A stretch of 55,811 bases of DNA, counting the filler, from Jimgerdemannia flammicorona (lineage: Eukaryota): NCBI GenBank assembly GCA_003990765.1. It is 3 parts of 3 records of this genome, joined end to end, with 100 filler letters (N's around TTAATTAATTAA, not from the genome) between each part and the next. Parts side by side here need not be neighbours in the genome. Positions count along the whole stretch, not along the records: positions 18,639 to 37,176 come from RBNJ01002186.1; 2 more parts are not named here. The stretch is one strand, 5' to 3'. Within the stretch, counting starts at the first letter, position 1, and each line of letters begins with the position of its first letter. The position numbers and the translations under genes are program-made. Shown piece after piece: positions 1-55,811 of this stretch. The notes under the pieces were generated by a model, which was given only the letters and a program-made list of their open reading frames with translations, was not told where the DNA came from and searched no databases.

Positions 1-143
1 AAAAAAATTTGGCTGTTTTGATTTTCAAATTTTCCAAATTAAATAAAAGGTCTGTAAAAGCCACTTGACCAGTTGGCTGTAAATTTAAGGCCAAGCCACC
101 CTGGCCAGCCATTGGCCATATGGCCAGCTATCTGGGATCCCTA
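1..143. mobile_element. Possible terminus of a hAT-like DNA transposon running off the left edge
   Basis: The segment ends in ...CTGGGATCCCTA (TAGGGATCCCAG on the minus strand), a TAGGG-type end typical of hAT elements. It is preceded by clustered TGGCCA/TGGCT subterminal motifs and lacks CpG. The partner TIR is outside the window. Confidence 0.35.
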
Positions 144-520
144 CTTTAAATGCCAGTTTATATTCAATGAATTGATTTTAACAATGAAATAATTATACAA
201 TTATCCAAATATCTATTAATGTTTTCATTATTATTGACATGCAACTTATTATAAAAATATTTGAGATTCTAGCCTTGAATATCTGAAATATTATACTATT
301 TGGTATAGAGCTTATTTCAGAACTTAAGTATATATATATGGTCAGGTCTTTGCAGAAGCCACTTCACAGCTTAGTATGATATCTTTGGAGTTCAAACTTT
401 TGTCAGTTCTGAAAAGATCATCATGTAACTCCATATAATTATTAGCTATTTATTTACTATCTGTAATTTTTTTTAAAATTTATAAAATATTTCTATATTA
501 ATAAAATACTACTTTCCAAT

Positions 521-581
521 GAGTGTTCCTCGAGTCGAATTGGACCTCGATTCGATTCAATTCCATTCGTTCTGAGCACTA
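521..581. mobile_element. Tiny MITE-like remnant
   Basis: Imperfect terminal inverted repeat GAGTGTTC...GAGCACTA around iterated TCGATT/TCGAAT motifs. Confidence 0.25.
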
Positions 582-1039
582 CCTTCAACGTTAGAATATT
601 TGTAAATACACACATTATTTAATATTAATGATTGGGATGACATGCTATTTGATTAGGGAGATTTTTCACGAGTGTCCAGTGCAAATTTTCCTACTTGTGC
701 TGCCTGTGGGTGAACAGGTATATATATACACAGAACGACCGCGATCACCGACGTCGTATACGGAATGATGCGACTCAAAATCGGTTATTATATTTTGGAA
801 AATGCAGTTGTATTTTCGCTGGATACTAGGAATTGTGAATGGACCCCTAACATATTCTTAAACAGACTCTTGTCAGTTTGGAATGGACCGAAATTGCTTT
901 TCACCATCATTCAAAGCAAATACTTTATTCATAATTAACAAATGATTGTCATCCGATAAGCTAGTACCCCTCTAATTGCATTCTAGAGAAAACTATGTCG
1001 TTTTCCAAATGGTATTTGCAAAGTTGGTTTATCACTACA

Positions 1040-4000
1040 TCATTCCAGTCTTCGTTGTTTGAAGAGTTGCTCGAAGAATTCGGTTATAGTGGCCACGTAT
1101 CCTTGTGACCGGTATTCGGCAACCCTGATAGGATTTTGAAGGACAATTGCATTAAGCAAAACGGAAAATTGAATTCAATGAGATTTTGTATTACTTACTC
1201 TCTATCAGAAATCTCCTTCTGGAAGCAAATGATGTCTCCATTTTGAATTTGGAATGTCGTTGTTGTTGTCATGGCATCAAACCTGCTAAATTTGACTTCC
1301 TTTAACATTCAATTTGTCAGATATAAATTGCTTAACCATGATTCAGGCTTATCTCATGCATCACATCAATATGTATCCCTACCTCAAACAATATCAGCTT
1401 AGTATTCGATGGGAACCCTTTCTTCTCGTTTAAGATGGGGATGATATCGCAAACATTCCCGTTCGGCTGCACATATAGCTTGCCACAACCCCTATTGACA
1501 CATATATTCAAGGCGACATCGGATTAATTGGTTTGGGACGATTATAACAAAGCAACAACTTCAAAAACATTAATAGCTCTACAAACTCGATTTTCTGTGT
1601 CTTCGGGTCAAAGTACTTGAGAAAGATCATCTGATATGACCAGAGTCGGCCGTTAATCGGCTTGTCAGCCTCCTCGAGATAGAGTTGCAAGGTACTCCGA
1701 TTACCCATTTTGTCTTTTATGGCAATCATTGCTACAAACCAGTGATTTAACAATGCTAAGTTAGTACAGGTATCTTATTGCACCTGAAACCGATGCCCAA
1801 CATCCGCCTTTATTTGGTGGAAAAGTAAAAAATAATAAAATACCGCAATACTCACATGAATTGGCTTCTGTCTCTGGGATCGGTTGGTCAGGCCTCACCG
1901 TCCGATTCAATCGTTTGACAAGAATCCATAGCCTAAATCTGTTGACCGGGACCTGGAAATGGTCTGCGACTGATTGTTTGAATACTGCAAACCGCTCCTC
2001 CTCCTTTACGCGAAAAGATGGTATTTCTGACTGCATTGTCTTGTCGTCGAAATTCGCCAGATCGAAACCTTGATGCACCTTGAATATTTTGTCTGTCACG
2101 ATCTGGAGAAAATTATCGCACATATAATAGATATTGTATTAGAGAAACCGTAAGTCACACGACAACTGGTGAACGCAGCTCACCTTGACGGTCAGATGCA
2201 TTTCATTTTGAGCTTTTTCCCCGTCAAGATGCCTTTCTATAATATATAATTCGGAACACGCAATCCTTAATAAAAGCTCCGGAATGCGACACTCATATGT
2301 GTTTCTCTGTATCAATGTTGCCTTGATCAGACTCTCTGGAAAAAAAGACCAATCGAAAATAATATAGAATAAAATGAAAAAAAAAAAAGGAAAAATAAGA
2401 AACGATACGCACTTATATGGGGCGGAATATCACCAGGTGACATCGATGCGAGCATCTCGTCGACATCGGACTCACGAATATACACAAGCACGTACGCTCT
2501 TGTATAACATTTTTTTGCCGCCATTGGTGGTCTTAGGGAACTGAGTTGGTTGTCATTGGGGGCCTCGTCCCCATAGTTATCCTCAAATACCTCACTGTCC
2601 GTTACAGGAATAACGCGGTTATCATCGTATATGAACCACTTGCTGTCCTTTTCGGGCTTTAGAAAAGCGAAGTATTTACCACCTTTAAGATCACCGCTAT
2701 GTGCTATGACACTGAATATGAAAAAAAAAGTGATATGTCAGCAAATCATACAACGCAAACAATTTGCAGGGTGTTATCATTTACTGTGAGTCTTCTGATT
2801 AAACACTCTTACCCATGAAGGAGATAATTGTGCCGTCTGCTTCTGTCAGCGGTCGGAGAAAGGAACTCCTCGAGGTCGATCTCAGGTGGAAATTCATGGC
2901 GGTCATTAATCTAGGCACGGACGGCATGGTTCAATCTTTTCAGAATTCGAGACTAAGCATCTACCAAGCAAGGGCAACAATATCATGGACCCACCTTTAC
3001 CATAGCATCCCTTGAAATGTCATACTCAAACCTCTTCAGTTGTATATATAGCACGGACGGGAAGCTCTCTAAATAGACACCTTTCTTGACGTTTTGCAAA
3101 CCGTAACCTCCAATTTGCTGCTTCTCCACGAACTCAGCCACATACTTCACGAAAGATTCATAGAGATTTTTGCACCCCTTGACATCGAGAAGAATGTCTA
3201 ATATATTGCGAAATCAAAAGAAGTCAAGAATCAATATTCGTCTGCGTCGGTGATTCGGAAGCTGTGCTTTCCTAGGTTACCATAATAATCCTCCTCGCGC
3301 GAGAACTCGTAATCGATGCTTATTCCTTTGCCATAAGATTCCATCTTGCCGATGAATAGTTTCTCCATGTCGCCATCGGCCGGCGTGTTCTAAAAATGGT
3401 AGGTGTCTCGTCACATAGAAGCATTGTAGCATAGAACCTGATATCGACATGCCCAATAACGTTGCATTTACTACACACCTTCATTTTCGACGCCAGGTTT
3501 TCCTGTAGAATGCGGTTAAAAAGCAAAAAGTCGTGCTCCTTGGATATGTCGCGAGAGTCCCACCCGAAACTCCCTGTCAACTCCGTTGTGCCTAATCATA
3601 CATGACGCATATCAGAATCGCCAAACAGCCGAGCGAATTCAAAATTATCCCCTACTTTTAAATGATACTAGTTGACTCATACAAGCCGTCCCAGCGCCCT
3701 TTCCAGTACTTGGCATCTTAGGGCCTACCTACCAACAGCTACTTCTGAGAACTGGAGATTATAAAACACGCGCTGTAGTGCCAAGGCAATGCTCTTGATG
3801 GGTACGTCGGATTCCGTTGGGATCTTGTAGACAGATCTACGAAAGTATTTTATCATATATAAACATTGCACGGCCGCGTTCAAGCAACTGGTCGTTCCCT
3901 GGCTTATGAGACCGACGTAGCCAGTGACCTTCTTAGAATCGTAGCTAGGTAAAAGATCACCAAAAAATGAGCTACATTTACAAATGCAAGTTATGGATTT

Positions 4001-5551
4001 GCTACATTGCACACTCACTTGATAAAGTTATGCCACAATACCCCAGTAGGGTCTTTCACGACCCGCACGAAAGCAGAAATGACGGTTTGGTCATTGTCAA
4101 TTAAGGGGTGCGAGCGCCCGTTATTTGGCTGAAACATCTCATTGATACGGTAGAACCGGGTGAAACCCCAGTCGGTCTCGTCAGCACAAAATCGATGGTG
4201 AGAATTGTGATACTCCAATTGGGTCGGATCGAACGGGTTAGACATCGCCAATGCGAACTGAGCGCACGAATGCTCTCTCTGCTCGGCCGGCCCAGGGTCA
4301 GCGAGTTGAAGATATATAGAGGTACTCTCTTTCTGGCCGTTACCATGAGGGTAGAGCAGAATATTCCTGCATGTGCGGGAGAGACGGTCGAAACCCCAGT
4401 TGAGTATGCAAAGCCTCGCCTAATAGTTCGAGTGCGAATACATGGAAAGGTAAAACATGCATACCATTTCCAACCGCCCGCCTCAAATTCCGGGCTGACA
4501 ATCCTACCAGTCAGAACACACCAACTTTCGATTTTCCAGTGGAATATTTGAAAATCTTCTACGTCGTGATCTACGTCAGGCAGTATCTGACGCGTAGGGC
4601 ATACGGTGTTCTTGCAGGCGTGATGGCAAAACGCCACATAGTGTGGAGACGTTTCTGCAAACGTGTCAACTACTTCCGTAAAGGTCTTGAGTCGAGGCGG
4701 GCAAACAAGCGTGAGGTCGAAGTGGCTCATCATTTTGAGCATCAAGGCGCGCGATGCGCCGTCTCCTAGCCGGACCGTGCCAGCGCGTCCCGCAGTCATA
4801 TCGTTAACGTCATGCAGAACTGCACGGCGCACCGAAGCAGACGGCGTGTTCTCGTTGCGTCGCCAGAACCAGTGAACGACGCACAACAGTAAGTCATGCT
4901 CGGGTGTAGAGAGAGTGGCTCTCTCGGTGAGGAGCAGCTCGAGGGACTCTTCGGATAAGTCGGACAGCTCACCGATGGCGAGTTTATGAGTGCGGAAGGG
5001 GTTGAGGAGCACGTCGTAGAGGTCCTTGTTGGCTTCGCTCCAGGGGATGGCGGCGACAGCTTCGTTGAGAAGCGGTGAGGCGACACCAGAATCAGCGAGG
5101 TCGTGCGCGCGTTCCAGCACCATCTTCATGAGCTTCTGGAGTAGGAGAAAGCTTGCCGCGCAGTATATTCCTACCGTGAAGGAAATTGTGGCAGTTTTGT
5201 CGATGGTCTCAGTGTGAATGAACCCCAGGACGATGTTGAGCACCGTGGAGGTGATGTCGTTGAGGACGACGCGATGAGAGGAACCCTCTCGCATGTTTCC
5301 GTACAGCATCACCTTGAAGACCGGACATCTTTTAAGAAATTACATGAAATAAGAGATAAGCAAAGTGTCATGAAAAGCTACAAAGTACGTGAGAATCGAA
5401 GTCGATCAAACCTTGAAGCAAGCACGGCACGGCATGCGCCTAGCTCGACACCGTCAGCGCAGACAATGGTCACATCGTGGTAAGTCGAGTCTTTCCAGAT
5501 GGAAGCGATATCGTCCTTGAGACTAAAACCGCTGTCGCATTTCTCGACCAT
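1040..5551 (-). CDS. BTB-BACK / MATH / catalytically dead USP7(Ubp15)-like domain / UBL1-2 fusion protein, 1041 aa, 15 exons
   Basis: Hand-spliced exons: 5551-5412, 5328-4465, 4366-4019, 3944-3733, 3591-3479, 3389-3281, 3197-2995, 2910-2813, 2711-2413, 2236-2184, 2102-1856, 1731-1587, 1491-1383, 1299-1199, 1124-1040. All 14 introns are GT-AG and the 3126 nt form one frame with no internal stop. BTB: DVTIVCADG..RAVLASRCPVFKVMLYGNMRE. BACK-like: LSEESLELLL..EHDLLLCVVHW. MATH: FEAGGWKWNILLYPHGN..HHRFCADETDWGFTRF. USP7 hallmarks: WHNFINYDSKK, SFGWD, QLKRFEYD, INDRHEFP, AYVLVYIRES. UBL1: HQGFDLANFDD..RTVRPD. Confidence 0.88.
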
Positions 5552-5632
5552 GTTTGTAAATGTGAGAGAAGGTAGGTTTGGTTGGGATGGGTACGAAATA
5601 AAAAGGTTTGGCGTGGTTTGACTGCGGAAAGA

Positions 5633-5638
5633 TTTATA
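5633..5638 (-). promoter_or_regulatory. Possible TATA box of the BTB-USP gene
   Basis: TATAAA on the minus strand about 80 nt upstream of the ATG at 5551. This favours 5551 over the in-frame upstream ATG at 5701. Confidence 0.25.
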
Positions 5639-6882
5639 TCTAAATCGTGGCGCAGCGTTGGTCAAAGGTCCCGCGTTTTCGTCCTTTTCCCACTTATTCA
5701 TGGACCCGCGGCTCCCACTCACTTTGTCACAAGCATCTGCTTCTCCATAGCCGCCGATGCTAAGATATCTTTAACAATGAGTCTCCCGAGTCTCAGGTTT
5801 AATATAGAATTTGGCATGCTTATAACTAACATAGGGAACAAGTCGTGCAGAAGCTTTACGTATATGGTGACCATCCCCGAACCACCCACAATCCCTTTGC
5901 GATGTGCATAATTAATTCCTGTATTACCATTTTATATAGGTCAAATATGATATTGATAATACTTTGACTTTTAGTATATAATTATATTGTGGCTCACTTG
6001 ATGTTGATTATCAAGCAAATACGACTTTCCAAAAGAATGCAGCGGACGGATTATAGATACTATTTTAATCTGTATTCTCACGGTACTTGGCAGAAACCTG
6101 AATTATTAAGGTGACCGATGGAAAACTGGTGCTTGTCAGCAGCACCAAATGTTCAACTCCGGTGTGACAAAATCCAATACAAGAGCACTGCGCGAATCCT
6201 CGTCGAATTATACTTCGAATGCCAGTTACACAATTCCCCTTGACGGTCGAGCACACAATTCCTAAGACGACCGATATCCTGAAGTCGCTCAACCCGAATG
6301 TTGGTATTGTCTTGATCAAAAAATATTATTATTGCGGTGTTCCAGAAAATCCAAGTGGAGTGAAAACCCCTATTGGATAACGAAAATAGATATATTGAGA
6401 AGATAATTTTTCCCAAGCCAATATGTGGAATGAACCTAGATTCTCCGCTACCAGCAAAAGGATCTACCTCCAACCTGCCGTCGCGCACTCGGGCTCCAAT
6501 TCTATAATGGAGTTACATATGCTTTATGAGAATTTTCTCATCAGTATTGATAACAGCAACAGGTAATGAATTGATGATACTCATTTTAAACATAGAAAGT
6601 AGTATAATAGCTGGTAACAAATATTGCAATTATGTGGAGTATTTCTATTTGTCTATTTGGTCCTTTTCTGGAAAATTGGTTAATTTTTCTGATAAAGCTC
6701 CGATTGGGCGAAATCTTCGGTCTGGTTTGGTTCTGGAATTTGGATAGCCGCCCTGCAGCAATTTGAACCCGAAAAATGGCCGACCCGACTTTGTACCTGT
6801 TGGGGTTTTTCAGTATAATCCGGGAGAAACGACTAGGGGAAGAGGAGATGTTTATTGATGCTCGAGTTACGCGTTGCAGGTT

Positions 6883-6950
6883 GATGACGTAAGAACGATG
6901 ACGTCACTGTTGATGACGTATACATCTAGTACATGTCTTTGATGACTTAA
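6883..6950. promoter_or_regulatory. Cluster of CRE/ATF-like (bZIP) motifs
   Basis: GATGACGT occurs three times, including a perfect TGACGTCA at 6899-6906, plus GATGACTT, all within 70 bp. Confidence 0.35.
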
Positions 6951-6990
6951 CCCATTCCATTTCGAGATTTTGAAATTCTGTTACTTGATG

Positions 6991-7198
6991 AAAACATGTC
7001 CAATTTTGATGTACTTTAGCTTGTTAGATTCGCCTCATTTACGCAAATCCAGTACAATCAGTATTATTAAATTTAGACATATTTTCGTATTTCAAAATTT
7101 GAGAATTTAAATCAAAAATTGAAATTCTTTTATGTGACGAAAACATGTGATGTACTTTAGCTTGTTGAATTCGCCTCATTTAGGCAAATCCAGCATAC
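6991..7198. repeat. Direct repeat pair (~60 bp) containing an imperfect hairpin
   Basis: AAACATGT..GATGTACTTTAGCTTGTT..ATTCGCCTCATTTA(C/G)GCAAATCCAG occurs at ~6991-7055 and ~7141-7198. Confidence 0.75.
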
Positions 7199-7274
7199 CA
7201 ACAATCATTAAATATGCGTCAAGTATCGGAATTTCAAAATTTGATTGAAAACATGTCAAAGTTTGATTCAAATT

Positions 7275-7640
7275 AGGCCGCCTGACCTCTCGACTTAAGG
7301 TCGCCCAGCTTTAAGGTCGCCCGACCTCTCGATTTAAGGCCACCTGGCCTCTCGACCTAAGACCACCCGGCATCTCGATTTAAGGCTGCCTGGCCTCTCG
7401 ACTTAAGGCCGCCCAGCTTTACTCTCGATTTAAGGCCACCTGGCCTCTCGATTTAAGGCTGCCCGGCTTTAAGGTCGCCCGGCCTCTCGATGTAAGGCCA
7501 CCTGGCCTCTAGATTTAAGGCCGCCCGGCTTTAAGGTCGCCCGGTCTCTCGATTTAAGGCCACCTGATCTCTCGATTTAAGGCCGCCCGGCTTTAAGGTC
7601 GCCCGGCCTCTCGATTTAAGGCCACCTGGCCTCTCGATCC
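7275..7640. repeat. GC-rich minisatellite with higher-order structure (16+23+23 = 62 bp)
   Basis: About 17 units of GGYCRCCYGGC-(CTCTCGA)-TTTAA. The last nine units form three 62-bp repeats: GGCCGCCCGGCTTTAA GGTCGCCCGGCCTCTCGATTTAA GGCCACCTGGCCTCTCGATTTAA. Confidence 0.9.
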
Positions 7641-8297
7641 AACCTCTATTTTAAAATCATTTGACTTTGATTTAAAACCACATTTTTATATGTTTAGCCC
7701 TTATTAAAACTATATAATATTAGTATTTCAATATAATAAAAATATAATTATAAAATATAAATAAATTGAAATAATTTTTTCTCTCTGCATTTGAACTACA
7801 GATAGCTAGAGCCTTGGAGACCCTTACTCAATGCTTAAGTAGACTAGTGAACTGTTTTAATTATTTTCAGCACAATTTTGCCTATAATTATCAGAAATGA
7901 TATTATTTATACTATAAGACCATTTGACCTCAGTAAATGATCTCTATTTAAGACTGTAGTTTTGGTATAAAGAGAAAATAAGAAAGATACTATACTACTA
8001 TAATGGTTAAAAAGAAAGAAGATATTAATAATTTAAAAGAAAATATTGTTTTTCACTAATTGATTTTAAAAGAGATATATTAAAATAATATAAAAAAGTA
8101 TTAAGACTTATATAAAGTTAATTAAAAGACTATAAAAGAGATTTTAAGTACTTCAGTTTGAGAAATATCAATCTACTTCTAGTTTATCTTAATTTGATAT
8201 AATAATTATATTTGAAATTTTTAAAGATTATTTAACTTCATCTCTATCTTTTGATAGAATATTTCTTTATAAGTTAAAATATAATATATATATATAT

Positions 8298-10456
8298 TAT
8301 AATATGCCAGCTCAATAGAGGTATATTATAAGATGATACTCTCAGCTTCTTTTGGTGACTTAGTGAATTGGACCCTGATCATTGGGGGGAGGTTGGGGGG
8401 CCTGAGGCTACCCATTTCAGGCATCTTGGTTGTACTTAACTGGAACTGAGAGCTGACATAGTAATGTGATCAAGGCCTGCAAGCTTGAGTAGTAGGATAT
8501 TAGAGGTCTCCTCCTGCCTCATGTATAAGTTCTTTACTCATCTTGACTAGAAGAATCAGACCCTACCCACTGTGATATACTTTGATTGGAGTTTTTTCTT
8601 TACCTGTCATTCTCTTTGGGGTAGCAGGGGCTATTCTATTTAGCTCAGATATGGCCTTATATATACATTAGGATCTCAGGTATAAGCTTTCAGTCATTGG
8701 CATATGACTGGGTTCCCCCTGATGGTAGGGAAAGCATAGTGTGCAGAATGAGGTACAGGCCAACATAGGTCCTACTGTACTTGGCATAGTTGAGCTATTG
8801 GACAATAGCTAGTCTAGGTTGATGGGGGGACAGTACTTGATGGGTGGTGGGAGAGGGCTTTGGCCTATATAGTCTAGGTTCTCTTTTAATAAAAATCTAA
8901 AGAACATTGAGTCTGTTAAAAAAAAAAAAAAAAAAAAAAGGTATATTATAAGATTAGAGTAGCTATGTAGATTGGCTTGAGCCCTTAGTTACTTTGTCAA
9001 AAAGTAACAAAATATTCAATAGTTTCTCTTTTATTAATATAATATAGATAATCTTAATAGATTTCTAATTAGGTATAGATTTGGCAGACTTCTTTAATAT
9101 TTCAGATTTTGTATAATATAGTAAATTAGTAGATACTAGTGATTCTTTAGACTTTATCTAATAAGTAGACCAAATATATAGTAGATTTCTTAAAAATTTT
9201 CAGGCTTAGTCTGGTAATTATATCAAAAATTAAGTTTTCAGATATAGTTAGATAAGTATATAAAAATCAGATCTTCAGGCTTAGTCTGATATATATGTGA
9301 TCCAAAATCAGCAGACTTCTTTTGATAAATAAAGTTATATTGGTTGACTATAAATAAGTTTAGTATAAAGATATATCTGACTAACTGGCTTAGTTATGTT
9401 AAAATATAATAGACTTCTTTATATTGAAAGATAGATCAGAGTAGAAAAGAAAACTTATAACTTCTTAGTAGTAGCTTATTGATAAATATTCTCATCTTAA
9501 GTATTTCAGATATTTGACTTTTGCCTTTTTTAACTTTTTGAACTGAGATTTATTTACTTAAATCTCTGGAGTATTTTATATAAGTATGATTACTATCTAA
9601 TTACTATCTGGATAATTATAAAATATATAGTAATATTAATTTAGAATGATATGACCTATTGTTTATAAGTGAAAATAGTATTCTATAGAGTCTGAATAGT
9701 ATTCCAGAAAATAAACAATATTCCAAAGTATGAACAGTATTCTAGAGTATAAATAGTATTTATTTTAATTTAATATATTAGACTATTTATATTATTAGTA
9801 TATAATATAAGAGATAATTATGTGAGATTATTATATTATATATTTAGTATATTATCTGACTATGTTATAATGTTTACTCATTATATTAGTTTTTACTAAA
9901 GAATGATATATCCTCAGACTGTCCTTTAGTTATTATTCTAATATTCATAGATATTTTTGATATCTATATCTATATTATCATCATCTTCTATATCTAAGTT
10001 ACTCTATTTAAGAGATTTTTCTTCTTTCTCAGAAAATAGGACCTTGATACTACTGATAAAAGATTGATAAATAGATATATTAATTCATTATATATCACTT
10101 AGATAGAATTAGATCTAGAGTGAGAGCTGAAGAGTTTCTCTTATATAGTCTGTCTACTATAGTGATATTTCTTTAGATCTGACCAGTAAAGTTTCTTATA
10201 TATATAGGCTTAGTCTTTTATTGAGAAGTCTTATAACTATTCTCCAATTCTATAATAGATCTATAGTTAGTAGATCTGTAGCAAATATTATATATTGGTG
10301 AAGATTTTTGAATATATTTAGAATTATTAGATATAGTTTCTTTAGACTTCTCAGAATTATGGTAGTAGAATTGAAAGTGCTTGAAAAGAGCTGAGGATAA
10401 GAGTCTGGAGATACAGATCAATCTCTTGATTTATTATATTAATATGTAGCAGATAT
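8298..10456 (-). mobile_element. Gypsy family-1 copy A: 3' LTR (~8298-9883) plus adjacent 3' internal sequence, degenerate
   Basis: Colinear homology with 10457-12140 (for example GCTCAATAGAG..TAGTTACTTT.TCAAAAAGTAA, TCCTCAGACT..CTTTAGTTATTATT, GCTGAGGAT.AG.GTCTGG). Truncated where copy B begins. Confidence 0.65.
8335..8939 (+). mobile_element. Poly(A)-tailed retroinsertion (5'-truncated LINE or SINE) with 15-bp TSD
   Basis: AATAAA at 8888 and an A22 tail at 8918-8939. Identical flanking GGTATATTATAAGAT at 8320-8334 and 8940-8954. The empty site is visible in the homologous LTR at ~10470-10500. Confidence 0.88.
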
Positions 10457-13400
10457 TGTAATATATGGGCTCAATAGAGATAAATTACAAGACTGAGAGT
10501 TTATATAGTTTAACTTGAGTCTCTAGTTACTTTATCAAAAAGTAATAAAATATTCTATAATTTCTGATATTAGTATTTAGTAGTATAATAGTCAAATCTG
10601 AATATAGTAATCAATTTCCTTATTAAGACAGTTCTTGGGTATAGTGGCAATTTGTATAGTATGAGTGGTCTTCAAAAGTATATATGTAATTTCTACATAA
10701 CAATCATATTCCAAAAGTATACAATTTCTGTATAATAATTGTATTTCCAAAAGTATATAATTTTTATACAATAATCTCTGTATTATATAGGTAATTTGAT
10801 AGTATTCTTTAATAAGTGAGTTGGTGGGCTTTTTGAATAATAATAACTTAGATAACTCAATTGATATGGATTCTTGAGCAAAGTTATATCAAAGACTGGC
10901 TTTATTTATATAAGGTTATATTGAGAGACTGGTTTTACTATAAAGTTATATCAAATAGACTGACTTTGTATTGAGAATATAGATAGACTTCTCTGACTAA
11001 TAAAGTTATATCAGAGACTGACTTCATTTGTATAAACTAAGTTATTTACTATAAAATTATATCAAATAGACTGGCTTTATAATAAGGTTCTTATAGCAGT
11101 AAAGTTCTTTACTCAAACTTGGTAGCAAACTCAGACTTTGTATTGAAAAGTAGACCAGAGCAGAAAATAACTTACAACTTTTAGCAGTGACTCATAAGCA
11201 GGTTTCTCCTCTTAAGTATATCAGACAATTGACTTTTGCTTTTGATTTTCAGACTGAGATTTATTTACTATTATCTCTGAGATATTTTATATAATTTTAG
11301 TTACTATCTAGTTACTATATAGCTAACTATAGATTGTTATTTATAGAAAAGAGGTGGACATTTACTATTAAAGTGATATTTACTATAAGAGTGATATTTA
11401 CTATCAGAGTGATATTTACAATCAGAATGATATTCACTATTAATAATATTTCCTTCTTTAGCTATCTGGATTATTTATATAAGTTGATATAGTAGGAAAA
11501 TCTTAATTGTCTAGTATACTTGATATAATATATAGCTAAATTATAGTAACTAATTTAAATAGTAACTTGATATGTTTTTCTGCTAGCTCATCATATCAGT
11601 CTATACTAAAGAATGGTCTGTCCTCAGACTACTCTTTAGTTATTATTTCAATATCTATAGATATCTTCTGCATCTATACTAGTACCATTATCTCTTTCTA
11701 TATCTGGGTCACTCTATTTTAGTTTTGGGTCTTCTTTCTATTCTTTGGAAAATAGAATATTTACTTATTAGAGAATGCTCTAAAAGATCATCTCATTTAT
11801 CTAATACATATTAGTCAGGAAAAAATAGACTTATAATAAGACTCTTTCATTTTGTCTATATATATATATAAGATATAGGGCTTTTTTGTAGTTTGAGCTT
11901 TTTTAGAGAATTATACTGACTAGTTCTCTTATATATAATTATTCTTGTAATAGTTGTCTAATATTATAGAAAATCTGTAGGTAGTGAATCTATAGCAACC
12001 TCTGGATAATAATAAGGTTTTTTTGGTACTTTTGGATTAATTGTATTAGAGTTCCTTTGAGTGAGTGAAACTGAGACAAAGGAATAGATAGGAGCTGAGG
12101 ATGAGGGTCTGGGATACTGGTCAATTCTCTGGATTATTATATAGAGATCAAATATATCTTGAAATAGTTATTATATACTGAAGTATTCAGGGTTCATCTT
12201 ATATTTTTTAAATAGATGCTAGTTTATCTAACATTATATATAAGATAAGGTCCTTCCTATTTAGGCTCTAGTTTGGTAGCAAAGTTTGTTTCAATCATAC
12301 TTCTCCAGACTAGTACTTAATCTCTAATCTTAATCTTTTAATTCTTCTACTTCTAGTCATAATACTTCTTTTATCTTTTCTGAGTCTTGATTATCTGAGC
12401 TTAGACTTAATTATATAATTTTTCTGCCTTTTTGAGAAGATCTCTAAAGTTCTCATAATTAGCTGTTTTGGCTTTCTTGATAAACATCATCTCAAATAGC
12501 TTTTATTTGATAGAAATAATAGGGATATTCCAAATTTTCCATAGGATCTCAGATAAGTAGAGATCTCAGTTAGTAGGATTAACTTGGGTAAGTTCTTTCT
12601 TAATGGTCTGGTTCATTTATTCTATCATACTATTGATTTAGAGATAGTATGATATGGTTTATTTGAGATGAATCTTATGAATTTAGACATAACTTATAAT
12701 TATATTATTGATGAATTTTTTGCCTCAGTTAGAAATAAGTTCTTTTAGAGATCTATATCTGAGTGTAAGACTATAGAGGAGGCCTACAATAGTTAAGACA
12801 TTAGCAATTTCTATTGAGAAAGCTTCAGGTCATTTGGTCAGATATTCAATAAATATTAGAATATATTTATTCCTTCTTGATATAACTGGTATAGATCTAA
12901 TAACATCTACTCTCCATCTTTGAAAAATATTATCTGGTAGTATAATTAATTATAGTAGTATTGATAGTTCTTCTTTTCTTAGTACTTCTGGCAGATGTCA
13001 TATTTTTTAAGTATATCTCTAACTTATATTCTGAGATTAGGCTAATGTTAGTATATTGTTTGTAACTTTTCTTCTATATTTGTCTATCTTTGGTAAGCTT
13101 TCTGATATTTCTTTCAGATGAGGTCTTCTTATATCTTAATGGTTATAGGAGCTTTCTTTAGAGTATAGTTTCAGTATATCCTTTTTTTAGTTTATTAAAG
13201 TTGATAGAAAAGTATATCAATATTGTTGTAAGCTTTTCCTACTTTATAGATAATGGTGATTTTGTAATCTTATAAGATAAAGATCCAGTGGACAAGAGTT
13301 CCAGTAGATTTCTTATAGTTATATAGCTATTTGAGAGTAATATAATCAGTTATTAGAGTGAATATTTTTCTAATAAGATAGTGGTTGAACAGAATGACTG

Positions 13401-15009
13401 CCCATATAACTATAAGGTATTCTGGTTTAGTACTACTATAATTGTCTTATTGCTGATTGATAGCTCAGCTTATATAAGCTATCATATAGTATTATTAATC
13501 AGGCTAAGACTACTTCAAGACTATCTTTGAAAGCATCTGTATATAAGATGAATAGTTTCTGTAGATTGGACTATATAAAGATTGGTACAGAGGTCATATA
13601 GTACTTGATTTCTTTGAAGACTAGTTTTTATAGTTTCAACTTTATATAATACTTCTTTTTTAAAAAAGATTTAGATTGAATCAGAAATTTGGACAAAGTT
13701 CTTAATAAATCTTCTATAGTATGATACTAATATCTGAAATAATAGTATTTTCTTCAGGATCTTAGATACTGGTCAGTTGTTGATCTTCTTGATTTTCTTT
13801 GGGTCTATATAGATTTCTTCTTTTAAAACTATAAATTTATGAAATTCAAGTTTCTGTTTTTCAAAGTAATATTTCTTAATATTGAGTCTCAGATGGTTCT
13901 TGCAGATAAGCTAAAAGAATTCTGCTAGGTAGTATAAGTATTCTTTGAAATTTGCCAAATAGATATTAGAATTATCTATATATACAATTAGACAGTAATA
14001 GATTAGTAGGCCATAGACTGAATTCATCATTCTCTAGAAGATGGGGGAGCAGGGTATATTATAGAGCTCAAAGGATATTTGGAGATATTCAAACAGTTTT
14101 CCTAGAATGAAAAAGACTGTTTTCTAGATATCCTTAGAATTTATAGAGATTTTATAGAATTCTACAAAAAGGTCTATATTGCTGAAGTATCTGATATTTT
14201 ATAATTAGTCTAAGAGGTTATCAATTCTAGACAAAGAGTAGGCATCTTTTTTGGTAACTAAGTTGAGCTTTCTATAGTCTATATAGAGTTTTCATTCTCT
14301 TTTCTAGAGTATAATAAGTATAAGACTGATCTAGAAACTGATAGAGGATCAGATGACTCTATTGTCTAAGAGTTCCTAAATATGTTCCTTCTCAAATATC
14401 TTTAAGTGATGGGGTATTCTATAAGGCTTTCTACCAGATGAGTATTTCATTTTCTATATTTATACTATAATGGTATGATAGATTATATAGCAGATTGCTA
14501 TAATCTATAATAAAGATATTCTAGTATTTATAAAAGAGTTCTACTAGTTGTTGCTATTATTGAGATATCAATTCTTTTCCAATATTAGTAGAAGGCTTCA
14601 ATTTCTCCTAGATTGTAGAGAGGCCTTTCCTTTCTTCTAAAATCTTTTGCTATTTTCTGATAGGTTTAGTTTATAAACTTCTCTGTATATTCAATTGAAA
14701 TAGAGTACCAGATAGTCTATAATGGTTCCTTTCAGCAGAATGAGACTTTTCTAGCTTTGGTTGGTTGCTTGAAAGTATACAAAGATCATCTTATCAGAAA
14801 AATATATATCCTTCTATATCCAGGTTCTTAATATCCTCATTGAGTTTAAAGAAGAGATTTTTTAGATCAGGTGATACAAATATTTTGAAGATAGTCTGCT
14901 CTCTTAGTTTTAGAATAAGATTCTTATATAGCTTGACTGATTGCCAGTATACTTATTAAGGAGTATCTTTCTGAAAATAATTAACCTAGAGAAGGTACAC
15001 TTTCTTCTT

Positions 15010-15390
15010 ATCCAAGCTTTCAAATCCTTCAGTTTTTCTTATATCTTAAGTCAGTTTGGAGACCTCTTATAGCTGGGGAGCCTTGACTTCTATGAAGATT
15101 GTTTATATAATCTTTTGTCCTTTATACATAGATATAGTATTATTCTATACTACTATTATTTAAGATGATCTTGATTTTGCTTATATATCTAGGGTCAATT
15201 ATTCTTCTTTTTATAGTATTCTTTGTCTAGCAAGTCTAGACCTTGAGACTAATTAGATATAAGTTTCTTTGAATAACTGTATAGCTAGTCCTATTGTTTC
15301 AGAATTGATAGATTTATTTTTAAGGTTATAAAGATCATATCTCACAACTTACTAGTGAGCTTTAATTAGAGATTTAGTCTTGAGATGTAG
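15010..15390 (-). pseudogene. dut: dUTPase domain relic in Gypsy family-1 pol
   Basis: Degenerate motifs in the correct order: (G)YDLY; GLAIQLFKETYI*LVSRSRLA; IIDPRYISKIKIIL; KGQKII; RKTEGFES. These correspond to GYDL, RSGLA, GVIDxxYxGEI, RIAQ and RGxxGFGS with G>A/C>T changes. Confidence 0.7.
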
Positions 15391-18300
15391 TAAGATATAT
15401 TGGGTAATATCTTTACTGAGTTTGGATTGTTCTTGGGTTGAGACCTCAGTGAAGATAAGCCCCCAGACTCTAAGATTGAGGTGTGGTCATCTGGCCTCAG
15501 TAGAGGGATCTCAGAGATAATTAATTTCTCTTTTTCTATAGGGTCAAGGACTTTTATGAAGTTGCTAGTATCTTCTATTCATCTTTAATAAGTTATATAT
15601 CTGATGAGAGCTAGAATGTCTTCTCTCAGATTATAGATCTTGAGAGCCTTCTTCTTTGATTTCTTGGCTTGGTTTTTTTAGATCTAAGCTCTGTCATCTT
15701 CTCTCTTTAGTATATATATAGTAATATTCTGACTAAGATGAATCTTCTGATATAGACAGTTTTGGCAATCTAGGTGTTTTCTATAATTACAGTTTCCCAT
15801 TACTTGAAAATAAAGTTCTTAATTATTGATCTCTTGTTGTCTTGAAAATTAGTATCCATCTTGATTATAAGTTGAGAGAAGAGTGGCTAAGGGTTGTACT
15901 TTTGTTCAGATAAAGTGGTCTTATCTATTGACTTGTTTTTTTAACATTGTGGTGAATTCCTGGAAAGTAGTTATCTATATAATTATAATCAGGAGTTCAG
16001 ATCTACAGTATCTCTACCTTTCTTATTGATCTAATAGATAGTACTAATAGCATAGTCTTGAGAGAGTGAAAGATCTTTTAATACTGATATCTTCCTAGCC
16101 AGAAGGCTCTTTCCTAGTATATTTCTTATCTTCAGACAATAGTAACTATACTTATTCCTTTCAGTATTCCAGGGGTCATTATCTTCTGATGGTGTCTAGT
16201 AAGAGTCATCTCAGGGAATAAGTTCAGAGAGCTCCTCCTGTTCAGGAACTTCTTATTTGGAGATTTCTTCTTTAGATATTTCTTGACTCTAAATTGCTTA
16301 TACTTCTATAGCTTCAGGTATAAATGTTTTCAGAGTGTAGTTATATTTCTTCTTTCTTTTTCTATACTCAGAGCAGACTATACCAGATAAATTTCTTATT
16401 TCAATAATCTTAGAGAAATTTTCAGGACATTTGTATCTTTTGAGACAGGTAGGTCATCCTTTGATTTATCCTACAATAGTTCTAATTATAATGGAGATGA
16501 TATCTTTGACCCATATATTATCTTCTGGTCTATTATCTATTAGGTTGATTTGTGGGTTGAGTCTGGAATCATTTCTATCTTCAGATTCTTCTTCAGATTC
16601 TTCTTCTTCTTCTATAGTAGATTTTTTACTACTGGTATAGTCTTCTTAGATAATAACCTTCTTCTTTTTCTTTAATTGCTTATAGCTGATCACCTTAATT
16701 CTATACTTCTTTTCTCTGTGGTCAAATATAAGTACCTATTGACCAATATCAATGACTACATTCATTTTCTTCATCCAGTTGGTACCAAGAATTATAACAT
16801 AGGTGATAGCTTTAGTAATAATAGCTTTTAGAATGAAAAACTAGATTTATTACAAGAAGATAGCTAAGTTTCATACTTCTCCAAGGGTTGAGTTCAGGCT
16901 CCATCTGCTACTATAATGCTGAGGTTAGATAGTTCATCAATAGACTACTGAAGGGTATCTAGAAATTATTTGGCAATAATACAAATAGCTACTCCTGTAT
17001 TAATGAGGATTTTCACTTTTTGTTCTTCAATATCTCTATACAGATATGTACTGACATATCTTTCTACAGCCTGAATGATAATTGGTATTGGTTTTTATTG
17101 TAGAATTGGGACTTGGCCAGTACTGGACCTAGTGGTTCTCAATAGTTTATTTTGAACTTCAGTAGGTATCAGTTGTAGGAACTATAGGAGAGATACTTCT
17201 ATCTTAGCTTTATGAATCTTTTGTCAGACTTCATTGTAGATGTCTCTGAGTATGGTCTCAGAGTATACTTCTTCTTGGGCTTTGGGATAGTAGGCTTTTA
17301 TTCTTTCTACTCTATTTCTTCATTCTCTAGTAGTAATTTATTTTTTTTTGAGAATAAAAGGTGAGGGGTATCAGAGAGATATTTCAATCTACTCTTCTTT
17401 ATTTTCTTTATCTTCTTCTTAGATAATTCTTCTACTGGTATTTCTGGATGAACTTTCTACTTATCTCTTTCTTTTCTCAGCTGAATAGACTATTTTCCTA
17501 GTAATAACCTTAGTTGGATATAGATCTAAGTTACTATAGTCTTTACTGTTGCTTTCTTCTTCAAAGTTTTTGACAGAGTGAGCTTCAGTCTTCTTATACT
17601 AGATTTTATTCTTTTGATTTAGTAGTTCTGAGTCTCTTTGATCACTTTTTCTATTGTCACATTCTGTAATATAGTGTCTAAACTGTCTACAGTAGAAACA
17701 TTGAACTTGAGCTCTGTTTTGAACAGAATACTTTCTTTCTTCTTATAGCTGATATATAGCTCCTATTATCTCTAAGTGGGTAATCTTGATTTCTTTATAG
17801 TATATACTCTCTGTTATTCTACTGATAGCTTCAATTTTTATATATGGTGAGTTTTCTAATTGATCTAATTTAGAGTTAAGGTCTTAGATTTTATTTCTCT
17901 CTTTCTCTACTCTTTGGCTGGCTTTTCTTCTTCTAATTTTTCATATTTTTGAAGAAGTCCTTGTAGGGTTTTAATCAGAAGGTCTTGCTTATCATCTTTT
18001 CTATCATAATTACTTCAGATAGTTTCTTGTCTAATATTGAAAAATCCTTAAACTGTATCTACTTGTTTTTCAGATTTTCTGATATCTAGAGTACAGATAT
18101 ACTGGACAATATTTGGATGAATCTCATTTATGAAGATCATTGGACCTATGATGTCTTGATTGGTGGTATTGAACTCAGCTACATATATTCTCTTTTGAAT
18201 TCTAGTAAAGAATATCTTGAATAATTCTTTGAGATTTATCTTCATCTTTATGATAGATTCTCAGACCTTATAGTGAGTTTTATTTTCTATATATTTATTG

Positions 18301-18711
18301 ATAAGCTAGTAGATTATAGCTTCATATTTTGCTTTCCAGATTAGTACTATATAGATAGCTATTCTAATATCTAAATATACATCACTTGCTACTTGAGCAA
18401 AAATTCTTTAAGCTGGTTCTCTGAGCTTGATCTAGTAGATAGTGATTTTTCTCTAGGCTGAGAGATTCTTTAGAGCTGTAATTTCTTCAATTCTATCAAG
18501 GAATTCTCTTGGATCTTCTTCTAGATATCTTTTTTTTTNNNNNNNNNNNNNNNNNNNNNNNNNNNNNNNNNNNNNNNNNNNNTTAATTAATTAANNNNNN
18601 NNNNNNNNNNNNNNNNNNNNNNNNNNNNNNNNNNNNNNTTTTTTTTTTTATAGTCACTTGGACTCCGCCTTTATTACCAGTCTATGAATAAATATACATC
18701 ATTCCGACCCA

Positions 18712-21700
18712 CTATCCAATCCCCACTGGGGGGCCCCTCCCTACTCCCTCATGAATGAAGATCACTCTTTCACCCACTACCCCCACTCTCCCCCCACTTT
18801 GTCCACAGATTTTCTCCACTAAGCGGTGCCTCCGACCACCCCGCATTCCCCAACCCAGCCACCAGCCGGTTAAGGTATCTTCCATAAGCCTATGCCATCA
18901 CAGCAGCCTGTCCCCCAAGCTCTGCCTCCACCCATCCTCAAAAACAAACAGCCAATGACTGGCCAACCCCACCCAAATTGCCAAAGCCCAACCTAAAGTA
19001 AGCCACTCCTTCCCTACCCCCCCTACCAATCTAACCCGCAAGTCCTCCCATCGCCCCTGTACCTCATCACTCCTACCCCGCACCCCTAAGCGATCCCCAA
19101 TTGCCTGCCAAAACTCCCCCAACACCTCACACTCTCCTAGCCAATGTTCTGGCATCTGTACATAACCCCCCTCCTGCCCTACATTATGGCACTCCTCACA
19201 GTCGAAACAACCCCCTACAACCAGGTGCCCTGAGCAAAAATTGAGCATAACGTTCCTCTGCAGCATGCGCCACCAGACCACCCAGTACTTTGGTGGCAGC
19301 CATGCTCTCACTGCAGCACTCCAGGTCCAAACACTACGCCAGTTCCACTCTTCGCCAATTCCAACTCCTTGCCAACCGCTAGGCCACAGATCCTGGCCTG
19401 GTCCCCTTTGGCATTCCATTCCATCACCAATGTCGAACTCAACTAAAGGAGCACCACCCAGCAGTATGCAGTCCCATCTCCACATCGCCGGGTCCCAATC
19501 CTCCTCACCCTCATTTCCCTGCCAACGAATACCAATGCGGTGCACTCCTTCTGCAATTCCCCACCAAAATCCTTTATATCGTAGTTGGGCAGTGTTCTGA
19601 AGCCCAACCAAGGAGAGGAGATCACCAGTTGAGCCCCTTGGAGATGCCTGCCTCTCCCATAACTTCTGTAATAGAGGAACCCATCCACCTCCTCTCAACT
19701 CCACCGTCTGCTTCAGCCACCATGCTCTCAAGCAGTGTAACCATTTTGGGAAGTCAACTAGCCCAAGACCGCCTCTTGCCACTGGTAGGGACAAGGTCTC
19801 CCAACTAATCTGACTCTGCCTGCCAGCCCAAATCCATCCCTTCGCCGACTTCATCAATCTCTTCACTACCCAGGTTGGGAAGTCCAGATGATATGCCAGG
19901 TACCATAGCTTAGGCAGCCAGTAGACATTCAAAATCGAGACCCGCCCTGCCAGAGAAAAATGTCTACCCCCCCAACTTCGCAGAGCCTCCTCCCAGATTC
20001 CAATCCTCTGCTCCCACCAAAGCCTGGGCAGAACTGACCCATAAACTGACAAGTAGATACCTAAGTACCGCACTGCTTCACCAGTGGGGACAATTGTTCC
20101 TATAACCTCTCCTCCCACCAGGCCGTTACCAAGTACCATCATCTCACACTTATGCCAATTCAGCTTAGCTCCAGAATGCTCCTCATACCACTCCACAGTC
20201 CTCTTGAGCTCCTCAACATCAGCAATCGAACCCAAGTCCACCACCATGTCATCAGCAAAGGCCTCAACTTTCCATCCTATACCAAAGACAGAGAGCCCCA
20301 CTATCCTCTGCCTAATCCAGTCCATAAGGGGTTCCAGGGAAAGAGCATACAAAATGGGGGACAATGGATCCCCCTGGGGCACTCCCCTTCCCAAGGGGAA
20401 TGCTACCCCTCTATGTCCATTACACATGAGTGCAGCCCTACTCCCTTCCAGCAGGCTGACCATTGTCGACTGGAATTGATGCGGTACCCCTATTCTATCC
20501 AAGACTTTCTCCAGCCAGACTCTCCGCACCCGGTCATAAGCCTTCTCCTGGTCCAAGAAAACTAGATGCCCATCCAGTCCACATGCCCTCACCCCTTCAA
20601 TGATGCCATGCACCCAGGCAGTACCATCCCTTATGAGCCGACCACCTACAAATCCCCTCTGCTCAACACCCATGACTTGCTGGGCCACCTTCTGTAGTCT
20701 TGCCACCACCACCTTAGTTACCAACTTTCTGTCCATATCTAGCAGCATTATCGGCCACCAGTTCTTCCAATCCTCCTGCCTTCCTTTGTTTTTGTAGAGT
20801 AGCGTCACCAGCCCAAGGTCCTGTTCCCCCACCCATCTTCCTGTCTGTAGAATAAGGTCACACAATGCTGTCATCTCTCCCATCACCCCTGGGACTTCAA
20901 CCATTCACTTCCAAAAGTCCCAGGGCAGCCCATCCTCCCCAGGTGCTGTACTGGACGTTGTCGCGGCAAGAACCTGGTGGATCTCATCCTCCTGTACAGG
21001 CATCACCAGGTCCCCTAGCCCTTCAACTTGTGGTGGGTGCCAATCCTCCAATGTTCGTTCAATTGTAGCGGCATCCACCCCACCCTCCTCCTCACTCCAC
21101 AATCCACTCCATCTCTCCTTCAGCGATCCAAGAATGTCCTGTACACCATGCACCAGTACACCCTCAGAGTCCAATACCCCTTCCCACCGTTGCTGGACCC
21201 GCCTCGCCCTAAGGGCCCTCGTAAGAAGCTTGGAAGGCCTCTCTCCTTCCTCCAGATCCTGCCAACGAAGCTGTGCTGCCAAACTCTGTACCCTTGTCTC
21301 TTCCTCCTCCCGCAACACCTGTTGAAGTTCCCCAACTTCCATTTTCGCCCTCAATAATCTCCAATCTTCTTCCCCCTCCAACATCGTCAGCCTTGCCCAC
21401 TCTTCCAGGAGCCCCGTCAATCTAGCAGAGGCCCAGCGCACTCTTTGTTTTCGCCATTTCCCTGCCTCCTTGCCAGCCTCCTTCCAGTAAATCCTGGCCA
21501 TTTCCTTCATCCTCATCCACCGAGTCCCAACTGCAGCCCCTTCCTGCCTCCAGTTCTCCACCCTCCACTGAATGTCTTTAGCCCACTCATCCCACCGGGT
21601 CTTGTCATCTAACAATGAGGAATTGAGGCGCCAATGTCCAGGCCCATCCCCACTTCCCCCAAAGCACCCCTGTCCCAAAAGCCCCCAGTGATCCGACCAT

Positions 21701-22368
21701 GGACACCATTCCACCTCCAATGATTTCCAAACATCTCGTCTCCAGCAGCAGGCTGTCAAAATCCAGTCGATTCTAGTCCCCAGACCCCCTGCCCAATGAG
21801 TATAGACCCTCCTACTCCCCCAGCACTCCCTTCCAGCATCCAATAGCGCACTCAGCCTCTCTACTTCCTCCCACGCCACCAGCCCTCCACTCCTGCTCTC
21901 AGCACCACGTCCTCCATCTGATCTATCTAGCAGTATATCCCTAACCATATTGAAATCTCCCCCTAGCACATCCACTCCGGCCTCCACAATTAATCCACTC
22001 TCCTGTAAGCCTTTCACCCAATCAACCCTCTCACTCCGTACTGCAGGGCAGTAGCAGAAACCAACTGTAACTGACTCCCAGCCTGCCTGAATCCACTCTC
22101 CCCAGACTAGTCTTTCCCCCCAGCACTGCACATTCTGTATCTCCCCTTTGCCATTCCTAACCAAGATCCCAACCTTGCCCTTCCAAATCGCCGCACCTCC
22201 CCATTCCTTCGTCCATTCTAGCCTATCAAAATCATCTTCGCACTGGACATCCTGCAAGAGGAAGAGATCGGCCTCCAATCCCCTCATCCAAGTAAAAATA
22301 TTCCTATGTCGAGAAGCACCCCTCAACCCATTTACATTCAAAGAGAAAATGTTGGTTGTACTGTTCAT
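18712..22368 (-). pseudogene. LINE ORF2 (APE endonuclease - reverse transcriptase - zf-RVT/CCHC), 1218 codons with two premature TGA stops
   Basis: APE: SLNVNGLR, GGDFN, RIDWIL, SDH. RT: LDQEKAYDRV, QGDPLSPILY, FADD, YLG. C-terminal CEEC...EHWLGEC. The in-frame TGAs at 20905 and 18898 are sense codons in copy 2 (WKKMLDIP; LARWEGLMED). Confidence 0.9.
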
Positions 22369-22401
22369 ATTGATGATATATGTGAAGTCATCAATCTTCC
22401 T

Positions 22402-24425
22402 CTACTGCTCCATACTCATCTCCTCCTGCGCCCTGTCCAAATTAAGTTCTGCAGCCACCTCCTCCTCTTCAGCCCTCTGAGCCTCCAATCCAGCCAGCAG
22501 TTCATTCATCTCGCTATCGGCCTTCTCCTCAAACTCCTCTCGGTATTCGATACATGCTTCCTGCCAGAGCTGTAGTCCATGTTGCTTGTTCCAGCAGTAT
22601 TCAGCCCTTTCTCCAGCAACAACCGCCATCTCCTCCTCCCTCTCCTTATCCACCTCATATCCCTCCTCCTCCAGGTACACCGCAAGAATTTCTGCCTTCA
22701 ATGCCTTCATTACGCCATCCCCCTGCAGTATTTCCGCCCAATGCTCATCACTCATCACTCGCAAGTCTACTTCCCCCAACTCTTCCGCCGCCAGGTTATT
22801 CATCATCCGGCACATCCAAAGCAAGTTCCCCACCTCTTTCCCCCCTGGAGTCGCCGGCCTCCCTCCATCCAACATTGTGGTATCAGCTCCAGCACTCGCA
22901 GACTCATCCCATACTTCCGGGACATCCACCAGTTCCTCCTCGCCATCCGCCGCCACCTGTCCCCCATACGCCACCTCTGGAACTCCAATTGTACCTTCTG
23001 GGTCCCTCGCATTGGCACATCTTCCACCACCCTATTCCGGGAAGCCGGGCCATGCCTGATGAGAGGGGTGGGGGTAGGGGAGCCCACCCAGTCCTCCTCC
23101 CACACCTCTAGTGTACCATCTGTATACAGGTCCTTCTCAGCCTTCTTCCTATCTTCCCCTGCCTCCTTCTTGTCCTTCCCCTCCCCCTCGCTGGCCCAGA
23201 CACTTGCTCCAGTTCCCCCTGTGCTCTTCACCTTGCTCGCCTCCCCCAGTGGTCCGCTACCCATCTTGACCAGCAACTTCTGCTGCCTCTTACGCCCCTG
23301 AGCCCTTTCCCACTGCTCCTTGGTCACTCGAATCCGCTTTCCATCCACCACCTCCAAGTGTGTCACCTCTTCAAAAGCCTCCCAAGCCTTCGCTTGCCTC
23401 TCCACAGCACCCCCCAGCTCCTCAAGCACTTCCAGTAGATCTTCCTCTTCCTCCTCACTCCCCTTCACCCTTGTCACCTTGCACAGGATCGCTCCCCAGA
23501 CCATCACCAAAGGCCAATCCCTTGCCTTCCCAGTGGCTTCCTTCCCAGCCAGCCTAATCCTCACATCCACGTCACCAGTCCTGAGCAAGGTCCCTTCCCA
23601 GACCCTGAACCCGATATCTACTACCTCGCCAAATTCCGCCATGAAATCCTCAACTCTCTTCCTTGTCTCCATTGCCGTCACCGTCGGCACTTCCTTCACC
23701 AGCAGTTGGACCACCCTGGGGTCCCACTTCAGGCACTGCGCCATCGGAACACATATCTCCCCAACCACCAATCCAACCTTCAGTGCCTCCTCCAGTGGTG
23801 CCGCCTCCTCAAAACCCACCTCCACTCCTTCCAGCCCCTTCAAAAACTTCACAGATGCCACACCTGCCACCTGCTTAGCAATGAGCCCCAGCACCATTTT
23901 CGCCATCACCGCCAGGCCCCGGAAGCATAGTGTGACCGTGAATGCCGAAATTGATTTCTTGAGTAACGGGGCCACCACCAGACCCATCACACCATCAGCC
24001 AAGTCCCCTTGTCTCCTAAGCCCCAGCCGCTCAGCCTCGCCATCAGCCGTCACATCTGGATTTTTTTCCAGATTGACAGTCCCAATACCATCAGCAGTCA
24101 CACTCCCCCCAGCCACTACTCCCACAGCTCCACCACCCCCCCTTCCAAGGGCCGCACCCCACGGCACCGTCGCCTTCTCGGTCTCCTTGCCCTTCATCAG
24201 CCAGCCCTCCAGCCCCGATGCCTGCTGTCTCCCCTTCACCATCTCTGCGAAGCTTGCCCTCCCAGATCTTGATCCTCCACCTCCTCCTCCACCCCTTCCA
24301 CGTCCACCCGCCAGCAGGCCCCTCATACCTCCCCCCAGTCCTGGACCCCTCCCCACCTGCTGCCAGTTGAAAGCGCTTGGGCCACCCTGCCCAGTACACC
24401 CCTCAGGTTGCCTGTCGGTTGCCAT
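22402..24425 (-). pseudogene. LINE ORF1 (Gly-rich N-terminus, central RRM-like region, acidic coiled-coil C-terminus) with a 1-nt frameshift
   Basis: ORFs 24425-22803 and 22974-22402 join if one base is restored near 22990. Copy 1 reads CAA TT GGA GTT, copy 2 reads CAC TTT GGA GTT and copy 3 reads TGA TTT GGA GTG. Confidence 0.8.
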
Positions 24426-24689
24426 GTTGTTAGTCTCTTTTTACCGAAAACGATGTCGAAAGTGCCTTTCAAAGGTTGTGTAATCTGAGTGGTATGAGCA
24501 AAAGGAGTCGCCAAGCCTTTACCTGTTGATATATACATACTTGTAAATCTCACTTATGCTTATACTTTTACTTATGCTTATAATCTGGAGCTTTTCTCAC
24601 TGTACTCTACTCCTCTTACACAACTTTCATATATTTCTTTATCTCTCTCACTCTTATTCCTCAGATTGTAAATAACATATAATTTATTA

Positions 24690-25295
24690 GAGATTTTGAA
24701 ATGAATTTTGAAAGACATTTCAAAGAGATTCCAAAAGAGCTTCTGAAAGAGATTTTGAAGAGATCCAAAAGAACTTCTGAAAGATATTATAGTTTTTGAA
24801 CATTTAATATATTAAAAGCTTACTTTTATCTCTAGTTCTTTGCTTTACCTTCTTCTTTGCTTTGTCTCATCCTTTACTTCATCTTGTCATTTACTTTATC
24901 TCATTTTTTACTTCACCTCATCCTTTACTTTGCTTCACTTAATTCACTGCTAAATTGAGAGTATATAGATATAGCTAACTGATTAATAAGTATTTACAAA
25001 GTTCTTTAGATTTTTGATCTGAAGTTCAATACTTCTTAGCTTGCTATCCCAAAGCTTAGCACTTTAAAATATCTAACTTACCAACACTCAGCCTGCCAAG
25101 CTTTCCAACATCCAGGTTGCTAAGCTCACTAACTTCCAGCTCACTGACCCTCAGCTTTTCAATCTTTAGCTTAATTACTAACTCACTGCTATATAGCTTG
25201 CTCTGTTAGATCTCTAGCTTTTTAACTACTAGCTTACTATTACATAGCTTACTCTCCTAGATCCCCAGCTTCCTGACTGCCAGCTCACTGCTGGT
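24690..25295. repeat. Short degenerate tandem repeats in the Gypsy leader
   Basis: ~12-bp GAGATTTTGAAA-like units at 24690-24785, TTTACTTCATCT-like units at 24840-24935 and CAGCTCACTG-like units at 25070-25295. Confidence 0.55.
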
Positions 25296-25345
25296 CTACA
25301 AGCACTAGGTTCACCCACCAGATTCTAATAATATAGCTCAAAAAA

Positions 25346-25348
<3 letters not shown>

Positions 25349-25380
<32 letters not shown>

Positions 25381-25760
25381 CAATGTCATAAAAATTTTCT
25401 AATAATATTCAAAAAATATATATCCTCCAGCTTCTAAGCCTAGGCCAGAGTGTAAATCTTACTACAATTGATATTTTTGCTATTGAGTTTGCCTAAGCAC
25501 TAACTAGGAGTATTGCTAAACTAATTTTCCCAATAGACTTCAAGAAGACAAAGTCTTTAGAAAAAGCTTTGAGGGTGGGGCTGATAGTTGGGGAGATAAC
25601 AGTTCCAATGAGATGGTGCCTGCAGTGAGACCCAAGAGTGGTTCAACTTCTAGTGAGAGGAGTATCTATAGTAACTACTTTGAGATATAGAGGAGAGTAG
25701 AGAAGGTTATAGTAGAGTATAATAATATTGTAGTTATCAGATTCTGGGTCACCTCAATCT
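25349..25760 (-). mobile_element. Poly(A)-tailed retroinsertion interrupting the Gypsy-1 5' LTR; far boundary uncertain
   Basis: A T29 run starts 25 nt into the LTR-like sequence and is followed by unrelated, more GC-rich sequence. Confidence 0.45.
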
Positions 25761-26599
25761 TCTCTAGTCTCTGCCAAAATCATCTCAGTCATTTGCTTCA
25801 AGATCAGTCTCAGAACTATCTTAATGATTACTACAGTACTGCTATATCTATAGAACTCATAGAATGTATTTTTATTATCTTTGGTACTATTTTCTTAGTA
25901 TATTTTCTTGTTCATGAGACTTATTATTATATGGATATAGTCCATAAGTCTACCACTTTCATACATGGCTGTAACAACAATATTATATATATCTGGAAGA
26001 TCTCTTATAAGTATTATAACCTTATTATCATTATCAATATAATCTACAAATATACTGAGAAAATTCACTTAATTTATCAGATTGTCAACACAACTGTCAT
26101 ATTCATAGATACTCTTCTTATATTTTATTTATATGTATATTAAATAGCTGAGATTTCAGATGGAATTGATTTGATTTAGATATTTATATATGATGATTGC
26201 ATAGGATCTCTCATACTTTGTTAGTTATTATAGTGTGTATTATAAGTTTTATTTGAGAATTCAACAATATAAATATAATCTTACATAATTCTCAGTAATT
26301 ATTTATAATATCATAATCTTGAATCAGTACTTATGGCTTTATATATTCTACTAAACTATATTTATTAAGAAGATTCATTATATATAATATCTAGATCATA
26401 TAATCTTTTCTATCAAAGATTAGGATAGATCTTTTGGATGTGTTTATGCTTAGAACTGGAACTGTATTTCTCATATCTATTGTGATTATATCTGTAGAAA
26501 TACTCATAATTAGTATATCTATATTATTAGGCTAATTATTTAATATTTCTAGTATTATATATATTAAAGAAATATTTATTTGCTATAGCTGCTTAGTAC

Positions 26600-28176
26600 T
26601 AGTAGAGCTCATAATCTTTGATATAAAAGAGGTAATTTTATTAAAGTTATATAGATCATATATTTCATACATTACTGATGAATAACATAAAACTAATAAA
26701 ATAGAGTAATTATATATTGATTTATCAAGTTGCCATCCCAATAGATACAATAAGCTCTTTACTACTAGTAAACACTCTTTCAACTAGTACACTTGTTGTA
26801 GAAATAGCTAGATAATCTTAAGCTATATCTTAAATTAGAAAAGTCTATCTGATATTTCTATAAATTTAAAATAAAGAATTTTAGAGCTAAAAACTTTAAA
26901 AATAATTATGGAAATTTTTATTTCCAATTAATCTAATATACCAATACTCTTTAATAAGACTACTTAATCAATAGACAAACATATTGTAAGCTTATCTATT
27001 AAAGATTCCCTTTTTCTTTTTTTACTATAAAGATACTATATAATAAATTATTTATATAGTTATTTAAACAAAAGTTAGAGTTCAGTAAAGGTATGTAGTT
27101 TTCCCAATATATATTAGTAATTGATTACTCTGCCTTCTCAATAAATTCTTTTTTTTAGCTTTAATCTTTACAATATTGAAGCTTTAATTATAGATCTAAA
27201 ACTGATCAGATATTCAAATTATAATCAAAATAATAAAACTTCTTATTTTAATTTATAAAAAGTAATACTTCACTCACTAGTACTAATAGAAAATACAGAA
27301 GTAACTATTTTTGAATAATATTTTTAATAGCTTTCTTTTATCTTGAGGAGATATATCATCATTTTCTAATAAGTTTAATAGGTCTTCAAGTTGATTAATT
27401 AAAAGATTGTACATCTGAATTGTAGAATATATTATTGGAAACTTTTGCTAAACAACTTCTTTTATATATTCATTAAATTTCTAGAGTAAAATAAAGAGTA
27501 AAAGTATAACAAAAAAATCAAAGATACTAATATATAAATACTTCTCTACTCACCTCTAAAACTTTAACCACTTCTCTCAATTTTGCCCACTCATTCTCTT
27601 TAATTATCATATCTCACATTTCTTTATCTATAGTAGTAATAGAATCTAGTATCCAAATTATATATATTTAAATAAGTTAATATTAATTAATAAGTCTAAT
27701 ATTATTTTATAATATTATTATTAATAATCAATATAATATAGCAAGTATTAGTACTTATTAAATTATTATAAATGTTAAGTTCTAATATATACTACTATCC
27801 AAATAAGTTCTTTTGAATTGAGATTAATTACTTTATATTATATAATAAGTTTTTTCACTATAGTAGTAATGATTGAATTGTAATAATTAATTTGCATAAC
27901 TTTGAAATAGTATTAGAGCTATTTCTAGTTTCACTTTAATTACCAAATAGTTGTGTGAGATAATCTTAAGCAGTAAGTTTCAGAACATAGGTCTGATACT
28001 ATAAGATGATATCATTTATCTCATATACTTTATATAGTATTGATAGTTAGAGAAGAGATACTTCAGAGCTCCTTTTTCTGCTATCATACTGATTACAAAG
28101 TTTTAGTAAACAATCTTTCAAGTCTTCTTCTCATAACTTATATCTTTTCTACCTTGGGATAATTTGCTATATCTAC
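26600..28176 (-). mobile_element. hAT transposase relic, split by the Gypsy-2 insertion and continuing at 36939-37175
   Basis: Dimerisation motif DYLAISTTSVLVERVFTSSK at ~26755-26815 (consensus DYLAIPATSxxSERxFS). ENEWAKLREVVKVLE followed by a GTGAGT intron at ~27555-27600. ISKLCK and LIWD..NLT relics at 27770-27910. Confidence 0.7.
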
Positions 28177-29710
28177 TGTCACATAGTGATCACTGAGTCC
28201 TTTAAATATACCAGATTCTCTTTAAGGTGTATCTCTTAGACTAACTCAAGTTTATTATAAGTAAGTTCTTATTGGAGTGCCTTCTCAAGGTATTATAGTC
28301 CTCAAACTTCTTATCTTTAAACTGTCTTGTTATCTCTTAGATTGCTTGCAAGGAAGTGTGTATATTATACTGAGTTGACTGACTTTATTTTAAAGGAAAT
28401 AAGAGGAGTATTTATACAAAATATAATTCAATGATTGCTAAGATATAAAGCTAAATATGAATTTCAATAACTAAAATAAAATGCCAGGATAGGAAAAACT
28501 GATAAGTTCCAGAGTTGGTACTGATGGTTATACAGGTTCAGGATGCTGGTATAATTCAGTATCACATCAGAATGCTAGTGCTGGAACAATCCTGCATCAC
28601 CTCAGAATGCCATTGCTAGCATTATTCAGTATAACTAAGGGACTTAGAGCAGAATATTCAAGACCATAGGGGCTTCATCCTCATCAGAGGTCAGGATATC
28701 TTCGAAGAAGATGAGATCCATGAATGTCTCATCTGTCTCATTGTTATCATCACATAGGTTATGCAGGATGACATCATTGCCAATGATGTCATCATATTCA
28801 GTGGCAGCAGTGGGAACAAGGAGATCTGGAGCTCTCTAGTCTATAAGGTTCTCTTCCACAAAATAAGGAACAAATGTGGGGTCTTGGGGAGGTCTAACCT
28901 GGATGCTTAGGCCTTGGAATACTGAGTTCAATTCTTGCAGGAATTGGTCTGGGTTGTCCTGAAGGATGGGATGCCAGAAGTCTTCTACTTCATCACTATT
29001 GAGGGTGATAGTAGACTGGGCTTCTGTAGCCACTCTGGCTTCTAGTACATTGATACAGCGGGATAATAGGTCTCTGAAATCTGAGACTCTAACATACTCC
29101 AAGTTGGGGATCAACCATGGTGTATGTCTGAAGATCTGATAGATCTTCTTAGCTATTCTTGTTTTATATATATCTATGAGAGTAGTATCTTGTAGCTCTT
29201 GAGTGCTGGCCTGTGGGAACTCCTGGCAGAGAAGATTTTCTATTTCATACTCTTGCCATATTTGGAGGCATTTGGTAGCAATGGTGATCCTTGTTTCCAT
29301 TTTATGGCAGTAGAGGATATAATGATAAGGGTGACCAGTATTTAGGTTAACACTAGGAGTCCTTCTTGAGCAGGTCCTCATGACTCTTCTGATGTCTTGG
29401 AATATTCTTTCTTCAACTGAGATGCCTTGGTAGTTCCTTGACCTTGAGGTTTGGCAAGCAGCAAGCATTTTGTTTGTGATAAGTCTTTGAGTTATTTTGG
29501 GATTAGTGGGTCTTATTGGTTGCTGCTACTGCAGTTCCTTGATCCTTCCTTTATATTCCTCAAGATACTCATACTGTGATCACAATGACTCACAGTTAGT
29601 TATCATTACTTATCTCATATGCTATATAATCTTCTTGTGCTCCGATCTGGTGGCTTGTAAGGAAAGACTGTCTCCTGTGCTGATGTCATCATTCTGGGGT
29701 CACCATTATA
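28177..29710 (-). repeat. 3' LTR of Gypsy-2
   Basis: Direct repeat of 35410-36938, abutted by the PPT. Confidence 0.93.
28644..29468 (-). pseudogene. LTR-encoded ORF of unknown function (~274 aa, one premature TAG in this copy)
   Basis: A 210-aa ORF continues past TAG 28836, which is TGG in the other LTR (DLIDWRAPELL), to an acidic tail ending DEAPMVLNILL*. Confidence 0.7.
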
Positions 29711-32700
29711 TCTTCCTTCTGAATAAGAATCTTCTTAAGCATTCTTATTCATTAGTTCAGTTCTGAAAAATTTACTGATCCCATAACCTCTGGCAAGGGG
29801 TCGAAAAGTGGTATTTATGGGCTGGCATCTTTTCTTTGTATTTCAGCATATTGGTGAAGGGTCACTCCCTTCATATATGTAGAGCAAGGGCCTGATTCTG
29901 ATATTGACCAATCAGTTGATGATTCAAACTCCTCTGGCTTTGAAAGTCTCACAGATAAGTAGTTGCTGGTGCCATATCTCTTAGAGAATGGTCCAGACAG
30001 ATAGTCTGCTGGTCATGGGACATGTTGTTATGATTTGCAGACTAGAACCTCATGGGCGGTCATTACATTTTACTTCTCTTATATAGGTTCATGGTGCTTC
30101 TTGAGTCTGTTCCTATGTACTATAGTAGGCAGTATGGTCCCTGAGATTTTTCTAAGCCAGAAGGTAGTTTTCTTGATATCTTACATATAGAAGGGTCCTT
30201 TTCATTTGGGCTCCAGTTTTTGTGACCATGAGGCTTCTACTATATTTCGATATAGTAAAACCTTTTCTCTAATTTGGATGGGTTCTAAGGTCTTGTAGTT
30301 CTTTTCTACATTCTTCCTTAATGCTTATAACTTGATGATGTAATCTTCAGCCTTCTTCCTGATTTGGTGTAGTCTCTGGATTTCCACATTGATCCATCTC
30401 CAAGTTACGTCTAGATTTGTAGCTGAGGTTTCATCAGAATCTTCTTCTCTGAAGAGCAGCTCTCTTGGGGTAAAGTATGTGCTCTGTAACTATATATCTT
30501 GTAGGATAGAGAGGGCAGTTGGGAGATAGTTATCTCAATTCTCATATGTCTCTGAGATCTTTGCTACAATGTTCTTGAGGGTCTTATTGGTTCTCTCTGT
30601 CTGTCCATTTCCTTGAGGGTGATATGCAGTGGTCTTAATGTGCTGGATCTTATATTTCTGATATATTATCTCATGGAATCCATTGACAAATTCTGTGCTG
30701 CAGTCTGTTGTTATTTGCTTTGGTGTCTTGTAGTAGCAGATGATTTCTTGGTACAGGAAGTCAGCTAAAGAGAGAGCATTGGCTTCTTGTAATGCTTCTA
30801 CTTCTATCCATTTAGTAAAGAGGTCTACAATAACTATAATATAGCAGTTTCCTGATAGTGTGCCTGGTAGTGGCCCAATGATATCTATTGTGATGTGGTG
30901 GAAGGGGATAGACCGAATTCTTGATGACTCGGGTGCCTGGTCTTACTGATCTTGTTTCTGTTTTTGGCACTTGTCATATCTTTTGACAAATTGGTACAGG
31001 TCTTCTTCCATCTTGGGCCACCACATGGTTCTTCTTGCCTTATCATATGTGTTGATTCCTCCTAGGTGTCCTTGCTCATGTACTTCCTTCATTACTTGAT
31101 ACTTCTTGTATTCAGGTATTACTAGCTTTTCTCTTTTTCTGAGTATAGTGTTGTCTAGTTCAAACTGTTTCCAAGTCCAGTTGATGATAGTGATTGTCCA
31201 GGGATCAAGGTGGTTGGACATCTTCGACTGTCCAAGGTAGCTGATTAATCTATAGTATAACTCCTTATTCATGTTGAGTAATCTTGATGGGGGTGTTTCA
31301 GGGTATCCTTAAGAGTGCATCAGCATTGGTATTGGTTTTTTCTAAGCAGTGCTTGACAGTACAGTCATACTCTTGCAGCCTGTAGATCTATCTGGTATAT
31401 ATTTCTTTGGGGTTCAGAGTGTGGAATAGCCAGGCAAGAGTAGAATGGTCCATTTGAATGGTGAAGTATTTCCTAGCTAGGTAGTAGTGGAACTTGTCTA
31501 CTACTCAGACTACTACTAAGCATTCAAGCTTGCATAACTTGTAGTTCTGTTATGCTCTATAGGTACCTCAGCTTACATAGGAGATGACATATTTATGTCC
31601 ATCTTTCTTCTAAGCTAGGACTGCTCCAAGTCCAATAGCACTTGCATCTGTCTGCAGGATGAATACTAGGTTCCAATCTGGTCTTCTGAGGATAGGTGCT
31701 GGGGTCAATCTGGTCTTGAGTTTATTTAAAGTTTCTTGGCATTTCTTGGTCCATTTGAATTTGATTTCCTTCTTCAGTAGCTCATAGATAAGTGCTGTAA
31801 TGTTGGAGTATTCTTTGATGAATCTTCTGTAGTAGCTGGTCAGTCCAAGGAAGATATGGACTTCTGTAGTTGTTCTGGGTCTCAGGTAGGCTGCAACAGT
31901 CTCAATCTTCATGGGGTCTGTGTGGATTCTAGTCTAATTGATGAGGTGTCCTAGATAGGCAACTTTCTGGACTGCAAACTTGTATTTCTTAGGCTTGATA
32001 TAGAGGCCATGCTCCTTGAGCTTCTTGAGGGCTAGCTGTATATAATTGACATGTTCCCATGCAGTATTGCTGAAGATGATCACATCATCAATATAGACAA
32101 AAAGCCATTTTCCAATCTCATTGCTGAAGACTCTATTCATCATTCGCTGGAAACTTGCTGGGGCATTGTACATTCCAAATGGCATTCACAGGGAGATATA
32201 GGTGGCATCAGGTGTGATGAAGGCTGATTTCTCACTAACATCTTAAGTGAGACCAATCTGATAGAAGCCTGAAAACAGATCCAAGATGGTGTAGTATTTG
32301 GCTTCACTTCTAAGAATGGTAAGGATTTTTTGAATATTTGGCAAGGGCTGCCTATCCTTCTTGGGATGGTATTGAGCTTCCTGTAATCAATGTAGAGTCT
32401 TGGTACAAACTCTCTAAGCTTGCTTCCTTTCTTTGGGGTGAGGACAATGGGTAAAGCCCAGGGACTGATAGCTTGCTTGATAATTCTGGCTTCTTCCATT
32501 TCCTTGAGTTCTGCTTGCAGCCATTCTCTGTAGGCAGGTGGTATGGGTCTGGCTTTCTGGTAGATGGGCTTGGTATTACCAGTGTCAACTTTGTGGTAGT
32601 ACTTGGGTTCTTGGTTGTGGATATCCCTGAAGTCTGTAGCAAGTACTCCTTCATTCTGGTGTAAGATCTTGAGAAGTTGTTCTTCCAAAGGAAAGTTTTC

Positions 32701-32779
32701 TCCAATAGTATATGTGTGCTTGTTCTGGTCCTTATCTTTCTTATGCTCAAGTTCAGTAATCTTGGTAGTGGCATAGGCT

Positions 32780-33165
32780 CCTCTTCTAGTAGATCCAAAG
32801 CCTTGTTCTCCTCTCTTGGTCTTGATGAGTTTGATGGCTTCAGTGATCTTGGGTTTCTTGATTTCATAGATCAGCATCTGGCCAATCCTGTTATGCTTCT
32901 TGACTTCGAATGGGGTGGTGGGGTTGTGATTCCTGACTATGAGGAAGATCTTGCCAGTGTAATCAGGGTCAATTACTCCTCCTTCAACTGAGATTTCACT
33001 TTTGGCCAGACTGCTCCTGGTCTTGATAATTCTGGCATAGTTCTCTGGCAGCTTGACTTCAATTCCAGTGCCAAGTAGAGTGGTGGTCTGTGGTTCAAGG
33101 ATAGCATCTTGAATGCTGGCAAGGTCCATTCCTATAGCTCCTTCAGTCTTGTATTCTGGGATCTT
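32780..33165 (-). CDS. dut: dUTPase domain within Gypsy-2 pol
   Basis: All five trimeric dUTPase motifs are present: GMDL, RSSLA, GGVIDPDYTGKI, RIGQ, RGEQGFGST. Lies directly upstream of RT. Confidence 0.92.
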
Positions 33166-35409
33166 GGCTTTGGGATAGAACTTCTTGACTTTGAGGGTGA
33201 TATCTGGTTCTTATTCCTCCTCATTATCACTATCAGCCTAAAGCTCTGGGGGCTGGTCATCTTCTTCAGCTTTTCTTTTTGCTTCGGCAGCTTCTTGCTT
33301 GTGTTTCTGTTGGCAGATTTTCCTGACTTCATGGATACAGGACCAGCAGTCATTCAGGTGTTCAGAGCAGTACATCCTGGTATCATGGGGACATCTTCCT
33401 TGAGGGGCATAGCTATCAATGATCTTATTATACTACTGCTCATCTGTGAGCTTGGGTGTCTTGTTCTTGTTCTTATTCACCAAGTGTATGAAGACTTCTG
33501 TGTCCTCTTCATCTCCTTCCTTTATGTCTGGTAGGACTCCTTTATAGATATTGATAGAGACTCATACCTTTCTCTCTCTATAGTTGATCTACATTTTCTG
33601 GGCATTGAGGTCAATGATGGCCTTGGCCTTATGAAGCCATTGGTTGCCAATGAGGATGTTATAGTTGGTGGTGCTTGTAACAATCATGTCTACTGGGATG
33701 GTAGCTCCTCTTATCTTGATGGAGACTTCTCAGATTTTGCCAAGGGGGGTATCTCATGTACCATCTGCTGTAACATAGACTATCTTGGTGGACTCTTCAA
33801 TTTCCCAGCCTAGGCAGTCAATTGCATTCTTGCTTATAAGGCATCCTCCAGCACTGGTATCAATGATGGCATCAAAGATACAGTCTTCAATCTGGTATGG
33901 GGTATAGGCTGATGTCTTGTGCTAGTCTTCATATTCTTCACCTGAGTTTTTGGATTCTTCTTGTGCATTGTGAGCTTCTACAATCTTGTACTCTTGATTC
34001 TTGGCAGTAGTTACAAGTCCTACTCTCAACTGCTGTCTGAAGGCAGGGACTTTGGCTAGCTGTCCAAAAGTAGCATTGACCTTCTATTCCTTGAGGTCCT
34101 TGTAGATATCATACTGGTGGATCTTGGTCTTGTGCAGCTTCTATTCCTTCTTGCTTTCACTTTCTCCTGAGACTGGAGTAGTGCCTTCAATGATTTGACA
34201 GGCAGCTTCATCTAACTCCATGTCTTGATCAATCTCCTTAGGTTGAGTCTTACTTTGAATAGTGACAGCTGGGGTCTTCTTTGGTCTTCCAACTGGCTTG
34301 CTATTGCTCTTCTTGTCATAGGGCTTGGACCAGGTTCTGGTACCTTCAGTAGCAGGGTAGAATTCAAGCTCTTTGTAGTATTCTTCATCATCAGTATCAC
34401 CAATCTCCTCGATGACTACTGTATTGGTTTGTTCTCTGGTTCTGCCAGCATTGCTTGGTTGGGCTTTGCATCTTGTTTTGGTCATGCGATTCTTTGCATA
34501 GTGGCCTTCTTCTCTACATCTAAAGCATGTGATATTGCATTCTTCTATAATAGCTGCAAATCTCTGCACTGGTCTCCTGTTGGCACTTCAGACTTCTCTA
34601 ACAACATCACTAAGGTATGCAGTCATCTCAGTGAACTGCTTGGTGAGTTCCTCCACCGGGTCAGCTTTAGCTGTCTTGGGGGTAAGTGGAGATGGTTGTC
34701 TGTTTATAACTGTGGTAGGTATAATACTAGTTGGCTTTGATGGCTCCATCTTGATGCTAGTTATTTTCTCTATTGAGTGTTCAGCAGGGTGTCTGGCAGT
34801 CTAATATCTCTGTGCAAAGACCACTTTCTGATCAAGAGTCAGTGCAGCTGGGGTAGACCAGATTGCTAGGGCAATTTCAGGGTGAACTCTTTTGAGGAAG
34901 GTTGAATCTGCTATTTGTTCCTTGAGGACATAATCATAGCCAGCCAAGACAATCTGGTGGCAGATTCAGGTATAGAATGAGTTGGAATTTTCACTAAGTC
35001 CCTAGCAGATAGTATTAAGTTGATTCTTAAGAGCTTGCTTGATCTCTTTAGTATAGTATGTTATTCTGAGGAAGGCCTTCATGTTGGCAAGTTTGGCTAC
35101 ACCATTATTAGCAATAGTAGCTGTATTGAACTTGTCTCTGGCAGGTCCTCTGAGGCTGACTAGTAGAAGAACCAATTGTGCATCTATACCAAGGGCTTGT
35201 ACAGTGGCAAATTGTTCAAAGTCTTCAATGAAGGTCAGGATTGACTCTTCAGTAGTATATCTATAGAATGTGGGGAGACATATTTCTATCTTATCTTGAA
35301 TTCTTGCAGGGGTGACTCTTGTAGTCAGAGTAGTTGTTGTGGGGGTTTTTCATTTTTTAGCTTGAAAGTGAGAGATTTGTCTTAAATCACCAGCCAATGG
35401 GTACCAAGT

Positions 35410-36938
35410 TGTCACGTAGTGGTTGCTGAGTCCTTCAAATATGCCAGATTCTCTTCAAGATATATCTCTTAGACTAACTCAAGTTTGTTATAAGCAAGTT
35501 CTTATTGGAGTACCTTCCCAAGGTCTTATAGTCCTCAAACTTCTTATCTTTAAACTGTCTTGTTATCTCTTAGATTGCTTACAAGGAACTGTGTATATTG
35601 CACTGAGTTGACTGACTTTATTTCAGAGGAAATAAGAGGAGTATTTATACAAAATATAATTCAATGATTGCTAAGATATAAAGCTAAATATAAATTTCAA
35701 TAACTAAAATAAAATGCCAGAATAGGAAAAACTGATAAGTTCCAGAGTTGGTACTGATGGTTATACAGATTCAGAATGCTGGTATAATTCAGTATCACAT
35801 CAGAATGCCAGTGCTGGAACAATCCTGCATCACCTCAGAATGCCATTGCTGGCATTATTCAGTATAACCAAGGAACTTAGAGTAGAATGTTCAAGACCAT
35901 AGGGGCTTCATCCTCATCAGAGGTCAGGATGTCTTTGAAGGAGATGAGATCCATGAATGTCTCATCTATCTCATCATCATCATTGCATAGATCACACAGG
36001 ATGACATTATCACTGATGACATCATCACATTTGGTGGTGGTGGTGGGAACAAGGAGTTCTGGAGCTCTCCAGTCTATGAGGTCCTTTTTCACAAAATAAG
36101 AAACAAATGTGGAGTCTTGGGGAGGTCTAACCTAGATGCTTGGGCCTTAGAATACTGAGATCAATTCTTGCAGAAATTGGTCTGGGTTGTCCTGAAGAAT
36201 GGGATACCAGAAGTCTTCTACTTCATCACTATTGAGGGTGATAGTGGACTGGGCTTCTGTAGCCACCCTGGCTTCTAGTACATTGATATGGTGGGATGAC
36301 AGATCTCTGAAATCTGAGACTCTAATATACTCCAAGTTGGGGATCAATGGTGCATATCTGAAGATCTGATGGATTTTCTTAGCTGTCCTTGTTTTGTATA
36401 TATTCATGGGAGTGGTATCTTGTAGCTCTTGAGTGCTGGCCTGTGGGAACTCCCAGCAGAGAGGTTTCCTATTTTGTACTCCTGCTACATTTGGAGGCAT
36501 TCAGTAGCAATGGTGATCCTTATTTCCATTTTATGGTGGTAGAGGATATAATGATAAGGGTTACCAGTATCCAGGTTGACACTAGGAGTCCTTCTTGAGC
36601 AGGTCCTTATGGCTCTTCTGATGTCTTGGAATATCCTTTCTTTGACTGAGATATCTTGGTGGTTCCTTGATCTTGAGGTTTGGTGAGCAGTAGGTATTTT
36701 ATTTATGGTAAGTCTTTGAGCTATTTTGGGATTGGTGGGTCTTATTGGTTGCTACTACTACAGTTCCTTGATTCTTCTTTTATATTCCTCAAGATACTCA
36801 TACTGTGGTCACAATGACTCACAGTTGGTTATTATTGCTCATCTTGTATACCGTATGATTTTCTTGTGCTCCGATCTGGTGGCTTGTAAGAAAGACTATC
36901 TCTTATGCTGATGTCATCATTCTAGAGTCACTGTTACA
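35410..36938 (-). repeat. 5' LTR of Gypsy-2, containing the second copy of the LTR ORF (~35877-36696)
   Basis: Direct repeat of 28177-29710. ORF pieces 36147-36500 and 35877-36092 match the 3' LTR ORF. Confidence 0.93.
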
Positions 36939-37276
36939 CTACTCAAGATAGTGGAAGAGAGGCAATAGTGATGATTTATCCCTTTATCAGTATCAGATTA
37001 GTACTTTTTCTACTTTTTTATAGTTTCTGGTATCTCTAACTATATCTGGGGTATACCTGTTTTGATATAGTACTTTCTTTCTCTTTGCTATCATCAATAA
37101 GATATTATCTCAGTATATTACAGACTATATGAAGTTGGCTGACTCAAGTGCTAGTATAAGTTATCTATAGGTTGTTNNNNNNNNNNNNNNNNNNNNNNNN
37201 NNNNNNNNNNNNNNNNNNNNTTAATTAATTAANNNNNNNNNNNNNNNNNNNNNNNNNNNNNNNNNNNNNNNNNNNN

Positions 37277-40200
37277 TACAGTATCACCTCCCACTATCTT
37301 ATCTCCATAGAAGAGCCTCTTCTCATATCATTATAAATAAAGACTATCTTTTTACCCACCACTCCAACTTTCCCCTCACTCTGCCCATATATTTTCTCCA
37401 CCAAGTGGCACTGCTGTCCTCCCTGCAGACCCCATCCCAGCCACCAGCCTGTCAATATGTCCTCCATCAACCCCTCCCACCTTGCCAACTGCTCCCCCAA
37501 ACTCAAACTCTTTCTTTCCTCAAATACAAACAGCCAGTGACCTGCCAGTCCCACCCATACTGCTAACACCCAACCCAAAGTCAGTCACTCCTTCCCCACC
37601 CCTCCCACTAATCTGTCTCTCAGATCCTTCCATCAACCCTGCTTACCATCCCCCCTATATACAGCACCCAATCTATTCCCAACTACTAACCAGAAATCAC
37701 CAAGTACCTTGTACTCCCCCAGCCAATGTTCTGACATCTGCATAATTCCCTGTCCTGACCCACATTATAGCACTCCTTACAGTCAAAGTTCCCCCCCTCC
37801 ACAAGGTGGTCTGAGTGAAAGTTGAGCATAACATTCCTCCACAGCATGCACTACCAAACTACCCAGTACTTGAGTGGCAATCATTATCTCACCTCTGTAC
37901 TCTAGGTCCAGACTCTATTCCAGTCCCACTTCTTACTAATTCCCACCATCTGCCAGCTGCTTGGCCATACATTCTGTCCCATTCCCCTCTGGTACTCTAC
38001 TCTATCACCAATATCAAAGTCTATAAGAAGAGTACCCCTCAACAACACTCAATTCCATATCCACATTACTGGGCCCCAAGGCACCTCTCCCTCATCCCTC
38101 TGTTAGTGAATTCTAATATGGTGAGCCCCATCTACTACTCCTCACCAGAAGCTCTTAAATCTCATACATCTACTATTTTAAAGCTCTACCAAGAATAATA
38201 AATCCCCAGTAGTTCCTCTCAGTAAGCACCTTATCTCTCAGATCTTCTTCATCAGAGGAACTCAGCTACCACTCCTTAGTTCCACTGCTCTCTTCAACCA
38301 CTATGCTCTCAGACAATGCAACCTCTTTGAGAAGTCAACCAGCCAATCTTTGGCCAGCTTCAATAGCCTCTTCACCACCTAGGCTGGAAAGTCCAGATAG
38401 TATGCCAAATACTACATCTTCAGTAGTCAGTAGATATTCAAAATCATAATGCACCCTGTCAAGGAAAGGTGGTAGTCTCTCCAATCTCAAGGACCTCCCC
38501 CCAGATAGCCACTTATCACTCTTACCAAGATTGTAACAGAACTGACCCATATATGGAGATATAGATGCCTAAATATCTCACCACCACTCTAGTAGGGATA
38601 ATTGTTCCAATAACATCCCCTTCCACCAGACCATCATCTAACACCATTGTTTTGTACTTGTACTAGTTAAGTTTAGCCCCAGAGTGTACCTTATATCACT
38701 TTACTGTTTTCTGGAGTTCCTCAACATTAGCAATCAACCCCAGACCAATCACTATATTATCTGCAAAGACTCCCACCTTCCATACAATGCTGAATATAGA
38801 GAGCCCTGCAATCTTCTACCTAATCCTATTCATCAAAGGCTCCAAGAACAGTACATATAAGATAGGAGACAGTAGGTCCCCCTGAGGAATACTCCTCTCT
38901 AGAGAGAATACTACCCCCCTATGCTTATTACATATGAGCACTGCTCTACTCCCTTTCAGTAGGCTGACTATTGCTACTTAGAACTACTGAGAGATACCAA
39001 TCCTGTTCAGAACCTTCACCAGCCAGACTTGCTGTACCCAGTCATATGCTTTCTTCTGATCTAAGAAGACCAATCTCCCATTCAGTCCACAGGCTTAAGC
39101 CTCTTCAATAACACTATGTACCCAGGCCATACCATCTCTAATAAGCCAGTCCCTTATAAAACCCTGCTGCTCCTCACCCAAAACTTACTGAGCCACCTTC
39201 TATAGCTATATCACCACCATATTAGTGACCAGCTTCCTGTCTATGTCCAGTAGTATGATGGGCCACCAGTTTCTCTAGTCCTCCCTCCTACCCTTACCAT
39301 TAAAGAGCAGAACCACTAGCCCCAGATCCTGCTCCCCCCCCTATCTCTTGGACTATAGTACTAAGTCACAAAGTGCCATCAACTCCCCCATCACTTCAGG
39401 TATATCTAACATCTTCTTCCAAAAGTCCCAGGGCAGACCATCTTCTCCTGGTGCCATGCCCAGTATAGTCATAACAAGAATCTGGCAAATTTTCTCTACC
39501 TGAACTGATACTACCAAACTGTCCAGCCCATCAACCTATAGTGGGTGTCATTCCTCCAAAGCACATTCTATGATAGCAGCATCAGCCCCACCCTCCTTCT
39601 CACTCCACAAACTACTCCACCTCTCCTTCAATAAGCCCAGAATATCTTATGAACCATGCACCAGTAGAACACCAGAATCAAGAACCCCTTCCCATTGCTA
39701 CTTCACTCATCTTGCCTGAAGAGTCCTTGAAAGATATCTAGAGGTCCTCTCTTCTTCCTCCAGCCCCTTCCAGTGTAGTCTTACAGCCAGACCCTACACT
39801 GTCATCTCCTCCTCCTTCCTCAACATCTGTTGTAACTCCACAACCTCCAGCTTCACTCTTATCACTCTCCAGTCCTCTACCCTCTCCAGGGCCAAGAGAC
39901 CAGCCCAGTCCTCTAGAAGTTCAGCCAATTTAGCAGAAGCCCAGGCCATCCTCCTCCTCCTCTGTCTTCCTGTCACCTTACTAGCTACACTCCAGTAAAC
40001 CCTAGCAGCCTCCTTCAACCTCACCTACCAGACTCCAACCATAGCCCCCTTCTGTACCCAGCCCTCTATTCACTGCTGAATGTCCTCCATCTACTTGTCC
40101 CACAAGCCCTTCTCAGCCAACAAAGGGGAATTGAGACACCAATATCCAGGTCCATCTCCACTCCCTCCAAAATGTCTCTGCCCCAATAGTCTCCAATGAT

Positions 40201-42970
40201 CAGACCATAGACATCACTCAGTCTCTAGTGACTTCCAAACATCCAAGCCCCAATAGTCCACTGTTAGCATCCTGTCAATCCTCATATCCAGACCATATAT
40301 ATACCCTCCAATCACTCCAGAACCCCCTGCCAGTATTCATCAGAGCACTCAACCTCTCTACTTCCTACCATATCTCCAATCTCCCACTCTTGCCTACAGT
40401 CCCCCACCCTCTGTCAGTCCTATCCACCAATACCTCCTGGACCATATTAAAGTCTCCTCCAAGAATGTCCACTCCAGCCCCCACAAGGGTCCCACTCTCC
40501 AGAAGTCCCTTCACCCAGTCTACTCTCTCACCACACACAGTAGAGCAGTAACAGGACTCCACTATAACCAGCTCCCAACCTGGTTGAATCTACTCTCTCC
40601 AGACCAGCCTATCCCCTCAGCTCCTTCATATCTCCCCTCTGTCCCTCTATACTAAGATCCCAATCTTTTTCTTCCAAACTGCCACACCTCTCTATTCTAT
40701 CATCCAATTTAGTCTGTCTAAGTCATCTTTATATCTAATATCCTACAGAAGAAAGAGATCAGCCTCCAAGCTCTTTAACCAAGTAAAAATATTCTGACAC
40801 CTAATCAAACTTTACAGCCCATTCATATTCAAAGGAAAAATATTCATTATACTACTTATAAGAAATAATGTTAAGAGTTATATCTACTCTCTACAACTCT
40901 ACATCCATTCTTTCCTGAGCCAAGTCCAAGTTGTGTTCTCCAGCCACTGCCTCCTCTTCAACTCTTCTCACCTTCAATCCAATCAGAAGTTCAGTTAATT
41001 CCCCATTCTCCTTTTCCTCAAAATCCTTATGATACTCCAGACAGGCCTCCTACTAGAGCTGCAATCCATAACACTCTGTCTAACAGAAGGCAGTCTACTC
41101 ACCAGCAGTAACTGCCAGCTCAGCCTCCCTCTCCTTATTAACCTCATACCCTTCTTCTCTAGGAAAACTACAAGCACCTCTGCCTTCAGTGTCTCCACCA
41201 CTCTATCACTATACAGGACTCATGCCCAATGCTCATCACTCATCACTCTCAGGTCCACTTCTCCCAACTCTTCAGCTGTGAAGTTGTTCATTATCCAGCA
41301 TATCCATAGTAGGTTTCTCACCTCCTTCCTCCCTGAAGTTGCTAGCCTTCCTTCACTCAGCATCAAGATATCTGTCTCTGTACTTGCAGTCTCATCTCAC
41401 TTCTCTAGGATATCCACTAGTTCATCCTCACCAGCCACCACTATCTGTCCCCCCTTTGCTACCTCAGGAACTCCAAAGTGCACTTACTAGATACTGCACA
41501 TTGGCACATCCTCTGCTGCCTGGCCTCTCACAGCTAGTCCTCATCTGATAAGAGAAGGAGGAGTATCCTCTCAGACTTCAAACATATCATCCTCATACAG
41601 GTCCTTGCTCAGTGCCTTCCTGGCCCCCTCCAGACCCACCTCTACATTCTCTCCACTTCTGCTGGTCTAGACACTCACTTTGGCTCCTTCAGTATCCTCA
41701 CTACTACCAGCAGCCCTCTTCACCTCTCCCTCTAGTTTTGCCAGCAACTCCGTCTGCCTCTTGCATCCTTAGGACCTCTCCCACAGCCTCTTATCTACTC
41801 AGACACACTTCTCATCAACAATCTCCAAGTGTGTCAACTCTATATATGTCTTTCAAGCCTTTGCCCTCTACTCTACTATATCACTCAGCTCCTCCAGCAC
41901 CTCCAACAGATCCTCTTCCTCCTCCTCACTCCTCTTCACCCTCATTATCTTGTATACAAAGGCTCCCCACACCATTACTGAAGGCCAATCACAAGCCTTT
42001 CCAGTAGCCTCTCTCTCTGCTAACTGAATCTGGACATCAATATCCTCTGTCCAGAAGGAGGTCTCTTCTCAGACCCTGAACCCTATATCAACTACCTCCC
42101 CATACTTGGCTATGACTTTCTCAACTCTCCTTCTCATCTCTACCACAGCCACCATAGGAACTCCTTTCACCAGAAGCTGTACCACTCTAGGATTCCACCT
42201 CAAGCAGTATACCATTGGGACACATATCTCTCCAACCATCAACTCAGCCTTCATTGCATCCTCTAATGGCCCAGCCTCCTCAAAATCCACCTCTACCCCT
42301 TCCAGGCCCCAGAAACTTAACAGATACTGCACCTTCTATCTGCTTTGTGAATAGCCCTAGGACTATTTTTACCATTACTACCAAGCTCCAGAAGTATAAG
42401 GTAACTGCAAACTCTGAGATTGACTTCTTGAGTAATGGGGCCACTGTCAGACCTATTATACCACTGGCTAGGTCACTAGGCCTTGTGCTCTTTCCACAAC
42501 TCAGTCTATCATCAGTAGTCCTATCTAGATTTTTTTCCAGATTGCCCATCATGCTTCCATCAGCAAGCACTCTCTCAGCTGCTATACTTCCAGCCCCCCT
42601 ACTCTGGCTCTCCAGAGGGACTCCTCCCTGCAGCTGCTGCCCCACATTCATTGCCATCTCCTTGCCCCTCCTCAGCCAACCTTCCAGTCCAGTTCTTTCC
42701 TTCACCTTATTAGCAAAGCTCACCCTCCTGATTCCCTGTCCTCCCACACTGCTTTCTCCTCTTCCACATCCACCTGTCAGTAGGCCCCTCATGCTTCCCC
42801 CCAAGCTAGGGCCCCTCTCCACATACTGCCAGTCAAATGCACTTGGGCCCCCCTGCCCAGTATGCACCTTGGAACACTCATTGCTCACTATGTTACTAGT
42901 ATCATTTCTCCAAAAACTGTGTTGTGAGTGTTGTCAGAAGGTTGTGTAACCTGAATGTTACTGGAGAAAG
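37277..42970 (-). mobile_element. L1/Tx1-like LINE copy 2, full-length but degenerate
   Basis: Colinear with copy 1 from the 5' UTR (GGTTGTGTAA..CTGA) through ORF1 (GQGGPSAFDWQ) and ORF2 (ILGGDFNMV; LTGWWLGWG). Many stops and essentially no CpG. Confidence 0.9.
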
Positions 42971-45099
42971 ACAGATATGACAATGATGAGGTATGTATCT
43001 GTCCAGGCAGAACAGCTTCCCATTGTTCAGATCTATGAACATCATAGTGTAGTCATACGGACTTTGTTGATGACATCAATTATGGGACGTTCTTGGGGAA
43101 CTTTTTGATCACACCTTTGGCCATGAGCAATTGAGGGGATACCAGACGAAAAAACGACTACTGCGATTGCGGCGCGACTGGGGCAATTGGTGGACCTAGT
43201 CACATGTCCTTGATGGTGCGAAAGAGTTCTATGAAACATGATACTTATGATGCGGAAAACGCCTAGGTGTCAAAACTATGGGGTAGACGAGTAAGATGTT
43301 TCCCTACATTCTGAATTAAATGTAGATATGAACGTTTTTAATAGTGTAGGTTTTGATTAAAGCGAAAGAATAGAGTCCATATTTTAAGCATAGAAAATAA
43401 GCTATTACAACAATTCTACCCATAGTGCACATTCGGCCCCAACACCTCCCTCAGCGCACCCACCATATCCATTCCCCCGCTGCACTTCGTCGTCGGCATA
43501 AAGAAGGTAGCGTCCATCCCATCGGTCAAACAATTCCTTCCAGCCACAAACGCGCGGATCCCACACGCGCCATGCTTCCACACTCTTCCCACACGTCGAC
43601 GGCCTCAAACGGCCGTCACAGGGTCGTCGCACATGTCCATCTTTGCATGCCACCCGTCAAACAAAATGGAGCTCATCTTCTGCAGCCGACCGGACGTCCA
43701 AATAGAATTTGGTTTGGCCGAGCCGCTGAGATCGAGAAGATGTAGTCTGAGAGAAGCGCGAGGAAATCTAGCCGCGCGTGCTAAAGATTTTGAGGTTGGA
43801 GAGGCTAGAGAGCACAACAAAAAGGAGGAAGAAAATGGCAAGCACCGATGCGAAACTAAATGACCAAAGAACGGGAGAACTGCGTGAGCGTTTGGAGGAT
43901 GAAGACGTAGAGGTTGGCTGAATTGGTGCATTTGTGCACAGGCGAAAGGGATGCATGAGCGCGATGCTGCATGAATATGAAGTGGAGATCTCGAGAGGAA
44001 ATTCTGATCAATGGAAGGTTGTAGTTTGATGATTGTGTTGTGCTAGAAGATGTGTCGCTGTGGTGGTGCAGGAAAAAATCACACAGGCAAACATATGATC
44101 AACACAACGGCTTTTCAATGTACTTTAAAAAACGTTCAGCCAATGCACACTGACCATTTGTGAATAGCTCAAATGACACGCGTGGAATTAGAAGGTCTCA
44201 ATGTAACTTACCAGCCCTGGTCAGTAAAAATTCTGTTTTAAATGAAGGTCCTGATATATCTGACCACATCATACCATGAATGATTGCTATACAATAAATA
44301 CCTACATATATTATCCAACAGGTTCAATGACACATCTTCGTGTCCTTTCACATCGCATACAGAATTGACTAGCTAGTGCGAACAGTGGTCGATCAATTAC
44401 TGTAACTACTGTACAAGAATGAAACAAAATTTACAAAGACCACACCTTCAGCTCTAGGCCCTCTTCTTCCATATGCCTTTTCCCTCTCCGACTGTCTACC
44501 GAACTTGTTGAGCTTTACATTTATCATTTTCCCAAAACTGGCGCCATCAACACATGTTTTGTCAATTGTCTCGTGTTTGGCCACCATTGGATTCAACATC
44601 CTTACTTCAATCCTCTCGGCGACCCAGATGATGAGGTAATCACCCACCAGAATCATCCTGTGACTCCGCATTCGGCGTGTCTCTCTCAAGCTTCGATCTG
44701 CTCGGCGACTGGGGTGATGAATCAGAACCACTCCATGACACCGCGTCTCTGGTTTGACAATACAGGTGATAAGGTAATCACTCCACCAGAAACTCATTGC
44801 GACTCTGCATTCGATATCTTCTGCTTTAATCTGTTTGGCGAACCAGGTTATGAGGCAATCACCCCACCATGTGACTCCCCAAGGACTTCTGTTCAAAAAG
44901 GCAATATAAATTGAGTCAAGTTTAATACCCCAGAAAGAGAGGAAGTACGAATGAATTCCAAAAACTTAAACTTAATACTGACCCTGTAAAAGCCCATGCC
45001 CTGCGTCAGATTCAATGCCGTCCTTCTTTCCTTCGTTTTGCTTTTCCTTATTTTCGAATGTCCCGCAAATTAGCATCGATCGATGTAGAGAGAGCTGTC

Positions 45100-46040
45100 G
45101 CATATTTATCACTACATTCACTCTATTACTAAGCGAATTTCAGGAACACTCAGTATTGATAACAGGAATATCGCGGAGAGCAGTGTCCAGCGGTAAACGC
45201 TCCCGAACGGATTTCGAGATTATTGTGGTGATTCAGAATATTGACAAATTTAAGGTCGAAAGAGAGAGAATATACACACAGATGTGAAGTTGCAAGATGG
45301 CTGGTGTTGGAAAGCAGCCATTGGGGGAAGTGACGTTGAATGTGTCCGAAGGAGAGCATGTAACCAGGTGATACGGTAGAAGAAAGGGCCCACCGGAGAG
45401 AGTTTGCAGCGGGCGAGCTACCCTGCATGTAATCGGTAACTCCACGAAACTCAAGATATCCCAGCGCGAGATTGCTGTATAAAATCGCATCGACAATCTG
45501 TGGCAAAGCACTATTCCAGTTCGAGATATTGATGTGACGTAGGATTTCACAGCAATAGATGGCATCGATAAAAGATTTGTCGTTATTGAAGTTCACTCCC
45601 ATAAAATCCAGCTGGGTAATGGAAGACTTGGCGGCGTTGGTGATCAAAGCGCGATATTACACCATCGCACGTTGAGCCTACGGTGGTTAATCAATCTTAA
45701 CCCGATATGATGTCTTGCGGTGCCGGAAGAATACAAGCACTGGAGGTTCGGTAATCATTCCGGAATGCTCGATGCTGATGTCAATGAGTGGAAGACACGA
45801 ACTGAACAGTATCCCAAGAAATTTGTTCGCCATATTCCTGGCAATTCGAAGACTCCCAATGCATCTTCGGACCATCACATAACCTCACTCACTCCTCCAT
45901 ACAACAACGTTGGCACACAAGGTCACTGGCTCTTCTCCCCTTTTTACTACTATCGCCCCCCTTTTACTGATACATAGTTGGTGAATAGACTAAGGCTTTC
46001 TCAAATGCCTCCCCAGTCCGTTGTTCAACGAAGAGTTTAT
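45100..46040 (-). pseudogene. F-box/LRR-like gene relic
   Basis: LVCQRCC (F-box end-like) at ~45905-45922, then LRR-like segments LPNLQCL, RRLNVRWC, ITQLDF, LRHINISN and LGYLEF, with stops and frameshifts. Confidence 0.4.
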
Positions 46041-46409
46041 TGTTGGTGAGAGCGTGGGTGTGGGTGTAGGTGTTTGTGACAGGCCCAGTTCCAACATACC
46101 ATTGATATTTTAGCGTTCGAGTTCAGAGAATAGGTTTTTAATCTATTTAATTTTTTTTGTATATATTTTTATTACCTTAATATGTATGTTGTCTATAAAC
46201 GAATAAATGAGATCAGTTTATAGTGTGTTTGGGCATATAGCGGTACAATAAGGCGTTTGTCCTCATCATCGTAGGACGGCTTTGTACTGACGTGTGCGGA
46301 CAGCTAATTCAAAGCCCTGGACGTGTCACATGTTGGTCACATGTTTTGTTTATGGTGGCGCCACACGTCCTCTTCTTCCTATATTGTCTCAAACAAATCA
46401 CGGCCTAGA

Positions 46410-48325
46410 ACATTGCACAGGCAAATCATACCAGTGTGCTTCAAATTCTAACTTGGTCCTGCAGTCCGGAGAGCATCCTACCGCGCTGCGAACGTAAACC
46501 TCAGGCGAGCTGGACACCTTGTGGGAAGGATAAATCCAAAAGGAATTTGGCAGCAAAACTTGAGAGATGCATTAAAAGACCAAAGAAGAGAAAAAGCGGA
46601 ACGCCGAGATAAGGGAGGAAGCGCTTGAGAAGAAGAGGAAGAGGAAGATGGAGGAGAGGTATGTAAAGTCTGGCTGGATCTCTGTCGTATGAGGGCTATG
46701 AGAATTTTTCTGGTTCCCCTGGGGTTTGTGATTGGCACCAATTTTCCCTTTCTTAACAACCCAATCACCATCCAACACATTCCGATTCAACAGCGCCTTC
46801 GGCAAAGGATGTAGATACAACTCCGTCCTCGCCGCCACGATGAGCTCATCCTGGCCTTCGTACACGACTACCAGGGCAATCAGGGCAGGGCGTGATCTGC
46901 AGCATGGCCGATGACGTCCTCGAAACCCTCAAGACCGATACCCTCAATGATCTGGAAAGAAGCTCACTGTCGAGGCCGTCATTGGGCCCGTCGCCATGGA
47001 GCGTTTCGCCTAGCTCGTCAACCTCGGCAAGAAGATCACCGCCTACTCTAAGGACGCCGAGGGCGGTGCCGGGCGCCAGCGGGATGGACGTGGACCAGAA
47101 TGGGGATCGCATCAGGGAAATTGACGACGAGCTCGGTATGGCAGTTGTGTTCGATGAGGGAGAGTACAAGGACCAGTACGAGGTCAGGGACGAGAACGAT
47201 GAGCGCGAAGAGGGACAGGAGGCGCAGGTCTCGGGATGTTTGACGACACGAGCCAGTGGAGGCGGTAGCGGCGAGGACAATGACGACAAGAACCGGATAG
47301 TACTTCCTGGCGCACGAACAGAATAGGGCGGCAAGCGGGTAGCGTCTGGCGGTGCAGGGGGCACGGGGGGCAAGGTAGACAGCTCAGCGAGAAGAACTCA
47401 TCCCGCACGACATTGACGCCTTCTGGTTGCAGCGCATAGTGGCGTCCTACTACCCAGATCCACACACCGCACAAGAAAAGACCGCTACCACCATGTGCCT
47501 CCTGGAGTTCGATGGGATCAACACCAGCGACTGCGAGAATGAACTCATGGGCCTGTTCAACTACGACAAGTCCGAGCTCGCCAAAATCCTTACTCGGCAC
47601 CGCGAGATCATCGTTTCGTGCACCCGTCTGGAAAGGGCCGGTACGAGCCTTGCCGATGGCAACAACATTGGGACCCAGATGAGGGAGCGTGATCTCGACT
47701 GGACCCCCAGAGACCTGGGTGACGAGCCCGCGAAGCGCGGGGTGGGAAGGGCGTCATCTAGGACGCCATGGAGATCGCCGATCCGCAGCAGCAACGCGGC
47801 GCAAGTGGGAAAATGCCGCTGCCCGTCAAACATCTCATGGCCAATAAGAAGGTCAAACTTGTCTGAAAAATGACAACCAGCGCCAGAAAGACAATCGTCA
47901 TCATGCTCACCATTCTGCACGAAATCGGCAAGAACGGCTACGGACGATATCCGCCTGGACGCATTCGAGATTGTGTGTACATTGTCCCCGTGAAGGCCCT
48001 CATCCAGGAGATGGTCGCCAACTTTGGGACCCACCCCAAACCCTATGGAGTCAACGTCGCAGAGCTTGCGGGCGACCGGCAAAACTGACCAAACAGCAGA
48101 TCGCTGAAATCCAGATCATCGTCACTACCCCTGAAAAATGGGATGTCATCACCTGTAAGGCTACTGACTGCAGCTACACCAACCTCGCCTCAACATAATC
48201 GACGAGATCAATCTGTTGTACTACAGCGTGGTCCTGTGCTCAAGGGCACCGTCTCCCGCACCATACGCTACATGGAACAGACTCAAGAAGTCATCCGCCT
48301 CGTCGGGCTCTCCGCCACACAATCC
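46410..48325 (+). pseudogene. BRR2: Brr2/SNRNP200 U5 snRNP helicase pseudogene (N-terminal region, PWI and first RecA domain)
   Basis: Matches in order across frameshifts: SNSNLVLQ, GRINPK, LVNLGKKIT, EIDDELGMAVVFDE, DIDAFWLQR..DCENELMGLF (PWI), HLMANKKVKL, MLTILHEIGK, YIVPVKALIQEMV, LTKQQIAEIQIIVTTPEKWDVIT, IIDEI, RGPVL, RLVGLSAT. Internal deletions are present. An intron donor GAG|GTATGT lies at ~46659. Truncated at the AT-rich block. Confidence 0.9.
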
Positions 48326-49871
48326 TTTGTGATATATATATATCAATTATAAGTCCAGGGTTAGATTCTTCAATTTTCTTTATACATATAGTGTGTCAGC
48401 AATTTCGACCTTATTCCCTAGATATATATGATGCATCTCTTGATATATCCATTACCTACATATAATATAAGTATGTTGACAAAATAGCAAAAAGACTCTA
48501 ACAATATACTAGAGTAGTAAGACATTGTAAAATACTTGATTTACTGGTTAGAATTAGTAACCAAAAGATATCTGAGGGACCTGTTATTGAATGAGAAGCA
48601 AGATATATTAATATATTGAAGAGTATTATAGATATGAATAATATTAGCATGAGTAATACTATATATTTGACTACACTCTATAATATTAAGACACTTTAGA
48701 GTAGTGGTGAGATTTTGAAAACAGTTGAACATAAGTATACTATTCAGATAGTTGCAGTTGTCAAATTCAATAATCTCAAGAAGTTGACTTATATTACTAC
48801 TAGTATATAAGAGAGAGTCAAAAATATTAAACTATGGCTGACTAACTAGATAGAACAGATGAAGAAATTGAAGGTTAGGAAGATTTTAGATTATTTTAGA
48901 GTATTGGTTTGCTTTAATTTCTAGAATATTAGTTATATTTAAACATTTTAGAACTAGTGAACTTTCAATAGCAGTTATTAGTATTCTATTATAATATCAA
49001 TTATAGTAATAGAGAGTGAGTTGAGTGAGACTTAATTAGTAATTTGCCATAGACAAGAGGACCTTATTGGTAACTCAGATTACTAGATACTTCAATATCT
49101 TAAATGAGATAATATTCTGACAAAATTTAACAAAATAGTAGAGATAGAATTCTGAGTCTATAGATCTTATGATATCTAAAAGAGATGAGACTAGTATACT
49201 CTAGATGATATTTAATCTTATAGAGATAGTTGATCATAGCATTATAACTTAAAAAGTTGAGATAAGTATAAAATAAGTTTATATCAGAACTGTGTTATGA
49301 AGTTTCAATAAGAGTAAAATTATATATATTATATATACTGAGTCTAGACTCAGAAGTTATTATTTAGGAGAGTATTAGATTATCAATAGTAATAGTTAAT
49401 AGTTTATAATTGATGATTAATAGTTACTAGATAGTTGATAGTTAAGAGATAGTTAATAGTCAATTGAGAGCTAATAATTGATAGATGGATAAAAATAGAT
49501 AAATAGAAGATCAAGAAGTTAGTTGGTCTATAGATCTTGAGATAGACAAATTTATCAATATAGATATACAAGAGACATATCTTCTTCTCAGTTAGAGATC
49601 AGTCTCCTAATCATATATAAGAGAGCAGCTATACTGGTGTCCCTCTCTGTTTCAGAATAGGTCTGAGTACTATCCTTGATAAAGATCTTCTTAGTAGTAG
49701 TAGCATATGATATATATTTCAATAATAGAACTGTTATATTTTTTTCTTTCAGTTTTATCTTTATTAGAATTTATAAAATTACTTTATGTATCTTATCTAG
49801 CTTATCTCTACTATCTTTACTACTATTTCTTAGTAAAGTTCTAACTATAAATACAATATAAGTATCTTAAT

Positions 49872-50360
49872 AATTTTTTTATTTTTTTATTTTTTTATAT
49901 TTTTATTTTTATAATCCTATAAACTTCTATATTTATTACTATATTAATATATACTCATATAATATACAATAATCTAACCCTCTACTCAATCTCTCTAAGA
50001 GACCTCTCTCTTCTTTCCCACCCTGACTTCTTTATAATAAAATACTATCTAACTATTAATAACTATAACCCTCTTATTACTTTTCTCACATATTCTCTCT
50101 ACTAGATAGTAATGGTGACTCCTTTAGAAACCCCACCCCCTCTATCAGTCAGACATAATGTCTTCTACCTACTTCTTCCACCATACCATTCACTTCTTTA
50201 ATCTTATATATTTTCTATTCTCAAATATATATAGCTAATATCTAGCCAACCTCACTTATACTGCCAAAGTCCACCTACTAGTGAGCCACTTATCACTAAT
50301 ACACCTTACTAACTATAGCTTCAAGTCTTCTCAATAATCTTTCTATTTATTCTCTCTTAA
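49872..50360 (-). mobile_element. 3' end fragment of the same LINE family, highly degenerate
   Basis: An interrupted T-rich tail at 49872-49910 is followed by C-rich sequence resembling 18720-19150. Confidence 0.5.
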
Positions 50361-50644
50361 TAATCTTCTCTCTATTATTATATAAATCATTATCTTATAT
50401 TATTATTTATATATTCTTATATATTTTATTTATATTATTAGTTAGAAATATTTTTATAATATTATCTCAGAACTATCTCCTACTGATAATTATTTTAATA
50501 TTTAAAATATTTTAAAATAAAAAAACTAGAATATAAACCTATTAAATAAGAAATAATAATAACAATAATAATAATAACTATAATAGAAGATATATATATA
50601 TATATATATTTATATTTATTATATAGATATAAGTTTATCTATTA

Positions 50645-51464
50645 TAATAAGCCAGCAGAGAAATATACCAAGTTACTATCTAAATTAGTTATTATAATTT
50701 AGCTATATAATATTTTAGATGTACTAGACAACCAGAACTATCTTACTATATCAACTTGTATAAATAACCCAGATAGTCAAATAAGAATATAAAAATATTT
50801 TTATCTAATATAATGTATCAGAATTTGAGATTAGTATTTCTAGTTAATATGTTATATCAGAATTTGAGATTTATATTCTTAATAAGAACAGCCAAATATT
50901 ATCAGAAATAGTAATCTATAGTTAGCTATATAGTTACTAGATAACAACCACAACTACATAAAATAATCTAGAGATTTGAGTTAATAAACCTCAGTCTAAA
51001 ACATTAAAAACAAAAGCCAATTATCTGATATACTTAGGAGAAATATCTGCTAAAAGCTACTTAATTCAGAAGGATTACAATACTTAGAAGATATATCTGC
51101 CAATAAGTTACTGTCAAGAAGTTGTAAGCTTTGTCATATTTCAACTCTGGTCTACTTTCTGATATAAAGAAGTCTGCTATTTTTGAGAAATTTACTTTAA
51201 TAGAAAAGCTTACCAATTTATGAAAAATCCACATCACTCAAGTTATCTGCCAACTTAAGAAAATTTATTTTACTCAAGAAATCCAACAAGATTATCTGTA
51301 TTATATCAGATTACTATCAAATTAGGAAATTGCCAAAATTATCCAATTTGTATCAAAAACAATTGAATATTTTATTGCTTTTTGAGAAAGTAATTGAGAG
51401 CTCAAGCCAAACTATATAGTAGCTCCAACCTTATAATTTACCTCTATTGAGTTAGTATATTATA
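50645..51464 (+). mobile_element. Solo-like LTR of Gypsy family 1, opposite orientation
   Basis: The start TAATAAGCCAGCAG..AAGTTACTA.CTAAATTAG is the reverse complement of 11520-11593. The end CTCAAGCCAAACTATATAG..CCTCTATTGAG..TATTATA is the reverse complement of 10457-10530. No clear TSD. Confidence 0.7.
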
Positions 51465-51639
51465 TTTGGAAACTCAACTGGAAAGATTTTTTTTAAATTT
51501 ATATACTTTTTAGATTATAAGAACTTAACAGCCAAACTGAATACATTTGATATAATACTAATCTCTACCACTATATGAGAATAATTCATCACTAGTATTT
51601 GGATAGAAAGAGAAGTAATTACTTTAAGACTTACTAATT

Positions 51640-52295
51640 ACTCAGTATCAGAAAGATCTCAACCAGAAACCAGTATAGTATAGATACTGCTGCCTTATAC
51701 TCTTTGTCTGAAAAAGTCTAGTCAGATACTTAGTAGGCCTCTCACTCTCCTTAAGCCTCTGCTCTTGCAGCTGAGTTGTTATATTCTATATCTGAGTCTC
51801 CTCTCTCTCTTTCAATACTCTTGACAATACTTCTACCTCTATCTGGACTCATTTTAATTGTCAGTTATCTACAGCTACCTGGCCCAACATATCTACCAAC
51901 TCTAACTATAATCTCTCTAATCTATTGGAAGCCTACCTCTCTCTCTCACTACTGTATCTATTAGAATCTACCAGCCTCACCTCAATATACTCTTATAGCT
52001 ATCTTTAAATTTATCTAGTAGACTCTCACAGGAGATCTCTTGCAGTTCCAGTAGATAATCTTTGATCTTATATCCTCTACCCAAGCCTCCCACAACTTCT
52101 TCCCTACTAAAAAGAAAGAATTGAGGTATCAATATCCAGTTTTATCTCCACTCTCTCCAAACTGACTATATCTTAATAATCTCCAATAATCTGATTATAG
52201 ACACTACTCAATCTTTAAATCCATCCAAATATCTATTCCCAGACAGTCAGTAGTCAGTATTCAGTCAATTTTCATCCTAAGTCCATTCACTCATT
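51640..52295 (-). mobile_element. LINE ORF2 fragment (end of APE and linker), inverted relative to copy 3
   Basis: Resembles 21150-21790, including the degenerate RIDWILT, SDHW and WRLNSS regions. Confidence 0.55.
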
Positions 52296-52304
52296 AGGTG
52301 TAAA

Positions 52305-55300
52305 TTCTAGAAGCATTAGAGAACTTGTGTAGGGCAGTAGAATGTCAAGCTATGATATGAAGAGAGTGTATTGCTTTTACTCACTTAGAGATAATAGATG
52401 AGAAGTATATTTGAAAAGACAAAGTACTGTAGAAAAAGGTATAAGAGAGAAAGAAACAAGAGACTTACTGATAAAGATGAAGATAGTACTAGCTGAAGAA
52501 TTAAAGGAGAGCTCTAAGAGAGCTATAGTGAGCAACTGGGCTGCTAGTAGAGTGGAGAGACTATTGAAGGAGGGGGAAGTAATTAGAGAAATAAGAGATT
52601 GATAGCTCTATGATAATGGTATATTGTAAGTATGGGAGGAGGAAAAGGTAGAAGACAGAAGAGCTACTACTCCAAGGCTGAGAGCTGGTGAAGATGTTAA
52701 GATAAAGAGTATCTGTAGAGTTTGATTTGGAGTGCCAGATATTATAAAAGGAGGACAGATAGTTAGTATCAAAGTAGATACATAAGTTAGTAGATATCCT
52801 GAAGGAGTAGTGGGATAAGTTAGCTAGTACTGGGGTTAATATCAGATATTAGATAGAGGGATATTAAATATACCTAGAGAAAAAAATATTAGTGACTTCT
52901 GATAGATAGGTATGATGATACATAACTTGATAGCAGAAGAGTTGAGAGAGATAGACTAAAGAGTGGTCAGTGGAGAGAGTCTTGAGAGGGGATGATATAG
53001 TTGAGGTCCTGAAATCTGAAATATTAGCAGTTTATCTAGAAGAGAAGAGTTATAAAATAGATGCTACAAGAGAGACTGAGCTGACAGTAGCTACTGGAGA
53101 TAGTAAGATGGGAAAATGCTATAGAGAGATATATATCTGATATATAGAGAAGAAATAGAGGAGAAGAATGATGAGACAATTGCTGAGATCTTAGCTAGAA
53201 TAGTGATGAGAGAGGCTGAAGAGGCAGAGATGGAGGCAGAGTATGGCAGAGATGTAGATCATGGAGTAATGAATATAGAGCTGTAAAGAGTTGGGTCTAC
53301 TCAATAATATAAAGAGTATACTTACATCTTCTCACTGAATGTAATAGTTTGAGAGGTTCTGAGAGATATCAAAACATTTTCTCTTAGCTAAAGAGATTGA
53401 AAGCTAATCACTTTCTTTTATAGAATATGTATTGAGAGGAAAACGTAAATGACAGGACTAGACTAAGAAATAGAGAGTACTGCAATTTGGAGAAATAAGA
53501 TTAGAATACTAGTGAGGAGTGACAATGGTGAACTATATAAAATTAATAGCTAGAGTGGCTATTTGGTATTGAGGTGAGGGTATAGGCCAGAGTGAGTATC
53601 TATTATTATTAGCTCTTATTATTATTCAGCAGTTTGAAGAGAACAGATTAATGGTTAGAGAGACTTCTAGATTGTAGAGTATTGGTAGAAATAAGAGTGA
53701 ATGTTCTTAAAAGTGACTTCAATATAATCAGAGATATGGTGATAGATAGGACTGATAGGGAGAGAAGTGCTGGTAGTTATAATGATAGTCTGAAGATACA
53801 TATGAGAGAAGGTTGAGAGACTGAGATCTTTGGTAGATATAAGATGAATATTATATGGAGACTGATGGATATATATCTAATAAGTGAATGATCTTAGAAT
53901 AAGGATTAACTAGATGTTGACAGATGATTGATGGAGAATAGATATTTAGAGAAAATTAAAAGAGTGGTACTTATGGTCTGATTATTAGGATTGTTAGAGA
54001 ATGGTCAGTTTGGAGGGAGTGGAGATAGACCTAGATATTGGTATCTCAATTTCTCCTTACTAGCTGAGCAAGAGCTATAGAATATATAGGTGAGGAACAT
54101 TAGTCAGAAAATCATTTATTAGATTAGAGAGGGGTACTCAATTAAGATTTACTAAGTAAAGTTGAAAGAGGCTACCAGGGTGTACTGAGGGGAGGCTGGT
54201 AGACTGGCTGGTAAGTAGCATCATAAGAGAGTAAGGTAGACTTTTATAAGATTGACCAGACTCTAGAGAGCTTGGGCTAATTTGCTGGAACTAGTGACAG
54301 GGGCGGATTAGAGGCTAGAATAAGTCGGAATAGAGGTGAAAGAGTCACAAAGAGTGTGGAGAGAGGAAAAGGTGACTTATGTGAAGGGAATATCTACTAG
54401 GTTGAGATAGCAGAGGCTTATGGATAGTAAGAGGCTCTCTAAATATTTATCTTGGCTTCTTTAAGCTCAGAGGATAAGGCAGAGATGGGATAATATTCTT
54501 GATAAAGAGAGCTTGATAGTTAATAGAACTCAACATATCTTAGGATCTCTGAAGGAGTAGTAAGGGGGCTTATAGAGTGAGAAATAGAAGGATACTAATG
54601 TAAAAGCTATTGAGCAGATACTGAAGGATTAGTAACCTCCTCTAGAAGATAGTCTGAGTGATCTGACTCTATCAGTCCAGATGAAGAAAGTCCAGCTAAT
54701 TGTTATGGCTATATTATCAGATACTGCACCAAATGAGAACAGTCTGCCCTGAGATTTTGGAAAAAGATAGTAGAGGTTCCAGAGGTGTTAGAAGAGATAG
54801 CAGTACTGTGTGACTTTGAATTCTTTTCTGAGAGGTGGGTTGAAAAGCAGATGATACTACTGTTTAAGAATAAGAGCAGATGAGAAGATTGAAAGAACTA
54901 GTAACCAATCATATCTTCAAATATAAACAGGAAGTTAATTACTAAAGTAATGGTTGCTAGGCTATAAAGAGTAGTCTGATAGGTACTAGCAAAGAGGTTT
55001 TATTGAAGGTCATCTTATAAGAGATAAACAGTATGAGTGCATGGTGTCTTTGAAAGAGTAAGAGCTAATAGACTAAATGAAAGGTTAGTTTTTCTGAACT
55101 AGGAAAAAGCCTATGACTGAGTGAGATAAGTTTGGCTAGAGAAGGTATTAGATAGAATTGGTCTTCCTCAGTATTTCTGAGTTTCAATAATATGTCTATT
55201 AAAGAGTAATAAGATAGTACTTATATATAATAGATACTTTGATATAGCTTTTTTTCTAAAGAGAGAGATGTCTCAGAGAGATCTATTGTCTTCAATCTTT

Positions 55301-55607
55301 TATACTCTATCATTAGAGCCATTGATGGACTAAATTTAATATATAGTAAATTGGCTCTCTATCTATAAGATAGTTTAGAAGGTAGAAGTATTTAATAATA
55401 ATATAGTAGTTGGTCTTAGTACTATCTCAGATATTAGAGCATTGTGATAGACTGTGGAATGATATAAGAGACTCTCTAGAGTAAAGCTCAACTAGTATAA
55501 GTATGAGATAATAGTATTAGAAAATAGCTTAGTAGGAGGGAATGTCATTGAAACAATTATCTCTATAAAAGAGACTATATAGTATTTGGATATTTTCCTT
55601 TCAGTAT
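52305..55607 (+). mobile_element. L1/Tx1-like LINE copy 3 (ORF1 3' half to mid-RT), most degenerate
   Basis: For example GAAAAAGCCTATGACTGAGTGAG (EKAYDRV), CAGAGAGATCTATTGTCT (QGDPLS) and GACTTCAATAT (DFN). Trp codons are converted to TAG, TGA and TAA. Confidence 0.85.
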
Positions 55608-55811
55608 TGTAACGGACCAGAACATACTACCCGAATTATAACTTAGCCAGATGACGCGAACAATTAGCATACTTACTCAGCATGATGTGACTTCCAGTGT
55701 ATCATAGTTACTCATGCCCGCCACACTTATAATTAGCCAAGACACCAGATCAGGATTGTTTACCTGTGTCCTGAGGACACACTCATGTCCGGCGGACACA
55801 CTCATGTCCTG
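55608..55811. mobile_element. Start of a young LTR inserted into LINE copy 3, running off the window
   Basis: Abrupt TGTAACGG start interrupting the LINE RT, return of CpG dinucleotides, and tandem GGACACACTCATGTCC units. Confidence 0.6.

Follow-up and report, generated by a model that had tools for sequence, protein, structure and literature searches.

The gene studied here, on the minus strand of a stretch of DNA from Jimgerdemannia flammicorona (hereafter the window; 55,811 nucleotides, filler included, from assembly GCA_003990765.1), is an expressed USP7 duplicate. It has lost the catalytic residues of this deubiquitinase, is fused to a BTB domain and probably works as a non-catalytic, possibly CUL3-type adaptor. 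The features on which this reading rests are collected in table 1.

Table 1. Features of the BTB-fused USP7 duplicate, with positions counted along the window.
Feature	Position	Strand	Details
Whole coding gene	5551-1040	-	15 exons, 14 introns, 1041 codons + TGA
Exons 1-5	5551-5412, 5328-4465, 4366-4019, 3944-3733, 3591-3479	-	
Exons 6-10	3389-3281, 3197-2995, 2910-2813, 2711-2413, 2236-2184	-	
Exons 11-15	2102-1856, 1731-1587, 1491-1383, 1299-1199, 1124-1040	-	
BTB/POZ domain	5118..5494	-	aa 20-117, interrupted by intron 1 at 5411-5329
Helical linker, possibly BACK-like	4584..5117	-	aa 118-295; common to P0005
MATH/TRAF domain	3932..4556	-	aa 305-455; starts in exon 2, continues in exon 3
DWGF motif of MATH	4173-4162	-	kept
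USP7-type USP domain without catalytic residues	2413..3944	-	exons 4-9, aa ~456-790
Cys box	3884..3904	-	AGC 3904-3902 (N218>S), AGT 3889-3887 (C223>S), TGC 3886-3884 (Y224>C)
Degenerate QHD box, EHDFLL	3521..3538	-	aa 540-545
His box	2624..2701	-	His 2701-2699 (H456 kept), AAA 2686-2684 (H461>K), AAA 2677-2675 (H464>K)
Triad Asp, D481	2626-2624	-	kept; within the His-box feature
Proximal UBL region	1040..2236	-	exons 10-15, ending at TGA 1042-1040

The gene model forms a single open frame of 1041 amino acids with all 14 introns bounded by GT..AG, in keeping with the earlier note, which had reported no frameshift and no splice loss. Two sequencing runs were taken as RNA by guess, and their contigs do show joints of the GT..AG type: introns 1, 6, 9, 10, 12, 13 and 14 are visible as CT..AC joints (at least seven) among the contig joints listed, and a further contig (X2 record 9) is consistent with both intron 7 and intron 8. 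Spliced contigs from the two runs match the window exactly at 949-1123 joined to 1198-1298, 1598-1731, 2459-2711 and 2995-3197. The locus is transcribed and spliced. An additional small exon inside 2237-2412 was ruled out, as RNA contigs join 2236 straight to 2413. The gene is surrounded by an AT-rich stretch without any other long ORF.

The identity of the USP domain is clear from Pfam UCH matches in exons 4, 7 and 9 and from phmmer matches of the exon translations to solved structures of human USP7 (E-values of 9e-17 and 1.5e-13). In exon 4 (70 aa), residues 1-67 align without a gap to residues 205-271 of the human USP7 chain 9plr_C, and the codons read directly from the window place serine at both N218 and C223 and cysteine at Y224. 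Exon 9 (99 aa) aligns to human residues 453-538, with H461 and H464 both replaced by lysine, D483 by asparagine, and D481 and D482 kept. The alignment to C223, H464 and D481 that the earlier note proposed thus finds the first two replaced and the third retained, and the changes it had described (C>S and N>S in the Cys box, His>Lys, QHDVQE turned into EHDFLL, the triad Asp spared) are all there. In the numbering of the window protein, Ser470 occupies the position of C223, followed by Cys471, and Lys708 that of H464. Judged by these residues, a USP domain devoid of its nucleophile, its general base and its oxyanion Asn is not a canonical cysteine protease; with the fold retained, the catalytic residues lost, the frame open and the gene expressed, it has the attributes of a USP-fold pseudo-enzyme, a type of protein rather than a lineage. 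The QHD box, a contact of the ubiquitin tail, is degenerate too, making ubiquitin binding by the dead domain doubtful.

How far these losses centre on the active site can be gauged against 117 canonical USP7 representatives. Among 49 columns of the USP domain conserved in at least 98% of them, the window protein matches at 37. The Cys box accounts for five of the 12 that it has lost and the QHD box for two, and H464 is another. Loss affects three of four catalytic positions (N218, C223, H464, D481), against nine of the 45 other conserved columns (Fisher one-sided p = 0.041), so the concentrated loss of catalytic residues asserted by the earlier note appears to be real but modest. Outside the USP domain, columns conserved in at least 90% are kept throughout (3/3 in MATH and 8/8 in the UBL region). 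Among close representatives, the nucleophile is Cys in 132 of 146, Asn occupies position 218 in all 146 that can be read at that site, and Tyr or Phe is found at position 224 in 146/146; N>S and Y>C are accordingly unique to the window copy.

Reads bear on the altered codons unevenly. The Lys codon at the H464 position lies inside a contig without a single differing letter (X1 record 4, 2459-2711). Contigs covering position 3885 all read T there (encoding Tyr), and those listed differ from the window at 8/156 and 20/185 letters, which points to an origin from paralogues. Among the contigs listed, none matches the Cys box (3884-3904) exactly, and the reads neither confirm nor contradict its codons.

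The N-terminal part of the protein is foreign to USP7. Pfam BTB is detected in exon 1 (18.2 bits, profile positions 6-32) and exon 2 (25.2 bits, profile positions 35-102), together spanning positions 6-102 of the 110-position profile. As a proxy for this region we used P0005, a BTB protein that is 54% identical to the window protein over aa 1-290 and matches SPRY only weakly, below the threshold. Its best match is the BTB domain of SPOP (E = 2.2e-6), followed by KBTBD2/4, KLHL3/22/26 and KEAP1, with BTBD6 also near the top. The triplet M-R-E (aa 59-61, 5294-5286) of the window protein aligns, via M-L-E of P0005, with M-E-E of the CUL3-contact loop of SPOP; the motif by which this loop contacts CUL3 is hydrophobic-x-Glu. 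The window BTB is of the CUL3-adaptor subtype (SPOP/KLHL-type), and CUL3 binding is predicted.

The linker behind the BTB domain is harder to classify. A profile search of the exons found no Pfam BACK at E ≤ 0.01, and exon 2 matched no solved structure at E ≤ 0.1; clusters of BTB-BACK and BTB-BACK-MATH type gave Atlas feature scores of 0.90-0.91, which serve as a lead only, and the fold predicted for the exon-2 product from a three-row alignment is unusable (pLDDT 36.8). In a word-index search for longer relatives with a BTB architecture, made outside the 'near' length class, P0005 alone matched exon 2; shorter annotated models for the N-terminal region may exist. The MATH domain that follows scores 38 bits with Pfam MATH_2 on exon 3 (64.2 bits in the paralogue P0048). 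Because exon 2 holds the BTB domain from its second segment on, the linker and the start of MATH, the junction of BTB to MATH lies inside one exon. The earlier note had overlooked that a BTB is fused on, that the protein ends early within the UBL region and that the gene belongs to a multi-copy family.

At its other end, where an active USP7 has five UBLs, the window protein has neither the distal UBL domains recognised by Pfam USP7_C2 nor a C-terminal tail. Over 186 aa of the proximal UBL region, P0003 is 100% identical to it and P0199 97%, and in both of these the Pfam domain USP7_ICP0_bdg covers profile positions 1-170 of 241. The paralogues P0002, P0199, P0208 and P0216 end at most about 15 residues from the same point, and this early C-terminal end is common to paralogues only 60-66% identical. 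A frame-shifted remnant of the distal UBL domains past the stop was ruled out with 14 USP7-family proteins searched against window positions 1-1200 (tblastn E ≥ 0.16).

The family comprises P0001, P0002, P0048, P0199, P0208 and P0216 of J. flammicorona. In our tree the window copy forms a clade with P0002 and P0048 (SH-aLRT 100) that is sister to P0172, a canonical-looking USP7 of the same species (99). The stem of this clade measures 0.34 (vs 0.094), and the terminal branch of the window copy 0.077. Going by this topology, the window gene is a lineage-specific duplicate derived from the canonical USP7 of its own lineage. The nucleophile position varies among the duplicates, with Ser in the window copy and its sister copy P0001 and Asp in P0048; P0001 retains Asn (218) and Tyr (224), and P0048 has Tyr. 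On the sequences compared, N>S and the new Cys are private to the window copy. The earlier note was therefore right that a Cys (TGC) follows one residue after the lost nucleophile, but not if this is taken as a conserved relocated nucleophile, since P0001, P0048 and the contigs over 3885 all have Tyr there. The EHDFLL-type change of the QHD box is common to P0001 and P0002, P0048 being more degenerate in that box, and P0002 still has the base His (GGHY), which makes H>K recent. Duplicates of this kind recur across fungi, as 14 of the 146 close representatives lack the Cys; elsewhere the residues found at the two positions are Gly, Ser, Asp or Thr with Tyr, Gln, Arg, Asn or Thr.

The window copy could instead be a young redundant duplicate without a function of its own, drifting towards a pseudogene and open only for lack of time, which we regard as unlikely though worth serious weight. 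Its terminal branch is short, and over that branch an open frame is only weakly unlikely under neutrality (P = 0.04-0.07). Against expressed paralogues we count 11 synonymous and 24 non-synonymous codons (35 changed, from the 40 of 167 differences listed), corresponding to an omega of about 0.64-0.86, not different from 1 (p = 0.15-0.40), and recent constraint on the window copy is accordingly weak. Two of its four real differences from P0001 fall on residues invariant in 146/146 relatives, and hits at N218 and Y/F224, invariant even in other dead paralogues, fit relaxed selection on this copy; the AT-rich surroundings may be counted on the same side. What speaks against drift is that none of the 14 splice-site pairs or 1041 codons is broken, that spliced contigs match exactly, that the early C-terminal end recurs in the divergent paralogues, and that open frames persist in the family as a whole. 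Over an amino acid branch length of 0.46, neutral decay would be expected to produce 16-19 nonsense changes, and the probability of none is 6e-9 to 1e-7, so that an open frame over the divergence of the family from canonical USP7 is very unlikely under neutral decay. The suggestion of the earlier note, selection for a non-catalytic scaffold rather than neutral decay, is supported as regards the open frame of the family as a whole, but not for the window copy itself.

That the domain is still a hydrolase, acting through a Ser470/Lys708 dyad or the neighbouring Cys471, strikes us as highly improbable. Ser and Lys do sit at the exact positions of the nucleophile and the base, and in the portion of the review PMC10919355 consulted, USP39 and USP52, 'pseudo-DUBs' with a USP fold, are claimed to be active through non-conserved residues. 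The pair is nevertheless not conserved even within the family, with Asp at the nucleophile position of P0048 and His at the base position of P0002, and it varies likewise among the Cys-less paralogues elsewhere; Cys471 is missing from P0001, P0048 and all RNA contigs over that position, and the losses extend to the QHD box and the oxyanion Asn. We give next to no credence to the altered codons being assembly or sequencing errors in a normal USP7 gene. The lack of an exact contig over the Cys box among those listed, with another base read at 3885, would be compatible with errors, but the Lys codon is contained in an exact RNA contig, the independently predicted P0001 has Ser at the nucleophile position (P0048 has Asp), 12 of the 49 conserved columns differ and not one or two alone, and J. 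flammicorona has another USP7 of canonical appearance, P0172.

The adaptor reading can be placed among known systems. The window protein shares the order of MATH, USP and proximal UBL with USP7/HAUSP (Ubp15 in fungi, UBP12/13 in plants) and is 55-58% identical to canonical fungal USP7s; like them it retains most of the fold core along with D481 and H456, and it differs from them in the replaced nucleophile Cys, general-base His, oxyanion Asn and QHD box, in the extra N-terminal BTB and linker and in the missing USP7_C2 and tail. The combination of MATH with a BTB of the same subtype, including the aligned M-x-E triplet, recalls the cullin-3 substrate adaptors SPOP, plant BPM and nematode MATH-BTB proteins. 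Unlike in these, the BTB of the window protein precedes MATH, which derives from USP7 and is followed by a dead USP and UBLs. MATH-BTB families of nematodes and plants are multi-copy and fast-evolving. BTB genes of arbuscular mycorrhizal fungi are present in high copy, as stated in part of PMC8647823. USP39/Sad1 and USP52/PAN2, as portrayed in a section of PMC10919355, resemble the window protein in carrying a USP fold without the canonical Cys/His inside a larger multi-domain protein. The window protein is not an orthologue of either but a recent USP7 derivative, and the domains that accompany its USP fold (BTB, MATH, UBL) are those of the ubiquitin system rather than of splicing or deadenylation.

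The gene is a USP7/Ubp15 duplicate that has lost its cysteine-protease residues and distal UBL domains and to which a SPOP/KLHL-type BTB and linker were joined within one exon. The BTB domain would most likely dimerize and dock on a cullin-3 ligase, and binding surfaces would be offered by MATH, whose DWGF groove is kept, by the inert USP fold and by the proximal UBLs. A remover of ubiquitin would in this way have come to serve a ubiquitin ligase, as its scaffold or its substrate receptor. The dead domain is found in an architecture that suggests ubiquitin attachment rather than removal, that of a cullin-3-type adaptor.

A broader and more tentative possibility is that USP7 duplicates have repeatedly and independently been turned into substrate-recognition modules of ubiquitin ligases, in Jimgerdemannia, Gigaspora and Mesostigma. 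In the Jimgerdemannia lineage a BTB would have been fused to MATH, dead USP and UBLs. Three Gigaspora proteins (P0231, P0224 and P0235), known from automatic annotations only, have the arrangement BTB/BACK-MATH-UBL: as in the window protein, a BTB lies upstream of a USP7-derived MATH and a proximal UBL region with the same end point, and DUB activity would be impossible, but the USP domain is absent, not dead. The BTB regions of the window and of Gigaspora show no similarity at E < 1e-3, and the USP7-derived part of the Gigaspora proteins falls within a distinct clade of Cys-less paralogues from Gigasporaceae, so the BTB fusion there looks independent; a different BTB-BACK would have been joined to MATH and UBLs and the USP deleted. 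In the alga Mesostigma, P0145 reads U-box-kinase-MATH-dead USP, suggestive of a U-box and kinase fused to MATH and a dead USP. If this possibility is true, the targeting parts of a deubiquitinase have been reused for ubiquitinating clients protected by the parent enzyme, and the dead USP fold is an intermediate stage towards loss.

Pseudo-deubiquitinases are known mostly from animals and yeast, and a full-text literature search found no paper on a USP7-derived pseudo-deubiquitinase, on dead USP7 paralogues or on BTB-USP7 fusions. Among the sequences surveyed here, Cys-less USP7 paralogues prove common in fungi and above all in mycorrhizal Mucoromycota, a group with large BTB gene families according to part of PMC8647823. 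If the adaptor reading holds, the window gene and its relatives offer a testable case of an enzyme family converted into an antagonistic scaffold, with the intermediate stage (dead USP) and the end stage (USP deleted) both found in living species. They also draw attention to genes that are at present annotated automatically as fragments or as hydrolases.

The gene that carries the dead USP7-type domain was modelled by combining three-frame translation, splice signals and homology, and comprises 15 exons forming a single open frame of 1041 codons. Its 14 introns, as many as the earlier note had counted, are 74-176 bases long and all conform to GT..AG, in agreement with that note's statement that neither a frameshift nor a loss of splicing had occurred. 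The encoded protein begins with a BTB domain, and exon 2 codes for this domain, a helical linker of ~180 residues and the start of the MATH domain in continuous frame, so the BTB-MATH fusion is independent of any splice prediction. A BACK or 3-box in the linker after the BTB domain is at most putative: single-exon scans did not detect Pfam BACK, Atlas matches to BTB-BACK clusters provide a lead only, and the predicted fold was unusable. The architecture combines the kinds represented by USP-fold pseudo-enzymes and by BTB-MATH adaptors, a combination of which we found no description. An extra small exon with a 57-base intron would be frame-compatible within intron 9, and was rejected as RNA contigs of both sequencing runs skip all 176 bases.

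Features of the window, with Pfam domains as detected in exon-by-exon scans
Feature	Position	Strand	Detail
Gene	5551-1040	minus	15 exons
BTB	exon 1	minus	Pfam, profile positions 6-32
BTB	exon 2	minus	Pfam, profile positions 35-102
MATH_2	exon 3	minus	Pfam
UCH	exons 4, 7, 9	minus	Pfam
Intron 9	2237-2412	minus	rejected extra exon
Stop codon	1042-1040	minus	TGA
Exact RNA contig pieces	949-1123 plus 1198-1298; 1598-1731; 2459-2711; 2995-3197		0 other letters
Tandem repeat	7310-7638		units of 23 and 62 bases
Joins	18539-18638; 37177-37276		44 N, TTAATTAATTAA, 44 N
Two adjacent long ORFs	18898-22368	minus	Pfam RVT_1 (101 bits), Exo_endo_phos (40 bits)
329-aa ORF	32140-33129	minus	dUTPase domain (78 bits)

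Alignment to human USP7 confirms that the catalytic residues of the USP domain are altered. No gaps are needed to align the product of exon 4 with chain 9plr_C (1102 residues; query 1-67 to 205-271), and this product has Ser at both C223 and N218, as the earlier note had read, and Cys at Y224. The exon-9 product, aligned to residues 453-538, has Lys at H461 and also at H464, the latter again as proposed, and retains the triad D481; the QHD motif is likewise altered, reading EHDFLL. For a broader reference we used 117 canonical USP7 representatives, taken from the best 150 matches that P0001, the sister protein, gave in an exhaustive phmmer search. Among USP-domain columns at least 98% conserved in this set, 37 of 49 are retained; of the 12 lost, five belong to the Cys box and two to the QHD box, and another is H464. 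Catalytic residues were lost at a higher rate (3/4) than other conserved columns (9/45; one-sided Fisher p = 0.041), while all columns at least 90% conserved in the MATH (3/3) and UBL (8/8) domains are retained. With Cys, His and Asn replaced, the canonical mechanism is lost. The shifted Cys, whose reach to the active site the earlier note proposed to check, is not supported as a relocated nucleophile: it is not conserved, and P0001 retains Tyr. We consider residual hydrolase activity very improbable, because the neighbouring Cys and the Ser/Lys dyad are both unconserved.

The nearest named proteins come from Jimgerdemannia flammicorona, an Endogonales fungus. P0003 is identical to the window protein over 186 aa; P0001 and P0199 represent a sister copy with four real differences each, mismatches at mis-modelled exon borders being excluded; and P0048, P0208, P0002 and P0216 are more distant paralogues (79%, 66%, 64% and 61% identity, respectively). 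Every one of these public models is a fragment, and we came across none that shows the full architecture, the exon-2 search among longer proteins returning only P0005. The phylogenetic tree was a quick maximum-likelihood inference with SH-aLRT support only, from 44 hand-chosen rows out of about 235 proteins, leaving out near-identical copies and C-terminal fragments and trimming the first 290 residues of the window protein, 300 of P0231 and 420 of P0145. It unites the window protein, P0002 and P0048 in one clade (support 100), sister to P0172 (support 99), a canonical-looking J. flammicorona USP7 (QHDVQE, GDLHGGHY) whose model begins just past the Cys box. This position, together with the family's longer stem (0.34 vs 0.094 for P0172), shows a duplication within the lineage followed by faster evolution than in the parent gene. 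The catalytic sites differ among paralogues: the Cys box of P0001 (GLINQGTTSYLN) keeps Asn and Tyr and has Ser for Cys, that of P0048 (GLINEGATDYLN) has Asp for Cys, and P0002 retains His (GGHY) and shares EHDFLL with the window. The QHD box thus underwent an early change, and drift at the nucleophile position followed. H>K is a late change, as are N>S and Y>C, the last two apparently private to the window copy; among the best 150 representatives, Asn218 occurs in all 146 that have a residue there, with Tyr (142) or Phe (four) at position 224.

Whether the gene is kept or decaying has different answers for the family and for the window copy. The amino acid branch length from the split to the tip is 0.46 over 751 codons, for which neutrality predicts 16-19 nonsense changes (probability of none 6e-9 to 1e-7); the family as a whole has therefore been under selection for an open frame, which counts against simple decay. 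Four paralogues terminate no more than about 15 residues away from the stop in the window, and tblastn against window positions 1-1200 found nothing similar to a distal UBL remnant downstream; hence the truncation is an old one that the copies have in common rather than a fresh lesion. For the window copy itself, decay of a redundant duplicate is a less likely alternative, and several results speak against recent constraint. On the terminal branch alone an open frame has a probability of 0.04-0.07 under neutrality; the 40 displayed differences of 167 fall in 35 codons, 11 synonymous and 24 non-synonymous, giving an omega of about 0.64-0.86 that is indistinguishable from neutral (p = 0.15-0.40); and two of the four differences from P0001 strike invariant residues. 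The earlier preference for selection over neutral decay is supported for the family, and recent constraint on the window copy is weak; the pseudo-enzyme reading is supported for the former and plausible for the latter.

Spliced contigs of the gene are present in two runs, with seven introns visible as CT..AC joints. Read evidence for the Lys codon comes from the exact piece 2459-2711, within which it lies, and record 9 of run X2 joins 2448-2711 to 2995-3197 with 98 letters between, the length of exon 8. Expression extends to both copies, as there are window-exact contigs and also an X2 contig with variant T991K of the sister copy. The contigs over 3885 all read Tyr; those listed are assigned to paralogues because of their other letters (8/156 and 20/185). 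In both runs, contig depth summed across the exons for the BTB domain and linker (4508-5491) is 5-20x that of the USP exons, and many contigs there are only 90-95% alike, which suggests that the BTB module has numerous paralogues that are expressed.

The N-terminal module gives the most information on function. Over the first 290 residues of the window protein, identity to P0005 is 54%; P0005 is an unnamed BTB-domain protein whose SPRY match is weak and below threshold (22.7 bits vs a cut-off of 26.3). Its best match is the SPOP BTB domain (E 2.2e-6), followed by KBTBD2/4, KLHL proteins and KEAP1, known as cullin-3 adaptors, with BTBD6 also near the top. The M-R-E triplet of the window BTB aligns with the M-E-E loop of SPOP, which is the cullin-3 contact, and the MATH domain retains the DWGF motif, part of the USP7 substrate groove. 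Judging from domains and motifs, the protein would most likely be a BTB-mediated dimeric adaptor, probably partnering cullin-3; its binding surfaces would be the MATH domain, the inert USP domain and the proximal UBL domains, all derived from USP7.

Cys-less USP7 paralogues are frequent. Among the best 150 representatives, Cys is absent from 14 of the 146 with a residue there (Gly 5, Ser 5, Asp 3, Thr 1), coming from Gigaspora, Racocetra, Dentiscutata, several Agaricomycetes, a rust fungus and the alga Mesostigma; His is lost in ten of them, kept in one and gapped in three, and no representative has lost His while retaining Cys. In a second search, 25 of 47 matches with a residue there lack Cys, many from Glomeromycotina, and in the 44-row tree the losses are spread over several separate clades. 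Further proteins in which USP7-derived parts are predicted to be fused to ligase-type domains lie outside the window, all of them automatic gene models. Mesostigma P0145 joins MATH and a dead USP domain to a U-box and a kinase. Gigaspora P0231, P0224 and P0235, nested within a Gigasporaceae clade of Cys-less paralogues, have a BTB/BACK-linker-MATH-UBL layout with the USP domain cleanly missing and terminate at the same point of the UBL region; their BTB region shows no similarity to that of the window at E < 1e-3. A full-text literature search found no report of dead USP7 paralogues or BTB-USP7 fusions. One review counts USP39 and USP52 as pseudo-DUBs with a USP fold and presents their inactivity as now under debate (PMC10919355), and another article describes high-copy BTB/POZ gene families in Rhizophagus (PMC8647823).

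The window joins three unrelated stretches of 18538, 18538 and 18535 bases, between which blastn found no similarity, and physical linkage to the gene extends over 1-18538 only. The flank there is AT-rich, with no ORF of at least 90 aa from 6488 to 18538. The tandem repeat lies about 1.8 kb upstream of the gene start, its 62-base unit present in 3.5 copies at 92%. In the second stretch, the dUTPase ORF may belong to a retroelement or be a gene of its own, and the two adjacent long ORFs look like a LINE-type retroelement; GC skew around the latter is strongly negative (-0.36 to -0.46).

What the first reader, a model, noticed from the sequence alone, without database searches (positions are those of the whole stretch)
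28644..29468. A ~274-aa protein encoded entirely inside the LTR of a Gypsy element
Seen: both 1.5-kb LTRs hold the same sense-strand ORF, and their premature stops are complementary. The 3' LTR TAG is TGG in the 5' LTR, and the 5' LTR TAA after SVF is CAA in the 3' LTR, so the ancestor had one open frame ending in an acidic tail. It resembles neither env nor a chromodomain. Known: LTR-resident genes occur in retroviruses (MMTV sag; nef overlapping U3) but are unusual for fungal Gypsy. Inference: an accessory factor such as a transactivator or anti-silencing protein, which would also spread with solo LTRs.
Basis: partly seen in the sequence, partly recalled or inferred. Interest (0 to 1): 0.72.

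Follow-up and report, generated by a model that had tools for sequence, protein, structure and literature searches.

The report
Protein gene inside fungal retrotransposon LTR
A fungal jumping gene carries, inside the terminal repeats that normally hold only control signals, a real and conserved gene for a protein of no known family; both copies here are dead, but related elements keep it intact and have swapped it between lineages.

Summary
The gene is real; both window copies are dead. The frame (28644-29468, minus strand) lies wholly inside the 1,534-bp 3' LTR of a dUTPase-bearing Ty3/Gypsy element in a fungus.

Intact natural copies of 270-290 aa exist, as do three further families (28-63% identity). 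Only this frame lacks fixed stops, and it shows purifying selection between families (A×B transversion ratio 0.41).

The gene sits inside the LTR in three families. In a chromovirus family it sits just before the 3' LTR. A TATA-like box precedes it in all four. Its tree conflicts with the pol tree, so the cassette was exchanged between lineages.

No Pfam, PHROG, PDB or fold match was found, and no membrane segment, so it is not env. Best guess (0.4): a trans-acting nuclear regulator made from its own promoter. Function and expression are untested.

This scan noted the same family earlier on other pieces of this genome. Verdict: new variant of retrotransposon accessory genes, placed like MMTV sag.

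The parts
28644..29468 (-). Accessory ORF in the 3' LTR: 274 codons, one premature stop at codon 211 (dead copy)
28177..29710 (-). 3' LTR, 1,534 bp; ends CA, and its start is a decayed form of the TG seen in other copies
29550..29555 (-). TATA-like box about 85 nt before the ORF start (putative promoter of the ORF)
   Evidence: promoter function inferred
28384..28416 (-). Second TATA-like box (28410-28416) and AATAAA (28384-28389) downstream of the ORF: putative genomic promoter and poly(A) signal, which would place the ORF in U3
   Evidence: inferred
29711..29720 (-). Polypurine tract abutting the 3' LTR
30100..31299 (-). Integrase relic (H2C2 and rve), no chromodomain found
31340..32799 (-). 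Reverse transcriptase and RNase H relic
   Evidence: RVT_1 and RT_RNaseH on 31340-32299; for the N-terminal part
32790..33198 (-). dUTPase domain between protease and RT
   Evidence: PF00692, E 3e-26
33600..33999 (-). Aspartic protease relic
   Evidence: read from the translation by motif; the Pfam scan used the wrong frame, so not confirmed by profile
34400..35331 (-). gag relic, with a CCHC-like knuckle just downstream
   Evidence: zf-CCHC E 0.0012, just under the cut-off
35398..35409 (-). Primer-binding-site-like motif after the 5' LTR
35410..36938 (-). 5' LTR, 1,529 bp, TG...CA
35877..36697 (-). Second, more decayed copy of the ORF in the 5' LTR (no start codon, 3 stops, frameshift, codon deletion)
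28173..28176 (.). 4-bp target-site duplication (other copy at 36939-36942)

Best explanation
SHOWN: a conserved protein-coding accessory gene ('ORF3') of dUTPase-bearing fungal Gypsy elements. In this family (A) and two others (B, D) it lies 3' of the polypurine tract, so reverse transcription copies it into both LTRs and it stays behind in solo LTRs. In a chromovirus family (C) it lies just 5' of the tract, once per element. The cassette has moved between pol lineages. INFERRED: it is transcribed from its own TATA promoter 60-90 nt upstream, so any LTR, solo ones included, can be a stand-alone expression unit that ends at the LTR's poly(A) signal. INFERRED, weakest step: the protein has an Arg-rich N-terminal arm, a helical core of about 200 aa and an acidic tail with short conserved hydrophobic motifs. 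It most likely acts in the nucleus in trans, raising transcription of the element or shielding it from the host's methylation-type silencing, as retroviral Tas or Tat do. The confidence given is for this functional step; that it is a selected gene is about 0.95.
For: Selection: the ratio of transversions at 0-fold to 4-fold sites is 0.41 [0.26-0.71] for A×B, 0.59 [0.43-0.84] for A×C and 0.55 [0.41-0.80] for B×C. The net A×B value after removing within-family decay is 0.31 [0.14-0.71]. DNA likeness between the A and B LTRs is confined to the first 210 or so codons. Promoter: a TATA-like site lies 50-115 nt before the ATG in 68 of 72 A, 8 of 9 B, 16 of 16 C and 14 of 14 D copies; chance per family is 0.01-0.11. 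Position: 9 of 20 family-C LTR loci have the ORF directly upstream, and the other 11 lack it and are followed by a PBS. Complete A and D elements carry the ORF in both LTRs. Anatomy: no transmembrane stretch, net charge +4 to +6 in residues 1-45 and -13 to -27 in the tail in all four families. Tail motifs recur in A, B and C. Context: repeats in the window are almost free of CpG, and the two LTRs differ by 148 transitions and 5 transversions, so the host mutates or silences these elements heavily. Precedent: foamy viruses and MMTV express accessory genes from internal promoters (PMC12789967, passages), and the maize Grande aORF is nuclear with its own promoter (PMC7264820).
Against: No homologue of known function and no fold match, so nothing ties the protein to DNA, chromatin or the nucleus. 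The selection ratios for A×D (0.93), C×D (0.80) and within A (0.48) have intervals that include 1. One antisense frame is also below 1 for A×C and B×C, as expected when third codon positions coincide. The TATA evidence is one site per family. The D variant was added to the pattern after I saw it, and A and B are not independent. The snakehead retrovirus 3'ORF, once proposed as a Tat, proved largely dispensable for transcription (PMC12193657, abstract), so position alone does not show transactivation.
Confidence: 0.4

Rival explanations
1. The protein works in the cytoplasm or in the particle. The acidic tail motifs dock on host trafficking adaptors or on Gag, and help particle assembly, movement along hyphae or nuclear entry (Nef- or Vpr-like).
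For: A DLIxF motif occurs in the tails of families A and C, and PxxLNF in A, B and C, inside tails that otherwise do not align. That DLIxF resembles clathrin-box or adaptor motifs is recalled, not from a call.
Against: Family D has neither motif and B lacks DLIxF. A separate promoter suits a regulator made apart from Gag.
Confidence: 0.2
2. It is an RNA-binding factor: a Rev-like exporter of unspliced genomic RNA or a suppressor of RNA interference.
For: An Arg/Lys-rich N-terminal arm in all four families, 7-9 basic residues in the first 45.
Against: The core is net acidic (-6 to -14). No RNA-binding family or fold was found.
Confidence: 0.17
3. It is a competition or copy-control factor: it restricts rival elements, limits its own family, or biases which nuclei are transmitted. 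LTR placement doubles its dose and leaves it active in solo LTRs.
For: The cassette moves between unrelated pol lineages, as a module useful on its own would. Solo LTRs retain it.
Against: The family is very abundant (1,169 exact matches to its PBS 12-mer against 13 for the control), which does not suggest self-limitation. No direct evidence.
Confidence: 0.13
4. It is not a selected protein gene: the open frame is a chance or RNA-level feature of a high-copy LTR.
For: Nearly all DNA-picked copies are broken (29 of 30 lack a full frame). No known homologue exists.
Against: No fixed stop in this frame only, and low 0-fold/4-fold ratios. ATG, frame and protein are conserved across four families whose LTR DNA no longer aligns. 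Intact relatives occur in independent metagenomes.
Confidence: 0.04

Closest known systems
MMTV sag (superantigen ORF in U3 of a betaretrovirus LTR)
   Same: The whole ORF lies inside U3, and one sag mRNA comes from a separate promoter near the 3' LTR (PMC12789967, passages).
   Different: Sag is a type II membrane protein of a retrovirus with env. This protein has no hydrophobic stretch, no detectable homology, and sits in an env-less fungal retrotransposon with its TATA-like box inside the LTR.
Foamy virus tas/bet with internal promoter
   Same: Accessory genes 3' of pol, driven by their own internal promoter (PMC12789967, passages).
   Different: No sequence or fold match. Transactivation is untested here. 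Here the gene lies wholly within the LTR in three families.
Sense additional ORFs between pol and the 3' LTR of plant, insect and rotifer LTR retrotransposons (aORF-3S / ORF3)
   Same: Same strand, 3' of pol, in most copies of a family; shared between diverse lineages, also in dUTPase-bearing ones (PMC7264820; PMC5408684). Family C has exactly this layout.
   Different: The described aORFs lie in the internal region, and many are env-like or enzymes. Here three of four families carry the gene inside the LTR, and the protein is an orphan without a membrane segment.
dUTPase-bearing fungal Ty3/Gypsy elements (PosPlaTy3-5, Tmt1)
   Same: dUTPase between protease and RT (PMC2864245, passages). A figure legend there lists an 'add. 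ORF' of unknown function in some fungal element.
   Different: I did not see where that add. ORF lies or what it encodes (figure and supplement not read). The passages read describe no LTR-internal gene.

Membership tests
Ty3/Gypsy LTR retrotransposon (host element) | Direct LTRs with TG...CA ends, target-site duplication, PBS and PPT | tested here: met
Ty3/Gypsy LTR retrotransposon (host element) | pol order PR-RT-RH-IN | tested here: met
   RT-RH before IN by Pfam; protease by motif only
Chromovirus | Chromodomain after the integrase | tested here: not met
   None in the window element or in family D (three frames scanned); present in family C (PF00385, E 5e-12). Decay could hide a remnant.
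env / env-like ORF3 | Transmembrane anchor or hydrophobic signal segment | tested here: not met
   Highest 19-residue Kyte-Doolittle mean 0.47-0.82 in the four families
env / env-like ORF3 | Homology to a known fusion glycoprotein | tested here: inconclusive
   No Pfam, PDB or viral fold match, but the model is only middling (pLDDT 59)
Additional ORF (aORF-3S / ORF3) of LTR retrotransposons | Sense ORF 3' of pol, present in most copies, not a captured host gene | tested here: met
   no host-type or longer homologue found (the latter is weak evidence)
Additional ORF (aORF-3S / ORF3) of LTR retrotransposons | Located in the internal region between pol and the PPT | tested here: not met
   Inside the LTR in A, B and D; met only in family C
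Additional ORF (aORF-3S / ORF3) of LTR retrotransposons | Purifying selection on the protein | tested here: met
   (three of six comparisons exclude 1)
MMTV sag | ORF entirely in U3 | tested here: inconclusive
   Entirely in the LTR; the U3/R border is inferred from a downstream TATA and AATAAA, not mapped
MMTV sag | Type II membrane protein with superantigen homology | tested here: not met
Retroviral transactivators (Tas, Tat) / TE anti-silencing factors | Nuclear; binds and activates the element's own promoter or chromatin | not testable with these tools
   needs reporter, localisation and binding assays
Retroviral transactivators (Tas, Tat) / TE anti-silencing factors | Own promoter, separate from gag-pol | tested here: inconclusive
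   Conserved TATA-like site; no transcript start mapped

The most novel reading that the evidence does not exclude
Fungal Gypsy elements have evolved a mobile, self-promoting 'LTR cassette': an anti-silencing or transactivating protein of a new family, expressed from every intact LTR including solo LTRs. It acts in trans on all related elements and is traded between chromovirus and non-chromovirus lineages by LTR swapping. It would be a retrotransposon counterpart of complex-retrovirus regulatory genes and a cause of the host's genome bloat.
Probability: 0.25. Interest if true: 0.85.

Novelty: new variant of a known kind. Interest (0 to 1): 0.6.

Why it matters
LTRs of retrotransposons are treated as non-coding, and repeat masking hides genes like this one. 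A selected gene wholly inside the LTR means that solo LTRs, usually counted as dead scars, could still make a protein. Four natural arrangements (inside or outside the LTR, on different pol backbones) give a ready comparison for two open questions: how accessory genes such as sag or nef came to overlap U3, and what orphan ORF3 proteins do. If the protein counters methylation-type silencing, it would show how these elements filled a 231-Mb fungal genome.

Tried and rejected
Family and homology searches that gave nothing usable:
- Pfam: best E 0.07 in 1 of 12 members; no hit for the window frame.
- PHROGs: 1 of 20 members at E 0.09. NCBIfam: 0 of 20.
- PDB sequences: 0 at E ≤ 10.
- Longer or fused forms of 600-2000 aa: none (weak evidence).
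- IMG/VR: 52 pattern matches, none confirmed.
- ESM Atlas: best 0.76 for the window protein and 0.91 to an unnamed cluster for P0013; not taken as a lead.

The second (pLDDT 59) gave no Foldseek match at E ≤ 0.001 in PDB or BFVD. Its best VIA Z was 4.3 (rmsd 3.4, 84 aligned). The Sin3 rows at Z 3.0-3.6 are within noise for helical proteins and were not used. None of this shows that the fold is new. A homodimer prediction was not run, so oligomer state is open.

Expression: no RNA holder is listed. One run, X1, whose RNA status is only a guess, was laid. Its contigs cover both LTRs, including parts of the ORF, and little of the internal region. I draw nothing from it.

Nei-Gojobori dN/dS gave 0.25 even within family A. 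I judged this biased by transition-heavy decay and by protein-based picking, so I relied on transversion ratios and DNA-picked copies.

The ~250-bp block shared by families C and D shows no unusual RNA folding (z -0.34 and -0.56).

Locus L102 was dropped as evidence for family B's body because its ORF copy lacks the LTR start. L096 and L103 were left out of the pol tree for having under 250 aligned residues.

The direction of the move across the PPT could not be rooted.

Full report
1. The observation. On the minus strand, 28644-29468 is a 274-codon frame with an ATG, one internal stop (codon 211) and an acidic end. It lies at positions 243-1067 of a 1,534-bp repeat (28177-29710) whose partner (35410-36938) is 89.8% identical. 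A 4-bp target duplication, a purine tract before the 3' repeat and a PBS-like motif after the 5' repeat show that these are true LTRs. Between them lie decayed gag, protease (by motif only), dUTPase, RT, RNase H and integrase in Gypsy order, with no chromodomain found. The LTRs differ by 148 transitions and 5 transversions, and repeats in the window are nearly free of CpG while genic DNA is not. The damage is therefore C-to-T decay after insertion. The host is a fungus: the Velvet family scores over its cut-off at several places (that Velvet is fungal is recalled). An earlier scan note calls it Endogonales; I did not test that.

2. Is it a gene? The family is large. The DNA search scored 40 of 4,425 candidates and listed 41 matches at 83-100%. 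The PBS 12-mer occurs 1,169 times against 13 for the control. A full open frame stands in 13 of 30 copies picked by protein likeness and in 1 of 30 picked by DNA. Over the first 213 codons of 26 DNA-picked copies, no column of this frame is a stop in most copies, against 7-17 such columns in each other frame. Protein searches found only unnamed metagenome proteins: 6 of 424 candidates, 5 in the 1.8-billion library and 11 of 5,324 candidates with the wider profile. These led to three more families in the same genome: B, C and D. Core identities are A-B 63%, A-C 42%, A-D 28%, B-C 46%, B-D 30% and C-D 33%. The A and B LTRs align as DNA only over the coding core. To avoid the transition bias I counted transversions at 0-fold and 4-fold sites. 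The ratios are A×B 0.41 [0.26-0.71], A×C 0.59 [0.43-0.84] and B×C 0.55 [0.41-0.80]. For A×D (0.93), C×D (0.80) and within A (0.48) the intervals include 1, and one antisense frame mirrors the signal in A×C and B×C. The net A×B value is 0.31 [0.14-0.71]. The B set is 8 copies. I conclude that it is a selected protein gene.

3. Where it sits. Complete A elements (L107, L196) and a complete D element (L151/L152) carry the ORF in both LTRs. For B no complete element was seen, but 5'-type (L094, L096) and 3'-type (L061, L067, L071) LTRs both hold it. Family C differs. Of 20 C-LTR loci, 9 have the ORF ending directly at the purine tract, and the other 11 lack it and are followed by a PBS (two of the 11 share flanks). 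C is a chromovirus. So one gene lies on either side of the LTR border. Since the purine tract sets that border in reverse transcription (established knowledge), a shift of the tract or a capture explains this; the direction is not rooted. Among 30 family-A loci, the script classed 16 as 3' LTRs, 8 as 5' LTRs and 6 as neither. Of those 6, 4 have exact 4-bp target duplications and so are solo LTRs, one has a decayed PBS and one has mismatched flanks.

4. The cassette has been swapped. The pol tree (dUTPase, RT, RNase H, integrase; 7 elements) groups B with D, and the AU test rejects both alternatives (p < 0.001). The ORF tree (20 proteins) groups A with B and C with D, and rejects the pol grouping (p 0.004). 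B's body is 71-75% identical in DNA to D's over 1.7-5.7 kb, up to a shared purine-tract junction, after which the LTRs do not align. B's pol row rests on one decayed element (L094), backed by identities from L096 and L103, and the pol alignment was anchored on family A. The simplest reading is an exchange of the LTR and its gene between lineages (inference).

5. How it could be expressed. A TATA-like box lies 60-90 nt before the ATG in all four families. The counts are 68 of 72, 8 of 9, 16 of 16 and 14 of 14 copies, with a variant box in D that was added after inspection. Chance per family is 0.01-0.11. In A a second TATA-like box and an AATAAA follow the ORF, the usual layout near a U3/R border. 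This suggests a two-promoter LTR in which the gene is its own transcription unit. No transcript was mapped, so this is inference.

6. The protein. All four families show a basic N-terminal arm, a mildly acidic core and a strongly acidic tail, with no hydrophobic segment. The tails do not align, yet they keep short motifs: DLIxF in A and C, PxxLNF in A, B and C, neither in D. AlphaFold with 20 sequences gives a mainly helical core: pLDDT 77-93 over residues 101-160, 59 overall, and a low-confidence tail. No family, PDB sequence or fold match was found. I commit to a trans-acting nuclear regulator, activator or anti-silencing factor, at 0.4. The rivals are a trafficking or particle factor (0.2), an RNA-binding export or RNAi-suppressing factor (0.17), a competition or copy-control factor (0.13), and no protein function (0.04).

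7. What is known. Additional ORFs of LTR retrotransposons are described in the internal region, mostly between pol and the 3' LTR (PMC7264820, parts 1-2 of 3 read). Rotifer dUTPase-bearing elements share diverse ORF3s between lineages (PMC5408684, passages and Discussion). Rice ORF0 lies upstream of gag-pol (PMC3485330, passages). dUTPase between PR and RT, and an unspecified 'add. ORF', are recorded for fungal Gypsy elements (PMC2864245, passages; its figure and supplements were not read and may bear on novelty). The passages of a fungal survey that I saw mention no such gene (PMC3248453). A whole ORF in U3 is known for MMTV sag, and internal promoters for MMTV and foamy viruses (PMC12789967, passages). 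A 3'ORF once taken for a Tat was found dispensable (PMC12193657, abstract). Eight searches listed no paper that, by title, abstract start or the passages read, describes a gene wholly inside the LTR of a Gypsy element. The library lacks most subscription papers and repeat databases, so this is not proof of absence.

8. Earlier notes of this scan. The sequence look-up was blank. The word and place look-ups listed 16 notes on the same or related families in other pieces of this genome. They agree on an LTR-borne orphan gene and on its inside/outside placement, which I had found before looking. One prompted the chromodomain test. None of the 16 short notes shown mentions the pol/ORF tree conflict. 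They are not independent support.

9. Verdict. A real, selected, orphan accessory gene inside the LTR of a fungal Gypsy family, dead in this window. It is a new variant of retrotransposon accessory ORFs with a sag-like position, an apparent promoter of its own and evidence of exchange between lineages. Function is untested. Interest 0.6.

Noticed in passing
L162:1128-1376 and L151:3675-3926: A ~250-bp block, apparently non-coding, just 5' of the ORF or purine tract is 76-80% identical between chromovirus family C and family D, although their pol proteins are only 27-41% identical. It has no unusual fold. It may be a shared cis-element or a recent exchange.
   Followed up: partly
window 18898-24440 and about 37300-42950: Two related LINE copies on the minus strand: one with long endonuclease and RT frames, one decayed and CpG-free, 70-73% identical.
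   Followed up: no
window 1761-5339 and 47379-47873: Host gene pieces: a BTB-domain frame, and exons that look like a USP7/Ubp15 protease and a Brr2-like helicase (names recalled, not from a call).
   Followed up: no
window 7264-7638: Tandem array of mixed 16- and 23-nt units at the edge of the CpG-rich region.
   Followed up: no
window 8000-18000, 25000-43000, 49000-54000: Long stretches with almost no CpG alternate sharply with CpG-rich genic DNA. The LTR differences also include many C-to-T changes before A, so the decay is not limited to CpG.
   Followed up: partly
L153, L162, L197: Elements often nest in or abut each other: two D LTRs about 1.2 kb apart, a C 3' end followed by another gag-pol, and an extra A LTR about 400 bp after a 3' LTR.
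   Followed up: no
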